From positions 1,142-65,141 of the forward strand of contig DASREB010000339.1 of assembly GCA_035652275.1 (NCBI GenBank): a stretch of DNA of 64,000 bases, in the 5' to 3' direction. The notes under the pieces are model-generated. The model worked only from the letters and a program-made list of their open reading frames with translations, did no database searches and was not told where the DNA came from. A program made the position numbers and the translations under genes. This stretch comes from Burkholderiales bacterium. Its GTDB lineage: Bacteria; Pseudomonadota; Gammaproteobacteria; Burkholderiales; SG8-39. This document shows positions 1 through 64,000 of this stretch, piece after piece (the stretch's first letter is position 1; every line of letters starts with the position of its first letter).

Positions 1-69
1 GAAGAAGAGCGTCGCAGGCGCGAAGCCGAGGAAATCCACCGCAAGGCTGAAGCGGCCACCGCGGCAGCG

Positions 70-1452
70 ATGGCAGCCGAAGGCAAGAAACATCAGCCGA
101 AAGAAGAAGACGACATCCCGGTCAGCGACGACGACCTCGACATGGAAGAGGTGAAGCGCGAGGAGGAAGAAATCGCACAGGCTAAGGCCCGGGAAGAGGA
201 GCAGGCACGCGCCGCCGAGAAGAAAAAGAAGAAAAAGGAGGAGGCCGCCTATGCGCCACCGCCGCCGTCGCGACCCCGCCGGCCGGTCAAGTGGGGCAAG
301 CCCGTCGCGACGACGTTGGCGCTGCTCCTCATCGTCGCGGTCGGCGCGGCGCACATCGTGCCGCTCGATACGGCGGACTATGAGCGCGTTTCGAGCGAGG
401 CGCTCGGGCGCACGGTGAAGATCGGCTCGGCGAATTTGTGGCTTTTCAGCGGGCTGCCGCAGATCCGCTTCAGCAACGTGCGCGTCGGCGACGCGAAGAT
501 CACGCGCGTGATCGCGAGCGGCTGGCCGGGGGGACTCTTCGGCGCGAAGAAGGAGTTCACCAACGTGCGCATCGAGGGCGTCAGCCTGCCGCAGGAGGCG
601 ATTGGCGATGCGCTCTTCGCCAAGGTGCGGGCAGACAATCTGAACATCTCGAGCCTCAGCGTGAAGAACTTGCAGGTGCCGGGACCGGCGACACTGCCGA
701 AGGACCTTTTCGCCGAGGCGACGTTCGACGGCCGCGGCATGCTGCGAAGCGCGAAGGTCGAGGGTCCCGACGGTCTGGTGGCCAGGTTGACTCCCAAGCA
801 GGACGGCTCGATCGATTTCGACGTGCTGGCAGGCGGCTTCACCCTGCCGATCGCGCCGCAGGTGACGCTCAGCAAGTTCGCGATGCGCGGCGTCGCGACG
901 CCGCGCGGCATGACGATCAGCGAGTGGGGTGGCGCGCTTTTCCAGGGCGGCATTTCCGGCAAGGCGAACGTGCGCTGGTCAGGCAGCTGGAACGTCGACG
1001 GCATCGTCACCGTGCGCAACATCAACGCGGCGGTATTCGCCCCGGCGCTGGTGTCATCGGGCAATGCCGACGGCACGGCGAAATTCAGCATGAGCGCGCC
1101 CGATCCGGCCGGCCTCGTCACCGGTAGCCGGCTCGATGGCACTTTCACCGTCAGCCAGGGAACGCTCGGCAGCTTCGACCTCGCCCGTTACATCCAATCC
1201 GGCGGCAAGCAGGCCGCGGGCACTACGCAGTTCGCCGAGATGAATGGGCAAGCCATCTACGACCGCGGCTCGGTCGCGCTGCGCAACGTCAATATCGGCG
1301 CTGGGCGGCTGAACGCCGGCGCGAGCGCCGACATCGCCAATAACGGCGCGCTGTCCGGTCGCATCGTGGTCGATCTGAAAGTGTCGGACGATACCCGGCG
1401 CGCGACGCTGCTGATCGGCGGGACTGTGAAGGAGCCGCAACTTCGCAACTAG
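70..1452 (+). CDS. membrane-anchored hypothetical protein (Lys/Glu-rich N-terminus, one TM helix, large C-terminal domain); true 5' end may lie outside the window
   Basis: 460-aa ORF. The same frame stays open back to nt 1 (EEERRRREAEE...). TM segment VATTLALLLIVAVGAAHIV. No family motif that I can name. Confidence 0.55.
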   Translation: MAAEGKKHQPKEEDDIPVSDDDLDMEEVKREEEEIAQAKAREEEQARAAEKKKKKKEEAAYAPPPPSRPRRPVKWGKPVATTLALLLIVAVGAAHIVPLDTADYERVSSEALGRTVKIGSANLWLFSGLPQIRFSNVRVGDAKITRVIASGWPGGLFGAKKEFTNVRIEGVSLPQEAIGDALFAKVRADNLNISSLSVKNLQVPGPATLPKDLFAEATFDGRGMLRSAKVEGPDGLVARLTPKQDGSIDFDVLAGGFTLPIAPQVTLSKFAMRGVATPRGMTISEWGGALFQGGISGKANVRWSGSWNVDGIVTVRNINAAVFAPALVSSGNADGTAKFSMSAPDPAGLVTGSRLDGTFTVSQGTLGSFDLARYIQSGGKQAAGTTQFAEMNGQAIYDRGSVALRNVNIGAGRLNAGASADIANNGALSGRIVVDLKVSDDTRRATLLIGGTVKEPQLRN

Positions 1453-1562
1453 CGAGGCTTCGGCTGCGCCGCGCCCGCCACCGCGGGTCCAGATGATCCT
1501 CGAGAACTGCCGTTCCGGCTCGTGCGGGAACGACCCTTGGCCGCTTATTCAGAGACGTCTTA

Positions 1563-4500
1563 GTGCCTGAGATCCTGCAGCTCCGCGGGCCGCGCGCGCT
1601 CTCCGAGTTTCGGCTCGCCAAGCTGCTCGCGCGACTGCAGAAAGTCGATGCCGGCATCCGCGCTGTCGCCGCCGAATACCGGCACTTCATCGAGCTCGAG
1701 CGCGACCTCGCGCCGCCGGAACGCACCATCCTCGAGAGGCTGCTCGCGTACGGCGAGCCGCCGGTTCAAGCGAGCGGCCGCCTCTACCTGGTGGTTCCAC
1801 GCCTCGGCACGCTTTCGCCCTGGTCGTCGAAGGCGACCGATATCGCGCATAACTGCGGTCTGACGGCGCTGAAGCGCATTGAGCGCGGCACCGCTTACTA
1901 CGTTCAGTCCGAAAGTCCGGGCGTCGCCGCGCTGCTGCACGACCGCATGACTCAGACGGTGCTCTCATCGTTCGACCAGGCGGCGCAGCTCTTCGCCCAC
2001 GTGCCACCGCGCGCGCTGCAGAGCGTTCCGATCGCCGAGCTGCGCGAAGCGAATCGCCGCTTCGGCCTCGCGCTGAGCGACGACGAGATCGAGTACCTCG
2101 AGCGGGCCTACCGCGCGCTCGGTCGCGACCCGACCGACGCGGAGCTCACGATGTTTGCGCAGGCGAACTCCGAGCATTGCCGGCACAAGATCTTCAACGG
2201 CGACTGGATCATCGACGGTGAAAGGAAGGAGCAGTCACTCTTCGCGATGATCCGCCATACGCACGCGGTGAATCCGCAAGGCACGGTCCTCGCGTATGCC
2301 GACAACGCCGCCATTATGGAAGGCGGCAGCGCGCAGCGCTTCCACCCGCGAGCCGATGGCACTTACGCGCGGCACGCCGGGCTGACGCATACCGTGATGA
2401 AGGTCGAGACGCACAATCACCCGACCGCGATCTCGCCCTTCGCGGGCGCGGCGACCGGCGCGGGCGGCGAGATCCGCGACGAAGCTGCGACCGGCCGTGG
2501 CGCCAAGCCCAAAGCGGGGCTCGTCGGTTACGCCACCTCCCACTTGCGCATCCCGGGGCACGAGCACCCGTGGGAAGCGCATTCGATCGGCAAGCCCGAA
2601 CACATCGCGAGCGCCCTGGACATCATGCTGGAGGCGCCGATCGGCGCCGCCGCGTTCAATAACGAGTTCGGGCGCCCGAATCTCTGCGGCTACTTCCGTA
2701 CCTTCGAATACCGCAACCGCGGCTATCACAAGCCGATCATGCTCGCCGGCGGCATCGGCAACATCGATGCCGCGCACGCCACGAAAGCGCCGCTGCCCGC
2801 CGGCAGCTTGCTCATCCAGCTCGGCGGTCCGGGCTTGCGGATTGGCATGGGCGGCGGCGCCGCCTCGTCCATGGGTGCCGGCGCCAACGTCGCGGAGCTC
2901 GATTTCGATTCCGTGCAGCGCGACAACGCCGAGATCGAGCGCCGCGCCCAGGAAGTCATCGACCGCTGCTGGCAGCTTGGCGGCGAGAATCCGATTCTCT
3001 CGATCCACGACGTCGGCGCCGGCGGCCTGTCGAACGCGCTGCCCGAGCTCGTCTGGTCGGCGCAGCGCGGCGCGAAGCTGGAGCTGCGTGCCATCCCGTC
3101 GGAGGACACCGGCATGTCGCCGCGCGAGATCTGGTGCAACGAGGCGCAGGAGCGCTACGTGCTCGCGATTGCGCCCGCCGACTTGGAACGCTTCCGCGCC
3201 ATCTGCGCCCGCGAGCGCTGTCCATTCGCGGTTCTCGGCAGCGCCACCGATGACGGTCGGCTGCTGGTGACTGACAGCAAGTTCGATACTCGCCCGGTGG
3301 ATATCGAGCTCGGCGTCATCCTGGGCAAGCCGCCGAAGATGCTGCGCGACGTGCGCCACGTGCCGCGCACACCGGAACGGCTCGTGCTCGACAAGATCAC
3401 GCCCGACAGCGCCGCGCATCGCATCATGCGGCACCCGGCGGTCGCAGCGAAGCACTTCCTAGTGTCGATCGGCGATCGCACGGTCGGGGGCCTTTGCGCG
3501 CGCGACCCGTTCGTCGGACCGTGGCAGGTCCCGGTGGCGGACTGCGCCGTGACGCTGCTCGACTATGAGGGCTACGCCGGCGAAGCGATGGCAATCGGCG
3601 AGCGCACACCGCTCGCGCTGATCGACGCCGCGGCCTCAGGTCGCATGGCGGTCGGCGAGGCCATTACCAACATCGCCGCGGCGCACGTCGCCTCTGTCGG
3701 GAACATAAAGCTTTCCGCCAATTGGATGGCCGCCGCCGGCCATCCGGGCGAGGACGCGGCCCTCTACGACACGGTGCGCGCGGTGGCGATGGAGCTCTGC
3801 CCGGCGCTCGGCGTGTCGATTCCGGTCGGCAAGGATTCACTGTCGATGCAGACGCGCTGGGCGGACAAGGAGGTGGTGGCGCCGCTCTCGCTGATCGTCT
3901 CGGCGTTCGCGCCGGTGGCAGATGCGCGCGACACCCTCACGCCGGAGCTGCGCACCGATGCGGAGGAAACCGAGCTGCTGCTCATCGATCTCGGATGCGG
4001 CAAGAACCGCCTCGGCGGCTCGATCCTCGCCCAGGTCATGGGCGCCGGCTACGGCAGCGAATGTCCGGACTTGGACGATCCCGCCCTGCTAAAGGCCTTC
4101 TTCGCCTGCATCCAGGCGCTGCGGCCGCTGATCCTCGCTTACCACGACCGCTCCGACGGCGGACTCTTCGCGACGGTGTGCGAGATGGCCTTCGCCGGGC
4201 ACTGCGGCGTCACCATCAACCTCGATCCGCTGGCGTTCGACGCGGCGACGGACGACGTCGATGCGTTCAAGCGCAACACGACGGAGCAGCTCGCCGGCCG
4301 CGCGCGCGAGCTCGGGCTGGCGGCGCTCTACAACGAGGAGCTCGGCGCCGTCATCCAGATCCGCACGCGCGACCGCGGCAAGGTGATGCAGGTGTTGCGC
4401 GAGGCCGGTCTCGCCGCCTGCACGCATGTCATCGGCCAGCTCAACACGCGCGACGAGATCCGCTTCACGCGCAACAACCAGCCGGTCTATGCCAACAAGC

Positions 4501-5423
4501 GCGACCACATCCAGCGCATCTGGGCCGAGCTCACCTATCGAATGCAGGCGTTGCGCGACCATCCGGAATCGGCGCGCGAGGAGTACGACCGCATTATCGA
4601 CCCGAGCGACAGCGGCCTGTCGATGGATCTCACGTTCGAGGTGAAACCGCCCGCCATCAACGCGGGCGCGCGGCCAAGGGTCGCGATCCTGCGCGAGCAG
4701 GGCGTGAACGGCCATGTCGAAATGGCGGCGGCGTTCGAGCGCGCGGGTTTCGATGCGCTCGACGTTCACATGACCGATCTCCTCGCCGGCAGGAAGACGC
4801 TCGCCGGCTTCAGGGGCATCGTCGCGGGCGGCGGCTTCGCCTACGGCGACGTGCTCGGCGCGGGCCGCGGCTGGGCGAGCACGATCCTCTACAACGCGCG
4901 GGTGCGCGCCGAGTTCATGAACTTCTTCGCGCGCAGCGATACCTTCGCCCTGGGCGCCTGCAACGGCTGCCAGATGTTCGCCGCGCTGAAGGAGCTCGTG
5001 CCCGGCGCCGCGCACTGGCCGGCGTTCCTGCGCAACAAGTCCGAGCAGTTCGAAGGCCGGCTCGTCATGGTGGCGATCGAGGAGAGCCCGTCGCTCTTCT
5101 TCCGCGGCATGGCCGGGAGCCGCATTCCGATCGTCACCGCGCACGGCGAAGGGCGCGCCGAGTTCGCGGGCGCCGAGCCCCAATGGGTATGCATGCGCTA
5201 CATCGACCATGCCGGCCAGCCCACCGAGGCCTATCCCTACAACGCGAGCGGCTCGCCGCAGGGCATCACCGGTCTCACCACCGCAGACGGGCGCTTCACC
5301 ATCCTCATGCCGCACCCCGAGCGCTGCTTCAGGAGCGTGCAATACTCCTGGCGCCCGCCGGGTCTCGGCGAAGACTCGGCCTGGATGCAGATGTTCTACA
5401 ACGCCCGCCGCTGGGTCGGCTAA
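1563..5423 (+). CDS. purL: phosphoribosylformylglycinamidine (FGAM) synthase, single-chain large form
   Basis: 1286-aa ORF with GTG start. N-terminus [18 protein letters not shown] is typical of large PurL. C-terminal glutaminase domain has the [11 protein letters not shown] nucleophile motif. Confidence 0.95.
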
Positions 5424-5476
5424 TTCGGGCTCCGGGCACAATTTGCGCAGGCCTAACCCGCCGCAGGGAGTGAGAC

Positions 5477-6280
5477 ATGAAAACCTGGCCAGCCGGCAGA
5501 CGGTGCGCCGCTAATGCGATCTACTTCGTCGCTGCAGCATTGCTGATGTCGCCGGTCATGGCGTCAGCACAGCTGAAAGTGATCATCTCGGGCGGCTTCA
5601 GCGGTCCGTACGAGCAGCTCCTGCCAGAGTTCCAGCGCACGAGCGGCATCAAGATCACGACTGGCTCGGGCGCCTCGCAGGGCAGCGGACCGCAAACCAT
5701 CGCCGCGCAGCTCGCGAGTGGTGCGCCTTTCGACGTCGTGATCATGTCGAGGGAGGGCCTGGGCGATCTGATCGCCGCGAACCGCATCGCGCCCGGAACG
5801 GATGTCGACCTGGCGCGCACGCCCCTCGGCATCGCGGTGCGTAAAGGGGCCGCGAAACCGGACGTCAGCACCATCGAGGCGTTCAAAGAAGCCATGCTGA
5901 AGGCGAACACGATCGCCGTGCCCGGCAGCACGAGTGGCATCTTCCTGATGAAGGACGTCTTTCCGCGCCTTGGCATCGCGGACCAGGTCAAAGTCAAAGC
6001 GACGCCGCGCGGTTCCGGTGCAACGGCGATGGTCGCCTCGGGCGAAGCGGATATTGCGGTGATGCCGGTGAGCGAGATCGTGCACGCGCAGGGCGTCGAC
6101 TACGCCGGCAAGATTCCCGAGGAAATCCAGCTAAACCAGATATTCGCCGCTGCGGTGGTCGCTGGATCGAAGGAATACGAGGCGGCCAAACGGCTGATCG
6201 CGTTCCTCGCGTCCGAGCAGGCGGCGGCTACCATCCATCGCGGCGGGATGGAGCCGCTCGGCAACCGCGCGCGGCGCTAG
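5477..6280 (+). CDS. periplasmic substrate-binding protein, ModA-like (PBP2) family, with no adjacent permease or ATPase
   Basis: 267 aa. Signal peptide ...LLMSPVMASAQ, RBS GGGAG upstream. Sequence pattern is typical of molybdate-type binding proteins (VIISGGFSG...AVPGSTSG...ADIAVMPVSE). Confidence 0.7.
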   Translation: MKTWPAGRRCAANAIYFVAAALLMSPVMASAQLKVIISGGFSGPYEQLLPEFQRTSGIKITTGSGASQGSGPQTIAAQLASGAPFDVVIMSREGLGDLIAANRIAPGTDVDLARTPLGIAVRKGAAKPDVSTIEAFKEAMLKANTIAVPGSTSGIFLMKDVFPRLGIADQVKVKATPRGSGATAMVASGEADIAVMPVSEIVHAQGVDYAGKIPEEIQLNQIFAAAVVAGSKEYEAAKRLIAFLASEQAAATIHRGGMEPLGNRARR

Positions 6281-7332
6281 CGGCGCCAGAACGGCGGGTT
6301 GGTGGCGAAAAGCTTCTTGGGGATTGCCGCGTAGACCATCTGCACGTCGTCCACCGCCTCGGCGACGGTGAAGTTCACGCCGATGCTCGCGAGCGAATAG
6401 GCATCGGCCGCTGAAAGCCCGCGCTCGCGCTCGAGCCAGCGCACGGTCTCCTGCACCGCTTCCTTGAGCGCGGCGTCGAGATCGCGGTCCATCCCCATGA
6501 GGTAGTAATAGTTCGCGTCTTCGGCGCGCGGCCATTTCATGGCGCGGCCGGCGCCTTTGTGCACGACGAACTGCAGCACCGGCGTGAGCGATGCCTCGAT
6601 CGCGGTGCCGTTCACTTCGCCGTCGCCCTGCACGGCATGCGAATCGCCGGTGTAGAAGAGCGCGCCGGGATGGTAGACCGGCAAGTAGAGCGAGGCGCCG
6701 GTGGTCAAGCGATTGAAATCCATGTTGCCGCCGTAAATGCCCGGCGGACGCGTGTTCAGCAGGGGCTGCGGTGGTTGTACGGCGATGATGCCCATGAACG
6801 GCTGCAGCGGAATTTCGATGCCCGGCGCAAAGAGCGCGACGCGCCGCTCGGTGTCGAGGCGGATGATCTTCGGATACGGCGCGCCATGCAGCTCCGGCAG
6901 CACGCCCGCGCCTTTGCCGCTGTTGTTCACGCCGTAGGGCGTGCGAAAACGGAACTCGAGCATGCGCACCTCGAGCATGTCACCGGGCTCTGCGCCTTCG
7001 ACGTAAATCGGCCCGGTCAGCACATGGACGCCGGCGCCTTTCCTGCCGCGCGCGTAGATATCGCGCGCGTCGGCCAGCACGTCCTGCGGCGCGATGCCGG
7101 CCGCGCCGTAGAACTTCACCGGGTCCATGTTGTTGATGATGCCCTGATGCGAGACGGTATCGATGCTCACCGTCTGGCCGGGCTGCACGCGCGCGACGGG
7201 CGCACGGCCTTCCGGCAGCTCGCCCCACGCCACGGTTTCGGGCGTCGAGCGCACGTGGGTTTCGGCGGCCTGCATCGACGTGCACCCGGCGGCGCCGGCG
7301 GCGAGCGCGAGCAAAGCGAGCTGGGTTCTCAT
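6277..7332 (-). CDS. acetamidase/formamidase family amidohydrolase with lipoprotein-type signal peptide
   Basis: Start placed at ATG 7332 (MRTQLALLALAAGAAGC...), overlapping the upstream gene's stop as ATGA. Family-typical segments GPIYVEGAEPGDMLEV and YTGDSHAVQGDGEVNGTAIE. The upstream 131 codons of the 482-aa track ORF are rejected. Confidence 0.85.
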   Translation of the reverse strand: MRTQLALLALAAGAAGCTSMQAAETHVRSTPETVAWGELPEGRAPVARVQPGQTVSIDTVSHQGIINNMDPVKFYGAAGIAPQDVLADARDIYARGRKGAGVHVLTGPIYVEGAEPGDMLEVRMLEFRFRTPYGVNNSGKGAGVLPELHGAPYPKIIRLDTERRVALFAPGIEIPLQPFMGIIAVQPPQPLLNTRPPGIYGGNMDFNRLTTGASLYLPVYHPGALFYTGDSHAVQGDGEVNGTAIEASLTPVLQFVVHKGAGRAMKWPRAEDANYYYLMGMDRDLDAALKEAVQETVRWLERERGLSAADAYSLASIGVNFTVAEAVDDVQMVYAAIPKKLFATNPPFWRR

Positions 7333-8198
7333 TTGGTGACGGTCTCCCATATTTTTCCGGGCGTCGTCAGCCATACGTTCTTGGCATTGGCGACGTGCTG
7401 CAGCGCGCGGCGTAAGTGCCGCAGGCGGTAAGGCTGGCCGACGATGTAGGGATGGAGCGCGATGCCCATGACGAGCGGCTGGCCCTTCGCCTGCGCGAGC
7501 ATCTCGTCGAAGTTGTCGACGATCATGTCGGCGAAGTCGCGCGCGTCCATCTGCCGGGCGATGATCATCGGGATATCGTTCAGCTCCTGCGGGTAGGGGA
7601 TCGACCAGAGCTCGCCGCCCTTGGTCTTGAATCTTGTCGGCTGGTCGTCGTGCGCCCAGTTGAGCGTGTACTTGTAGCCGGTCTCGGCGAGCAGATCGGG
7701 CGTCGTCGCGCTCTCGGAGATCCACGGCGAGAGCCAGCCGAGTGGCGCGGTGCCCGATTCCTGCTTGATGCGTTCGCGGCAGGCGGCGAGCAGCGCGCGC
7801 TCCTCTTCCGGCTTCATCTCGCCCTGGCGCTCGGAGTTGGTGTGGCCGTGGGCGATCAGCTCGTCGCCGCGCTTCACGAATGCCTCGATAATCTCCGGCG
7901 AGTGGTCATAGAGCGCGGTATTGATGATCGCCGCCACTGGCAGCTTGAGCGCGTCGAACAGCTCGAGACAGCGCCACACGCCCACGCGGTTGCCGTAGTC
8001 GCGCCAGGAATAGTTGAGCACATCGGGCTCGGGGCACTTCGGGCCGAGACAGGCGCCGTGGCCGGCGCCGAATTCGAAGTGCTCGACGTTGAAGCCGATG
8101 TAAACGGCGAGCCGCCGGCCATCGGGCCAGTCGTAGTCCTTGCGCCGGGTGATGGCGGAGTAGGGGTAGCGGCCGTGTGACTTGAGTTGGCGTTGCAC
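7329..8198 (-). CDS. polysaccharide deacetylase family protein, PuuE (allantoinase)-like
   Basis: HGRYPYSAITRRKDYDWPDGRRLAVYIGFNVEHFEFG...NYSWRDYGNRVGVWR...HGHTNSERQ matches the PuuE-type deacetylase pattern. GTG 8198 is chosen because the next gene upstream ends at 8203. Start uncertain. Confidence 0.8.
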   Translation of the reverse strand: MQRQLKSHGRYPYSAITRRKDYDWPDGRRLAVYIGFNVEHFEFGAGHGACLGPKCPEPDVLNYSWRDYGNRVGVWRCLELFDALKLPVAAIINTALYDHSPEIIEAFVKRGDELIAHGHTNSERQGEMKPEEERALLAACRERIKQESGTAPLGWLSPWISESATTPDLLAETGYKYTLNWAHDDQPTRFKTKGGELWSIPYPQELNDIPMIIARQMDARDFADMIVDNFDEMLAQAKGQPLVMGIALHPYIVGQPYRLRHLRRALQHVANAKNVWLTTPGKIWETVTK

Positions 8199-8202
8199 CG
8201 CT

Positions 8203-8601
8203 TCAGGGCTTGGCGAGGCCGGCGCGCACCAGCAGCCATTCGGCGCTGTCATTCCAGACTTCCATGCGCACGATCTTGCCGCGGCGCACGACGTAGCGAT
8301 CGACGTAGCGGTTGCCCTCGAACGGCGCGCCGTCGGGCCATTCGCCGTAGAGCGTGCCGGTCTGGTAGACGACCGTCTCGTCCTCGGTGCCGCCTTCGGC
8401 GACATGCGTCGGGCCGAATCTTTTCTTCACCCACTTATAGCGCCTGGCATTGAAGGCGGCGCATTCGGCGGGGTCGCGCATCGGGCGGTTGCCGGTGAAG
8501 CGGATCTCGAATTCGGCGCCAAGGTAGGCCCGCGCGGCGTCGGGGTCCGGGATCATCAGCACACGCAGATATTCCTCGACGATGCCAGCGGCCGGATGCA
8601 T
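8203..8601 (-). CDS. SnoaL-like / NTF2-fold small protein
   Basis: 132-aa ORF, first gene of the minus-strand trio. C-terminal GKIVRMEVWNDS is typical of the SnoaL/NTF2 fold. Assigned by general resemblance only. Confidence 0.6.
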   Translation of the reverse strand: MHPAAGIVEEYLRVLMIPDPDAARAYLGAEFEIRFTGNRPMRDPAECAAFNARRYKWVKKRFGPTHVAEGGTEDETVVYQTGTLYGEWPDGAPFEGNRYVDRYVVRRGKIVRMEVWNDSAEWLLVRAGLAKP

Positions 8602-8664
8602 GGCGCGCAGCCTAACACGGCATGCGACCTGCTAAGCTCTCGCCGTCCACCACGGGGAGGCTGC

Positions 8665-9822
8665 ATGAAACGCCTGTTACTCACCCTTGCGCTGGCGGCC
8701 GCGCTGCCCGCGTTCGCTCAAGAGCCCATCAAGATCGGCCTCGTCACCGCGCTCTCGGGTCAGTCGGCGCGCGCCGGCGAAGCGCTGACGCGCGGCCTGC
8801 AGGTCGCGATCGACGAGATCAATGCGAAAGGCGGCGTGCTCAAGGGCAGGAAGCTCGAGCTCGTGCGGCGCGACGACGAATCGGTCCCGGCGAAAGGCGT
8901 GATCGCTGCGCGCGAGCTCTGGTTCAAGGAGAAGGTGGCGGTGCTCTTCGGCGGGCTCGACTCGCCGGTTGCGCTCGCGATCGTGCCGCTCGCGAACGAA
9001 AACAAGCTGCCATTCATGGATCCCTGGGCCGCCGGCACGCCGATCACCAAGAACGGCGCGAAGGACAACTACGTGTTCCGCGTCTCGGCGGTCGACGAGA
9101 TCGTCGACAAGGCGATGCTGCAGTACGCACAGAAGACCTTCAACGCCAAGAACTGCGGCATGATCCTCGTCAACAATCCGTGGGGCGAGTCGAACGAGAA
9201 GGGGCTGCGCGCCGCGCTTTCGGAGAAAGGCGTCAAGCACGCCGGCATCGAGAAATTCGAAGGCAACGACATCGACGTGGTACCGCAGCTCTCGCGCCTC
9301 AAGGCCGCGGGGGCGGATTGCCTGTTCCTCGTCGGCAACGTCGGGCCGTCGTCGCAGGTGGTGAAATCGCTCGATCGCATGGGGTGGATGCCGCCGATCG
9401 TCTCGCACTGGGGTCCGGCGGGCGGACGCTTTACCGAGCTTGCCGGTCCGAGCGCGAAGCACGTGCACTTCGTGCAGACCTACAGCTTCTTTGGAAAGCA
9501 GTCCGCGGTGGGCGACAAGGTGCTCAAGGCGCTGATGGCGAAATATCCGGACGTCAAGGGCCCGGGCGACATCACGCCTGCGGTCGGCGTGGCGAACGCC
9601 TATGACGCCATGATGCTTACGGCGCTCGCGATCCAGAACGCCGGATCGACCGATGGACCGAAGGTGCGGGACGGCTACTACAAGATCGACCGCTACGACG
9701 GTCTCATCAAGACCTACAGCAAGCCCTTCAGCCCGCAGCAGCACGATGCGCTGAACGAGCACGACTACGTGTGGGCGCAGTTCATCGATAATCAGATCGT
9801 GCCGGTCGGCATGAAGCAATAG
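8665..9822 (+). CDS. ABC transporter substrate-binding protein, LivK/amide-urea type (PBP1)
   Basis: Start at ATG 8665 after GGGGAGG. Signal peptide MKRLLLTLALAAALPAFAQ, then EPIKIGLVTALSGQSARAGE, typical of Leu/Ile/Val-type binding proteins. Confidence 0.9.
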   Translation: MKRLLLTLALAAALPAFAQEPIKIGLVTALSGQSARAGEALTRGLQVAIDEINAKGGVLKGRKLELVRRDDESVPAKGVIAARELWFKEKVAVLFGGLDSPVALAIVPLANENKLPFMDPWAAGTPITKNGAKDNYVFRVSAVDEIVDKAMLQYAQKTFNAKNCGMILVNNPWGESNEKGLRAALSEKGVKHAGIEKFEGNDIDVVPQLSRLKAAGADCLFLVGNVGPSSQVVKSLDRMGWMPPIVSHWGPAGGRFTELAGPSAKHVHFVQTYSFFGKQSAVGDKVLKALMAKYPDVKGPGDITPAVGVANAYDAMMLTALAIQNAGSTDGPKVRDGYYKIDRYDGLIKTYSKPFSPQQHDALNEHDYVWAQFIDNQIVPVGMKQ

Positions 9823-9843
9823 CCCGCGGGAGAAGGAACAGAG

Positions 9844-9873
9844 AAACGGCCGCCGCGCGCGGCCGTTTTTATT
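9844..9873 (+). terminator. intrinsic terminator/attenuator hairpin between the binding-protein and permease genes
   Basis: AAACGGCCG-ccgcgcg-CGGCCGTTT stem-loop followed by TTTTTATT. It ends 2 nt before the permease ATG. Confidence 0.65.
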
Positions 9874-9874
9874 C

Positions 9875-10740
9875 ATGGTGGGTTCGGCGCTCATTTCGGG
9901 TCTTGGGCTCGGCAGCATGTACGGGCTGCTGGCGCTCGGCTTTTACGTCACCTATGCCGTGTCGAGCACGGTGAACTTCGCGCAAGGCAGCTCGATGATG
10001 CTCGGCGCGGTGTTCGCTTACACCTTCAGCGTGCGGTTCGGCTGGCCATTCGCGGCGGCCGCGCTGATGGCGCTCGTGCTCTGCGCGCTCTATGGGCTGC
10101 TGGTGGAGCTGGTGGCCGTGCGGCCTTTTGCGAGCCGCGGCTCGAGCGCCTGGCTGATGGCGACGGTAGCGCTCGGCATCGTCGCGGACAACACCGTGCT
10201 TTTCACGTTCGGCAAGGAGCCGCGCGGTCTTGCCCTGCCTGCGGCGGCGGCCTCGACCACCGTGCTTGGCGTGCACGTGTCCGCGCTGCAGGTGGCGATT
10301 CCCGCCGTCGGCCTCGCCTTGGCGGCGCTGCTGCACTGGTTTTCCCGCAATACGAGGCACGGCAAGGCAACGCTGGCGGTGGTGCAGAACGCGGACGCCG
10401 CACGGCTCATGGGAATCAATGTGCCGCTCGCCATCATGGCGGCGTATGCGCTGTCGACGCTTTTCGCCGGCGCTGCCGGGATCATGATCGCGCCGCTCGC
10501 CACGGTGCATTCCGACATGGGGACGGTGTTCGGACTGAAGGCGTTCGCCGTCGCCATTCTCGGCGGCATTACGAGCGCCTGGGGCGTGATGCTCGCCGGT
10601 CTCATGTTCGGCGTGGTCGAATCACTCATCACCGCGCTGCTTGGCTCCGCGTACACGCAGATCCTCAGCTTCACGCTGGTCATCGTCGCGCTCGCGCTCA
10701 TGCCGCACGGACTTTTCGGCCGCGCCGAACTCAAGAAAGT

Positions 10741-10744
<4 letters not shown>
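9875..10744 (+). CDS. branched-chain amino acid-type ABC transporter permease (LivH-like)
   Basis: 289 aa, multi-TM. N-terminal GLGLGSMYGLLALGF and overall LivH-like pattern. Stop overlaps the next start (ATGA at 10741). Confidence 0.9.
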
Positions 10745-13143
<2,399 letters not shown>

Positions 13144-13168
13144 GCAGACGAAGTGATAAAACCGAGCC

Positions 13169-13543
13169 ATGACAAACGTAACCCGAGGAGACGCGATGAC
13201 GATCGTGCGGCACGACCCGAGCAGCATCCTTTCCAACGCCGTGGAGCACGGCGATACCGTCTATCTCGCCGGTATCGTGGCGAAGGACCTGGCGAAGGAC
13301 GTGAAAGGACAGACCAAGGAGGTGCTCGACGAAATCGACCGGCTGCTCGCCAAATGCGGTTCGCACAGGTCCAAGGTGCTGCAGGCGCAAATCTGGGTGA
13401 GTGACATCCGTAACCGGCCGGCGATGAATGAGGTCTGGACCGGCTGGGCGGACAGCAGGAACCTGCCGGCGCGAGCCTGCGTCGAGGCGAAGCTCGCCGA
13501 CCCGCGCGCACTCGTCGAGATCATGGTGATCGCCGCCAAATAG
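13169..13543 (+). CDS. RidA/YjgF/L-PSP family protein
   Basis: 124 aa. VYLAGIVA...QIWVSDI...ARACVEAKLADP..VEIMVIA follows the RidA family pattern. Start could be the second ATG at 13196. Confidence 0.8.
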   Translation: MTNVTRGDAMTIVRHDPSSILSNAVEHGDTVYLAGIVAKDLAKDVKGQTKEVLDEIDRLLAKCGSHRSKVLQAQIWVSDIRNRPAMNEVWTGWADSRNLPARACVEAKLADPRALVEIMVIAAK

Positions 13544-13594
13544 TTGGCATTCGGCCGCACTTTTGAACCCCCTCGCACTGCGCGCTCACCTAAG

Positions 13595-13852
13595 ATGGAC
13601 GCGCGAGGGGCCATGATCGTCAGCATCCGTGATGTGAGCGCGCGTTGCGCGCGGTGCGGCGAGACCGATTTCAGGCAGCAGGACAGCGGCCCGCTGCGCC
13701 TCGACACGGTGATGCGCTGCGCAGGCTGCGGCCGCGAGACCACCTACCGCGATCTGCTCGACTCGATCGGCGAAGAAGCGATGCGCCGCGCAAACGAGGC
13801 ACTTGCAAAGCTTAAAAGAAACGCACCGAAGCGCCGCCGGCCGCGCAAATAG
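13595..13852 (+). CDS. small zinc-ribbon protein with basic tail (hypothetical)
   Basis: CARCGE...(20 aa)...CAGCGRE is a pair of CxxC motifs. C-terminus KLKRNAPKRRRPRK. Start uncertain (ATG 13595 or 13613; track ORF starts at 13544). Confidence 0.45.
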   Translation: MDARGAMIVSIRDVSARCARCGETDFRQQDSGPLRLDTVMRCAGCGRETTYRDLLDSIGEEAMRRANEALAKLKRNAPKRRRPRK

Positions 13853-13914
13853 ACTTTCAATCTTTCAAGGTGTCCTGACAGCGCGCGGCGGCGCCGCCTT
13901 CTATTCTCGCGGGC

Positions 13915-14247
13915 ATGAAGCCGCCGGCGGTGATGCTCATCGGCAAGAACCGACACGAAGCAACCCTCGCCTCCGCTGCACTCTACTGCGCCGGCGCGCG
14001 CATCGTCACGACGAAGCCCGACCTCGCGCTGCTGGTGGATGCCAGGGCGCTGCCGAAGCACATCAAGGTGCCGCTCGTCGCCATCGTCCCGGCGCGCGAA
14101 AAGCGCCGCGCGCTGGTGGCTGGCGTCGATGCGGCCTATGCGCGGCCGCGGCAGTGGAAAGCGTATTCGCGCCTGGTCGAGCGTGTGCTCGCCGAATGGA
14201 CCCCTACTCGTAAAGCCGCACGACCGCGTCGAGCCCGCTCCAGCTGA
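13915..14247 (+). CDS. hypothetical protein
   Basis: 110-aa ORF with ATG start in an otherwise empty gap. Its 3' end overlaps the convergent serB 3' end by 44 nt. No recognisable motif. Confidence 0.35.
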   Translation: MKPPAVMLIGKNRHEATLASAALYCAGARIVTTKPDLALLVDARALPKHIKVPLVAIVPAREKRRALVAGVDAAYARPRQWKAYSRLVERVLAEWTPTRKAARPRRARSS

Positions 14248-15007
14248 TCGCGCAGCCGGCCTGCGCCCGCACCACCGGTTTCGCATGAAACGCCACGGAG
14301 AGTCCCGCGAGCGCCATCATCTTCAGGTCGTTCGCGCCATCGCCGATGGCCACGCTCTCTTCGCGGCGCGCCCCTAGCTCCTGCATCGCCGCGGTGAACT
14401 TCGCCGCCTTCGCCTCCGCATCCACAATGTCGCCCAGCACCTTGCCCGTCAGCCGGCCGGCATTGATCTCCAGGCGGTTCGAGAGGGTGAAGTGAATGCC
14501 GAGGCGCGCTTTCAGCCGCTCGGTAAAGAAGCTAAAGCCTCCTGATACCAGCAGCACACGGATATCGTGCCGCCGGCAGGCGGCGAGCAATTCGTCTGCG
14601 CCGGGCGTGAGCCGCAGCCGCTCTTCGTACACGGTGGCAAGCGCGCTCTCCGGCAAGCCGGCGAGCAGCCCGACGCGCTTGCGCAGGCTCTGCCGATAGT
14701 CGAGCTCGCCGCGCATCGCCTGCGCGGTGATCGCGGCGATCTCGCTCTTGCAGCCCGCGAGCTCGCCCAGCTCGTCGATGCATTCGATGGTAATCAGCGT
14801 CGAGTCCATGTCCATCGCGAGGAGCTTCAGGTCGGCGAAGCGCCTTCCTTCGGGGACGAAGGCGTAGTCGATGCGCTCCTTCTCGCAATACGGCGCGATG
14901 CCATCGGCTGGCGCCGCCTTGCGGATGCGCCAGGCGTGCTCGGCGATCTTCTCGATCGTCGCTGAGCCCGCCAGCCGCGCGAGGGCCTGCGCCTGAGCGC
15001 TGCTCAT
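14204..15007 (-). CDS. serB: phosphoserine phosphatase (HAD superfamily)
   Basis: 267 aa. HAD motif I LLAMDMDSTLITIECIDE, later GDGANDLKMM. Length and pattern match SerB. Confidence 0.9.
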   Translation of the reverse strand: MSSAQAQALARLAGSATIEKIAEHAWRIRKAAPADGIAPYCEKERIDYAFVPEGRRFADLKLLAMDMDSTLITIECIDELGELAGCKSEIAAITAQAMRGELDYRQSLRKRVGLLAGLPESALATVYEERLRLTPGADELLAACRRHDIRVLLVSGGFSFFTERLKARLGIHFTLSNRLEINAGRLTGKVLGDIVDAEAKAAKFTAAMQELGARREESVAIGDGANDLKMMALAGLSVAFHAKPVVRAQAGCAISWSGLDAVVRLYE

Positions 15008-15031
15008 CGCGGCACCTTGGACGACGAGGTT

Positions 15032-15071
15032 AATAGGGACAGTCCCTGTTTAAATGGGGTCTGTCCCCATT
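15032..15071. repeat. 40-bp imperfect palindrome (REP-like hairpin) between mfd stop and serB start
   Basis: AATAGGGACAGTCCCTGTTT|AAATGGGGTCTGTCCCCATT. The arms pair at 16 of 20 positions with Watson-Crick pairs plus 2 G:T. The left arm contains the self-palindrome GGGACAGTCCC. Confidence 0.7.
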
Positions 15072-18000
15072 CAGGCAGCCAATTGCAGGAGGATGTCTTT
15101 CACCGCCTGGGCGCGCTCGGGCCACGCCGGCAGCTTGGCCTCCACGCGCAGCCGATCCGGACCGGCAAGGCGCGCGGCCTTGCCCTTTTTCTGCACGAAG
15201 GCGATGACCCGGCCGCTGTCGATCGGCGGGTTCTTGACGAATTGCAGCTGCACCGCCTCGTGCGTGACATCGACGCGGGAGACGCCGAGCGGCCGCGCAG
15301 CGAGGCGCACTTCGTGGCACTGGAGCAGCGCTTTCGCCGGCTCGGGCATCTCGCCGAAGCGGTCGATCAGCTCCTCGCGCAGCGCGTCGAGCGCTTCGCG
15401 GCTGTCGGCATCGGCGAGCCGCTTGTAGATCGAGAGGCGCTCATGCACATCGCTGCAGTAGGTCTCCGGGAGGAGCGCCGGCACGTGCAGGTTCACCTCG
15501 GTGGAGATGTCCAGGGCGTCGTCCAGATCCGCCGCCTTGCCGGCTTTCAGGCGACGTACGGCGCGCTCGAGCATGCGCGTGTAGAGCGAGAAGCCCACCT
15601 CCTGGATCTCGCCCGACTGCTCTTCGCCCAGGATTTCGCCCGCGCCGCGGATCTCGAGGTCGTGCATCGCCAGGTAAAAGCCGGAGCCGAGCTCCTCCAT
15701 CATCTGGATCGCTTCCAGGCGCTTCAGCGCATTCTTGTTGAGCGACTCTTCCGGCGGCGTGAGGAGGTACGCATAGGCCTGGTGGTGCGAGCGGCCGACG
15801 CGGCCGCGCAGCTGGTGGAGCTGCGCGAGGCCGAACTTGTCGGCGCGGTTGATGACGATGGTGTTGGCGTGCGGATTGTCGATGCCGGTCTCGATGATGG
15901 TCGAGCACAGCAGCACGTTCGCTCGCTGCGCGGTGAAGTCGCGCATGACGCGCTCGAGCTCGCGCTCGGGCATCTGCCCGTGCGCGACGGCGATGCGCGC
16001 TTCGGGCAGCAGGCGCGCCAGGCGCTCGCGCATGCGCTCGATCGACTCGACTTCGTTGTGCAGGAAGTACACCTGCCCGCCGCGCTTGAGCTCGCGCATC
16101 ACCGCCTCGCGGATCAAGCCTTCGGAGAAGGGCGCGACGAACGTCTTGATCGCCAGGCGCTTCTCGGGCGCGGTGGCGATCACCGAGAAGTCGCGGATGC
16201 CCTCCAGCGACATGGCGAGCGTGCGCGGAATCGGCGTCGCCGTGAGCGTCAGCACATCGACCTCGGCGCGCAGCTTCTTCAGCGCTTCCTTCTGCCGCAC
16301 GCCGAAACGGTGCTCTTCATCGATGATCACCAGCCCGACCCGCGGCAGCTTGACATCGCGGCCGAGCAGCTTGTGGGTGCCGATGACGATCTCGAGCTCG
16401 CCCTTGCCGAGCTTCTCCAGGATTTCGTTCGACTGCTTGGCGGTCTTGAAGCGCGAGAGCTCGGCGATGCGCACCGGCCAGTCGGCAAAGCGGTCGTTGA
16501 AAGTGTGGAAATGCTGCTCGGCGAGGAGCGTTGTCGGGCAGAGCACCACCACCTGCTTGTTGTCCGCCACCGCCACGAACGCCGCGCGCAGCGCCACTTC
16601 GGTCTTGCCGAAGCCGACGTCGCCGCAGACCAGGCGATCCATCGGCTTGCCGGCCGCCATGTCGGCGAGCACCGCCTCGATCGCCGCCGCCTGGTCCGGC
16701 GTCTCCTCGAAGTCGAAGCCGGCGGCGAACGCTTCGAGATCGTGCTGCCGGATGCCGAAGGCATGGCCATGCCGCGAGGCGCGCTTGGCATAGAGCGCGA
16801 GCAGCTCGGCGGCGGTGTCGCGCACCTGCTTCGCCGCGCGCGCCTTCGCCTTGTCCCATTGGCCGCTGCCGAGCTTGTGAAGCGGCGCCTCCTCGGGCTG
16901 CGCGCCGCTGTAGCGGCCGATCACGCCGAGCTGCGACACCGGCACGTAGAGCTTGTCGCCGCCCTCGTATTCGAGCAGCAGGAACTCGGCCTTGCCGTCC
17001 TCCAGGTCCAGCGCGACCAGCCCCTGGTAGCGGCCGATGCCATGCTCCTCGTGCACCACCGGATCACCGACCTTGAGCTCCGAGAGATCGCGCAGCATGC
17101 TCTCGACCGAGCTGCGCTTCTCGGCAGTGCGGCCGCGCCGCCGCACCACGCCGGCGTAGAGCTCGGCCTCGGTGACGATGGCCCAGCCCTCGCCGGGCAC
17201 GGCGAACCCGTGCGCAAGCGGCGCCACGCCGAGCGTGAAGGCCGCGGTGCTGGCTTGAAACTGCTCGTAGCTCGCGGCCGGCGCCGGTTTCAGGCCGTAC
17301 TCGGCGAAGTAGGTCGCCATGGTTTCGCGCCGTCCCGGCGATTCCGCCGCCACCATGACGCGGAGCTTCGAGCTCTCGAGGAATGCCTTCAGCCCGGCGA
17401 GCGGGTCGTGCGCTCGCCGGTCTACCGCGAGCGGCGGCAGCGCCTCAGTGCCGAGCGGTCCGTCGCCGGCCTCATCGGTCTCCTGGAAATCGAGGCGCGG
17501 GTGCTCCTTCGCCCGGAGGTAAAACTCCTCCGCCGGAACGAACATGTGCGCGGGCGCAAGCAGCGGCCGGTCCGGATCGCCGCCCTGCATGCGGTAACGC
17601 GACTGGATATCGCGCCAGAAATCGTTGACCGCCGAGGACACATCGCGGTGCAGGGCGAGCGTGCAGCCCTTGGGCAGATAGTCGAAGAGCGTTGCCGTGC
17701 TCTCGAAAAAGAGCGGCAGGTAGTATTCGACACCCGCCGCCGGCACGCCGTTCGAGACATCGCGGTAGAGGCGCTTCTTCGATGGATCGCCCTCGAAGAG
17801 CTCGCGCCAGCGGCTGCGAAAGCGCGCGCGCCCGGCGTCGTCGAGCGGGAATTCGCGCGCCGGCAGCATGCGGATCTCGGTCACGCTGTAGAGCGTGCGC
17901 TGCGTGTCGACGTCGAACGTCTTGATGCTGTCGATGAGATCGTCGTCGAGGTCGAGCCGGTAGGGCAGCGCGCTGCCCATCGGGAAGAGGTCGATGATGC

Positions 18001-18478
18001 CGCCACGGACGCAGACTTCGCCCGGCGCGACCACCTGGGTCACGTGCGTATAGCCCGCCGTGGCGACTTGCGAGCGCAATTGCTCGGTGTCGAGCGTGGC
18101 GCCCGTGCGCAGGAAGAACGTGTGCGCGGCGATATACGAAGGCGGGCAAAGACGCAGCAGCGCTGTGGCGGCCGGCACCACGGCGACGTCGAACTCGCCC
18201 CGCTGGATGCGGTAGAGCGTGGCGAGCCGCTCGGAAACGAGGTCGTGGTGCGGCGAGAACTGGTCGTAGGGCAGCGTCTCCCAGTCCGGCAGCAGACAGA
18301 CACGCAGCTGCGGCGCAAACCAGCAGATTTCGTCGACCAGGCGCTGGGCATCAAGCGCGGTCGCCGTGACGAGCGCAATCGGGTGCTCTTCCTGCGCGAG
18401 GCGCGCCAGGGCCAGCGCGTCGGCGGAGCCGGCGAGCTTCGTGTAGCGCCTGCGAGCGGGGAGCGAATCGCGCTGCAT
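15071..18478 (-). CDS. mfd: transcription-repair coupling factor
   Basis: 1135 aa. Helicase motifs GDVGFGKTEVALRA and DEEHRFGV, UvrB-homology N-terminus, RNAP-interaction/CarD-like region (VHEEHGIGRY). Confidence 0.97.
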   Translation of the reverse strand: MQRDSLPARRRYTKLAGSADALALARLAQEEHPIALVTATALDAQRLVDEICWFAPQLRVCLLPDWETLPYDQFSPHHDLVSERLATLYRIQRGEFDVAVVPAATALLRLCPPSYIAAHTFFLRTGATLDTEQLRSQVATAGYTHVTQVVAPGEVCVRGGIIDLFPMGSALPYRLDLDDDLIDSIKTFDVDTQRTLYSVTEIRMLPAREFPLDDAGRARFRSRWRELFEGDPSKKRLYRDVSNGVPAAGVEYYLPLFFESTATLFDYLPKGCTLALHRDVSSAVNDFWRDIQSRYRMQGGDPDRPLLAPAHMFVPAEEFYLRAKEHPRLDFQETDEAGDGPLGTEALPPLAVDRRAHDPLAGLKAFLESSKLRVMVAAESPGRRETMATYFAEYGLKPAPAASYEQFQASTAAFTLGVAPLAHGFAVPGEGWAIVTEAELYAGVVRRRGRTAEKRSSVESMLRDLSELKVGDPVVHEEHGIGRYQGLVALDLEDGKAEFLLLEYEGGDKLYVPVSQLGVIGRYSGAQPEEAPLHKLGSGQWDKAKARAAKQVRDTAAELLALYAKRASRHGHAFGIRQHDLEAFAAGFDFEETPDQAAAIEAVLADMAAGKPMDRLVCGDVGFGKTEVALRAAFVAVADNKQVVVLCPTTLLAEQHFHTFNDRFADWPVRIAELSRFKTAKQSNEILEKLGKGELEIVIGTHKLLGRDVKLPRVGLVIIDEEHRFGVRQKEALKKLRAEVDVLTLTATPIPRTLAMSLEGIRDFSVIATAPEKRLAIKTFVAPFSEGLIREAVMRELKRGGQVYFLHNEVESIERMRERLARLLPEARIAVAHGQMPERELERVMRDFTAQRANVLLCSTIIETGIDNPHANTIVINRADKFGLAQLHQLRGRVGRSHHQAYAYLLTPPEESLNKNALKRLEAIQMMEELGSGFYLAMHDLEIRGAGEILGEEQSGEIQEVGFSLYTRMLERAVRRLKAGKAADLDDALDISTEVNLHVPALLPETYCSDVHERLSIYKRLADADSREALDALREELIDRFGEMPEPAKALLQCHEVRLAARPLGVSRVDVTHEAVQLQFVKNPPIDSGRVIAFVQKKGKAARLAGPDRLRVEAKLPAWPERAQAVKDILLQLAA

Positions 18479-18498
18479 CAGAATAAAAAGCTAGAGAA

Positions 18499-18548
18499 AA
18501 TCGGGGTCAGGCACCGATTCCCGGTGAAATCGGTGCCTGACCCCGATT
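18499..18548. repeat. perfect 21-bp inverted repeat with 8-bp spacer in the mfd/ispD divergent intergenic region
   Basis: AATCGGGGTCAGGCACCGATT-cccggtga-AATCGGTGCCTGACCCCGATT. Each arm is itself bounded by AATCGG...CCGATT. Confidence 0.85.
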
Positions 18549-18591
18549 ATTCAATAGCCGTGCAATTATATCGGTCTGAATTAGAACAACT

Positions 18592-19284
18592 TTGGCGATC
18601 TTCGCTCTCATTCCAGCTGCGGGTAGCGGCGCGCGCATGCGAGCCGCGACGCCGAAGCAGTACCTGCCGCTCGCGGGCCAGCCGCTGCTCTGGCACGCGG
18701 TGCGTGCCGTGTGCGTGCCGCAGGTGAGCGCGGTGTTCGTCGTGCTCGCGGCGAATGACGAGCACTTTGCGCGCCATGACTGGAGCGCGTTCGGCGACAA
18801 GGTGAATCCGCTCTATTGCGGCGGCGATACCCGGCGCGAGTCGGTTTTGCACGGCCTCGCCGCCCTGCGCGGCGCGGTCGAAGCCGACGACTGGATGCTG
18901 GTGCACGACGCGGCACGGCCCTGCGTTCCGGCCACGGATCTGGATAAGCTCCTGGAGGAAGGGTCCGGCGATGCCATCGGCGCGATCCTCGCCTTGCCGG
19001 TGGCGGAAACGGTGAAGCGCGCGGGCAAGGACGAAGGCGGCGTGCAGCGCATCGCGGCGACCGAAGACCGCGCGCAGCTCTGGCTCGCGCAGACGCCGCA
19101 GCTCTTTCGCACCGGGCTCCTGATGCAGGCGCTCGCCGGCGCGCCCCACGCAACCGATGAGGCGGCCGCGGTCGAGCACCTCGGCCTGCGGCCGCGGCTG
19201 GTGCTCGGCAGCCGCGACAACCTCAAGGTCACGTTTCCCGAGGATCTGGCGATCGCCGAAGCGATCCTCGCGAGGCGCCGGTGA
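18592..19284 (+). CDS. ispD: 2-C-methyl-D-erythritol 4-phosphate cytidylyltransferase
   Basis: [27 protein letters not shown]-terminal signature. TTG start at 18592 is inferred (no upstream ATG). The stop overlaps the ispF GTG. Confidence 0.9.
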
Positions 19285-19748
19285 GAATCGGCCAGGGCTT
19301 CGATGTGCACCCGCTGGTGCGCGGCCGCAAGCTGATCATTGGCGGCGTCGAGATTCCTTATGAGCGGGGGCTCGAGGGCCATTCCGATGCCGATGTGCTG
19401 CTGCATGCCATCTGCGATGCGCTGCTCGGCGCGGCCGGGCTTGGCGACATCGGCCAGCATTACCCGGATACGAATGCCGAGTTCCGCGGCGTGGACAGCC
19501 GCAAGCTCTTGCGCGACGTTGCCAAAAAGCTGGCTCGGCTTAATCTGCGGGTAGTGAATATCGACGCCACCATCCTTGCCCAGGAGCCGCGCATGGCGCC
19601 GCACGTGGCGCGCATGATCGGCAACATCAGCGCCGATCTCGGCGTGGCGCCCGCGCAGGTCAACATCAAGGCCACCACGACGGAGCATCTGGGCTTCCTC
19701 GGGCGCGCGGAAGGCATCGCCGCGCAGGCGGTTGCGCTCCTCGAATAA
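19281..19748 (+). CDS. ispF: 2-C-methyl-D-erythritol 2,4-cyclodiphosphate synthase
   Basis: [12 protein letters not shown]...[19 protein letters not shown] is the classic IspF metal-binding pattern. 155 aa. Confidence 0.95.
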
Positions 19749-20353
19749 TGTATTCGCCGCCCTACAACCGGGTCGAAGATCGCGCCGAGCTCATTGCCTT
19801 CATGCGCGCCAACAACTTTCCGGTGCTGGTCACGGGGCTCGGCGGCGCGCTGCAGGCATCGCACCTGCCGGCGATGATCGACGAGGCGGGCGGCGAGATC
19901 ATGATCGACATGCATATGGCGCAGGCCAATCCGCAGTGGCACGATTTCTTCGACGAGGAGGCGATGGTCATCTTCACCGGTGCGCACGCCTATATCTCGC
20001 CCCGCTGGTACGAGGAAGCCGAGCGCGTGCCGACGTGGAACTATGCGGCGGTCCATGCCTACGGCGTGCCGAAGATCATCGACGACCCGGCGGCGAAGCA
20101 TGCGTCGCAGCGCCGGCTGGTGGCGGCCATGGACCCGCAGTGGCTGCCGAAGTTCGATGCCCTGGATCCGAAATACGTGACCGGCATGCTGAACGGCATC
20201 GTCAATTTCCAGATCCCGGTCACGCGGCTCGAGGCGCGCTGGAAGCTCTCGCAGAATCGCGGCCGCCGCGAGATGGAGCTCATCGTCGCGGCGCTGCAGG
20301 CGCAGGGAGAGACGGCGCTCGCCGCGCTCATGCGCAAGCACTACGTGGAGTAG
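19748..20353 (+). CDS. FMN-binding negative transcriptional regulator, PaiB family
   Basis: 201 aa. [29 protein letters not shown] and the central PTWNYAAVHAYG are typical of PaiB-like proteins. TAATG overlap with ispF. Confidence 0.75.
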   Translation: MYSPPYNRVEDRAELIAFMRANNFPVLVTGLGGALQASHLPAMIDEAGGEIMIDMHMAQANPQWHDFFDEEAMVIFTGAHAYISPRWYEEAERVPTWNYAAVHAYGVPKIIDDPAAKHASQRRLVAAMDPQWLPKFDALDPKYVTGMLNGIVNFQIPVTRLEARWKLSQNRGRREMELIVAALQAQGETALAALMRKHYVE

Positions 20354-20356
20354 TCC

Positions 20357-20809
20357 ATGACTCGCTACGTGATCGCTGCCGGCCTCATCTCGCTTGGCGC
20401 CGCCATTTTTGCCGCGATCGGTCTGCTCGAGCCGGCGCGGCTCGGCTGGACCGCGGCCACGCCGGGCTGGGTGAAGCTCTGCCTGGTGATGCTGCTCGCC
20501 CTGCCCATCCTGTGGTTGCTCGCGTTTCGCCACCAATTGCAGTCGGGATGGGCGCTCACCGATGAGAGTCCGGTCACGATGTATGCGCAGGTGGAGGTCG
20601 AGCATGGCTCGGATGCCACCGGCTACTACGTCTGCCTGCGTGCCGCGCCGCAAGCGCCGGTGCTGCATCGGCTCGCGGTGCAGCGCCCGCATGGCAGCCT
20701 CGATCCGCTGCGCACGCCGCAGGCGGCGAAGGTGTTCATTGACAGCCGCAGCGGCAAGCCGCTGGTGGTCGAAGTCGCCGGCCACCGCCTCTGGACCTTG
20801 CTCACGTAG
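20357..20809 (+). CDS. hypothetical membrane protein (two predicted TM helices)
   Basis: 150-aa ORF. Hydrophobic segments VIAAGLISLGAAIFAAIGLL and LCLVMLLALPILWLLAF. Tightly packed between neighbouring genes. Confidence 0.5.
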   Translation: MTRYVIAAGLISLGAAIFAAIGLLEPARLGWTAATPGWVKLCLVMLLALPILWLLAFRHQLQSGWALTDESPVTMYAQVEVEHGSDATGYYVCLRAAPQAPVLHRLAVQRPHGSLDPLRTPQAAKVFIDSRSGKPLVVEVAGHRLWTLLT

Positions 20810-21315
20810 TGCGCCTTTTCTTCGCGCTCTGGCCGCCGGCAAAGACCGCGCACGCGCTGGCGCAGTGGACCCACGAGGTGGCGCACGGCGCCGGCGGCAC
20901 GCCGACTGCGAGCGACAAGATCCATCTGACGCTCGCCTTTCTCGGCGAGGCGGATCCGGGCAAGGCCTACAACGCGGCGCAGCGCGTGCAAGGCGCCCGC
21001 CACGCGCTGCCGATCGACCATGCTCAATACTGGAAGCACAACAAGATCGTCTGGGTCGGACCGCAAGCGATGCCCGCGCCGCTCGCTGCGCTGGTCAACC
21101 GGCTGCACGGCTCGCTTAAGGAACACGGGTTCATGCTGGAGGAGAGGCCCTTCGCAGCGCACATCACTGTGCTGCGCAAGGCAAAGGCGCCGCCGTCGCT
21201 TCCGGCGCTACCGCGCGTCGACTGGCCGGTGAACGAGATGCTGCTGGTGCGCTCGCGCACGTCGCCGAAAGGCTCAACCTACGAGCCGCTAGAGCGCTTT
21301 CCGTTGCAAGGATGA
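20809..21315 (+). CDS. thpR: RNA 2',3'-cyclic phosphodiesterase (2H phosphoesterase, ThpR/LigT-like)
   Basis: 168 aa. MRLFFALWPP start plus the two H-x-T/S motifs HLTLAFLG and HITVLRK that define the 2H family. Confidence 0.8.
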   Translation: MRLFFALWPPAKTAHALAQWTHEVAHGAGGTPTASDKIHLTLAFLGEADPGKAYNAAQRVQGARHALPIDHAQYWKHNKIVWVGPQAMPAPLAALVNRLHGSLKEHGFMLEERPFAAHITVLRKAKAPPSLPALPRVDWPVNEMLLVRSRTSPKGSTYEPLERFPLQG

Positions 21316-21839
21316 AGCGTTATCGTTGGCGCGTGCGCACCTTGGCGATCATGGTGCTCGCCTGCGCCGCGCTGCACGCCGCGGCCGACGAGCCGACCGA
21401 CGGACCGAAGAGCGTCTTCCACGACCCTTTCATCGACAAGCTGGTCGGCGAATGGCGCCTGATGCGGCACATCCGCGGGCGTGACGTGGAGAACACGGTC
21501 AGTGCCGATTGGGTTCTCAACCACCAGTTCCTGCGCATCCACATGAAGGACGTCGCCGAGCCGCCGGCCTACGAGGCGCTCGCGTACATCGGCTATCAGG
21601 ACGCCGATCAGCGTTATGTCGTGCACTGGCTCGATGTCTACGGCGGCAAGTTCTCTGCCATCGGCTACGGCAAGCGCACCGGCGACAGCATTGCGTTCGT
21701 GTTCCAGTACGACGACGGCCCCTTCTACAACACCTTCAAATGGGACCCGCGCACCGAGAGCTGGACCTTTACGATGGAAACGACCGGCAAGGACGGCAAG
21801 CGCGAGCTGTTCGCGGTCGATACGCTGCGGCGCAATTAG
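21312..21839 (+). CDS. secreted hypothetical protein
   Basis: 175 aa with N-terminal signal-like segment LAIMVLACAALHAAA. ATGA overlap with thpR. No catalytic motif recognised. Confidence 0.55.
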   Translation: MKRYRWRVRTLAIMVLACAALHAAADEPTDGPKSVFHDPFIDKLVGEWRLMRHIRGRDVENTVSADWVLNHQFLRIHMKDVAEPPAYEALAYIGYQDADQRYVVHWLDVYGGKFSAIGYGKRTGDSIAFVFQYDDGPFYNTFKWDPRTESWTFTMETTGKDGKRELFAVDTLRRN

Positions 21840-21841
21840 CC

Positions 21842-22111
21842 ATGCTCTTCATGGTCATCGAGCATTTCCGTCCCGGGCGCGCCGCGGAGATTTACCGCCG
21901 CTTCCGCGAGCACGGCCGCATGGCCCCGGACGGGCTGCGCTATGTCGCGAGCTGGGTCGATCTCAAGTACGAGCGCTGCTTCCAGGTGATGGAGACCGAC
22001 GATCCGGCGCTTTTCAATGAGTGGAGCGCGAACTGGGATGATCTGGTGGATTTTGAGATCGTGCCGGTGCGCACATCGGCGGAGGCGGCGGCCGCGCTCG
22101 TCCAGCCGTGA
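21842..22111 (+). CDS. DUF3303-like small protein
   Basis: 89 aa starting MLFMVIEHFRPGRAAEIYRRFREHGRM, the pattern I associate with DUF3303. It is the last part of a longer track ORF. Confidence 0.6.
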   Translation: MLFMVIEHFRPGRAAEIYRRFREHGRMAPDGLRYVASWVDLKYERCFQVMETDDPALFNEWSANWDDLVDFEIVPVRTSAEAAAALVQP

Positions 22112-23343
22112 AAAAGGCGGCCAGCGAGCGCCTCGAGCTTGCCGGCCGCGAAGTCGTCATCAGCAACGCGGCGAAGCTGCTCTTTCCCGCGGCCAAGATC
22201 ACCAAGCTCGACGTCGCGCGCTATTACGTCGCCGTCGCCGAAGGTGCGCTGCGCGGCGCAGGCGGCCGGCCGAACATGCTGGTCCGATATCCGAACGGCA
22301 TCGACGGCGAATTCTTCTACCAGAAGCGCGCACCGGCGAGCCGGCCGGACTGGGTCGAGGTGGTCGAGCTCAAGTTTCCCTCCGGACGCAGCGCGCTCGA
22401 GCTGGTGCCGCGCGACGCGGCGGCGCTCGCCTGGATGGCAAACCTCGGCTGCCTGGAGCTGCATCCGCACCCGGTGCGCGCCGCCGATCTGGAGCATCCG
22501 GACGAGCTGCGCGTCGATCTCGATCCGGTGCCCGGCGTGAAGTGGGCGCAGGTGCGCGAAGTGGCGATGGTGGCGAAGGCGGCGCTCGCCGACGTCGGAC
22601 TGGCGGGCTGGCCGAAAACCTCGGGCAAGCGGGGCATGCATATCTACGTACGCATCGAACAGCGCTGGACGTTTGACGAAGTCCGGCGCGCGGCGCTCGC
22701 GCTCGCGCGCGATGTCGAGAGCCGCGCGCCGCGGCTCGCGACGAGCAAGTGGTGGAAGGAAGAGCGCCAGGGCGTGTTCGTCGACTACAACCAGAACGCG
22801 AAGGACCGCACCATCGCCTCCGCGTACTCGGTGCGCCCGACGCCGCAGGCGACGGTGTCGGCGCCCCTCGACTGGAGCGAAGTGCCCGACTGCGAGCCAG
22901 CGGACTTCACGCTCATCAACATGCCGCGCCGCTATCAGCGTGTCGGCGATCGGCATGCGGGGATCGACGAGCGCGCCGGATCGCTCGAGCGGCTGCTCGA
23001 GCTGTTCGAAAAGCAGGGGCAGGGCGACGCGCCGTGGCCGCCGCACTATAAGAAACAGGCCGGCGAGCCGGCACGCGTGCAGCCGTCGAAGCGTAAGCTC
23101 CCGGTGATCGAGATCGGCCGCGCCAAGCACAGGGAGGACGCGCTTGCGGGACTAGAACGCTGGCGCAAGCGCCACCCGGAAGCGGCCAAGCACCTCGAGC
23201 CGGCGGACGTGCTGGTCGATTCGATGCGCGGCCGATACACCACGTGGACGCGCATCCGGGTGAATCTGCAGCACGTGCCGCAGAAGCTGCGGCCCGCTCA
23301 GGAGCCTTTGGACCCGGACGAGAAGACGCTCTCGAGCTCGTAG
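22108..23343 (+). CDS. stand-alone LigD-type primase-polymerase (NHEJ/BER polymerase domain) with ~110-aa C-terminal extension
   Basis: 411 aa. KLLFPAAKITKLDVARYY..., ELHPHPVR, VDLDP, KTSGKRGMHIYVRI and DYNQNAKDRTIASAYSVRP are the archaeo-eukaryotic primase-like LigD Pol motifs. GTGA overlap with the upstream gene. Confidence 0.85.
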   Translation: MKKAASERLELAGREVVISNAAKLLFPAAKITKLDVARYYVAVAEGALRGAGGRPNMLVRYPNGIDGEFFYQKRAPASRPDWVEVVELKFPSGRSALELVPRDAAALAWMANLGCLELHPHPVRAADLEHPDELRVDLDPVPGVKWAQVREVAMVAKAALADVGLAGWPKTSGKRGMHIYVRIEQRWTFDEVRRAALALARDVESRAPRLATSKWWKEERQGVFVDYNQNAKDRTIASAYSVRPTPQATVSAPLDWSEVPDCEPADFTLINMPRRYQRVGDRHAGIDERAGSLERLLELFEKQGQGDAPWPPHYKKQAGEPARVQPSKRKLPVIEIGRAKHREDALAGLERWRKRHPEAAKHLEPADVLVDSMRGRYTTWTRIRVNLQHVPQKLRPAQEPLDPDEKTLSSS

Positions 23344-24398
23344 GGCTGCGTCACCTCGAGCTGGTCGTAGCGACAGTCTTCGGGCGGCTTGTCGGGCCGC
23401 CAGCGCAGAAATGTCGCCGCGTGGCGGAAGCGATCGCCCTGCAGGTGGTCGTACTTCACTTCGCAGACGCGCTCAGGGCGCAGCGGCTCCCACGAGAGAT
23501 CCTTGCCCGCGCTCCAGCGGCTCTGGCCGCCGGGCATGCGGTTCGATTCAGCGGCGGCGCCGGCCCACTCGCGCCAGGGATGCTCGCGCATCGCGTCCTT
23601 GCGCAGCGGCCCGAGCACCTGCACCAGCTGCTTGCGCATGCTCATGGTGAAGGACGAAGTAACGCCCACATGCTGCAGCACGCCGGCATCGTCGTACAGG
23701 CCAAGGAGCAGTGAGCCGACGGCGTCCTTTGCGCTCTTGTGCCAGCGAAAGCCCGCGACCACGCAGTCCGCGGTGCGCGCGTGCTTCACCTTGATCATCG
23801 CGCGCTTGCCCGGCTGGTAGGCGAGAGTGGCGGGCTTGGCGATGACGCCGTCGAGTCCCGCGCCTTCGAAGTGCTCGAGCCAGTGCTCTGCCTGCTTGCG
23901 TTCGCGCGTCATCGGCGTGAGATAGAGCGGCGGCTTCGCGCGACGCAGGAGCCGTTCGAGAGCGGCGCGCCGCGCCTGCTGCGGCTCGCTCATGAGATTG
24001 CGCCCGTCGAGCGCAAGGACATCGAAGGCGACGAACGACGCGGGCGTCTCCTTCGCCAGCCTGGCAACGCGCGAGGCCGCCGGGTGCAATCGCAGCTGCA
24101 GAGCGTCGAAATCGAGGCCGCGCGGCGTGGCGATGACGATCTCGCCGTCAAGCACGCAGCCGGCGGGCAGGCGCTCGAGGAGCGCGTCGTGCAATTCCGG
24201 GAAATAGCGATCGAGCGGCCGCGAGTCGCGGCTCTGGATGAAGACCTCGCGAGCGCCCTTGAATACCAGCGCGCGGAAGCCATCCCATTTCGGCTCGAAA
24301 AGATAATCGCCGGCCGGGGGCAACGCGTCGGCCAGCTTGGCGAGCATCGGCTCGACCGGCGGCGCGATGGCATATAACTCGCTTGCAGCGCTCGACAT
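23298..24398 (-). CDS. ATP-dependent DNA ligase (LigC / LigD ligase-domain type)
   Basis: 366 aa. Adenylation motif I EPKWDGFRAL, followed by the nucleotidyltransferase and OB-fold pattern. The 3' end overlaps the convergent primase-polymerase gene by 46 nt. Confidence 0.9.
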   Translation of the reverse strand: MSSAASELYAIAPPVEPMLAKLADALPPAGDYLFEPKWDGFRALVFKGAREVFIQSRDSRPLDRYFPELHDALLERLPAGCVLDGEIVIATPRGLDFDALQLRLHPAASRVARLAKETPASFVAFDVLALDGRNLMSEPQQARRAALERLLRRAKPPLYLTPMTRERKQAEHWLEHFEGAGLDGVIAKPATLAYQPGKRAMIKVKHARTADCVVAGFRWHKSAKDAVGSLLLGLYDDAGVLQHVGVTSSFTMSMRKQLVQVLGPLRKDAMREHPWREWAGAAAESNRMPGGQSRWSAGKDLSWEPLRPERVCEVKYDHLQGDRFRHAATFLRWRPDKPPEDCRYDQLEVTQPYELESVFSSGSKGS

Positions 24399-24840
24399 GG
24401 TCGGACGGTTGCTACGCGAAGCGCTGTGGGCGCCAGCGATGATCGTGCTCGGCGCGCTGGTGCTCGCCCATTTGCCGCGCGCGCCGCACTGGTGGTGGCT
24501 CCTGCATATCGTCGGTGGCGCGGCCGTGGCGTTCTGCTATCTGCGCGCCATTCGCATCGCGGCGCCACGACTGGGCGCGCTGCAGCCCGCGGGCGCGTAC
24601 CTCCTTGCGTTCGCGCTCTCCTGCAGCAGTGCGCTCGGCTGGGAGATCGGCGAGTTCGCCGTGGACCAGATTGCCGGCACCACGCTGCAGCAGGGAAATT
24701 TCGACACCATGAGCGATCTCATTCTCGGCGTGGCAGGTGCGGCGGTGTATCTCGGCGTTCATGCGATAAGAAGCTCGCGCACAAGTTGGCCAGAATTAGG
24801 TAAGCGGCAGCACCAGGCGCGCGATCAGGCCGCGCGGTGA
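24397..24840 (+). CDS. hypothetical integral membrane protein
   Basis: Four hydrophobic segments (MIVLGALVLAHL, WWWLLHIVGGAAVAF, AYLLAFALSCSSALGW, LILGVAGAAVYLGV). Start ambiguous (TTG 24337, ATG 24367, ATG 24397). Confidence 0.45.
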   Translation: MVGRLLREALWAPAMIVLGALVLAHLPRAPHWWWLLHIVGGAAVAFCYLRAIRIAAPRLGALQPAGAYLLAFALSCSSALGWEIGEFAVDQIAGTTLQQGNFDTMSDLILGVAGAAVYLGVHAIRSSRTSWPELGKRQHQARDQAAR

Positions 24841-26088
24841 GCGCGGCTCGAGTTCGAGCCTGCCGCCGTGCGCCTGCGCGGTGCGCTCGACGATGGCGAG
24901 GCCGAGGCCCGAGCCGCCGTGGCCCGAGCGCGAGTCGTCGAGCCGCGTGAACGGGCGCTTCAGCCGCTCGACCTCCTGCACCGGAATGCCGGGCCCCGAG
25001 TCCCGCACTTCGATCGCGACCTCGGGATTGCGCGCGAGCAGCTCGATCTCCACCGGCTCGCCGGCATAGCGCAGCGCGTTGTCGACCAGGTTCGCCACCG
25101 CGCGGCGTACCGCCATGCGCGCAAAGCGGAACGGCTTCACGCGATGGTAAATGAACCGCACGTTCTTGCCGATGCGCGCATAGTGCTCGGCCAGCTCGCC
25201 CACCAGGTCGCCGATGTCGTGCTCCTTCTTCTCCTCGTTCTCGCCGCGTGCGAAATCGAGAAACTGGCCGATGATGGCGTCCATCTCTTCGATGTCGGCG
25301 ACCATCGCGTCGCGCGCGTGCTGCATCTCATCCCCCGGGGCGCCGCTCATCTCGAGCGCGAGGCGCAGGCGCGAGAGCGGCGTGCGCAGATCGTGCGAGA
25401 TGCCGGCGAGCACCATGGCGCGCTCGCGCTCCATCGCCTCGAGGTTGCTCGCCATGCGGTTGAAGGCGGCGGCGACGGTGCGCACCTCGCGCGGCCCCTG
25501 CTCGGGGAGCGGTTGGTGCGGCTGGCCGCGCCCGAGGCGGCCGGCGGCGCGCCGCATGGCGGCGAGCGGGCGCGCGATGTTCGAGGCGATGAACCAGGCG
25601 CCGAGCAGCGCAAGCACCACCACCGCCGCGAGCCAGCTGAGCCACTGCAGGCCGATCGCCGGCTCGAAGCGCTCGCGCGGCAGCATTACCCAGAACTCGT
25701 CCTCGTCGATGAAGAAGCTGACCCAGAATCCTTCCTCGCCGTCGCGCGCGTAGGCAAAGCGCGTTTCCTCGCCGAGGGCGTCGCGCACCTTCTGCACCAC
25801 GCGATCGAGCAGCTCGTCGTCCGGCAGCGGCTCGGTCTTTTCGCTCGCCGTGACGGGATAGACGCGCAGACCCTCGGTCTCGTTCAGCTCGATGAGCAGC
25901 TGCCGGCGCAGCACCGGGTCGGCGTTCACCAGCGCCGCGCGCGTCAGGTTGACGGTGCTCACCGTCTGCTGCGCGAGCTCGCGGGAACGTGGCTCCCGCT
26001 CGTATACCCGGTAGATCTGCAGCGATGCCAGCAGCGCGGCGACAATGAGCAGCGCGATCAGCAGGAACGCGCGTGCGAAGAGGGTCAC
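24796..26088 (-). CDS. envZ: two-component sensor histidine kinase, EnvZ-like
   Basis: 430 aa. N-terminal TM, HAMP, H-box ISHDLRTPLSRLRL, N-box VDNALRYA, G-box GSGLGLAIVERTAQAHGG. ATGA-type overlap with ompR. Confidence 0.85.
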   Translation of the reverse strand: MTLFARAFLLIALLIVAALLASLQIYRVYEREPRSRELAQQTVSTVNLTRAALVNADPVLRRQLLIELNETEGLRVYPVTASEKTEPLPDDELLDRVVQKVRDALGEETRFAYARDGEEGFWVSFFIDEDEFWVMLPRERFEPAIGLQWLSWLAAVVVLALLGAWFIASNIARPLAAMRRAAGRLGRGQPHQPLPEQGPREVRTVAAAFNRMASNLEAMERERAMVLAGISHDLRTPLSRLRLALEMSGAPGDEMQHARDAMVADIEEMDAIIGQFLDFARGENEEKKEHDIGDLVGELAEHYARIGKNVRFIYHRVKPFRFARMAVRRAVANLVDNALRYAGEPVEIELLARNPEVAIEVRDSGPGIPVQEVERLKRPFTRLDDSRSGHGGSGLGLAIVERTAQAHGGRLELEPRSPRGLIARLVLPLT

Positions 26089-26813
26089 TTGGCCTGCTGG
26101 TCGTCCGGCACGAATACGTAACCGAAGCCCCAGACGGTCTGGATATGCTTCGGATGGGCCGGATCCTCCTCCACGATCTTGCGAAGTCGCGAGATCTGCA
26201 CGTCGATCGAGCGGTCGAACACCTCGTACTCGCGGCCGCGCGCGAGCTCCATCAGCTTGTCGCGCGAGAGCGGCTGGCGCGGGTGCTGGACCAGCACCTT
26301 GAGCACCGAGAATTCGCCGGTCGTGAGCGGCACGTTCTTGCCCTCGCGCGTCAGGCTGCGCGTCGCCAGGTTGAATTCGAACGGCCCGAAGCGATGCTGC
26401 TCCCCCGCGGCACTCGGCGCGCCCGGCGGCCCGGCGGGAGCGCGGCGGCGCAGCACGGCGTTGATGCGCGCGAGGAGCTCGCGCGGGTTGAAAGGCTTCG
26501 GCAGGTAGTCGTCGGCGCCCATCTCGAGGCCGACGATGCGGTCGACGTCGTCGCCTTTCGCCGTCAGCATGATGATGGCGGGCGAGGTCTGCTGCGCGCG
26601 CAGGCGCCGGCAGATGGCGAGCCCGTCCTCGCCGGGAAGCATCAGATCGAGCACGACCAGGTCGTAGCGCTCGCGTCCGAGCTGCTTGTCCATGCCGCGG
26701 GCGTCGGGCACCGCCTTGACGTCGTAGCCTTCGCCGCTCAGGTACTTCACCAGCAGGTCGCGCAGCCGCTGATCGTCGTCCACCACCAGGATGCGCGTCT
26801 TGAGCTCAGCCAT
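26085..26813 (-). CDS. ompR: OmpR-family response regulator
   Basis: Start at ATG 26813 (MAELKTRILVVDDD...). Receiver Asp in VVLDLMLPGEDG, C-terminal winged helix (IQTVWGFGYVF). Confidence 0.92.
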   Translation of the reverse strand: MAELKTRILVVDDDQRLRDLLVKYLSGEGYDVKAVPDARGMDKQLGRERYDLVVLDLMLPGEDGLAICRRLRAQQTSPAIIMLTAKGDDVDRIVGLEMGADDYLPKPFNPRELLARINAVLRRRAPAGPPGAPSAAGEQHRFGPFEFNLATRSLTREGKNVPLTTGEFSVLKVLVQHPRQPLSRDKLMELARGREYEVFDRSIDVQISRLRKIVEEDPAHPKHIQTVWGFGYVFVPDDQQAK

Positions 26814-26888
26814 GGAGCAACGGATTGTTACAAAAATTGGACGCGGCGACACCCCTCGGCGCACGCATCCCGGTAACATCGCCAGCGC

Positions 26889-27152
26889 ATGAAACGCTGC
26901 GCCGCGCTGCTCCTCGCACTGTTAATGGCTGCCGGGCCGGCTTTTGCGCAGCGCGGCGAGCGCGAGGTGCGTGGCGCCGGCAAGAACCAGAGCATGAGCA
27001 AGGACCAGCGCCAGCGCATGCGCGATGACATGCGCGAAGTGTTCCGCGACCGCAACCGCCAGGACCGCCCGCCGGCGCGCCAGCTCTCGCCACAGGAGCG
27101 CGAGCAGCTGCGCCGCGACATCCAGAACGCCAACAAAGACCTTCGCAAGTAG
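26889..27152 (+). CDS. small secreted Arg/Gln-rich protein (CpxP/Spy-like LTxxQ-type segments?)
   Basis: 87 aa. Signal peptide MKRCAALLLALLMAAGPAFAQ. Segments MSKDQRQRMRDDM and LSPQEREQLRRDI. Divergent from ompR. Confidence 0.55.
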   Translation: MKRCAALLLALLMAAGPAFAQRGEREVRGAGKNQSMSKDQRQRMRDDMREVFRDRNRQDRPPARQLSPQEREQLRRDIQNANKDLRK

Positions 27153-27225
27153 GAATCGGCGTCGGGGTCTTAATTCAGGGACGCGCTGAAGCCGCCCGCT
27201 TGCGCGGGAGCGACGATTCCTTGCG

Positions 27226-28122
27226 CTAGTTCGGGCGGGCGGCGGTCTCCCGCCGGAAAAGGTAAAGCCCGCTCGCGATGACGATCGCGGCGCCGATCCA
27301 CACCGCCGCGGCCGGTACGTCGCCGAAGACGAGGTAACCGAACGCCGCCATATAGATCACCTGCTGGTAGAGAAACGGCGCGATGACGCTCGAGGGCGCA
27401 TAACGGTGCGCCGCGGCGAGCAGCTGGTGGCCGGCGGCGCCGAAGACGCCGAGCAGGCAGGCCACCGTCCATTCGAGCCAGGTGTCCGGCCATTGCCAAC
27501 GGGCGAGCGCGAACGGTGTAAGCAGAACCGCTGCGGCGACGGCCGGCAGGTACTGGATGGTCTCCGCGGACTCGTAGGCCGCAAGCCGGCGCGTCATCAG
27601 CATGAAGATGGCGTACATCACGGCATTGGCGAGCGCGGCAAGCATCGCCGGATGGAACTGCGCCGTCCCCGGCCGCACGATGACCAGGACGCCGATGAAG
27701 CCGACCACGATCGCGGTCCAGCGCCCGGCATCGAGGCGCTCGCCCAGGAAGAGCGCGCTGATCAGCGCGATGAGGATCGGTGTCGTAAAGAAGATCGACG
27801 ACGTCACCGTGAGCTGCAGGTACTGCAGCGCCCAGACGTTGATGCCGGTCATCGTCATGAACATGAGCGCGCGCAGCGCGTGCCAGCGCCAGTAACGAGT
27901 GCGCACCAGCGCCGCGCCGCGCAGCGGCAACAGCACTGCGCTGGCAACAAGCGCGTGCATCACGAAGCGCAGCCACACCACCATGACGACCGGCATGCTG
28001 GCGACGAGCCACTTGGCGCTGCCATCGAGCAGCGTGAAGAGCAGGTAGCAGACCGAGACGATGCCGATGCCGGTCAGCCGGTTGCGCGCGCTGTCGGCGT
28101 GCAGCAGGCCGGCGCTTACCAC
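27226..28122 (-). CDS. DMT-superfamily (EamA-like) transporter
   Basis: ~10 TM segments. GTG 28122 is chosen so the first TM (IGIVSVCYLLFTLLDG) is retained; it overlaps the SDR stop by 7 nt. The longer 446-aa track ORF is rejected. Confidence 0.8.
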   Translation of the reverse strand: MVSAGLLHADSARNRLTGIGIVSVCYLLFTLLDGSAKWLVASMPVVMVVWLRFVMHALVASAVLLPLRGAALVRTRYWRWHALRALMFMTMTGINVWALQYLQLTVTSSIFFTTPILIALISALFLGERLDAGRWTAIVVGFIGVLVIVRPGTAQFHPAMLAALANAVMYAIFMLMTRRLAAYESAETIQYLPAVAAAVLLTPFALARWQWPDTWLEWTVACLLGVFGAAGHQLLAAAHRYAPSSVIAPFLYQQVIYMAAFGYLVFGDVPAAAVWIGAAIVIASGLYLFRRETAARPN

Positions 28123-28781
28123 GGAATCGGCGAGCCGTCGTGCGACAGGAACTTGCCGCCATCGCGGGACGTCAGGCCGGCGATCACCTGGCGCAGGCCC
28201 GCCACGGAGCTCTCCGGCGCAAGCGGCGCGCTCGCTCCCCCCATGTCGGTGCGCACCCAGCCCGGACTCAGCGCCACCACGATCATGCTCTTCGGTGCGA
28301 GCTGCGCGGCGAGGCCTTTCACCAGCATGTTGAGCGCCGCTTTGCTGGTGGCGTAGGGCAGCGTCATGCCGCTCGCCTCGGCGATCGAGCCGAGGCGGCT
28401 CGACATCATCGCGATGACCTTGCGCTCGCCGGCGAGCAGGTTCGGCAGCAGGGCCTCCGCGACTGCGGCCGCGCCGAGCAGATTGACGCGCAGCACTTCT
28501 TCCCAGGACTCGTAATCGAAACTCCCGAGCGCCATGCCGCGTTTGCCGCTGATGCCGGCATTGCAAAAGAGCACATCGAGCGCCACGCCGCGCAGCGCCT
28601 TCGCGAGCGCCGCAATCTGCTTGCGATCGGTGACGTCGGCGATCTGCCGCTCGACATGAGCCGGCATCTTGGCTTGGGAGCTTCGCACGGTGCCGATCAC
28701 CCGCCAGCCGTCGGCGGCGTATTGGCGCGCGAGCTCGTAGCCCAGGCCACGTCCCGCACCCGTAATGAGGATCGTGCTCAT
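28116..28781 (-). CDS. short-chain dehydrogenase/reductase (SDR)
   Basis: 221 aa. MSTILITGAGRGLGYELARQ Rossmann motif (TGxxxGxG). YATSKAAL catalytic Y-x3-K. Confidence 0.88.
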   Translation of the reverse strand: MSTILITGAGRGLGYELARQYAADGWRVIGTVRSSQAKMPAHVERQIADVTDRKQIAALAKALRGVALDVLFCNAGISGKRGMALGSFDYESWEEVLRVNLLGAAAVAEALLPNLLAGERKVIAMMSSRLGSIAEASGMTLPYATSKAALNMLVKGLAAQLAPKSMIVVALSPGWVRTDMGGASAPLAPESSVAGLRQVIAGLTSRDGGKFLSHDGSPIPW

Positions 28782-29425
28782 TGCACCAGCGCGATGGCGA
28801 AGCCGTCGTAGCCCTTCACGCCGACGGTCTGCACTGCAGTGGCCGCGACCCGCGGCTCGGCCGCCATCAGCTCGTAGAGCTGCCGCACACCCTGAACGGC
28901 GCCATCGCGCGAGCGCGCGTCGAGCACCGCGCCGTCGCGCACGACGTTGTCGACGACGATCAGGCTGCCAGGACGCGACAGCTTGAGCGCCCAGCGAAAG
29001 TATTCCGGGTTGTTCTGCTTGTCCGCGTCGATGAACACCAGATCGAACGGCCCGGCGAGCTGCGGCAGCGTATCGAGCGCCGGGCCCACTCGCACTTCCA
29101 CCCTATCGCCAAGCCCGGCGCGGGCGAGGTTCTCGCGCGCGAGCGCCGCATGCTTCTCCAGCGCTTCGAGGGTAATCAGCCGCCCGCCCGGCGCGAGGCC
29201 GCGCGCCAGCCAGATCGCGCTGTAGCCGCCAAGCGTGCCGATCTCGAGGATGCGCTTCGCTTGCAGCGTCCGCGCGAGAAGCCACAGCAGCTTGCCGTGC
29301 GCGGGCGAGACGCTGATCGGCGGCAGCCCGGCCGCCTCGCTCGCTTCGAGCGTCGCGCTGAGCGCGGCATCCGGCTGCACCAGTGTGTCGCCGATATAGC
29401 GGTCGACGTCATCCCAGCGCTTCAT
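28778..29425 (-). CDS. class I SAM-dependent O-methyltransferase (caffeoyl-CoA OMT-like)
   Basis: 215 aa. ILEIGTLGGYSAIWLA SAM-binding motif, FDLVFIDADKQNNPEY metal/substrate motif typical of the CCoAOMT family. Confidence 0.85.
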   Translation of the reverse strand: MKRWDDVDRYIGDTLVQPDAALSATLEASEAAGLPPISVSPAHGKLLWLLARTLQAKRILEIGTLGGYSAIWLARGLAPGGRLITLEALEKHAALARENLARAGLGDRVEVRVGPALDTLPQLAGPFDLVFIDADKQNNPEYFRWALKLSRPGSLIVVDNVVRDGAVLDARSRDGAVQGVRQLYELMAAEPRVAATAVQTVGVKGYDGFAIALVQ

Positions 29426-29961
29426 GCGCGCCTGCCGATCCCGGGCACCAGGCGCCCGACGCGGCGCGCATAGGCCCGGTACGGATCACCGTGCGCGCGG
29501 ACGAGATACGCTTCTTCGGCCGCGATCTGCAGCCGGATGCCGATATAGGTGCCGGCGAGCAGTGCCGCGGAGAGGACCGTGGGGATCAGCAGCGCATAGC
29601 CGGCCACGATGATGAGCAGCGCGAGAAAGATCGGATTGCGTGACAGCGCATAGACGCCGCTTGTCACGAGAGCTGAACGCGCCGGCTCGTCGATGCCGAT
29701 GCGCCACGACGCGCCGAGCTGGAGCTGGGCCGTCACGAGCAGCACCAGCCCGGCAAGCATCAGCAGTGCGCCGAGCACGTGCCGCAGCGCGGCGGGCGCG
29801 CGCCGATCGGCCTGCGCAAGCGCATCGCGCAGCTGCTGGGCGGCGCCGCTGCGAAAGAGCAGAATGCCGTGCACGCCGTATTTGCGCCGCTGCAGCCATG
29901 GGCGCCACAGGAACACGATGGCGAGCATCGCGAGCACGCCGGCAAGCGGCAGCCAGCGCAT
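29422..29961 (-). CDS. membrane methyltransferase, isoprenylcysteine carboxyl methyltransferase (ICMT)/phospholipid MT family
   Basis: 179 aa starting MRWLPLAG. TM-rich. LVTSGVYALSRNPIFLALL and EEAYLVRAHGDPYRAYARRVGRLVP match the ICMT-family C-terminal pattern. Confidence 0.75.
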   Translation of the reverse strand: MRWLPLAGVLAMLAIVFLWRPWLQRRKYGVHGILLFRSGAAQQLRDALAQADRRAPAALRHVLGALLMLAGLVLLVTAQLQLGASWRIGIDEPARSALVTSGVYALSRNPIFLALLIIVAGYALLIPTVLSAALLAGTYIGIRLQIAAEEAYLVRAHGDPYRAYARRVGRLVPGIGRRA

Positions 29962-31004
29962 CAGAGCGCGGCGATCACCGCCTGCGTGACCTCGCGCGTG
30001 CGCGCGCTGCCGCCGAGGTCCGGCGTAAAGATTTTCTGCGCGGTGACTTTCTCGATCGCGCGCATGATGCGCGTCGCGGCGCGCGCCTCGCCCAGATGCT
30101 CGAGCATGAGCGACGCCGTCCAGAACGTCGCGATCGGATTGGCGACGCCTTTGCCGGTGATGTCGAAAGCCGAGCCATGGATCGGCTCGAACATCGAGGG
30201 GAATTTGCGCTCCGGATTGAGATTGGCAGTCGGTGCGATGCCGAGCGAGCCGGACAGCGCCGCCGCCAGGTCCGAAAGAATGTCCGCGTGCAGATTGGAG
30301 GCGACCACCGTGTCGATGGCAGCGGGATTCAGCACCATGCGCGTCGTCATGGCGTCGACCAGCACGCGGTCGGTTTTCACATCGGGATAGTCCTTCGCGA
30401 CTTCGTAGAACAGCTCGTCCCACAGCACCATGCCGTGGCGCTGCGCATTGGACTTGGTCACGAGCGTCAGATGCTGGCGCGGCCGCTTGCGCGCGAGCTC
30501 GAAGGCGAAGCGGTGGATGCGCTCGACGCCGCTGCGCGTAAAGGTGGACACCTCCACGGCGAGCTCGTTGCCGAGGCCGCAATGCACCCGGCCGCCGGCG
30601 CCCGAATATTCGCCTTCGGTGTTCTCGCGCACGATGACCCAGTCGATCGCGCTGCCCTTGTCGAGCGGTGAGCGGACGCCGGGCAGCACGCGCGCCGGCC
30701 GCACGTTGGCGTACTGATCGAACCCCTGGCAGATCGGCAGCCTCAGGCCCCAGAGCGAGACGTGATCCGGCACGTCGGGCGCGCCGACCGCACCGAAGAA
30801 GATGGCGTCGAAGCTCTTGAGCTGCGCGAGACCGCCCTCGGGGATATAGCGCCCGGTTTGCTGGTAGCGCCTGGAGCTCCAATCAAACGGCTCGAACTCG
30901 AGGCGAAAGCCGTCAGCGACCCGCTCGAGGACTTCGATGCCGGCCGGGATCACCTCATTGCCGATGCCATCGCCGGGAATGGCGGCGATGCGATACGTTT
31001 TCAC
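29961..31004 (-). CDS. isocitrate/isopropylmalate dehydrogenase family protein, tartrate dehydrogenase-like (paralog B)
   Basis: 347 aa. MKTYRIAAIPGDGIGNEV, VIVRENTEGEYSG, NLHADILSDLAAAL, EPIHGSAFDI are family motifs. Confidence 0.88.
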   Translation of the reverse strand: MKTYRIAAIPGDGIGNEVIPAGIEVLERVADGFRLEFEPFDWSSRRYQQTGRYIPEGGLAQLKSFDAIFFGAVGAPDVPDHVSLWGLRLPICQGFDQYANVRPARVLPGVRSPLDKGSAIDWVIVRENTEGEYSGAGGRVHCGLGNELAVEVSTFTRSGVERIHRFAFELARKRPRQHLTLVTKSNAQRHGMVLWDELFYEVAKDYPDVKTDRVLVDAMTTRMVLNPAAIDTVVASNLHADILSDLAAALSGSLGIAPTANLNPERKFPSMFEPIHGSAFDITGKGVANPIATFWTASLMLEHLGEARAATRIMRAIEKVTAQKIFTPDLGGSARTREVTQAVIAAL

Positions 31005-32080
31005 GCCGGCACTTTGGATTGCGCCCGGACGGCTTCGGCGACGGCAGCGCCCACGTCGGAGGTACTCGCCTTGCCCTTCATGTCGGGGGTATGCGGCCCG
31101 TCGATGATGACCTGCTCGATGGCGCGGACGATGTCGGCAGCGGCGCCGCGATGGCCGAGATGCTCGAGCATCAGCGCGCCGGACCAGATGGTGGCAAGCG
31201 GGTTCGCGATCTTGCGGCCGGCAATATCCGGCGCCGAGCCGTGCACCGGCTCGAAGATGGAAGGTGCGGTGCGCTCCGGATTGATGTTGCCCGAAGCGGC
31301 GATGCCGATGGTTCCCGCGGTGGCAGGCCCGAGGTCGGAGATGATGTCGCCGAAGAGGTTCGACGCAACGATCACGTCGAAGCGATCCGGGTTCAGCACC
31401 ATCTGGATGGTGAGGCCGTCGATGTGGTACTGGTCGACGCGCACGTCCGGATAGTTCTTCGCCATCAGCGCGAAGCGCTCGTCCCAGTAGGGCATGGTGA
31501 TCGAGATGCCGTTCGACTTGGTCGCCGAGGTGAGATGCTTCTTGCGCGTGCGCGCGAGCTCGAACGCGTACTTCATGATGCGGTCGGTGCCTTTGCGCGA
31601 GAAGGTCGCGAGCTGCGTCACCACTTCACGCTCGGTGCCTTCGTACATGCGGCCGCCGACGTTGCCGTACTCGCCCTCGGTGTTCTCGCGGATGACGACG
31701 TAGTCGATCTCGCCCGGCTTGCGACCGGCGAGCGGGCAAGGCATTCCCTGGAACAAGCGCACCGGTCGAAGATTGACGTAGAGGTCGAACCAGCGCCGGA
31801 AGTTGATGAGCAGTCCCCACACCGCGATATGGTCGGGCACCACCGCGGGATTGCCCACCGCGCCGAAGTACACGGCGTCGAACAGGCGCAGCGTGTCCGG
31901 CGCATCGTCCGGGCACATCTTGCCGTGCGACTTGTACCAGTCGCAGCTCCACGGGAATTCCTTCCACGTGAACTTGATGCCGTGGCGTGCGCCGGCGGCT
32001 TCAAGAACGCGCACACCTTCCGGCATCACTTCGCGGCCGATGCCATCGCCCGGGATGACTGCGATGCGATGTTCTTTCAT
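31001..32080 (-). CDS. tartrate dehydrogenase/decarboxylase-like protein (TtuC-type, paralog A)
   Basis: Start at ATG 32080 (MKEHRIAVIPGDGIGREV). WSCDWYKSHGKMCPDD, VVIRENTEGEYG, ASNLFGDIISDLGPA, FEPVHGSAPDIAGR closely follow the TtuC pattern. 4-nt overlap with paralog B. Confidence 0.88.
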   Translation of the reverse strand: MKEHRIAVIPGDGIGREVMPEGVRVLEAAGARHGIKFTWKEFPWSCDWYKSHGKMCPDDAPDTLRLFDAVYFGAVGNPAVVPDHIAVWGLLINFRRWFDLYVNLRPVRLFQGMPCPLAGRKPGEIDYVVIRENTEGEYGNVGGRMYEGTEREVVTQLATFSRKGTDRIMKYAFELARTRKKHLTSATKSNGISITMPYWDERFALMAKNYPDVRVDQYHIDGLTIQMVLNPDRFDVIVASNLFGDIISDLGPATAGTIGIAASGNINPERTAPSIFEPVHGSAPDIAGRKIANPLATIWSGALMLEHLGHRGAAADIVRAIEQVIIDGPHTPDMKGKASTSDVGAAVAEAVRAQSKVPA

Positions 32081-32104
32081 GGCGGGCAGTATATAGAATC
32101 GGCC

Positions 32105-32764
32105 ATGGTATTCGCAGCGTTCGAGACCTCGAGTGAATGGTGTTCGGTCGCGCTTTGCCAGCATGGCGAGATCCGCTCGCTCGAGCAGCGCGCGGGGCAC
32201 CGGCATTCGGAGCTCGCGCTGCCGATGCTCGAGCGCCTGCTCGGCGACGCCGGGCTCACGCCCGCCGCGCTCGAGGCGATCGCGTTTGGCGCCGGGCCGG
32301 GCTCGTTCACAGGCCTGCGCATTGCGTGCGGCCTCGCGCAGGGTCTGGCGCTCGCGCTTGAGCTACGCGTGCTGGCAGTGTCGTCGCTCGAGGCGATCGC
32401 GCAGGAAGTCGGTGCGCCGCGCGTGGTGGCTTGCGTCGATGCGCGGATGCGCGAAGTGTATTATGCGGCGCTCGAAAAGGAGGGCCTGCGCTGGCGGCAA
32501 GTCCTCAGCCCACGCTGCATTGCGCCGGCGGCGGCGCCGGCGTTGCCGGGCCATGACTGGATCGGCGCCGGAAGTGGATTTGCGGTGTACGGAAATCTCG
32601 GACTGAGCAGGGTGCTGCCGGAAGTGCACCCCACGGCGCTCGCGGTGGCGCAGCTCGCCGCGCCGCGGCTCGCGGCGGGCGAGGGCGTCGATGCGGCGGC
32701 GGCGGTGCCCATGTATGTGCGCGACAAAGTGGCCTTCACGCGCGAGGAGCTCGCCGCGAGATGA
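32105..32764 (+). CDS. tsaB: tRNA threonylcarbamoyladenosine biosynthesis protein TsaB
   Basis: Only the last 219 codons of the 581-aa track ORF. AFETSSEWCSVAL...GPGSFTGLRIACGLAQGLA is the TsaB signature. Confidence 0.88.
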   Translation: MVFAAFETSSEWCSVALCQHGEIRSLEQRAGHRHSELALPMLERLLGDAGLTPAALEAIAFGAGPGSFTGLRIACGLAQGLALALELRVLAVSSLEAIAQEVGAPRVVACVDARMREVYYAALEKEGLRWRQVLSPRCIAPAAAPALPGHDWIGAGSGFAVYGNLGLSRVLPEVHPTALAVAQLAAPRLAAGEGVDAAAAVPMYVRDKVAFTREELAAR

Positions 32765-33222
32765 GCGCCGTTCTCAAGCCGACGCTGGTCCTCGCCCCGA
32801 TGCGCGAGCACGATCTCCCCGAGGTGATGGCGATCGAAAGCGCGCTCTATACGCATCCGTGGACGCGAGGCAACTTCGCCGATTCGCTGCGCGCGGGCTA
32901 CGAATGCCGCACTTTCCGGCTGAATGGCGAGCTGATCGGCTACTTCGTGGTGCTGGCAGCCGCGGGCGAGGCGCATCTGCTCAATCTCTCGATCGCCGAG
33001 CCGCATCAGCGCCGTGGCTATGGCACGGCTCTGCTCAATGAAGCGACGGCGCTCGCGCGCAAGCTCGGCGCCAAGAACGTGTTTCTCGAGGTGCGGCCGA
33101 GCAACCGGGGGGCGCAGGGACTTTATTACCGCTACGGCTTTCGCAAGATCGCCGTGCGGCGCGACTATTACCCCGCGCGCCACGGTCGCGAAGACGCGCT
33201 CGTGCTGTCGCTCGCATTGTGA
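32761..33222 (+). CDS. rimI: ribosomal-protein-alanine N-acetyltransferase (GNAT)
   Basis: 153 aa. HQRRGYGTALL acetyl-CoA motif. Conserved tsaB-rimI adjacency with ATGA overlap. Confidence 0.85.
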   Translation: MSAVLKPTLVLAPMREHDLPEVMAIESALYTHPWTRGNFADSLRAGYECRTFRLNGELIGYFVVLAAAGEAHLLNLSIAEPHQRRGYGTALLNEATALARKLGAKNVFLEVRPSNRGAQGLYYRYGFRKIAVRRDYYPARHGREDALVLSLAL

Positions 33223-33860
33223 GCCGGCGGGAAGAAATGCTCGCCGAGATGGGCCTTGCGCCCATCTGGCGGCTGCGCACGCGGCCGACGCGCGAGCAGC
33301 GCGTTGAACGCCACTGGATCGAGCTGAAGCAGGCGGTGCCGGCGTGCACCGCCTGCGCCTTGCACAAGACACGCACGCAGACGGTGCTCGGCGTCGGCGA
33401 TCAGAACGCCGATTGGATGCTGGTGGGCGAAGCGCCCGGCGCCGAAGAAGATCGGCTCGGCGAGCCGTTCGTCGGCCAGGCCGGCAAGCTCCTCGACAAC
33501 ATGCTCGCCGCGATCGGGCTCAAGCGCGGCGATAACGTCTATATCGCCAACGTTCTCAAGTGCCGGCCGCCGGGCAACCGCAATCCCGAGCCCGATGAAG
33601 TGACGAAGTGCACGCCGTTTCTCAAGCAGCAGATCGCGCTCATCCGTCCGAAGCTGATCGTGGCGATGGGGCGCTTCGCCGCGCAGACGTTGCTCGCGAC
33701 GGATGCGAGCATCTCGAGCCTGCGCGGGCGCATCTACCAGTACGAAGGCGTGCCGCTCATCGTGACCTATCACCCGGCGTATCTGCTGCGCAACCTGCCC
33801 GACAAGGCAAAGTCCTGGGCGGATCTGGTGTTCGCGAAAAAAACCATGGCGACGCTGTAG
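33219..33860 (+). CDS. uracil-DNA glycosylase, family 4
   Basis: 213 aa. CTACALHKTRTQTVLGVGD and MLVGEAPGAEEDRLGEPFVGQAG motifs of family-4 UDG. Confidence 0.88.
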   Translation: MSRREEMLAEMGLAPIWRLRTRPTREQRVERHWIELKQAVPACTACALHKTRTQTVLGVGDQNADWMLVGEAPGAEEDRLGEPFVGQAGKLLDNMLAAIGLKRGDNVYIANVLKCRPPGNRNPEPDEVTKCTPFLKQQIALIRPKLIVAMGRFAAQTLLATDASISSLRGRIYQYEGVPLIVTYHPAYLLRNLPDKAKSWADLVFAKKTMATL

Positions 33861-33870
33861 CGCTGGCGCG

Positions 33871-35178
33871 CTACTTGTGACGACTGAATTGCCTGCGCGG
33901 GTGCGGATCTTCGGCGCGTGCAAAGGCGAGCAGGCGGTTCACTTCACCGGCGTGCACGCGCCGGTTGCGCCAGAACCAGAGCTGCACGAGGCCCATGGTG
34001 CAGGCGACGAACAGGCCGAAGAGCAGGATCACGAGGTAGATCGAGTGGCCGACGTTGAGAAGCAGCGAGTAGAGCGCGATCATCACCAGGATCGAGGTGT
34101 TCTCGTTGAAGTTCTGCACGGCGATCGAACGGCCGGCGCCGACCAGGTGATGGCCGCGGTGCTGTAGCAGCGCGTTCATCGGCACGACGAAGAAACCCGC
34201 CATCGCGCCGATCAGGATCATCAGGCCGACGGCGAGCCAGATCTGGTTCACGAACATCATCGAGACGACGACGATGCCCATCACCAGGCCGAGCGGGATC
34301 ACGCGCACCGCCCGGTCGAGCGACACCCAGGCCGAGGCGAGCACGGCGCCGATGGCGATGCCCACGGCGGTCACGCCCTGCAGGATGGCCGCCTTCGCGA
34401 GATCGAAGTGCAGCGCCACGCGCGCCCATTCGATGACGATGAATTGCAGCGTCGCGCCGGCGCCCCAGAAGAGCGTCGTCACGGCGAGCGAGATCTGGCC
34501 GAGGCGATCCTTCCACAGCAAGGCGACGCAGCGGCCGAAGTCGGCGAGCGTCTCGAGCGGATCGGCCGGCAGGTGCTTCATGACCACGCCGGTGCGCGGC
34601 ACCTCGAGGTTGAAGAGCGCAGCGATGGCGTACACCACCACGATGATCGCGATGGCCGCTTCCGCCGGCGTGTCGATGCCGGTGTCGATGAACGGCAAGT
34701 CGAAGTGCAGCAGCACGCCGGAGACCTTGGCGTGCAGCAGCACGCCGCCGAGCATCGTGCCGAGGATGATCGAGGCCACCGTCAGGCCCTCGATCCAGCC
34801 GTTCGCGAGCACCAGCTGCCGGTGCGGCAGGTACTCGGTGAGGATGCCGTACTTCGCCGGCGAATAGGCCGCCGCGCCAAGGCCGACCACCGCGTACGCC
34901 GCGAGCGGATCGATGCCCCAGAGCATCAGCACGCAGCCGACGATCTTCACGCCGTTCGCGAGGAACATCACCTGGCCCTTTGGCAGCCGATCGGCGAAGG
35001 CGCCGGCGTAGGGCGCGAGCAGCACGTACGAGATGACGAAGAAGAACTTCAGGTACGGCGTGAGCCACGAGGGCGCGTCCGTTTGCATGAGCAGCGCGAT
35101 GGCGGCGACGAGGAGCGCGTTGTCGGCGAGCGACGAGAAGAACTGCGCCGCCATGATGATGTAGAAGCCGCGGTTCAC
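33871..35178 (-). CDS. lplT: lysophospholipid transporter LplT (MFS)
   Basis: GTG 35178 start gives VNRGFYIIMAAQFFSSLADNALL, the conserved LplT N-terminus (AAAGG 5 nt upstream). 12-TM MFS pattern. Confidence 0.85.
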   Translation of the reverse strand: MNRGFYIIMAAQFFSSLADNALLVAAIALLMQTDAPSWLTPYLKFFFVISYVLLAPYAGAFADRLPKGQVMFLANGVKIVGCVLMLWGIDPLAAYAVVGLGAAAYSPAKYGILTEYLPHRQLVLANGWIEGLTVASIILGTMLGGVLLHAKVSGVLLHFDLPFIDTGIDTPAEAAIAIIVVVYAIAALFNLEVPRTGVVMKHLPADPLETLADFGRCVALLWKDRLGQISLAVTTLFWGAGATLQFIVIEWARVALHFDLAKAAILQGVTAVGIAIGAVLASAWVSLDRAVRVIPLGLVMGIVVVSMMFVNQIWLAVGLMILIGAMAGFFVVPMNALLQHRGHHLVGAGRSIAVQNFNENTSILVMIALYSLLLNVGHSIYLVILLFGLFVACTMGLVQLWFWRNRRVHAGEVNRLLAFARAEDPHPRRQFSRHK

Positions 35179-35243
35179 GTGCCTTTCATAGCGAGGGCGA
35201 GCTGCATCCTTGGAGAGCGGGCGTTTATAGCACAATAGGAAAA

Positions 35244-36320
35244 ATGCCACGTCCGATCCGCGCCACCATCTCGGCAGGCGCGCTCGCGCACAATCTGCGC
35301 GTGGCGCGCGCACACGCCGGCCGCGCCCGCATCTGGGCGGTGATCAAGGCCAACGCCTACGGTCACGGCCTCGAGCGCGCGGCGCGCGCACTCGCGGCGG
35401 CCGACGGCTTCGCCGTGCTCGACTTCGCCGAAGCCGAGCGCCTGCGCCGCGCCGGCGTGACGCAGCCGATCCTGATGCTGGAAGGCGTGTTCCGCCAAAG
35501 CGACGTGCCGCTCCTCACCGAGCATCGGCTCACTCCGGTGATTCACCAGCCGGCACAAATCAAGCTGCTCGGTTCGCTGTCCGCGCCGATCGATGCCTAT
35601 TTCAAGGTGAATAGCGGCATGAATCGCCTCGGCTTCACGGCAGCCAATGTGCACTCGGGCTATCAGGCGCTGCGCGCGCATGCCCACGTCAACACCATTA
35701 CGTTGATGACCCATTTCGCCGACGCCGATGGTGCATCGGGCGTGAGCGCACAACTCGAGCGCTTCGCGAGCCTGACGAAATCTTTCGCCGGTCCGCGTTC
35801 GCTCGCCAACTCCGCGGCGCTTTTTCGCTTTCCGCAGACGCACGCCGATTGGGTGCGCCCGGGGATCATCCTGTATGGCTGCTCGCCGTTTGATCACATG
35901 AGCGCTGAGCACCGCGCGGCGGCGCTGGGTCTCAAGCCCGCGATGACGCTCACCTCCGAGATCATCGCCACGCAGGATCTCGCGCCGGGTGAGGGCGTCG
36001 GCTACGGCCTTGCCTATCGCGCCGAGCGCGCGATGCGCGTCGGCGTCGTGGCCTGCGGCTACGCCGATGGCTACCCGCGGCACGCGCCGGTGGGGACGCC
36101 GGTGCTGGTCAACGGCCGGCGCACCCGCATCGTTGGCCGGGTGTCGATGGACATGATCACGATCGATTTAAACGGCATGCCGGACGCCGGCATCGGTGCG
36201 CCGGTGACGCTCTGGGGCGAGGGCCTTTGCGCCGATGAGGTGGCCGCCGCTGCCGGGACGCTCAGCTACGAGCTCCTCTGCGCGCTCGCGCCGCGCGTGC
36301 CGGTGGCGGAGGTGGCCTAG
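35244..36320 (+). CDS. alr: alanine racemase
   Basis: 358 aa. PLP-lysine motif AVIKANAYGHG. C-terminal YELLCALAPRVP. Confidence 0.93.
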   Translation: MPRPIRATISAGALAHNLRVARAHAGRARIWAVIKANAYGHGLERAARALAAADGFAVLDFAEAERLRRAGVTQPILMLEGVFRQSDVPLLTEHRLTPVIHQPAQIKLLGSLSAPIDAYFKVNSGMNRLGFTAANVHSGYQALRAHAHVNTITLMTHFADADGASGVSAQLERFASLTKSFAGPRSLANSAALFRFPQTHADWVRPGIILYGCSPFDHMSAEHRAAALGLKPAMTLTSEIIATQDLAPGEGVGYGLAYRAERAMRVGVVACGYADGYPRHAPVGTPVLVNGRRTRIVGRVSMDMITIDLNGMPDAGIGAPVTLWGEGLCADEVAAAAGTLSYELLCALAPRVPVAEVA

Positions 36321-36321
36321 C

Positions 36322-37674
36322 GTGGCGAAGGCGAAAACCGCCTATGTCTGCGCCGAGTGCGGTGCCTCGGCGCTGCAATGGTTCGGCAGCTGCCCCTCCT
36401 GCGGTGCGGCCGGCACCCTGAGCGAAACGGCGGTGGAGAAGGGCACGACGCATCGCTACGCGGCGCAGGCGGCGAAGCCGCTGACCCTCGATGCGGTGCC
36501 CGCCGCCGAGGTCGAGCGCGCGAGCAGCGGCGTGGCCGAGCTTGACCGGGTGCTCGGCGGCGGCCTCGTCGGCGGACAGGTGGCGCTGCTCGGCGGCGAT
36601 CCGGGGATCGGCAAGTCCACTTTGCTGCTGCAGGCGCTGCACGCGTTGTCCGCCAACCTGCCGGCGCTCTATATCAGCGGCGAAGAATCCGCCGAGCAGG
36701 TGGCGCTGCGCGCGCGCCGGCTCGCGCTGCAATCGACAACCTTGCGGCTCCTCGCCGAGACGCAGCTCGAGCGCATCATCGCCGCGCTCGACACGGCACG
36801 CCCGCGCGTCGCGGTGGTGGACTCGATCCAGACGCTCTGGTCGGAGACGCTGCAATCGGCGCCCGGGTCCGTCGCCCAGGTGCGCGAATGCGCGGCGCAG
36901 CTCACGCGCCATGCGAAGCGCACCGGCACCACCCTCGTCTTCATCGGGCACGTGACCAAGGAAGGCGCGATCGCGGGTCCGCGCGTGCTCGAGCATATCG
37001 TCGACACGGTGCTCTATTTCGAGGGTGACCCGAACTCCGCTTTTCGCCTGGTACGCGCGGTGAAGAATCGCTACGGCGCGGTGAACGAGCTCGGCGTCTT
37101 CGCCATGACCGACAAAGGGCTGCGCGGTGTCACTAACCCTTCGGCGCTCTTTCTCTCCACGCACGAGAAGCCCGTCGCCGGCTCATGCGTGCTCGCGACC
37201 ATCGAAGGCACGCGTCCGCTGCTGGTGGAGATCCAGGCGCTGGTCGATGCGGCGCACGCGCCCAATCCGCGGCGGCTCTCAGTCGGCCTCGAGCAGAACC
37301 GGCTCGCCATGCTGCTCGCGGTGCTGCACCGGCACGCGGGCATCGCCACCTGGGAGCAGGACGTCTTCGTCAACGCGGTCGGCGGCGTACGCATCGCCGA
37401 GCCGGCGGCCGATCTGGCCGTGACGCTCGCCGTGGTTTCCTCGCTCACCGATCGCCCGATCGCCGAGAAGCTCGCGGTGTTCGGCGAGATCGGGCTCGCC
37501 GGCGAAGTGCGCCCGGCGCCGCGCGGCCAGGAGCGCCTGCGCGAGGCGGCGAAGCTCGGCTTCGCCAAGATGATCATCCCGCGCGCCAACCAGCCGAAAG
37601 CGAAGATTGCGGGTCTCGAAGTGCTCCCGGTCGAGCGCGTCGACCAGGCGGTCCAGCTACTGCGCAATCTGTGA
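36322..37674 (+). CDS. radA: DNA repair protein RadA/Sms
   Basis: GTG start 2 nt after the alr stop. Zinc finger YVCAECGASALQWFGSCPSCG, Walker A GGDPGIGKSTLLLQ, KNRYGAVNE motif, Lon-like C-terminus. Confidence 0.93.
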   Translation: MAKAKTAYVCAECGASALQWFGSCPSCGAAGTLSETAVEKGTTHRYAAQAAKPLTLDAVPAAEVERASSGVAELDRVLGGGLVGGQVALLGGDPGIGKSTLLLQALHALSANLPALYISGEESAEQVALRARRLALQSTTLRLLAETQLERIIAALDTARPRVAVVDSIQTLWSETLQSAPGSVAQVRECAAQLTRHAKRTGTTLVFIGHVTKEGAIAGPRVLEHIVDTVLYFEGDPNSAFRLVRAVKNRYGAVNELGVFAMTDKGLRGVTNPSALFLSTHEKPVAGSCVLATIEGTRPLLVEIQALVDAAHAPNPRRLSVGLEQNRLAMLLAVLHRHAGIATWEQDVFVNAVGGVRIAEPAADLAVTLAVVSSLTDRPIAEKLAVFGEIGLAGEVRPAPRGQERLREAAKLGFAKMIIPRANQPKAKIAGLEVLPVERVDQAVQLLRNL

Positions 37675-38904
37675 ATTCGCGGTCATAGCAACAATTATTT
37701 CGTCGGCCGCGCGCACGCCGCTGCGCACCGCCGCTTCGAGCGTCGGCGGATATTCCGGATCCGTGTAGTCGCCGGCGAACGTCACCTCCGGCCGCAATGG
37801 CAGGAGATTGCGCTGCTTGATTCCCGGCGAGCAGGTAATGCTCGCGCGCTTCTCCGCGATGACGCGCCACCAGAGCGGCTTGCCGAGCGCACCAAGCGCA
37901 GCCGCGACCTCGCGATGACAACGCTCGGCAATATCATCGAGGGTCATCTGCTGGTGATCGCCCTGCGCGCTGATGACGCATGCAAGGCGTCCGCTTTCGC
38001 CGAGCAGCGCGCCGCGGTCGAATACCCACTGCACCAGCCCGTCGCTCAGTCCGAGCATTGGAAATGGCAGGCGCACCGAATCGGCGTATTGCAGATAGCA
38101 GGTGTAGATCGGCTGGTACGAATACTCGGGCGCGTCGGGCACGAGGGTCTTCAGCTGGTGCGGGCCGACAGCGATGATCAGATGGTCGAACTCTTGCCGC
38201 AGCGCGCCGAGATCCTTGACCGGCGATTGCAGCCGCACCTCGCCGCGGTGCGCGCGCACGAACTGCACTGCGGGCTCGGGGAAAAGGCGTGAGAGATCCA
38301 CGCGCGGCAGCACGAGGTCGCTCGCCGCTGCCGTGGTGCCCAGCGTGTCGCGCAGCACAGCGAGAAACACGCTCGCGGAAGCGAGCTCGGGCGGCGTATT
38401 GAGCGCCGAGACGCAGAGCGGACGCCAGAGAAAGTGACCGATGTGCCCGGCCTGCCCATATTGTGCGAGCAGCTCGCTCACGCTCGTATCCGCGGCGAGC
38501 CGGAAGCGCGTGCGCCGCAGGCGCGCAATGAAACGCGCGGCGCGGAGGCGCTCGGCGAACGGGATGCCGCGCGCGGTGAGCAGGGCGCCGGCGAGGCCGA
38601 GCGCGCCGCGCCGAAAATGAAAGCTGCCGGCGTAGCGCACTTCGAGCGGGATGCGCAGCACGGCGCTTGCCGCCACGCCGACCGTGCGCATCAGCTGGTA
38701 GAGCGTGCGGTAGGCGCCGATCAGAATGTGCTGCCCGTTGTCGAGCACCTGACCCTGGGACTCGACGCGCCGCGCGCGGCCACCCGGCACGGCGGCGGAT
38801 TCAAATACCGTGACGCGCACGCCGCGCTCGGCGAGCGAGACGGCGGCAGCCATGCCGGCGTAGCCCGCGCCAACGATCGCTACGCCGCGATCCAGGTGCG
38901 CCAA
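37657..38904 (-). CDS. hpnE: hydroxysqualene dehydroxylase (squalene-associated FAD-dependent desaturase)
   Basis: 415 aa. FAD motif VAIVGAGYAGMAAAVSLAERG. Last gene of the hpnC-hpnD-hpnE order. TTG start inferred. 3' end overlaps the convergent radA by 18 nt. Confidence 0.85.
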   Translation of the reverse strand: MAHLDRGVAIVGAGYAGMAAAVSLAERGVRVTVFESAAVPGGRARRVESQGQVLDNGQHILIGAYRTLYQLMRTVGVAASAVLRIPLEVRYAGSFHFRRGALGLAGALLTARGIPFAERLRAARFIARLRRTRFRLAADTSVSELLAQYGQAGHIGHFLWRPLCVSALNTPPELASASVFLAVLRDTLGTTAAASDLVLPRVDLSRLFPEPAVQFVRAHRGEVRLQSPVKDLGALRQEFDHLIIAVGPHQLKTLVPDAPEYSYQPIYTCYLQYADSVRLPFPMLGLSDGLVQWVFDRGALLGESGRLACVISAQGDHQQMTLDDIAERCHREVAAALGALGKPLWWRVIAEKRASITCSPGIKQRNLLPLRPEVTFAGDYTDPEYPPTLEAAVRSGVRAADEIIVAMTANSQIAQ

Positions 38905-39713
38905 GCGAGCCAGAATTTGCGCAGCGGCGTAAGCGAGGTGCGCCGCGTGAGCACGCGGAAGCCATCACGCTGGATCTCGTCCAGCAGCGTGCGATAGATC
39001 GCCGCCATGATGAGTCCGGGACGCTGCGCGCGGCGATCCGCCGACGGCAGGGCGGACATCGCAGCGGCGTAGTAAGCGCGGGCGCGCTCCGCCTCGAATT
39101 GCATCAGCTCGCGGAAAGCGGGCGTCTCGCGCGCCTGCAGGATATCGGCGGCCGGCACGCCGAAGCGCTGCAGATCCTCTACCGGCAGGTAGACGCGGTT
39201 CTTGCGCGCGTCCTCGCCGACGTCGCGGATGATGTTGGTGAGCTGGAAGGCGATGCCGAGGTTCTTGGCATAGTCGAGCGTGCGGGCATCGCGATAGCCG
39301 AAGATGCCGGCGGCAAGCAGGCCGACGACGCCCGCGACCCGGTAGCAATAGGCGGCGAGCCCCGACCAGTCGAGGTAGCGCGTCTGCCGCAGATCCATCT
39401 CCATGCCATCGATGATCTCGTTCAGCCGCGCAGCGCTGAGACCATAGTTGTCGCGATGCGCTTCGAGCGCGCGCGTCACCGGGTGCTGCGGCCGGCCGGC
39501 GAAAAGATTCGCCACCTCCGCGCGCCACCAGGCGAGCTTGGCGGCCGCGACTTGCGGATCCAAACCCTCGTCGACCACGTCATCGACCTCGCGGCAGAAG
39601 GCGTAGAGCGCAGTGATGGCGCGGCGGCGCTCCCCGGGAAGGAAGAGGAACGAGTAGTAGAAGCTCGAGCCGCTGGAGGTCGCTTTCTGCTGGCAGTATT
39701 CGTCGGGCGTCAT
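38880..39713 (-). CDS. hpnD: presqualene diphosphate synthase
   Basis: Start at ATG 39713 (MTPDEYCQQKATSSGSSFYYSF), ATGA overlap with hpnC. Asp-rich motifs YAFCREVDDVVD and NIIRDVGEDA. Confidence 0.88.
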   Translation of the reverse strand: MTPDEYCQQKATSSGSSFYYSFLFLPGERRRAITALYAFCREVDDVVDEGLDPQVAAAKLAWWRAEVANLFAGRPQHPVTRALEAHRDNYGLSAARLNEIIDGMEMDLRQTRYLDWSGLAAYCYRVAGVVGLLAAGIFGYRDARTLDYAKNLGIAFQLTNIIRDVGEDARKNRVYLPVEDLQRFGVPAADILQARETPAFRELMQFEAERARAYYAAAMSALPSADRRAQRPGLIMAAIYRTLLDEIQRDGFRVLTRRTSLTPLRKFWLAWRTWIAA

Positions 39714-40546
39714 GCCGCGCGCAGCAGCACCAGCGGCCAGTCGAAGGCGCCGAGCACCGGCCGGCGGCGGAAGACATCGAACTCGACGCGCTCGATCTTC
39801 TCGAGGATGCGAAGTCCGCCCTGGATGGTGGCGCGGATCTCGAGGCCGATGCGGCCGGGCAACGAGCGCGCGAGCGGCTGGCCGCGCAGGATCAGCTCCC
39901 GAGAGCGCGCGACCTGGAACTCGAGCAGCGAGCGCCACGCGGCGTCGCAACGTGCCTCGGCGATGTGGCCTTCGCTCACGCCGTGGCGCGCCATTTCGTC
40001 CTGCGGCAGATAAATGCGCCCCTTGGCGAAATCGAGCTCGACGTCCTGCCAGAAGTTGATGAGCTGCAGCGCAGTGCATACCGCGTCGGAGGCGGCGAGA
40101 TCGGCATCGGCGGTGCGTTTGAATAAGTGCAGCAACAGCCGCCCGACCGGATTCGCCGAGCGGCGACAGTAATCCAGAAGCTGCGTGAAGCTTGCGTAGC
40201 GCTTCTGTGTCACGTCCTGCGCGAAGGCGTCGATCAGATCGCGAAATAGGCCGAGCGGCAGGCCATATTCGCGCACGATTCTCGCTACATCGCGAAAGAG
40301 CGGCGCGTCAGGAACCTCCCCGACCGCAATACGCCCGAGCTCGCTCCGGTAGACGCTTAATCTCGAGAGCCGTACATCGTCTGCTGCGGTGCCTTCGTCG
40401 GCGATGTCGTCGGCGCTGCGCGCGAAGCGATAGATGATTTCGATCGGCGGCCGCAGGCGCCGGGGCAGGAGAAGCGAAGCGACCGGAAAGTTCTCGTAAT
40501 GGCCGACCGGCATGGCACCGAAGGTATAATACGTTGTTTTTTTCAC
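39710..40546 (-). CDS. hpnC: hydroxysqualene synthase
   Basis: HYENFPVASLLLP N-terminal signature. Motifs FARSADDIADEG and LINFWQDVELD. Start is GTG 40546 or ATG 40513. Confidence 0.85.
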   Translation of the reverse strand: MKKTTYYTFGAMPVGHYENFPVASLLLPRRLRPPIEIIYRFARSADDIADEGTAADDVRLSRLSVYRSELGRIAVGEVPDAPLFRDVARIVREYGLPLGLFRDLIDAFAQDVTQKRYASFTQLLDYCRRSANPVGRLLLHLFKRTADADLAASDAVCTALQLINFWQDVELDFAKGRIYLPQDEMARHGVSEGHIAEARCDAAWRSLLEFQVARSRELILRGQPLARSLPGRIGLEIRATIQGGLRILEKIERVEFDVFRRRPVLGAFDWPLVLLRAA

Positions 40547-40564
40547 GCTTTTTTTGTTCCACCG

Positions 40565-40649
40565 GCGAGGGTGGCGGAACTGGTAGACGCACCAGCCTTA
40601 GGAGCTGGCGCCGCGAGGCGTGTGGGTTCGAGTCCCTCCCTTCGCACCA
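40565..40649 (+). tRNA. tRNA-Leu (anticodon TAG)
   Basis: 85 nt. Acceptor GCGAGGG/CCTTCGC, anticodon arm CCAGC-CTTAGGA-GCTGG, long variable arm, T-arm GTGGG-TTCGAGT-CCCTC, encoded CCA. Confidence 0.9.
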
Positions 40650-40664
40650 AGGATCAATAAGGGA

Positions 40665-41966
40665 ATGGCAAACGTGGAAACGCTAGGGACGCTCGAGCGG
40701 CGCGTATCGATGTCGCTGCCCGCGGCGGAGATCGAGCGCGAGGTCGACACTCGGCTGAAGCAGCTCGCGCGCAACGTGAAGATGCCGGGCTTCCGGCCGG
40801 GCAAGGTGCCGATGAAGCTCATCGCGCAGACCTATGGCCCGCAGGTGCGCTCGGAAGTGCTGAGCGATGCGGTGCAAAAAGCGTTCAGCAATGCAGTGAA
40901 GGAGGCGAATCTCAAGGTCGCCGGCTTCCCGCGCATCGAGAAAAAAGACGGCAGCGATACGGCGGCGCTCGAGTTCAGCGCCACGTTCGAGATTTACCCC
41001 GAGGTAAAAGTGGGCGAGCTCGCCGGCGTGACCATCGAGCGCCCGCAAGTGAGCGTCGACGACGCGGCGGTGGACAAGACCATCGGCATCCTGCGCAAGC
41101 AGCGCACGCGCTTCGTGCCGGTCGAGCGTCCGGCAAAGCAGGAAGACCGGCTAACCGTCGACTTCAGCGGCACGATCGACGGCGAAGCATTTGCCGGCGG
41201 CAAAGGCGAGAACTTCAGCTTCACGCTCGGCGAGGGACGCATGCTGCCGGAATTCGACGCCGCCGCGCAGGGCATGCGCGCGGGCGAAACGAAAACCTTC
41301 GAGCTCACCTTCCCCGCCGATTACCACGGCAAGGAAGTGGCCGGCAAGCGCGCAAGCTTCGAGCTGACGATGAAGCGTGTGGAGGAGCCGCAGCTCCCCG
41401 AGGTGGACGCGGAGTTTGCGAAGTCGCTCGGCATTGCCGACGGCGATATCGCCAAGATGCGAAGCGAAATCCGCGCCAACGTGGAGCGCGAGACGGCCAA
41501 GCGCATCGACGCGCGCGTGAAGGGCGAGGTGCTGCAGGCGCTGCTCGACCGAACGCCGCTCGAGTTGCCGAAATCGCTCGTGCAAATGGAGGCGCAGCAG
41601 CTCCTCGAGCGCGCTGCCGCAGATTTGCAGGCGCGCGGCCTGAAGCCCGGGCAGATTCCGCTCGATCCGGCCGCGTTCGAGGCGACGGCGAAGCGCCGCG
41701 TCGCGCTGGGACTCATCATCGGCGAGCTCGCGCGTGCCGAAAATTTGCAACCCAAGCCGGCGGAGGTGCGCGCGGTGGTCGAGCAGGAAGCAGCAACCTA
41801 CGAGAGCCCTGCCGAGGTAGTAAAATGGTTTTACATGCAGCCGCAGCGGCTTTCCGAGATGGAAGGCGTGGCGCTCGAGGCGAATGTCGTGAAATGGGTG
41901 CTCGGCAAAGCGACGGTCGTGGACAAGCCCGTCGCCTTCGACGACCTGATGGGAAGCAACGGGTGA
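40665..41966 (+). CDS. tig: trigger factor
   Basis: Start at ATG 40665 ([14 protein letters not shown]...). GFRPGKVP ribosome-binding signature, central FKBP-type domain. Confidence 0.95.
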
Positions 41967-42586
41967 ACTGGCAGAGCGATTCTCAGATCAACGACCTCGG
42001 GCTCATCCCGATGGTCATCGAGCAGTCCGGACGCGGCGAGCGCGCCTACGACATCTATTCGCGGCTCCTCAAAGAGCGCGTGGTGTTCCTGGTCGGGCCC
42101 GTGACCGAAATCACGGCGAACCTGATCGTGGCGCAGCTCCTGTTCCTCGAGTCGGAAAACCCCGACAAGGACATCTTCTTCTATATCAACTCGCCGGGCG
42201 GCTCGGTGTCGGCGGGACTCGCGATCTACGACACCATGCAGTTCATCAAGCCCGATGTCAGCACGCTCTGCGTCGGGCAGGCGGCGAGCATGGGGTCGCT
42301 GCTGCTCGCGGCGGGCGATCAGGGGAAGCGTTTTGCACTGCCCAATTCGCGCGTCATGATCCACCAGCCGATGGGCGGCTTCCAGGGCCAGGCCACCGAC
42401 ATCGAGATTCATGCCAAAGAAATCCTCTACCTGCGCGGCCGGCTGAATGAAATTCTTGCCAAGCACACCGGCAAGGCGGTCGAGACCATTGCGCGGGACA
42501 CCGAGCGTGACTTTTTCATGGGTGCGCAAGACGCGGTAAAGTACGGCATCGTGGATAAGGTGCTAGTCTCTCGGGAAAACACCTAA
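41963..42586 (+). CDS. clpP: ATP-dependent Clp protease proteolytic subunit
   Basis: GTG 41963 (GTGA overlap with tig) gives a pro-peptide before [23 protein letters not shown]. Catalytic GQAASMGS and MIHQP. Alternative ATG at 42011. Confidence 0.93.
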
Positions 42587-42591
42587 ACACC

Positions 42592-43866
42592 ATGTCGGAA
42601 AAAAGCTCCTCTGGCGAAAAGCTCCTCTACTGCTCGTTCTGCGGCAAGAGCCAGCACGAAGTAAGGAAGCTGATCGCCGGGCCGTCGGTTTTCATCTGCG
42701 ACGAATGCATCGAGCTGTGCAACGACATCATCCGCGAGGAGACCGCCTCCGATAAGGGCGGCAAGGGCGCGAAGTCCGATCTGCCGACGCCGCGCGAGAT
42801 CCGCCAGATCCTCGATTCGTATGTGATCGGCCAGGACGTCGCCAAGAAGATTCTCTCGGTCGCGGTCTACAACCACTACAAGCGGCTCAAGCACCTGTCG
42901 AAGAACGACGAGGTCGAGCTCGCCAAGTCCAACATCCTGCTGATCGGGCCCACCGGCTCGGGCAAGACACTCCTCGCGCAGACGCTCGCGCGGCTGCTCA
43001 ATGTGCCGTTCGTGATTGCCGACGCCACTACGCTCACTGAAGCGGGCTATGTCGGCGAGGATGTCGAGAACATCATCCAGAAGCTGCTGCAGAACTGCGA
43101 CTACGACGTCGACAAGGCAAAGCGCGGCATCGTCTACATCGACGAGATCGACAAGATCTCGCGCAAGTCGGACAACCCGTCGATCACGCGCGACGTCTCG
43201 GGCGAGGGCGTGCAGCAGGCGCTCCTCAAGCTGATCGAGGGCACCATCGCTTCCGTGCCGCCCCAGGGCGGACGCAAGCACCCGAACCAGGATTTCGTCC
43301 AGGTCGATACCACCAACATCCTCTTCATCTGCGGCGGCGCCTTCGATGGCCTCGAGAAGATCGTGCGCAACCGCACCGAGAAGACCGGCATCGGCTTCGG
43401 CGCCGAAGTGAGAAGCCCCAAGAACTCCAAGGCGACCTACGATCTCCTGAAGAGCGTCGAGCCCGAAGACCTTATTAAATACGGGCTTATTCCGGAATTC
43501 GTCGGCCGGCTGCCGGTGCTCGCGACGCTCGAAGAGCTCGACGAGCACGCGCTGATCCAGATCCTCACCGAGCCGAAGAACGCGCTCATCAAGCAATACC
43601 AGCGGCTCTTCCACATGGAAGGCGTGGAGCTCGAGATCCGCACCGGCGCGCTCGGCGCGGTCGCCAAGCGCGCGCTCGCGCGCAAGACCGGCGCCCGGGG
43701 ACTGCGCTCCATCCTCGAGCACATCCTGCTCGACACGATGTACGAGCTGCCGACGCTCGAAAACGTGAGCAAGGTGGTGGTCGACGAGTCGATGGTGAGC
43801 GCCGACGGCAAGCCGCTACTCATCTATTCCGACAGCCACAAGATCGCGAGCGGCAGCTCCGCGTAA
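42592..43866 (+). CDS. clpX: ATP-dependent Clp protease ATP-binding subunit ClpX
   Basis: 424 aa. Zinc-binding [27 protein letters not shown], Walker [23 protein letters not shown]. Confidence 0.97.
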
Positions 43867-43958
43867 CACAGCCGTTCGGCAACCCGGCCCGTAGCAACTA
43901 CATTTCGTCACCGTTTGCGCGTTGCAGCGTAACCGCGTTTGCGTGTACGCTCTGATCA

Positions 43959-43985
43959 TTGATTTTTCTGGGGGAACCCACACTT
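43959..43985 (+). promoter_or_regulatory. candidate sigma-32-type heat-shock promoter upstream of lon
   Basis: TTGATTT-(11 nt, GGGGGAA-rich)-CCCACACTT ~40 nt upstream of the lon ATG, resembling CTTGAAA...CCCCATNT. The spacing is short, so this is tentative. Confidence 0.3.
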
Positions 43986-44023
43986 ACTGTGTGAGCTGCA
44001 ACCCCTTGATGAGGCTAATCTAA

Positions 44024-46450
<2,427 letters not shown>

Positions 46451-46453
46451 GCC

Positions 46454-46726
46454 GTGAACAAAGCCGACCTGATCGAGCAAATCGCTCAGGCGGCCGAGAT
46501 TTCCAAATCGGCCGCAGAGCGCGCGGTCGATGCGCTCGTGAATTCCGTGAAGACGAGCCTGCGCAAAGGCGAGGACGTGACGCTGGTCGGCTTCGGCACG
46601 TTCTACGCCAGCACGCGTGCCGCGCGCACCGGGCGCAATCCGCGCACCGGCGAAGCGGTGGAGATCAAAGCGGCGAAGCTGCCGAAGTTCCGCGCTGGTA
46701 AGGCCCTGAAGGACGCGATAAACTGA
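46454..46726 (+). CDS. hupB: DNA-binding protein HU
   Basis: 90 aa. [11 protein letters not shown]...[28 protein letters not shown] is the canonical HU pattern. GTG start 3 nt after the lon stop. Confidence 0.93.
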
Positions 46727-46763
46727 CGCCCCTTTTGCGAATGGAAGTTTTCTTTCGCATCGG

Positions 46764-46838
46764 GGGTGCTTAGCTCAGCGGTAGAGCGCTGCCCTTACAA
46801 GGCAGATGTCGTAGGTTCGACCCCTACAGCACCCACCA
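46764..46838 (+). tRNA. tRNA-Val (anticodon TAC)
   Basis: 75 nt. Acceptor GGGTGCT/AGCACCC, anticodon arm CTGCC-CTTACAA-GGCAG, T-arm GTAGG-TTCGACC-CCTAC, CCA encoded. Confidence 0.9.
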
Positions 46839-46857
46839 TCGCAGTCTGCTGTGCTGA

Positions 46858-46934
46858 GGAGCGGTAGTTCAGTTGGTTAGAATACCGGCCTGTCACGCCG
46901 GGGGTCGCGGGTTCGAGTCCCGTCCGCTCCGCCA
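46858..46934 (+). tRNA. tRNA-Asp (anticodon GTC)
   Basis: 77 nt. Acceptor GGAGCGG/CCGCTCC, anticodon arm CCGGC-CTGTCAC-GCCGG, T-arm GCGGG-TTCGAGT-CCCGT, CCA encoded. Confidence 0.92.
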
Positions 46935-46940
46935 ATCCCA

Positions 46941-48164
46941 TCAAGCAGTTGCCCGCGGACTGTGTCTTTTCCGGCCGGTTGGTTGTGCTGAAATTGTGCT
47001 TGCCCCAACCTCGGCACGCACAGTCGCGGGGGCGGCGGCGTCGGTCTCGACCGCTTTCCCAGCCTTGAGCTCAGCGCGCCGAAGCGCGAGAGCCGCGTTC
47101 CACTTCGTTGCGAGTATTTCGGCGATAGGCCGCAGCGGCTCGATGTTCAGGTGGGGGTAGTCGTCCATCGCAGCCATCCCGCGCACGGTCCAGCCGCCTA
47201 GCCGCGCCCGCATCTCCGGGGTCACGCCTTCCTCGGTGAGCCACGTCTGCCCACAGTGCCTCATGGTGTGGAAGCAAACGTCGCCCATGCCGGCCTTGGC
47301 GCGCGCCTGTCGAAACGCCTTGGTGACCACCTGGGCGATCTTCTTGCCGCGCCACGTAAAGACGTAGACCGGGTGGCGGCTGCTCTTGCCATCCTTGTCC
47401 ACGGCCTCGTAGCGGCGCTTCAGGATCGCCATGGCGACCGGATTGAGCGGCACGTAGATCGGCTTGCCGGTCTTGGTGAGCCGGCCAGCGATCTGCACGG
47501 CGCGCTTTTCCCAATCGATCATGGACCACGCCAGGTCCGTCACGTTGGCCCTGCGGTGCATCGTCATCGCCCCGTACACCATCATGTCGGCTGTATGCGC
47601 CGGCATCCAGCTCCACTCGCGTTCGGCCTTGTTGAGGATGGTCTGCACCACGCGCACATACTTGTTCGCCGTCGTGTTGCACGACGCAGGACCCGACTTG
47701 TCTACCCGCACGAAGCCGCTCCCGTTCCTGATCCTGGAGGGATCAGGGCAGCGCAGCTTTCCGCTTTCGATGATCTCGGCAACCATCTCCCGAGTGATCT
47801 CGTTCAGATCCTTAATGTGCTTGAGATGCGGCCACCACCACGCCAGCCGCTGTGCTTCGTCACTCCACGACTTCATGGACTCGGAGGACTCGTCCTCGCG
47901 CCGCTGGCAGGCTTCGCGCCATGAGCGCGGGGCTTTGACCCCCATCTTCTTTGCGGTCCAGAGGTCGTTGCGCTTCTTCGCTACAAATTCCACGGCATCC
48001 GCGAGGACCCTCGTCGACGTGGGGTAGCGCTTTCCCTTGATCCGGGTCCGCCACTGCCGGCCCCGGAGATAGAGTCCGAGCTTTGCTGCGAGCCGGTACT
48101 CTGCGTCGCTGAGTCCTGCTTCAACCGCCCAAGCGGGCTTAACTCCTCTCGGTGACTTTGGCAT
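46941..48164 (-). CDS. tyrosine-type site-specific recombinase (phage/island integrase)
   Basis: 407 aa. N-terminal GLYLRGRQWRTRIKGKRYPTST arm-binding-like segment. Box I MHRRANVTDLAW, box II FHTMRHCGQTWL, LGGW...MDDYPHL with the catalytic Tyr. GGAGAG RBS before ATG 48164. Confidence 0.88.
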   Translation of the reverse strand: MPKSPRGVKPAWAVEAGLSDAEYRLAAKLGLYLRGRQWRTRIKGKRYPTSTRVLADAVEFVAKKRNDLWTAKKMGVKAPRSWREACQRREDESSESMKSWSDEAQRLAWWWPHLKHIKDLNEITREMVAEIIESGKLRCPDPSRIRNGSGFVRVDKSGPASCNTTANKYVRVVQTILNKAEREWSWMPAHTADMMVYGAMTMHRRANVTDLAWSMIDWEKRAVQIAGRLTKTGKPIYVPLNPVAMAILKRRYEAVDKDGKSSRHPVYVFTWRGKKIAQVVTKAFRQARAKAGMGDVCFHTMRHCGQTWLTEEGVTPEMRARLGGWTVRGMAAMDDYPHLNIEPLRPIAEILATKWNAALALRRAELKAGKAVETDAAAPATVRAEVGASTISAQPTGRKRHSPRATA

Positions 48165-48397
48165 AGCTGCTCTCCATTTCTTGATGTTGCGGAGGGCCGC
48201 AGTGCCAGCCGACGGTCCTCATACGGAAACCGCCAGAGCTTGCCAATTTTTCTGCCGCCTAATTCTCGCGCGTGCCTGCGAACTGTTTCTTCACACAGAC
48301 CCAACTGCTTCGCTTTCTCCTGAAGGGACACTTCTCGCAGTACCACAAGCGTGTCGCTCACACCCTCGTCGCGAGCCTCGAAGTCGCTGTAGTTCAC
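47981..48397 (-). CDS. excisionase-like HTH DNA-binding protein (HTH_17/MerR-like) with a long low-complexity tail
   Basis: VSLQEKAKQLGLCEETVRRHARELGGRKIGKLWRFP matches the Xis/AlpA-type HTH. The ORF runs on for ~75 more codons and overlaps the integrase 5' end by 184 nt in another frame. Confidence 0.55.
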   Translation of the reverse strand: MNYSDFEARDEGVSDTLVVLREVSLQEKAKQLGLCEETVRRHARELGGRKIGKLWRFPYEDRRLALRPSATSRNGEQLCQSHREELSPLGRLKQDSATQSTGSQQSSDSISGAGSGGPGSRESATPRRRGSSRMPWNL

Positions 48398-48516
48398 TTC
48401 ATTGGGTTCCTTTGGCGAGCTGAAAGCCGGAGCAATCTAGCCGCTGATGGCCGGCAGCGGAACCAACTGAGGCGTACTTAGGCGCGCTACGGCGTAGCGG
48501 GCAGGCAGGTAGACGG

Positions 48517-48626
48517 TCCGGAATGGACGGCGCTTTCCTCCGGATTAGACGATAATATAATCCGGTTTGGACGAACGCGCAATCCGGATTGGACGACTCG
48601 CAAATCCGAAATGGACGACCCCGCCC
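48517..48626 (+). repeat. array of five direct repeats in exact 22-bp register (core TCCGGAWTGGACGA), iteron/operator-like
   Basis: Cores start at 48517, 48539, 48561, 48583 and 48605: TCCGGAATGGACGG, TCCGGATTAGACGA, TCCGGTTTGGACGA, TCCGGATTGGACGA, TCCGAAATGGACGA. Confidence 0.9.
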
Positions 48627-48632
48627 TCAAAC

Positions 48633-49874
48633 ATGGCCAGCACTAAGGACAAACTGTTCGAGCGCTTCTCCGCGGAGCGCGTCAAAACCGCGCTACGGGA
48701 TACACCGGTCGTCATGGTCAATGGTCCGCGCCAGTGCGGCAAGACGACGCTGGCACGCCGCTTTGTGGAATGGGATAGAACCTACATCACCCTGGACGAC
48801 GACACGCAGCTCGCCGCTGCACGGGCCGATCCGGCCGGCTTCATGCGCGGGATTGAGCGAGCCGTCATCGACGAGATACCGCGCGCTCCGGAACTGCTGC
48901 GTGCCATCAAACGCTCGGTGGACGAGGACCGCCGGCCCGGGCGCTTTCTGCTGACTGGTTCGGCCAACCTACTGACGCTGCCCCAAGTGGCCGAGAGCCT
49001 GGCCGGCCGCATGGAAGTCGTAAATCTTCTGCCGCTCTCGCGGGCCGAGATACGCGGCACAAAACCGACATTCCTGGAGAAGACCTTCTCAGGCAAGGTC
49101 GCCAAGCCGCTTGAGACCTTGGTGGGTACAGAGCTTGTGGACGCCGTGTTGATCGGCGGCTATCCGGAGATGTTGACACGCGAGGATCCAAAGCGGCGCC
49201 AAGCCTGGGCGCGCGAATATGTAGAAGCGATCGTGCAACGCGACGTTCGCGATATTGCGGAAGTCGAGAGGCTGGAGCAGATGCCTCGCCTGCTCCGCGT
49301 GCTCGCGCACCATTCTGGACAACTCACCAACTTCATGCAAACCGGGGCAGAGATCAAACTCGATGCGAAGACAACGAGACGATACATCGGCGTACTCGAA
49401 CAGCTGTTCCTTTTGCGCCGCCTAGACCCATGGTTTCGAAATCGCCTTAAGCGGCTGGTCAAGACGCCCAAACTGCACTTCCTTGATGCTGGGTTACTGG
49501 CAGCGATCCTCGGCATAACCGACGAACGAATCGCGAAAGACCGTTCGATATTTGGGCCGGTGCTAGAGGCATTCGTCTTCTCGGAGATCATGAAACAAAC
49601 AGCCTGGCTCGATGGTACATACACGCTCCATCACTACCGGGACAAGGATCAGGATGAAGTCGACGTCGTCGTGGAGAACGATCGCGGTGAATTAGTCGGC
49701 CTCGAGATCAAGGCAGCTGCTACGGTCACCGCAGGCGACTTCAAGGGTCTGAGAAAGCTCGCCAACGCATCGCGCGACCGCCTTATGCTTGGCGCGGTTC
49801 TCTACGACGGCGACAGCATCGTGGGCTTCGGCGATCGCCTGTTTGCTGCTCCAATATCTTGCTTATGGGCGTGA
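48633..49874 (+). CDS. AAA+ ATPase with DUF4143-type region and a C-terminal PD-(D/E)xK-like motif (COG1373-type)
   Basis: Start at ATG 48633 (MASTKDK...). Walker A NGPRQCGKTTLA, Walker B AVIDEI, LLTGSANLL...ESLAGRM. C-terminus HHYRDKDQDEVDVVVEN...LVGLEIKAAA (D...E-x-K). Confidence 0.85.
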   Translation: MASTKDKLFERFSAERVKTALRDTPVVMVNGPRQCGKTTLARRFVEWDRTYITLDDDTQLAAARADPAGFMRGIERAVIDEIPRAPELLRAIKRSVDEDRRPGRFLLTGSANLLTLPQVAESLAGRMEVVNLLPLSRAEIRGTKPTFLEKTFSGKVAKPLETLVGTELVDAVLIGGYPEMLTREDPKRRQAWAREYVEAIVQRDVRDIAEVERLEQMPRLLRVLAHHSGQLTNFMQTGAEIKLDAKTTRRYIGVLEQLFLLRRLDPWFRNRLKRLVKTPKLHFLDAGLLAAILGITDERIAKDRSIFGPVLEAFVFSEIMKQTAWLDGTYTLHHYRDKDQDEVDVVVENDRGELVGLEIKAAATVTAGDFKGLRKLANASRDRLMLGAVLYDGDSIVGFGDRLFAAPISCLWA

Positions 49875-50213
49875 AGTTCCGAACTCGCCCATCGTTGTCC
49901 GAGGCCGCGGCAATCGGAGCGAGGTTTCTGTCGGGTGGCTCCGCGGCGAGGTGATGGACTGGCTTATTGCTCGACCACCGGTAGAACTAAACTGTCCGGC
50001 GCAGCTTTCGCGGCGGACAGATCCATCGAGACGATGCGACCCTTGGCGATGGCCGAGCCGGCGATGTATCCATACGCCGCGTTCGCCACGACGCCGCGTT
50101 CACCGACGGCTTTTCTGGTCAAGTCCGGCAAGTCTTTGCAACCGCGGAAGCCTGAGACGCTGATCGCCTGAATTATCGCCGACAGGAGCCCGGGAGGAGC
50201 GCGGCGGCGCGCA

Positions 50214-50390
50214 ATGCCCGGGCTTGCGCGTGCGCGCTTTGCTACGGACAAGAAGGTCTTCTTCTATCGCTATCGCTCCCAGGATGGCGCGCTACGCAAT
50301 CCGGCTCGGCGATGTCGGAGCTGACGCTGGCAAAGGCCCGCGACGCGGCTCTGCGCAAACGGCTGCAGCGTGACCTGGCGGTTCGGCGCG
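50214..50390 (+). pseudogene. remnant of a second (P4-type) integrase: N-terminal arm-binding segment only, frameshifted
   Basis: ARFATDKKVFFYRYRSQDGALR, then a frame change near 50297-50305, then SELTLAKARDAALRKRLQRD. This is the k.w.fRYr..Gk...lG......L.eAR pattern of DUF4102-type integrase N-termini. No catalytic domain follows. Confidence 0.45.
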
Positions 50391-50465
50391 CCCTGCTTTT
50401 ATCCCCGCTCAGTCCCGCTTCGCAGAAGGTGACAGGCTCGCGTCACCGCTTGGCACGGGTCGTGA

Positions 50466-50627
50466 AGCAACGGCGCATCTGCACGGCGAGCCGGGCGGGA
50501 CGTGAAAGCCGCGCACGGCGATGTGCGCGCGTTGCTTGCTGCTGGCGTGCTGCGCAGGAACGCGGTCGGAAAGATCGACTTTCCGCTCGATGCGGTGCAC
50601 GTCGATTTCGTGCTCAAAGCCGCATAG
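50466..50627 (+). pseudogene. C-terminal fragment of a winged-helix DNA-binding protein (antitoxin-like HTH family), no start codon
   Basis: Frame reads ...ARRAGRDVKAAHGDVRALLAAGVLRRNAVGKIDFPLDAVHVDFVLKAA*, preceded by an in-frame stop. Recognised from memory of similar small wHTH proteins, not verified. Confidence 0.3.
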
Positions 50628-50714
50628 CGGGCCTGTGTTGATGAGCTTGTGGAGCGGGTCCGACCTAGCGGCGTAGACTCTATACTCACCTTTCGCAGAT
50701 CCGAGGAGCGTGGC

Positions 50715-50960
50715 ATGGACGACGCCTCGAAGGACATCCGAGTATTGACCCATACCCAGCGCCTGGTCGCAGAAGAGCAGAAGCTTTTCGAGCACGGCTC
50801 GCTCACCGAGGAGCAGGGCCGGCGCCGGAAGGACCTGCAGGTCGAGCTCGACCAGTGTTGGGATCTGCTGCGCCAGCGTCGGGTGGCGCGCGACGCCGGT
50901 CACGATCCGTCGGCGGCGCATGTCCGGCCGCCGGAGATCGTCGAGAAATACATCGGCTGA
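50715..50960 (+). CDS. DUF2630 family protein (paralog 1)
   Basis: 81 aa from ATG 50715 (GAGGAG RBS). LVAEEQKLF...LQVELDQCWDLLRQRRVARDAGHDP...VEKYIG. A second copy is at 62576-62821. Confidence 0.75.
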   Translation: MDDASKDIRVLTHTQRLVAEEQKLFEHGSLTEEQGRRRKDLQVELDQCWDLLRQRRVARDAGHDPSAAHVRPPEIVEKYIG

Positions 50961-51085
50961 TCGCTGCTGTCCGCCCGCCGCGGACTCCTCGAGCGCGGCA
51001 TTGAAAGTTCCGCTTTCATGCGCCACGTCTCGCCGTGTCGCGGACGGCGTGACCCGCAAACGCGGCGCTGCGTTTCGTGCAAACC

Positions 51086-51600
51086 ATGACACGACGTGTT
51101 GCGGTATCGCGATAGTGCGAGCCATCGCGCAAGCCGATCATGCCCTTCCGTCCCGCGGCGTCACGAAAGGAAGTTCCGGTGCCCCCTGCAAGGCCTATTA
51201 ACTCTCGGCGCACGGGACCGGGGAAGATCGTTGGCGTTACTGATGAAGTCGCACGAGACCCATTCGCGATCCGGAGCACAATCGCTCGATGCCTGCCGCG
51301 CTCAAGAATGCCTTAGATGCCGGATCACGGCCTTACGGCAAGAACGTATGGAGCGGTAAGCCAGGCGCTGTGGTCAGCGCTTCGCCCGGAGCGATCGGGG
51401 GATTTGGTGCCAATCATCACCTCCGGCAATCGCTCGTCTTTTTGAACGTGCCGGCGATGCCGCAGCCGGAAGCCTATCTCGGAGGCGCCGACAAGCTTTT
51501 CGACGCGAGCGGTAAGCTCGTCAATGACGGCACGCGGAAATTCCTTCAGGGGTTCATGCAGGCCTATGCCGCATGGATCGCGGCGAACATAAAGGAGTGA
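51086..51600 (+). pseudogene. NADPH-dependent FMN reductase (ChrR/YieF-like), N-terminal half degraded
   Basis: The intact C-terminal 103 codons (51289-51600: MPAALKNALDAGSRPYG...GAIGGFGANHHLRQSLVFLNVP) match the family. Upstream, PEHNRS continues in frame, but MTRRVAVSR* (from ATG 51086) hits a stop and frame changes. Confidence 0.6.
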
Positions 51601-51605
51601 CATAG

Positions 51606-52370
51606 ATGGCACAGCGCGTATTAGTAACGGCGGGGGCTTCCGGCATAGGCAAGGAGATTGCGCGCGCGTTCGCGGCAAGTGCCGCCAAGGTTTGCGTCTG
51701 CGATATCGACGAGGCGGCGCTGCGCGCAGCCGCCAAGGACATCCCGGGCCTTATCACCAGGCTATGCGATGTTTCGAAACGGCGGGACATCGAGCGCATG
51801 GTTCCTGACGCCGTCGGTGCACTCGGCGGGCTCGACGTGCTGGTGAACAATGCCGGTATCTCGGGTCCGACCGCGCCGGTCGAGGCAATGGACCCGGATG
51901 CCTGGGAAAAGGTCATGCAAGTCGACCTCACCGGCACGTTCAACGTAACGCGCCTCGCCATCCCTCACCTGAAGAAATCGAGCGCCGGCGTCATCATCAA
52001 CATGTCTTCGGTAGCCGGCCGGTTCGGCTACGCGAACCGTAGTCCCTACTGCACTGCCAAGTGGGGGCTGATCGGCTTTACAAAGACGCTGTCCATCGAG
52101 CTCGGCGCGTACGGAATCCGCGCGAACGCGATACTTCCGGGCGCGGTGGCCGGGCCGCGCATCGAAAAGGTCTTCGAAGGGCGCGCGCAGGCAACGCACA
52201 AGCCGCTCGACGAGGTGCGCAAAGAGGCGATGGCGGCTCAATCGATCAAGAGGCTCGTCGAGCCCAAAGACATTGCCGCTCTCGCCGTTTTCCTTGCATC
52301 CGATGCGGCAAAGTCGATATCCGGCCAAATGTTGCCGATCGATAACGACATGCAGACGACGGGTGGATGA
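51606..52370 (+). CDS. short-chain dehydrogenase/reductase (SDR)
   Basis: 254 aa. VLVTAGASGIGKEIA, NNAGI, YCTAKWGL (Y-x3-K), IRANAILPGAV. Confidence 0.9.
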   Translation: MAQRVLVTAGASGIGKEIARAFAASAAKVCVCDIDEAALRAAAKDIPGLITRLCDVSKRRDIERMVPDAVGALGGLDVLVNNAGISGPTAPVEAMDPDAWEKVMQVDLTGTFNVTRLAIPHLKKSSAGVIINMSSVAGRFGYANRSPYCTAKWGLIGFTKTLSIELGAYGIRANAILPGAVAGPRIEKVFEGRAQATHKPLDEVRKEAMAAQSIKRLVEPKDIAALAVFLASDAAKSISGQMLPIDNDMQTTGG

Positions 52371-52420
52371 AGTGTCTAAGTGCAGGCGCGTGGGAATTGG
52401 CGCAAGCGGGCGCTTGATCG

Positions 52421-52873
52421 CTAGGGCCAGAGGATTGCGGAAAAGCCGAGGTGGTGCATGAGCTCGCGCGGGATGACAAGAGTGGCTGCGCGTTCGTTAC
52501 CGGGAGGAATGCCGTCGCCCGATCGGCCTCCGGAGACGGAGCGCGCGGCGAGCCGCTGGAAGGACTGCTCCACGGCCTGAATCGTCATCGGCTCGCCCGC
52601 CGGCACGCCGGCAGCGAGCGCGATCTCGCGAACGCGCACGTCGTCCGTCTGCAGGCGCAAGCCTTTTGCCGGCAAGGCTCGCACTCGGGCGATCTCGTCC
52701 TCTATCGCCGCGATGGCGTTCTCCAGTTCGAGCGACGATGGCGGATCGTGCTTGAGATGGTCGCGCGCGAGCGCCTTCCAGCCCAGGCCGTGCAAGAGGA
52801 GGGACGGCGCACCGGCTCCGTGCGGCTCGAGCACGGTGCGCTCGTCCTCGATGCGCAGCGCAAGTTCGGCCAT
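52421..52873 (-). CDS. hypothetical protein
   Basis: 150-aa ORF with ATG start, coding-like composition and no overlapping better ORF. No motif recognised. Confidence 0.45.
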   Translation of the reverse strand: MAELALRIEDERTVLEPHGAGAPSLLLHGLGWKALARDHLKHDPPSSLELENAIAAIEDEIARVRALPAKGLRLQTDDVRVREIALAAGVPAGEPMTIQAVEQSFQRLAARSVSGGRSGDGIPPGNERAATLVIPRELMHHLGFSAILWP

Positions 52874-52880
52874 GCTCGGG

Positions 52881-53435
52881 CTACTGCGCGAGCCCGATCT
52901 GCTTCATGAAGTCCTGGTTGTCCCAGAACAGCCACTCGTGGTCCATCACGCCGCCCTTCCAGTGGCCGATGGTGGCCATGCCGATGGCGAAGCGCTTGCC
53001 GGTCGGCTGGATCGATTTGCCGTCCGGCGTCGGCATCGGCTTCGTGAACGTGCCGGTCATGACGCCGGTCACGGCGGTAAAGCTTCCGGAGCCGAAGCGG
53101 ACCGGGTGCACCTTGATGGTGATGTCGGGCGCGAAGACGAAGAGCGCCTTCAGGTCCTCGATGTGCCGGTCGATGCCCTTCGTCTCATGACCGTCCGGCC
53201 AGGTGACGACGATATCGCTGGCATGGCTCTCGTGCAGACGATCCCACTTCTGGTTGCTGAAGACGTCGAAGTCGAGCACATCGAACACCTTCAGGTTGCG
53301 CTCGACCTTGGGTGCCTGTTTCTCGTGCGCAGGCGCAGGTGTCGTGGGGTTCTCGGCCTGCGTCTGAGCAAGCGCATAGTTGGAAGTGGCGCCGACGACG
53401 GCGGCGATCAAGGCAATGCGATACGTGCTTTTCAT
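52881..53435 (-). CDS. secreted SnoaL-like ester cyclase family protein
   Basis: 184 aa. Signal peptide MKSTYRIALIAAVVGATSNYALAQ. FAPDITIKVHP...TGVMTGTF...QPTGKRF...EWLFWDNQDFMKQIGL follows the ester-cyclase pattern. Confidence 0.7.
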   Translation of the reverse strand: MKSTYRIALIAAVVGATSNYALAQTQAENPTTPAPAHEKQAPKVERNLKVFDVLDFDVFSNQKWDRLHESHASDIVVTWPDGHETKGIDRHIEDLKALFVFAPDITIKVHPVRFGSGSFTAVTGVMTGTFTKPMPTPDGKSIQPTGKRFAIGMATIGHWKGGVMDHEWLFWDNQDFMKQIGLAQ

Positions 53436-53455
53436 GATTGTTCCTTTGTAGAGAG

Positions 53456-54052
53456 TTAGCGAAGCTTGGCCGCCACCTGGGCGATGTACCTGCCTTGGTA
53501 GCGTGCGCCTTCGAGCTCGACCTTCGACGGCTGGCGGCTGCCGTCACCGCCGGCGATGGTCGACGCGCCGTAGGGCGAGTTGCCCATCACTTCCGTGTGG
53601 CCCATCTGGCCGGCGAAGGCGTAAGGCAGGCCGGCGATGATGAAACCGAGGTGCAGGAGCACGGGGTGGAAGGTGAGGATCGTCGATTCCTGGCCGCCGT
53701 GCTGCGTCGCAGACGACGTGAACACTCCCGCCAGCTTGCCGACCAGCGCGCCGCGCATCCAGAGGCCGCCGGCCTGGTCCAAGAAGTTCTTCATCTGCCC
53801 GGCCATGTTGCCGAAGCGTGTCGGCGTGCCGAAGATGATCGCGTCGTAGCTGGCGAGCTCCTCGACCGTGGCGACCGGCGCTTTCTGCTCGAGCTTGAAG
53901 CCGGATTTCTTCGCGATCTCCTGGGGCACCGTCTCCGGCACGCGCTTCACCGTGACTTCGGCGCCGGCATCGCGTGCGCCGGCTGCGACTTCCTCGGCCA
54001 TGCGCTCGATGTGGCCGTACGAGGAGTAATAGAGGACGAGAACCTTAGCCAC
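53456..54052 (-). CDS. wrbA: NAD(P)H:quinone oxidoreductase WrbA
   Basis: GTG 54052 after [25 protein letters not shown] flavodoxin-like start, [17 protein letters not shown]. Confidence 0.9.
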
Positions 54053-54515
54053 GGGCGCTTCCTTTGCGTGAATCGAGCGAGAATCTTCCGGCGCCGTGCG
54101 CAACGACGTGCAGCAACCCGCCGACGAGCGCGAGATTCTTCATGAAGTGGATTGTCTGGTTGAGCGCCTGGTCGGCCGGTACGGCCCAGAAGTTGTGGAA
54201 GATGGGCGTAACCAGCAACGTGAACAGGCCGAGCACGAGGGCGGCCGCACGCGTCTGGTAGCCGGCGGCGAGCGCGAGGCCGCCCGCGAGCTCGGCGAGT
54301 CCCGCGACGTAGACCAGCAGGCCGGCGAGCGGCACGTGATAGGCCTGCATGTAGGCGACGTTGCCGGCGGTGCCGAGGAAGAGCTTATCGATGCCGGACC
54401 AGATGAACATCGCCGCGAGCGCGATGCGCGCCGCGAGATCCACACTGTCGGTCAGCGCGAAATTGCGCTCGGCGGCGCGGTAGGTGGGGGCGTAGGTACT
54501 AGAGGCTGATTGCAT
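54045..54515 (-). CDS. DoxX family membrane protein
   Basis: 156 aa from ATG 54515 (AAGGAGA RBS). [19 protein letters not shown] and [20 protein letters not shown] are typical DoxX segments. 8-nt overlap with wrbA. Confidence 0.8.
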
Positions 54516-55347
54516 GAGCTGCTTCTCCTTCTGAGTCGATGGTCGAGGTTGCGTGCGGCTGCGCACTGAAGACGAAGGCGTCCATTGCGAGCACGCCATA
54601 CGTCGTAGAGCGCACCGGGTGATGCAGGATCCCGCTGTCCGGCGCCGCGCCGAGCGCGGCGAAAAGCGGCAGAAGGTGTTCGTCGGTGGGATGCGCCCTT
54701 TCGGCAAAAGGCGCGCGGCGCCGGTAGTCGAGGAGGGCTGGCACGTCGTTCGCGCTCAGGCGCTCGAGCACCCACGCGCGGAATTCCTCTACATAGGGCT
54801 CCGCGCCGTCCTCGTCGGGCCGCGAGGGATCGAACTCGTACAGGTTGTGCGTGAAGCTGCCGGAGAAGACGAGCAGCACGCCCTCGTCGGCGAGCGGCGC
54901 GAGGAGCCGCCCGAGCTCGAACTGGCGCTTCGGCGCTTCGCCGGGCTGCAGCGAAAGCTGGAAGGCCGGCACGTCGGCATGCGGGTACATGAGCTGCAGC
55001 GGCACCCACGCGCCGTGATCGAGGCCGCGGCGCTCGTCGATGCGCGTCGGCCGGCCGGCAGCGCTCAGGCGCTCGGCGACGCGGCGCGCCACTAAGGGCG
55101 CGCCGGGCGGCTCGTAGCGCAGATCGAAGAGCGCCGGGTCGAACGGCCCGAAATCATGGATCGCGCTCATCTGCGGCGCACCGCTGACGATTGGGCGCGC
55201 GCTCGTCCAGTGTGGCGACACGACGAGGATGGCGCTCGGCGCGGGCAGGGCGAGCGCGACCTGGCGAAGAGCCGGGCCGACTTCTCTGGGCCGCAGCGCG
55301 AGGGTCGGCGCGCCGTGGGAGACGAAGATCGATGGCAGGCGAGTCAT
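54499..55347 (-). CDS. class III extradiol ring-cleavage dioxygenase (LigB/YgiD, 4,5-DOPA dioxygenase-like)
   Basis: Start at ATG 55347 (MTRLPSIFVSHGAPT). LVVSPHW, GLDHGAWVPL, GSFTHNL, EHLLPLF are family motifs. Confidence 0.85.
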   Translation of the reverse strand: MTRLPSIFVSHGAPTLALRPREVGPALRQVALALPAPSAILVVSPHWTSARPIVSGAPQMSAIHDFGPFDPALFDLRYEPPGAPLVARRVAERLSAAGRPTRIDERRGLDHGAWVPLQLMYPHADVPAFQLSLQPGEAPKRQFELGRLLAPLADEGVLLVFSGSFTHNLYEFDPSRPDEDGAEPYVEEFRAWVLERLSANDVPALLDYRRRAPFAERAHPTDEHLLPLFAALGAAPDSGILHHPVRSTTYGVLAMDAFVFSAQPHATSTIDSEGEAAHAISL

Positions 55348-55405
55348 GCCACCCACTGTAAGGGCCGGCCCGCCACGGAAACAGGGCACCGGGCGGAAAT
55401 CATTG

Positions 55406-55430
55406 TTACGATCCGCGTAATAATCGGATC
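55406..55430. promoter_or_regulatory. candidate LysR-type binding site (T-N11-A dyad) in the divergent dioxygenase/LysR promoter region
   Basis: TTACG-atccg-CGTAA (55406-55420) overlapping a second dyad GATCCG-N9-CGGATC (55410-55430). Confidence 0.4.
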
Positions 55431-55438
55431 GCCGCCCG

Positions 55439-56410
55439 ATGGATTTCATCCACGCCTTGCGGGTTTTCGTTCGCGTTGTCGACGCGGGAAGCTTCGTGCG
55501 CGCCGCCGAGCAGCTCGACACCTCGAACGCGGCCGTGACGCGGCAGGTGGCCGCGCTGGAGAAGCACCTCGGCGCGCGGCTTCTCAACCGCACCACGCGC
55601 AAGATCTCGCTCACGAGCTCCGGTGAAGCGTTTGTCGACAAGGCGCGGCGGATCCTCGAGGAGATCGCCGAAGCCGAGAGCATCGCCGGCGAACGCCGCA
55701 CGGCGCCCGCGGGCGTCCTGCGCGTCAGCGCGCCGCTCTCGTTTGGCGTCGGTCACCTGTCACGGCTGCTGCCGGGTTTCCGCGCCCGCTATCCGAAGGT
55801 GCGGCTGGACATCGACCTCACCGATCGCGTGGCAGACCTCGCGGCGGAGGGCATCGATGTCGCGCTGCGCATCGCCCGCGAGCCGCGCCGCAATCTCGTG
55901 GCGCGGCCAATCGCCTGCGTGCGGCTGGTGGTATGCGCTTCGCCGATCTATCTCAAGCGCCGCGGCACGCCGGCGCATCCTTCCGAGCTGGCGCAGCACG
56001 AGACGCTCAGCTATTCCTACCTTTCAGCGGGCGACGTCTGGGAGCTGCAGCGCCCGGGCGAGGAGCCGGTCAAGGTCCAGATCCGTCCTTCGGTCCATGC
56101 CACGAACGGCGACCTGCTGCGCGAGCTTGCGCTCGCAGGCGGCGGCATCATCCTGCAGCCGAGCTTCATCGTCGGCGCGGACCTGATGCGCGGGACGCTG
56201 GTGCCGCTGCTGACCGATTGGAAGGCGCTTGAGCTGACGCTCTACGCGGTGTATCTCAGCCAGCGCCAGCTCTCGCCGCGGGTGCGAGCGTTCATCGACT
56301 ATCTCGTCGAATCGATCGGCGCGGAGCCCTATTGGGAAAACTGGAAGCCCATGCCGGCTCGAAAGTCGGCGAAGAAGACGCTGCCGCAGTCCGGGAAACG
56401 GAAGGCCTAA
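55439..56410 (+). CDS. LysR family transcriptional regulator
   Basis: 323 aa. N-terminal HTH FVRVVDAGSFVRAAEQLDTSNAAVTRQVAALEKHLG. Divergent from the dioxygenase-doxX-wrbA operon. Confidence 0.92.
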   Translation: MDFIHALRVFVRVVDAGSFVRAAEQLDTSNAAVTRQVAALEKHLGARLLNRTTRKISLTSSGEAFVDKARRILEEIAEAESIAGERRTAPAGVLRVSAPLSFGVGHLSRLLPGFRARYPKVRLDIDLTDRVADLAAEGIDVALRIAREPRRNLVARPIACVRLVVCASPIYLKRRGTPAHPSELAQHETLSYSYLSAGDVWELQRPGEEPVKVQIRPSVHATNGDLLRELALAGGGIILQPSFIVGADLMRGTLVPLLTDWKALELTLYAVYLSQRQLSPRVRAFIDYLVESIGAEPYWENWKPMPARKSAKKTLPQSGKRKA

Positions 56411-56458
56411 ACGCGCTCGACCGGGGGCCCGCGCTGATCGAGAACCGGCTTGCGCACG

Positions 56459-57823
56459 CTATTTCAATCCTCCGCCTAGGGCCGAATAGAGGTCGACGGC
56501 ACTGGTGTCGCGCAGGACCTGCGCCTGGACCATGCCCTGTTCTGCCGCGAAGAGCTGGCGCTGCGCGTCAAGGTAGTCGAGCGAACCGGCGACGCCGCCC
56601 TTGTAGAGCTGCTCGGTGAGCTTGACGCGCTCGCGCTCGGCGTCGCGCAGCCGGGTCTGGGCGGCGAGCTCCTGGCCGACGGCATCGCGCGCGGCGAGCG
56701 CGTCGGCCACCTCGCGGAATGCAATCTGGATCGCCTGCTCGTACTGCGCCACAGCGATGTTCTTTCGCGCTTCCGCGACGTCGAGGTTCGCCTGGTTGGC
56801 GCCGGCCGTGAAGATGGGCAGCACGAGCTGCGGCACGAAGGACCAGACGCCCGTGCCGGCGCCGAACAGCCCGCTCAGCTCGCCCGAGGCGGTGCCCAGG
56901 CTCGCGGTGAGCGAGATGCGCGGGAAAAACGCGGCACGCGCGGCGCCGATGTTTGCATTCGATGCGATCAGGCGCTGCTCGGCTGCGCGGATGTCGGGGC
57001 GCGACAGGAGGAGATCGGACGGCAGGCCGGCGCCGATGTCGGCGGCAAGCAGCTGCGCGCCGAGCGGGCGCGCCGGCGGCAGGTCCGCGAGCGGCGTGCC
57101 GGCCAACAGCACGAGCGCGTTCATCGCCTGCGCCTGCTGTCGCGAGAGCGACGCGACCGAGGCGCGCGCCGCTTCCACAAGCGATTGCGCCTGACGCAGC
57201 TCGAGCGCCGAGGAGGCGCCGGCGTCGAAGCGCTGGCGCGTGAGCTCGAGGGATTTCTCGCGCGTGGCGAGCGCGCGCCGGGCCAGCTCGAGCTGCTCGG
57301 CGAAACCGCGCTCGGCGAGGTAGGACTTCGCCACCTGCGACACCAGCCCGAGCTGCAACGTGCGCTGCGTCTCTCCGACTGCCAGATATTGCGCGAGCGA
57401 AGCGCCGGTGAGGTTGCGCACGCGGCCGAAGACGTCGAGTTCGTAGGCGGCGACCCCTACGCCGACCTGGTACTGCGTGCTGTCCACCGCCCCGCCGGTG
57501 CGGCTGACCGATGCCGCCCCGGACACCGCCGGCAGCAGGTCGGCGGCCTGAATGCGGTACAGACCGCGCGCCTCCTCGATGCGCAGCACCGCGACGCGCA
57601 GGTCGCGGTTGTTCTGCAGCGCGAGCTCGATGATCCTGCGCAGGCGCTCGTCACTGAAGAACTCGCGCCATGCGATGTCGACGGCACGCCGTCCCGAGGC
57701 CGCCGCGGTTTCGCCCGGAAACGTGGCAGCCACCGGCGCCGCCGGTCTCTCGTAGGGCGGCGTGAGGTTGCAGCCCACCGTCGCGGCGGCGAGCGTTGCG
57801 GCGGCGTAGCGAAAGCGCGTCAT
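56459..57823 (-). CDS. RND efflux outer-membrane lipoprotein (NodT/OprM family)
   Basis: Start at ATG 57823 (ATGA overlap with the pump gene). Lipobox LAAATVGC. Repeated TolC-like coiled-coil pattern. Confidence 0.9.
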   Translation of the reverse strand: MTRFRYAAATLAAATVGCNLTPPYERPAAPVAATFPGETAAASGRRAVDIAWREFFSDERLRRIIELALQNNRDLRVAVLRIEEARGLYRIQAADLLPAVSGAASVSRTGGAVDSTQYQVGVGVAAYELDVFGRVRNLTGASLAQYLAVGETQRTLQLGLVSQVAKSYLAERGFAEQLELARRALATREKSLELTRQRFDAGASSALELRQAQSLVEAARASVASLSRQQAQAMNALVLLAGTPLADLPPARPLGAQLLAADIGAGLPSDLLLSRPDIRAAEQRLIASNANIGAARAAFFPRISLTASLGTASGELSGLFGAGTGVWSFVPQLVLPIFTAGANQANLDVAEARKNIAVAQYEQAIQIAFREVADALAARDAVGQELAAQTRLRDAERERVKLTEQLYKGGVAGSLDYLDAQRQLFAAEQGMVQAQVLRDTSAVDLYSALGGGLK

Positions 57824-60800
57824 TTCTTTTTCCGGTTGAACAGACGCGACACCACGACGAAGAACGCCGGCACGAAGATCACCGCGAGCACGGTCCCGGT
57901 CAGCATGCCGCCGATGACCGCGGTGCCGATCGCCCGCTGGCTCGCCGAGCTCGCGCCCGATGCGACTGCGAGCGGCAGCACGCCGAGCATGAAGGCGAGA
58001 GAGGTCATCAGGATCGGGCGGAAACGCAGCGCGATCGCCTCCAGCGTGGCGACGACCAGTTCTTTGCCGTCGGCATGCAGGTCCCTGGCGAACTCCACGA
58101 TCAGGATCGCGTTCTTCGCCGACAGGCCCATCACCGCGAGCATGCCGACGTTGAAGTACACGTCGTTGTCGTAGCCGCGCGCGCCGGTGAGCAGCGCAGT
58201 GCCGAGCACGCCGAGCGGCACGACCAGCATCACCGCGATCGGTATCGACCAGCTCTCGTAGAGCGCCGCGAGCAACAGGAATACCGCGAGCGCCGAGAGC
58301 GAATAGAGCAGCGGGGTCTGCGCGCCGGTGAGCCGCTCCTCGTAGGAGGTACCGGTCCATTCCAGGCCGATGCCGGTGCCGAGCTCGGCGGTGAGGCGCT
58401 CCATCTCCGCCATCGCCTCGCCGGTGCTCAGGCCCGGCGCCGCCTGGCCGCTGATCTTGAAAGCCTGATAGCCGTTGTAGCGCGTGAGCTGCACGGGCGC
58501 GGTCACCCAGCGCGCCGAGCTGAAGGAGGAGAACGGCACCATTTCCCCGCGCACGTTACGCACGGTGAGGCGGGCGATGTCGTCGGGCTCCATGCGCGCG
58601 CCGGCTTCCGCCTGCAGCATCACGCGCTGCTGGCGACCCTCGGCCGGGTAGTCGTTCACGTAGACGGAGCCGAACGCGGCCCCCAGAGCGGTGCCGAGGT
58701 CGGCCATCACCAGGCCCTGCGCAGCTGCCTTCGCGCGATCGATGTCGACCTGCACCTGCGGCGCGTCCTCCAGCGACTCGGCACGCACCTGCGCGAGGCG
58801 CGGGCTCTGCGCGGCCGCCGCGAGGAGCCTATCGCGCGCAGCGGTAAACGCGGCGTAGTCCATGCCCGACCGGCTCTGCAGCCGCATGCTGAAGCCGGCG
58901 GCGTTGCCGAGCGACGGGATCGGCGGCGGGTTCAGCGGGAACACGATCGCGTCGCGGATCGTCGCCACGAACGTACCGAAGGCGCGACGCACCAGCTCGT
59001 CGGCGGACTCCTCACGCTCGTCCCACGGCTTGAGGCTGATGAAGGCAAGGCCCGCGTTCGCGCCGCTGCCGGAGAAGCTGAAGCCGATCACCGACACCAG
59101 GTTTTCCACCGCAGGCTGCTTCAGATAGAACTGCTCGACCTGCTGCATGGCCTCGATCGTGCGGTTGGCGCTCGCGCCGGCGGGAAGCTGCACGTTGGTG
59201 AGCACGACGCCCTGGTCCTCGGAAGGCAGGAAGCCGGTCGGCAGGCGCAGGTACAGGAACACCGCGACCGCGGCCACGACCGCGTACACCAACATCGTGC
59301 GGCCGGTGCGCCGCAGCAGGCGCGCCACCAGCCCCTGGTAGCCGCGCGCGGTGCGGTCGAAGCCGCGGTTGAACCCGCCGAAGAACCCCTTGCGCGGCGC
59401 ATGCGTGCCGGGCTTGAGGAACGAGGCGCAAAGCGCCGGCGTGAGCGTGAGCGCCATGAGCGCCGAGAACGCGATCGCGCCGACGAGCGAAAGCGAGAAC
59501 TGGCGGTAGATCGCGCCGACTGCGCCGCCGAAGAACGCCATCGGGATGAACACCGAGATCAGCACGAGCGTCATGCCCACCACCGCGCCGGTGATCTGCC
59601 CCATGGCCTTGTGCGTCGCTTCGCGCGGCGCTAGCCGGTCCTCGGCCATGATGCGCTCGACGTTCTCGATCACCACGATCGCGTCGTCCACCACGATGCC
59701 GATGGCGAGCACCATGCCGAACATGGTCAGCACGTTGATCGAGAAGCCGAACGCCGCCATCGCCGCGAACGCGCCGAGCAGCGCGATTGGCACCACTACG
59801 GTCGGGATCAGGGTCGCGCGCCAGTTCTGCAGGAACAGGAACATGACCAAAAACACCAGCGCCACGGCCTCGACCAGCGTGCGCACCACGGCCGCGATCG
59901 ACAGGCGCACGAAGATCGAGGTATCGAACGGCACCGCGTAGCCGACGCCGGGGGGGAACTGGCGCGAGAGCTCCTGCATCTTCGCCTTGACGGCGTCGGC
60001 GGTCTCGAGCGCGTTGCCGGTCGGCGTTTGCTGGATGCCGATGCCGACCGCGGGCCGGCCGTTGATGCGAGCGCTGGTGGCGTAGCTCTGCGCGCCGAGC
60101 TCGACGCGCGCCACGTCGTGCAGCCGCACCGCCGAGCCGCCCGGGCTCGCGCGCAGCACGATCTCGCCGAACGCCTCGGGCGTGGCGAGCTGACCGCGTA
60201 CGCTGATGCCCGCGGCGATCGGCTGCTCCGCGGGAACGGGCAGCTCGCCGAGCGCGCCGGCGGCGACCTGCAGGTTCTGCGCGCGGATGGCGGCGACGAC
60301 GTCGGCGGCGCCGAGCCTCAGGCCCTCGAGCTTCGCGGGGTCGATCCACACGCGCATCGCGCGCTCGGAGCCGAACAGCGTCGCCTCGCCGACGCCGGGA
60401 ATGCGCTTGAGCTCGTCCAGGATGTTGCGCGTCGCATAGTCGCCGAGCGCGATCGGATCGATCTTCGGGTCGGAGGACGACAGCGAGACCACCATCAGGA
60501 AGTTGCTGGTCGACTTCGAGACCTGCACGCCCTGCTGCACCACGGCCTGCGGCAGGCGCGCCTCGACTCGCTTCAGCCGGTTCTGCAGGTCGACCGCTGC
60601 GAGGTCGGCGTTGGTGCCGGGCTGGAAGCTCGCCCGGATACTCGCGGCGCCGTTCGACTCGCTCTGCGACTCGATGTAGAGCAGCCCTTCGGCGCCGTTC
60701 AGCTGCTGGTCGATGATGCTGGTGACGCTCTGGTCGAGGGTCTGCGCGTTCGCGCCCGGATAGGTGGCCCGGATCACCACCGTCGGGGGGGCGATCTCCG

Positions 60801-60906
60801 GGTACTGCGCGACCGGAAGGCGGGTGATGGAGATCGCGCCCGTGACGATGATGAAAAGTGCGACCACCCACGCGAATACCGGGCGGTCGGTGAAGAAATT
60901 CGCCAC
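57820..60906 (-). CDS. RND multidrug efflux permease (HAE1, AcrB/MexB-like)
   Basis: 1028 aa. MANFFTDRPVFAWVVALF N-terminus, 12-TM plus two large periplasmic loops. Confidence 0.95.
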   Translation of the reverse strand: MANFFTDRPVFAWVVALFIIVTGAISITRLPVAQYPEIAPPTVVIRATYPGANAQTLDQSVTSIIDQQLNGAEGLLYIESQSESNGAASIRASFQPGTNADLAAVDLQNRLKRVEARLPQAVVQQGVQVSKSTSNFLMVVSLSSSDPKIDPIALGDYATRNILDELKRIPGVGEATLFGSERAMRVWIDPAKLEGLRLGAADVVAAIRAQNLQVAAGALGELPVPAEQPIAAGISVRGQLATPEAFGEIVLRASPGGSAVRLHDVARVELGAQSYATSARINGRPAVGIGIQQTPTGNALETADAVKAKMQELSRQFPPGVGYAVPFDTSIFVRLSIAAVVRTLVEAVALVFLVMFLFLQNWRATLIPTVVVPIALLGAFAAMAAFGFSINVLTMFGMVLAIGIVVDDAIVVIENVERIMAEDRLAPREATHKAMGQITGAVVGMTLVLISVFIPMAFFGGAVGAIYRQFSLSLVGAIAFSALMALTLTPALCASFLKPGTHAPRKGFFGGFNRGFDRTARGYQGLVARLLRRTGRTMLVYAVVAAVAVFLYLRLPTGFLPSEDQGVVLTNVQLPAGASANRTIEAMQQVEQFYLKQPAVENLVSVIGFSFSGSGANAGLAFISLKPWDEREESADELVRRAFGTFVATIRDAIVFPLNPPPIPSLGNAAGFSMRLQSRSGMDYAAFTAARDRLLAAAAQSPRLAQVRAESLEDAPQVQVDIDRAKAAAQGLVMADLGTALGAAFGSVYVNDYPAEGRQQRVMLQAEAGARMEPDDIARLTVRNVRGEMVPFSSFSSARWVTAPVQLTRYNGYQAFKISGQAAPGLSTGEAMAEMERLTAELGTGIGLEWTGTSYEERLTGAQTPLLYSLSALAVFLLLAALYESWSIPIAVMLVVPLGVLGTALLTGARGYDNDVYFNVGMLAVMGLSAKNAILIVEFARDLHADGKELVVATLEAIALRFRPILMTSLAFMLGVLPLAVASGASSASQRAIGTAVIGGMLTGTVLAVIFVPAFFVVVSRLFNRKKK

Positions 60907-60912
60907 CTGCTC

Positions 60913-62034
60913 CTACTGCGCGGCGGGCGGATTCCAGGGCACCGGGGTCACCGGCGCGCCCGGGCGCACGCGCTGCAGTCCGTCGACGATCACGCGATCG
61001 CCATCCTTGAGGCCATCGCTCACGATCCAGCTCGTGCCACGCGCCGCCTCTACGCGCACGGTGCGCTCGGCCGCCTTGTCGTCGGCGCCGACCACCATCA
61101 CGGAGGATTTGTCGCCCGCACGGCTTACCGCCTGCTGCGGAACGAGGAACGCGGTGCCGACCGCCTGCGCCAGCCGCGCGCGCACGTACATGCCCGGCAG
61201 CAACAGGCGCTGCGGGTTCGGAAACTGCGCGCGCACGTGCACCGTGCCGGTGTCCGGGTCGACGGTGGCGTCGGTGAACAACAGCCGCCCGCGCTGCGGG
61301 TGTTCCCGGCCGTCCTCGGTGACGAGCGTGACCTGCGCCTCAGTCGCCTCGACCGTGCCGCTCGCCACGAGCTGCCTCAAGCGCAGGAACGAAGCGCTCG
61401 GCTGCGCCAGGTTGACATAGATCGGGTCGATCTGCTGGATCACGGCGAGCGGCGTTGGTTCGCCCTGGCCGACCAGCGCGCCCTCGCTCACCAGCGCGCG
61501 GCCGATGCGGCCCGAGATCGGCGCCGTGACCGAGGCGTACGAAAGGTTGAGCTGCGCAGTCTCGCGCGCCGCGCGCGCCGCTGCGACCTCGGCTTCTGCG
61601 ACCTTGCGCGCGGCTGCGATGTCGGCGAATTCCTGCTGGCTCACCGCCTGCGTCTTCACCAGCGGCGCGTAGCGCTCCTCCTTCGAGCGCGCGGCGGCGA
61701 GCGCCGCCTCGGCCTTCTGCAACGCCGCGGCGGCGTTGCCGAGCGCCGCGCGCAGAGGTGCCGGGTCAATCTGGAAGAGCTCCTGGCCTTCCTTCACCAG
61801 AGAACCCTCGGCGAACAGCCGCTTCTGGACGATGCCGGCGGCGCGCGCGCGAACCTCGGCGACGCGAAAGGCCTCGACGCGGCCCGGCAGCTCACTCGCG
61901 AAGGCGACCGGCTGCTGCCTGGCCGTCAGCACGCCCACTTGCGGCGGGGGCGGCGCGGCCATCTTGCCGGCGTCGCGCTCGCCGCACGCGGCGAGGCCGA
62001 TCAGCAGTGCCAGGAGCAAACGTGCCGCCTTCAC
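60913..62034 (-). CDS. RND efflux periplasmic adaptor (membrane fusion protein, AcrA/MexA-like)
   Basis: 373 aa. GTG start after GAGGAGG. Lipobox LIGLAACG. Coiled-coil and barrel pattern of the MFP family. Confidence 0.92.
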   Translation of the reverse strand: MKAARLLLALLIGLAACGERDAGKMAAPPPPQVGVLTARQQPVAFASELPGRVEAFRVAEVRARAAGIVQKRLFAEGSLVKEGQELFQIDPAPLRAALGNAAAALQKAEAALAAARSKEERYAPLVKTQAVSQQEFADIAAARKVAEAEVAAARAARETAQLNLSYASVTAPISGRIGRALVSEGALVGQGEPTPLAVIQQIDPIYVNLAQPSASFLRLRQLVASGTVEATEAQVTLVTEDGREHPQRGRLLFTDATVDPDTGTVHVRAQFPNPQRLLLPGMYVRARLAQAVGTAFLVPQQAVSRAGDKSSVMVVGADDKAAERTVRVEAARGTSWIVSDGLKDGDRVIVDGLQRVRPGAPVTPVPWNPPAAQ

Positions 62035-62127
62035 GCCGTCCTCCTCGTCCGCTTGTCGAGCAAGCAGGTTACACAGCTACCGGCCTTCGGGGAAGCGCCG
62101 CGCTATTGCGCGCCGACCGGTGTAGTG

Positions 62128-62472
62128 TCAGTGCGCGGTACGCGCGCCGTCGATGGGATAGAGGGCGCCGGTGATGATGCCGGCATGGTCGGACGCGGGG
62201 AATAGCGCGAGGCCCGCGATCTCCTCCGGCTCCGCGGCGGATCGGTGAATCGGCCAGAACCCGCTCGCGGATTTTAGGATCGTTGAGCCAGCGCTCGGTC
62301 ATCGGCTATCGGACCAGGCCGGGTGCGATCGCATTGACGCGGATGCATCTACGTCGCCGATGACCACCGAAGCACCCGCGCCCGCAAAGGCGAGCGCTGT
62401 GGCGCGGCCAATTCCCGTTGCCGCGCCGGTGGTCAGCACCGTGCTTCGCGCAAAACTCAATTCCAGCTTCAT
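62128..62472 (-). pseudogene. SDR pseudogene with a large internal deletion and frameshifts
   Basis: GGAGG RBS + MKLELSFARSTVLTTGAATGIGRATALAFAGAGASVVIGDVD, then a direct jump to IRVNAIAPGLV (normally ~130 aa later), then frame changes: MTERWLNDPKIRERVLADSPIRR / EPEEIAGLALFPASDHAGIITGALYPIDGA. Confidence 0.75.
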
Positions 62473-62575
62473 GTGAACCTCCGTTGCGCGAATCCCAGGT
62501 GGGACACGCGTCGGGTGGCTGCAAACAGCCTGCGAGTACGGTTAACCGTCGGCGGCAGATCTCGCGACGCTGTAC

Positions 62576-62821
62576 TCAGCCGATGTATTTCTCGACAACG
62601 TTGGCCGGCCGCACTTGCGCCTCGGCCGGATCGCGCCCCGTCTCGCGCGCCGCGCGGCGCTGGCGCAGCAGATCCCAGCACTGATCGAGCTCCACCTCGA
62701 TCTGCCTGAGCCGCTTCGCTTGTTCATCGGCGAGCGATCCCTGACCGAAAAGGTTGTGCTCTTCCGACACCAGGCGTTCGATGTGTCTCAACACCGACGT
62801 GTCCTTCGCTGAGTTTTCCAT
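62576..62821 (-). CDS. DUF2630 family protein (paralog 2)
   Basis: 81 aa from ATG 62821 (GGAGGG RBS). LVSEEHNLF...IEVELDQCWDLLRQRRAARETGRDP...VEKYIG. Its last 21 nt are identical to paralog 1. Confidence 0.78.
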   Translation of the reverse strand: MENSAKDTSVLRHIERLVSEEHNLFGQGSLADEQAKRLRQIEVELDQCWDLLRQRRAARETGRDPAEAQVRPANVVEKYIG

Positions 62822-62837
62822 CGTTTCCCTCCTCTCA

Positions 62838-63224
62838 CTAGAGGTGATCTCGATCACGCTTGGCGTGGAAGCACCGTCGGCGAGGCTGCCGACGAAACAA
62901 CCGACCTGGCATGTCTTGGCCATGTGACCTTCCTTGCGTACCGTTCAAGCCTACGCCCTTGCCGAAGCTCGCGCCATCGTCTCGAAGTGCGGCGGCGGAC
63001 GGTTTCTTGCCGTCGCCGACGTAGTGCAAATTCATCTTGGAAGTACGTACCGCGAGGTAGCTTTTTACGCGACAGTGGATCCAGGTGGAGGATCGCGAGG
63101 CGCGTCACCTTGAACGCGCCCGTGAGGGCGCTCGATCTTCAGGCGTTTGGAAACATCGCAGATCTTGGTCATCAGGCTCGGGATGTCCGTCGCTGCGGTC
63201 GGTGATCAATACACGCTGCGCCAT
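62838..63224 (-). pseudogene. decayed paralog of the SDR gene at 51606-52370 (multiple internal deletions)
   Basis: Starts ATGGCGCAGCGTGTATTGATCACC (MAQRVLIT, compare MAQRVLVT). Retains blocks GGACATCCCGAGCCTGATGACCAAGATCTGCGATGTTTCCAAACG and CCTCACGGGCGCGTTCAAGGTGACGCGCCTCGCGATCCTCCACCTG, homologous to the intact gene but out of frame. Confidence 0.7.
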
Positions 63225-63252
63225 GCTGACGTCCTGTTCGTTGATGAGCCGC

Positions 63253-63849
63253 CTAGCGCGGCACCACGCCGTCGATCCAGACGATGACCTCGTCGAACAG
63301 CTCGCCGAGCGCCCGGTTGAAAGCCTGTACTGCACCCGGCGCGTCGTAGCTCGCAGCCGGTGCCGAGGCGCTGAAGCTGCGCCGCGCCACGAATGTGCGG
63401 CGCGCGGGATCGGTCAGCTCGGCGGTGAGCGAAACGCGTGCGCTACCCGGAGCGGAAGCGGCGTCGTGGTAAAGCTCGGCGAGGTAAATACTCAGGACCA
63501 GATCGCCGCGCACCGTGCTCGTGACGCTCGCCACCGTTCGGAAGGCGCCGCTACTTTCCAGGCGCGCGGCCAGCAGCTCGCCGATCCTCTGCCCGGGCGG
63601 CTCGGTCCAGCTATGGTACTGGTAATACGCCCGCGTCCCGGGGGCCCGGCTGTAGGCGATGCCCTGCGTATCGTAGAAGCTCGACACGGTGGCTGGCGCG
63701 AGCAGCAGCGTGGCGCTGCGCGTCGTTTCGGCCCTTGCGTTCGGAGTTGCCGGATCTTCCAGCACGTAAAAGCGCTGCGCCTCGCGCGGACCGGAGGAAA
63801 GGCAGCCGGTCAGGACACCGGCGAGCGCGACAAGCATCAAGCTTCTCAC
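63253..63849 (-). CDS. PqiC/YmbA-like ABC-transport auxiliary lipoprotein (DUF330)
   Basis: 198 aa. Lipobox LAGVLTGC. RFYVLEDPA... and FYDTQGIAYSRAPGTRAYYQYHSWTEPPGQRIGELL match the family pattern. GTGA overlap with the upstream gene. Confidence 0.8.
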   Translation of the reverse strand: MRSLMLVALAGVLTGCLSSGPREAQRFYVLEDPATPNARAETTRSATLLLAPATVSSFYDTQGIAYSRAPGTRAYYQYHSWTEPPGQRIGELLAARLESSGAFRTVASVTSTVRGDLVLSIYLAELYHDAASAPGSARVSLTAELTDPARRTFVARRSFSASAPAASYDAPGAVQAFNRALGELFDEVIVWIDGVVPR

Positions 63850-64000
63850 CGACCGCGCTCGCCCGGTCCAAGGCTGCCCTCGGGCGGCCCGAACAAAATG
63901 CTGCGCGGATCGTTGAAGCGGCGCGCCACGGCGCCGAGCGCTTCCGCGCTGGCGCGCAGTTCCTGCGCCGTGACCCGCAGCTCGACGTCGCCGCTCGCTA
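63846..64000 (-). CDS. MCE/PqiB/MlaD-family protein, C-terminal end only (gene continues beyond the window)
   Basis: My own translation of the minus strand gives ...SGDVELRVTAQELRASAEALGAVARRFNDPRSILFGPPEGSLGPGERGR*, ending at TGA 63846. Position upstream of the PqiC-like gene fits. Confidence 0.5.
   Translation of the reverse strand, partial: ASGDVELRVTAQELRASAEALGAVARRFNDPRSILFGPPEGSLGPGERGR

What the first reader, a model, noticed from the sequence alone, without database searches (positions are those of the whole stretch)
48517..48626. Five exactly phased 22-bp direct repeats (core TCCGGAWTGGACGA) in front of the island's ATPase gene
Core copies begin at 48517, 48539, 48561, 48583 and 48605. 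That is a constant 22-bp register, about two helical turns, so all sites face the same side of the helix. The cores are TCCGGAATGGACGG, TCCGGATTAGACGA, TCCGGTTTGGACGA, TCCGGATTGGACGA and TCCGAAATGGACGA. They are separated by 8-bp variable spacers. Spacer 2 (TAATATAA) is the most AT-rich, -10-like piece of the region. The array fills the divergent gap between the Xis-like HTH gene (starts at 48397, minus strand) and the AAA+ ATPase gene, and it ends 7 nt before the ATPase ATG. 22 is not a multiple of 3, so this is not a peptide repeat. The spacers are far too short for a CRISPR array. The array is 1.6 kb from the tRNA core, so it is not the integrase P' arm. This architecture matches iterons of a replication origin or a cooperative operator array, yet no Rep gene is visible.
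Basis: seen in the sequence. Interest (0 to 1): 0.72.

Follow-up and report, generated by a model that had tools for sequence, protein, structure and literature searches.

The report
Private repeat array of ATPase-nuclease gene
The five phased 22-bp repeats are real, but they belong to the adjacent ATPase-nuclease gene (a very common, uncharacterised candidate phage-defence gene) rather than to the genomic island. Relatives of that gene in many bacterial phyla carry such an array, with the repeat sequence changing as the protein changes, so the array is most likely the protein's own binding and control site.

Summary
Observation confirmed: five 22-bp-phased units (A/T)ATCCGrAwTrGACGr start at 48515, 48537, 48559, 48581 and 48603. 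A sixth, degenerate unit holds the ATG at 48633.

The array is not an island, Xis or integrase feature.
- A pattern scan of 185,579 species genomes found the same phased array in many phyla. In 74 of 121 arrays it lies directly upstream of, and on the same strand as, a homologue of the window's AAA_14-DUF4143 ATPase (PADLOC PDC-S01).
- Only the window's own lineage has the integrase and HTH.
- A 90%-identical ATPase in an unrelated context shares DNA with the window exactly from the first repeat to the stop codon.

A gene-first sample (41-74% identity) shows 22/23-bp periodicity upstream of the start in 58 of 71 loci, against 4 of 71 in an intragenic control. The unit sequences differ and track the protein clade, not the host.

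An exact TATAAT sits at a unit junction in 45 of 59 close relatives (0 of 59 controls). An AlphaFold model (pLDDT 88.7) shows AAA+, a winged helix and a PD-(D/E)xK nuclease.

Best reading (about 0.6): an iteron-like, self-specific operator or assembly array bound by the ATPase itself, covering its own promoter and start codon. The replication-origin reading is not supported. No prior description was found.

The parts
48515..48536 (+). Repeat unit 1 (GGTCCGGAATGGACGG + spacer). It lies upstream of and over the -35-like hexamer.
   Evidence: PWM score 17.6.
48537..48558 (+). Repeat unit 2 (CCTCCGGATTAGACGA + spacer). Its core occupies the 16-bp spacer between the -35-like and -10-like hexamers.
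   Evidence: PWM score 18.8.
48559..48580 (+). Repeat unit 3 (AATCCGGTTTGGACGA + spacer). Its first 3 nt complete the TATAAT.
   Evidence: PWM score 22.7.
48581..48602 (+). Repeat unit 4 (AATCCGGATTGGACGA + spacer). This is the consensus copy and contains the palindrome CAATCCGGATTG.
   Evidence: PWM score 27.2 of a maximum 27.3.
48603..48624 (+). Repeat unit 5 (AATCCGAAATGGACGA + spacer).
   Evidence: PWM score 25.3.
48625..48646 (+). Degenerate sixth unit in register (CCTCAAACATGGCCAG...). It carries the ATPase start codon 48633-48635 at unit positions 9-11.
   Evidence: The register of the start codon is conserved in relatives. The projected start lies 8 or 30 nt after the start of the last strong unit in most of the relatives with 60% identity or more, which I call class A in the full report.
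48534..48539 (+). Putative -35 hexamer TTTCCT. It reads TTGCCT in close relatives.
   Evidence: Sequence reading. This is inference only: the consensus scan found no promoter here.
48556..48561 (+). Putative -10 hexamer TATAAT at the junction of units 2 and 3.
   Evidence: An exact TATAAT is present in 45 of 59 distinct relatives with 60% identity or more, against 0 of 59 intragenic controls. Its positions are quantised at -11-22k from the start codon; the window's copy is at -77.
48633..49874 (+). ATPase-nuclease gene (413 aa). It has Walker A GPRQCGKTT (residues 31-39) and Walker B D80-E81, and it is the conserved partner of the array.
   Evidence: Pfam AAA_14 E=1.8e-25 and DUF4143 E=2.1e-46. 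PADLOC PDC-S01 model PDLC04790 E=1.7e-172. DNA homology with L144 runs exactly 48517-49874.
49260..49487 (+). Predicted winged-helix domain (about residues 210-285). The putative recognition helix is 245-257 (KTTRRYIGVLEQLF) and the basic wing is 265-279.
   Evidence: AlphaFold2 model with alignment A1, pLDDT 88.7, pTM 0.90, topology H-H-H-strand-strand. The helix motif co-varies with the repeat unit type. The domain assignment is an inference from topology.
49530..49817 (+). PD-(D/E)xK nuclease domain (about residues 300-395). The motif is D344 ... E358-I-K360.
   Evidence: DUF4143 is listed in the PD-(D/E)XK superfamily (PMC3424549). D344 and K360 are invariant and E358 nearly invariant in 86 sequences. 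The model shows helix-strand-strand-strand-helix-strand.

Best explanation
The array is the private cis-element of the adjacent AAA_14-winged-helix-PD-(D/E)xK ATPase gene (PADLOC candidate defence gene PDC-S01, subfamily PDLC04790). Array plus gene form one inherited and transferable module.

Proposed mechanism. The ATPase recognises each 16-bp unit through its winged-helix domain. Because the units are head-to-tail and two helical turns apart, AAA+ to AAA+ contacts let five or six protomers assemble cooperatively along one face of the DNA, as DnaA or iteron-binding Rep proteins do.

The array covers the gene's own promoter:
- unit 1 lies at and upstream of the -35;
- unit 2 lies between the -35 and the -10;
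- the TATAAT sits at the junction of units 2 and 3;
- units 3-5 lie in the leader, and a degenerate sixth unit lies on the start codon.

Occupancy should therefore shut the gene off, which would be autorepression of a potentially toxic nuclease. Anything that removes or remodels the oligomer would de-repress it.

What is shown: the array, its phasing, its conserved link and register with the ATPase gene, its co-variation with the protein clade, the embedded TATAAT, and the domain architecture. What is inferred: that the ATPase is the binder, that binding is cooperative, and that the outcome is autorepression.
For: 1. Array-to-gene link. 74 of 121 phased arrays found by a DNA-only scan of one genome per species lie immediately upstream of, and on the same strand as, a homologue (40-72% identity) of the window ATPase. 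Of the rest, many look like chance matches, some are cut by the locus edge, and some sit next to internally deleted ATPase pseudogenes.
2. Gene-to-array link. Loci were fetched by protein only, at 41-74% identity. In the 152 bp around the start (140 bp upstream plus 12 bp) the best self-similarity lag is 22 or 23 bp in 58 of 71 loci, against 4 of 71 for an intragenic control. The z-score is at least 3 in 37 of 71, all at lag 21-24, against 1 of 71.
3. Co-variation. Only relatives with about 64% identity or more, plus a 44-51% group I call class B, carry the window's core. Other clades carry other units at the same 22-23-bp phase: TTTCAATyGGTCG, ATTCCCGAATTTACG, TTCCAATTAGC, TTTAAAwTrGACGG, GGTTgCA..AGCCG, ATTAywCATTyC, TCCGCATATGCA and others. 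The unit type follows the putative recognition-helix motif and not the host. Rhizobiaceae plasmids alone carry four types.
4. Module boundary. A 90%-identical ATPase lying between dctM and an alcohol dehydrogenase gene, with no integrase, aligns to the window exactly over 48517-49874, that is first repeat to stop codon. In all-against-all comparisons, alignment 5' ends peak at the first unit (172 pairs within 5 nt) and 3' ends at the stop codon (415 pairs).
5. No other conserved neighbour. Integrase and HTH occur only in the window's own lineage, and the flanking genes differ from locus to locus.
6. Promoter inside the array. Homology stops at the first unit, so the promoter must lie within the array. 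An exact TATAAT occurs at unit junctions in 45 of 59 close relatives against 0 of 59 controls, at positions quantised by 22 bp.
7. The start codon is in fixed register with the units.
8. The protein can plausibly bind DNA. The AlphaFold model has pLDDT 88.7 with a helix-helix-helix-strand-strand winged-helix topology and a basic wing between the AAA+ and nuclease domains. The closest solved folds are AAA+ DNA-handling proteins: 2qen, MuB, RuvB, clamp loader and ORC.
9. Core positions are nearly invariant and spacers nearly free, both in the pattern-first and in the gene-first position-weight matrices.
Against: - There are no binding or expression data, so the link between the ATPase and the array is correlative.
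- Co-variation across clades is confounded by shared ancestry.
- Class A (KTTRKY helix) and class B (KTVDRW helix) differ in the putative recognition helix yet share nearly the same core. The readout may therefore involve the wing or other elements.
- The consensus promoter scan found no sigma-70 promoter in 48100-48900. The window's -35 matches only 3 of 6 positions, and no Shine-Dalgarno sequence is evident before ATG 48633.
- Autoregulation alone does not explain second arrays directly downstream of the gene (4 of 63) or solo arrays with no gene (about 10 loci).
- 13 of 71 gene-first loci showed no 22/23-bp periodicity.
- The winged-helix assignment rests on model topology. Pfam labels the region only as DUF4143, and no sequence relative has a solved structure.
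Confidence: 0.6

Rival explanations
1. Recombination or mobility site. The array is the cis-site through which the array-plus-gene cassette excises and integrates. Recombination between two direct arrays would pop out a circle carrying one array and the gene. A circle could re-enter at a solo array. The nuclease and ATPase may catalyse or stimulate this.
For: - The module boundary lies exactly at the first unit and the stop codon.
- The same module sits in unrelated contexts at 90% identity.
- An array-gene-array arrangement occurs in L001, L057, L105 and L089.
- L086 and L120 carry a 3-unit solo array at the very site where L001 has about 12 units, the ATPase gene and then 4 units.
- About 10 solo arrays and several internally deleted genes were seen.
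Against: - Only 4 of 63 complete genes have a downstream array.
- No inverted second end was found, and no recombinase or transposase domain.
- Solo arrays and double arrays are equally explained by tandem duplication followed by ordinary homologous deletion.
- Sharp alignment ends are also expected if only the functional sequence (operator plus ORF) is conserved.
Confidence: 0.12
2. Assembly or parking platform rather than a regulator. The array nucleates or stores the ATPase-nuclease oligomer on the chromosome, for example as an inactive, primed complex that is released or activated by invading DNA. Transcriptional effects would be secondary.
For: - The evidence for cognate binding is the same as for the best explanation.
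- Head-to-tail units match head-to-tail AAA+ assembly.
- Arrays of up to about 12 units (L001), downstream arrays and solo arrays exceed what a promoter operator needs.
- A distant family member in Thermus (TT_P0211) is induced 6.6-fold by plasmid DNA (PMC4406477).
Against: - The embedded, phase-locked TATAAT and the overlap with the start codon point to expression control.
- There are no data on the oligomeric state.
- The defence function of PDC-S01 is itself unvalidated (PMC12988326).
Confidence: 0.12
3. Promoter or host-factor element not bound by the ATPase. The units would be reiterated promoter or UP-like elements, or sites for a host regulator, carried along with the gene.
For: A TATAAT occurs at unit junctions, sometimes several per array. 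Direct repeats at 11- or 22-bp phase are typical of OmpR/PhoB-type regulators (my own knowledge).
Against: - The same unit is found in Acidobacteriota, Alpha-, Beta- and Gammaproteobacteria, Binatia, Cyanobium and Nitrospirae. Different units are found within one host family, tracking the ATPase clade.
- No conserved regulator gene lies nearby.
- The invariant positions (TCC, GACG) are not promoter hexamers, and the geometry does not fit. TTGGAC lies 5 nt upstream of the same-unit junction TATAAT and 27 nt upstream of the next one, against the usual spacing of about 17.
Confidence: 0.08
4. The repeats are iterons of a replication origin for the excised island or a plasmid-like element, with the AAA+/winged-helix ATPase acting as an Orc1/Cdc6-like initiator.
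For: The 22-bp phased direct repeats lie next to a gene for a winged-helix protein, as in pPS10, R6K or RK2 (my own knowledge). ORC subunits appear among the structural neighbours.
Against: - There is no Rep-family domain.
- There is no DnaA box within 5 kb.
- GC content never drops below 0.50 around the array, so there is no unwinding element.
- The modules are common in chromosomes, and on large plasmids, some of which are PLSDB-typed with replicons of their own.
- The array overlaps the promoter and start codon.
- The family is multi-copy in genomes (PMC13356809).
Confidence: 0.03
5. RNA-level element. The repeats act in the 5' leader of the ATPase mRNA, through structure or protein binding on RNA.
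For: If the TATAAT at 48556 is the -10, units 3-5 are transcribed.
Against: - There is no Rfam match at E up to 1.
- The predicted fold is no better than shuffles (z = -0.8).
- Units upstream of the -10 would not be transcribed, yet they are equally conserved.
Confidence: 0.03

Closest known systems
Iteron-Rep modules of theta plasmids (pPS10 RepA, R6K pi, RK2 TrfA, F RepE)
   Same: Three to seven direct repeats of 17-22 bp at about 22-bp phase, lying next to the gene of the winged-helix protein presumed to bind them. Repeat sequence and protein diverge together. Copy number of repeats varies. (The properties of the plasmid systems are from my own knowledge; the array's properties are.)
   Different: - The protein is an AAA+/winged-helix/PD-(D/E)xK fusion, not a Rep_3-type initiator.
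- There are no DnaA boxes and no AT-rich region.
- The array spans the promoter and start codon instead of flanking an origin.
- The modules are chromosomal and multi-copy.
DnaA with DnaA-box arrays (including dnaA autoregulation) and archaeal Orc1/Cdc6 with ORB elements
   Same: An AAA+ protein with a C-terminal helix-turn-helix or winged-helix domain that oligomerises head-to-tail on same-orientation sites placed next to its own gene. ORC, MuB, RuvB and clamp-loader folds are the structural neighbours.
   Different: There is no sequence relationship beyond the AAA+ fold. A nuclease domain is present. The period is 22-23 bp. There is no evidence of DNA melting or replication.
P2 Cox / 186 Apl / lambda Xis binding arrays
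   Same: Arrays of same-orientation sites between divergent genes near an integrase. This is what the local context of the window suggests.
   Different: Those arrays accompany the recombination directionality factor. Here the array is found without any Xis or integrase outside the window's own lineage, and it lies 1.58 kb from the tRNA-Asp end.
Multi-site transposon ends (Tn7 TnsB sites, Mu, IS21)
   Same: Repeated binding sites of about 22 bp at the edge of a transferable unit, with an AAA+ protein involved.
   Different: There is no transposase and no inverted array at the other end: 0 of 63, with 4 of 63 having a direct downstream array.
PDC-S01 (PADLOC candidate defence gene; Pfam AAA_14 + DUF4143; COG1373)
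   Same: The window gene is a full-length, high-scoring member.
   Different: In the papers I could search, the family is described only as a single gene of unknown mechanism. I found no mention of an associated repeat array.

Membership tests
Iteron-type replication origin | Three or more direct repeats of 17-22 bp at about 22-bp phase | tested here: met
   Five units at exactly 22 bp.
Iteron-type replication origin | Adjacent gene for a Rep initiator of a known Rep family | tested here: not met
   Pfam and NCBIfam give only AAA_14/DUF4143 for the ATPase, and phage integrase and a weak HTH_17 for the neighbours.
Iteron-type replication origin | DnaA boxes and an AT-rich unwinding element next to the repeats | tested here: not met
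   The nearest TTATCCACA-like site (1 mismatch) is at 42550. GC content in 60-bp windows stays at or above 0.50 over 48000-49000.
Iteron-type replication origin | Supports autonomous replication | not testable with these tools
   This needs a replication assay. Circumstantially unlikely: the same module is common in chromosomes and on large plasmids.
PDC-S01 / AAA_14-DUF4143 ATPase-nuclease (the partner gene) | AAA_14 and DUF4143 domains above the Pfam gathering scores | tested here: met
   89.8 bits against a cutoff of 27, and 158 bits against a cutoff of 28.1.
PDC-S01 / AAA_14-DUF4143 ATPase-nuclease (the partner gene) | Match to a PADLOC PDC-S01 model | tested here: met
   PDLC04790, E=1.7e-172, residues 7-413.
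PDC-S01 / AAA_14-DUF4143 ATPase-nuclease (the partner gene) | Anti-phage activity | not testable with these tools
Autogenous operator array (sites bound by the product of the downstream gene) | Sites overlap the gene's own promoter and start | tested here: inconclusive
   A phase-locked TATAAT lies inside the arrays (45 of 59 against 0 of 59) and the start codon is in unit register. However, no transcription start is mapped and the consensus scan is negative.
Autogenous operator array (sites bound by the product of the downstream gene) | Gene product has a sequence-specific DNA-binding domain | tested here: inconclusive
   The confident AlphaFold model shows a winged-helix topology. There is no Pfam HTH call and no solved relative.
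Autogenous operator array (sites bound by the product of the downstream gene) | Site sequence co-varies with the protein across relatives | tested here: met
   More than 10 unit types appear, each tied to a protein clade or helix motif.
Autogenous operator array (sites bound by the product of the downstream gene) | Demonstrated binding and repression | not testable with these tools
   This needs EMSA or footprinting and a reporter assay.
Xis/Cox-type directionality-factor or integrase arm-site array | Co-occurs with the directionality factor or integrase in relatives, and lies within a few hundred bp of the att core | tested here: not met
   Integrase and HTH homologues occur only in the window's own lineage. 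The array is 1.58 kb from the tRNA-Asp 3' end.
Transposon end with reiterated transposase sites | Inverted counterpart array at the other end, and a transposase gene | tested here: not met
   0 of 63 have an inverted downstream array. No transposase domain is in the module.
CRISPR array | Repeats of 23 bp or more separated by unique spacers of 26 bp or more | tested here: not met
   The units are 16 bp with 6-bp spacers.

The most novel reading that the evidence does not exclude
The array is more than an operator. It would be the nucleation, identity and mobility site of a self-contained AAA+/winged-helix/nuclease cassette.

Each clade would carry a private 'iteron code'. The oligomer assembled on the array would hold the nuclease in check. 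Array-to-array recombination, possibly stimulated by the nuclease, would move array-plus-gene circles into solo arrays that act as landing pads.

A further step: the unit pairs seen inside phage genes (L153, L149, L148) could be natural targets or decoys of such proteins. That would link the self-array to recognition of foreign DNA.
Probability: 0.12. Interest if true: 0.9.

Novelty: new variant of a known kind. Interest (0 to 1): 0.72.

Why it matters
AAA_14-DUF4143 proteins (COG1373, PADLOC PDC-S01) are reported as the fourth most common 'defence system' call across prokaryotes and the most frequent single locus in rumen genomes. They have no known mechanism and no experimental validation (PMC12988326, PMC13356809).

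A conserved, clade-specific, phase-locked DNA array attached to the gene gives this family its first concrete, testable molecular handle. It provides:
- a predicted cognate DNA ligand for the winged-helix domain;
- a predicted autoregulatory circuit;
- a natural set of orthogonal protein and site pairs for specificity swaps.

It also corrects the annotation logic for such islands. The repeats next to int and xis are cargo-gene regulatory DNA, not att or origin elements. If the array also mediates cassette movement, it would help explain how this family became so widespread.

Tried and rejected
- blastn of 48380-48700 against plasmid and phage collections gave no match. The array is too short and divergent for this route, so I switched to a degenerate two-unit pattern scan.
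- A search for an attR copy of the tRNA-Asp 3' end found none in the window. A general direct-repeat search of 46700-64000 gave only chance families. The island's far end is therefore undefined.
- The consensus promoter and terminator scan gave no promoter.
- The Rfam search and RNA folding of the array were negative, so the RNA reading was set aside.
- The single-sequence AlphaFold run was unusable (pLDDT 38). It was repeated with an 86-sequence alignment.
- The PDB sequence search gave no hit. Foldseek gave only generic AAA+ neighbours. Pfam on the isolated middle domain gave only DUF4143.
- DnaA-box and AT-richness tests for an origin were negative.
- tblastn of the window integrase and HTH against all fetched loci hit only the window's own lineage, so the Xis/integrase-operator idea was rejected.
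- Literature searches (DUF4143, COG1373, PDC-S01, guilt-by-embedding, AAA_14 with direct repeats, Pfam accessions) found nothing on repeats upstream of these genes. This is absence in the searchable library, not proof of novelty.
- An internal sigma-70 promoter built from TTGGAC plus the junction TATAAT was considered and rejected, because the spacing would be 5 or 27 nt.
Full report
**1. The observation**

Reading 48200-48900 confirms five copies of a 14-nt core at 48517, 48539, 48561, 48583 and 48605, spaced by exactly 22 bp.
- With up to 2 mismatches the core occurs six times in the 64-kb window, five of them here. Shuffles give 0.91 +/- 0.90, and none of 100 reaches six.
- Tandem Repeats Finder reports period 22, and the repeat finder recovers the same register.
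- A position-weight matrix (PWM) built from related arrays scores the five units 17.6-27.2 out of a maximum 27.3. It finds nothing else above 8 in the window.
The consensus is (A/T)ATCCG(G/A)A(T/A)T(G/A)GACG(A/G) followed by 6 nearly free positions.
- A sixth, degenerate unit (48625-48646) carries the ATG at 48633.

**2. Local context**

- tRNA-Val and tRNA-Asp lie at 46764-46934.
- A tyrosine integrase lies at 46941-48164 on the minus strand (Pfam Phage_integrase, E=1.8e-15).
- An ORF at 47981-48397 on the minus strand has sub-threshold excisionase/HTH_17 similarity.
- The array follows, and then a 413-aa protein at 48633-49874 with AAA_14 and DUF4143 domains.
- That protein matches PADLOC's candidate defence family PDC-S01 (model PDLC04790, E=1.7e-172).
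- DUF4143 is classed in the PD-(D/E)XK nuclease superfamily with unknown function (PMC3424549).
- No copy of the tRNA-Asp 3' end was found downstream.

**3. What the array belongs to**

I scanned one genome per species (185,579 species) for two cores 22 bp apart, fixing only the invariant bases.
- The hits carry the same unit in Acidobacteriota, Alpha-, Beta- and Gammaproteobacteria, Binatia, Cyanobium, Nitrospirae, Gemmatimonadales and others, in arrays of 2-7 units. One array reaches about 12 units.
- 74 of 121 phased arrays lie directly upstream of, and on the same strand as, a homologue of the window ATPase at 40-72% identity.
- Many of the others look like chance matches with unrelated sequence (for example Streptomyces). 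Some are arrays cut by the locus edge. Some are arrays followed by ATPase genes with internal deletions: L023, L025, L080, L084, L013 and L018.
- None of these loci has a homologue of the window integrase or HTH. Across all roughly 240 loci fetched, those two occur only in the window's own lineage.

**4. Gene-first control**

The scan above selected on the array, so I also fetched 80 metagenomic loci by the protein alone, at 41-74% identity.
- In the 152 bp around the start (140 bp upstream plus 12 bp) the strongest self-similarity lag is 22 bp in 43 loci and 23 bp in 15. That is 58 of 71 usable loci, against 4 of 71 for an intragenic control.
- 37 of 71 exceed shuffles by z of at least 3, all at lag 21-24, against 1 of 71 for the control.
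- Fourteen plasmid-borne homologues examined individually behave the same way down to 32% identity, except a 5'-truncated Thermus copy with no usable upstream region. The four homologues at 33% identity or below that were examined have single palindromes (Moraxella, Cereibacter) or nothing obvious (Thermus HB5018, Trichlorobacter).

**5. Co-variation**

I call the relatives with 60% identity or more class A, and the 44-51% group class B.
- Only relatives with about 64% identity or more, plus class B, carry the window's core. Class B reads ATTCCGrATTGGACG, with the start codon at unit positions 1-3 instead of 9-11.
- Other clades carry other units at the same phase: TTTCAATyGGTCG, ATTCCCGAATTTACG, ATTCCAGAATTTATG, TTCCAATTAGC, TTTAAAwTrGACGG, AATCCATTTTGGACGA, CAAATGGACG, GGTTgCA..AGCCG (23 bp), ATTAywCATTyC (23 bp), TCCGCATATGCA and CTACTAGnAGATTTTT.
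- When loci are sorted by the sequence of the putative recognition helix (residues 244-252), each helix motif goes with one unit type.
- The unit follows the protein clade, not the host. The same unit spans phyla, while Rhizobiaceae plasmids alone carry four types.
- Within each array the units are kept alike while arrays of different clades have diverged beyond recognition. This is the pattern expected for sites read by a co-evolving protein.
- Phylogenetic non-independence remains a caveat. Classes A and B share a core despite different helix residues.

**6. Module boundaries**

- The closest relatives (86-92% identity) mostly sit in the same order: Lon, HU, tRNA, int, xis-like ORF, array, ATPase. 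Homology to the window ends at the ATPase stop codon. Beyond it lie merB/merA, an IS, or parA-parB-DUF2857 genes.
- The 90%-identical P0004 lies between dctM and an alcohol dehydrogenase gene with no integrase. Its DNA aligns to the window over exactly 48517-49874, from the first base of the first core to the stop codon.
- In 876 pairwise comparisons of 61 modules, alignment 5' ends pile up at the first unit (172 within 5 nt) and 3' ends at the stop codon (415 within 5 nt).
- Array plus ORF is therefore the conserved, relocatable unit. Because homology stops at the first unit, the gene's promoter must lie inside the array.

**7. Promoter and register**

- In 45 of 59 distinct class A loci there is an exact TATAAT within 160 bp upstream, against 0 of 59 intragenic controls.
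- Its positions are quantised at -11-22k: 29 at -55, 7 at -77, 5 at -33. It is formed by the end of a spacer plus the first AAT of the next unit.
- In the window it is 48556-48561 (-77). Sixteen bp upstream lies TTTCCT, which reads TTGCCT in relatives. The core of unit 2 thus fills the promoter spacer.
- The generic scan did not call a promoter, so this remains an inference.
- The projected start codon lies 8 or 30 nt (8 + 22) after the start of the last strong unit in most class A loci, and it lies in an ATG/GTG-modified unit in class B.

**8. The protein**

- A single-sequence model failed. With an 86-sequence alignment AlphaFold2 gives pLDDT 88.7 and pTM 0.90.
- The model shows an AAA+ core (Walker A residues 31-39, Walker B D80-E81) and a lid helix.
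- A three-helix, two-strand winged-helix unit follows at about residues 210-285, with a basic wing (PWFRNRLKRLVKTPK).
- A PD-(D/E)xK fold completes the protein (D344, E358, K360).
- Foldseek's best PDB match is the Pyrococcus Walker ATPase 2qen, followed by Card1, a plant NLR complex, MuB filaments, clamp-loader subunits, RuvB and ORC. No solved sequence relative exists.

**9. Interpretation**

- The only partner that travels with the array across phyla is the ATPase, and the array's sequence changes with it. The ATPase's own winged helix is therefore the most economical reader of the units.
- Head-to-tail sites two helical turns apart fit head-to-tail AAA+ oligomerisation, as in DnaA or iteron-bound Rep.
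- The array blankets the -35, spacer, -10, leader and start codon, so the expected output is autorepression.
- I put this at about 0.6. Binding, cooperativity and repression are all inferred.

**10. What this does not explain**

- 4 of 63 complete genes have a second, same-orientation array just after the stop codon: L001, L057, L105 and L089.
- About ten loci have solo arrays with no ATPase.
- L086 and L120 are syntenic with L001. They carry a 3-unit solo array at the site where L001 has about 12 units, the ATPase gene and then 4 units.
- Homologous deletion between tandem modules explains this. So does integration and excision of array-plus-gene circles. I cannot separate the two readings.
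- This is the basis of the mobility rival (0.12) and of the novel case.

**11.

- 'Cooperative operator array' is right in form, but the proposed binders (HTH, integrase) and the attribution to the island are not supported.
- 'Iterons of an origin' fails on the Rep gene, DnaA boxes, an AT-rich region and genomic distribution.
- RNA-level function is unsupported.

**12. Novelty**

- In the searchable literature PDC-S01/DUF4143/COG1373 appears only as an abundant single-gene candidate of unknown mechanism. [quoted passage not shown]
- It is also the most frequent single locus in rumen genomes (PMC13356809). The source preprint does not mention it in its main text.
- I found no mention of upstream repeat arrays.
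- One expression datum fits regulated expression: a Thermus AAA_14/DUF4143 gene rises 6.6-fold when plasmid DNA is present (PMC4406477).
- I classify the finding as a new variant of a known kind: an iteron-like, autogenous operator array, here attached to an AAA+/winged-helix/nuclease family.

Noticed in passing
L153 8531-8565 (-); L149 2575-2609 (-); L148 7591-7625 (-); L158 9081-9115 (-): The same two-unit, 22-bp-phased motif occurs in viral contigs with no ATPase gene: 17 hits falling into about five sequence groups, all inside long open reading frames. Examples are an NlpC/P60-like ORF in L149 and the 3' end of an ORF just upstream of a 499-aa ORF that may be a terminase in L153. In L153 both units are perfect at the seven positions not fixed by the search (score 9.5 of 9.5 each; the chance of reaching at least 5 is about 0.005 per unit). 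Whether these are targets, decoys or coincidence is unknown.
   Followed up: partly
L001 4948-5226 and 6466-6553; L086 5550-5615; L120 5330-5395; also L057, L105, L089: Array-gene-array arrangements occur, and syntenic solo arrays sit at the same chromosomal site in related Acidobacteria. Array length ranges from 2 to about 12 units; part of L001's first array is N-masked in the collection.
   Followed up: partly
L023, L025, L080, L084, L013, L018: Several arrays are followed by ATPase genes with large internal deletions that join the N-terminus to the nuclease end, or by short N-terminal stubs. The gene decays often while the array persists.
   Followed up: partly
window 49875-51288: No convincing gene follows the ATPase for about 1.4 kb; only a DUF2630-like 81-aa call appears in the copy L121. 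Close relatives diverge from the window exactly at the ATPase stop codon and carry merB/merA, IS elements or parA-parB-DUF2857 genes there. No attR repeat of tRNA-Asp was found in the window. The island here looks truncated or decayed.
   Followed up: partly
window 47607 (integrase 46941-48164, minus strand): The window integrase is 407 aa, whereas all close relatives are 438 aa. The DNA alignments break at window 47607, which suggests a 93-bp deletion inside the integrase gene.
   Followed up: no
window 47981-48397 (-): The Xis-like HTH ORF overlaps the integrase start by 184 nt. It stays open and 80-92% identical in integrase-bearing relatives, yet the gene callers of the source records did not call it. 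Its HTH_17 and excisionase matches are below the curated cut-offs.
   Followed up: partly
L230 (upstream of its ATPase); L125 2885-2945; L130 upstream of 1501: Many unit types contain a short internal palindrome: CCGG, CAATTG, GCATATGC. L230 has two fully palindromic 21-bp units 22 bp apart. Two homologues at 30% identity or below have a single palindrome instead of an array. The family seems to span a continuum from palindromic operator to direct-repeat array.
   Followed up: no
window 48567-48632: A TTG at 48567 opens a frame continuous with the ATPase ORF and reads through units 3-5. It coincides with the transcription start predicted from the TATAAT at 48556. No Shine-Dalgarno sequence precedes ATG 48633.
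   Followed up: no
window 44024-46934: Lon protease (808 aa), HU (90 aa), tRNA-Val and tRNA-Asp lie immediately upstream of the integrase. The same order is kept in the relatives L137 and L141, which marks this as a recurrent tRNA-Asp integration site.
   Followed up: partly
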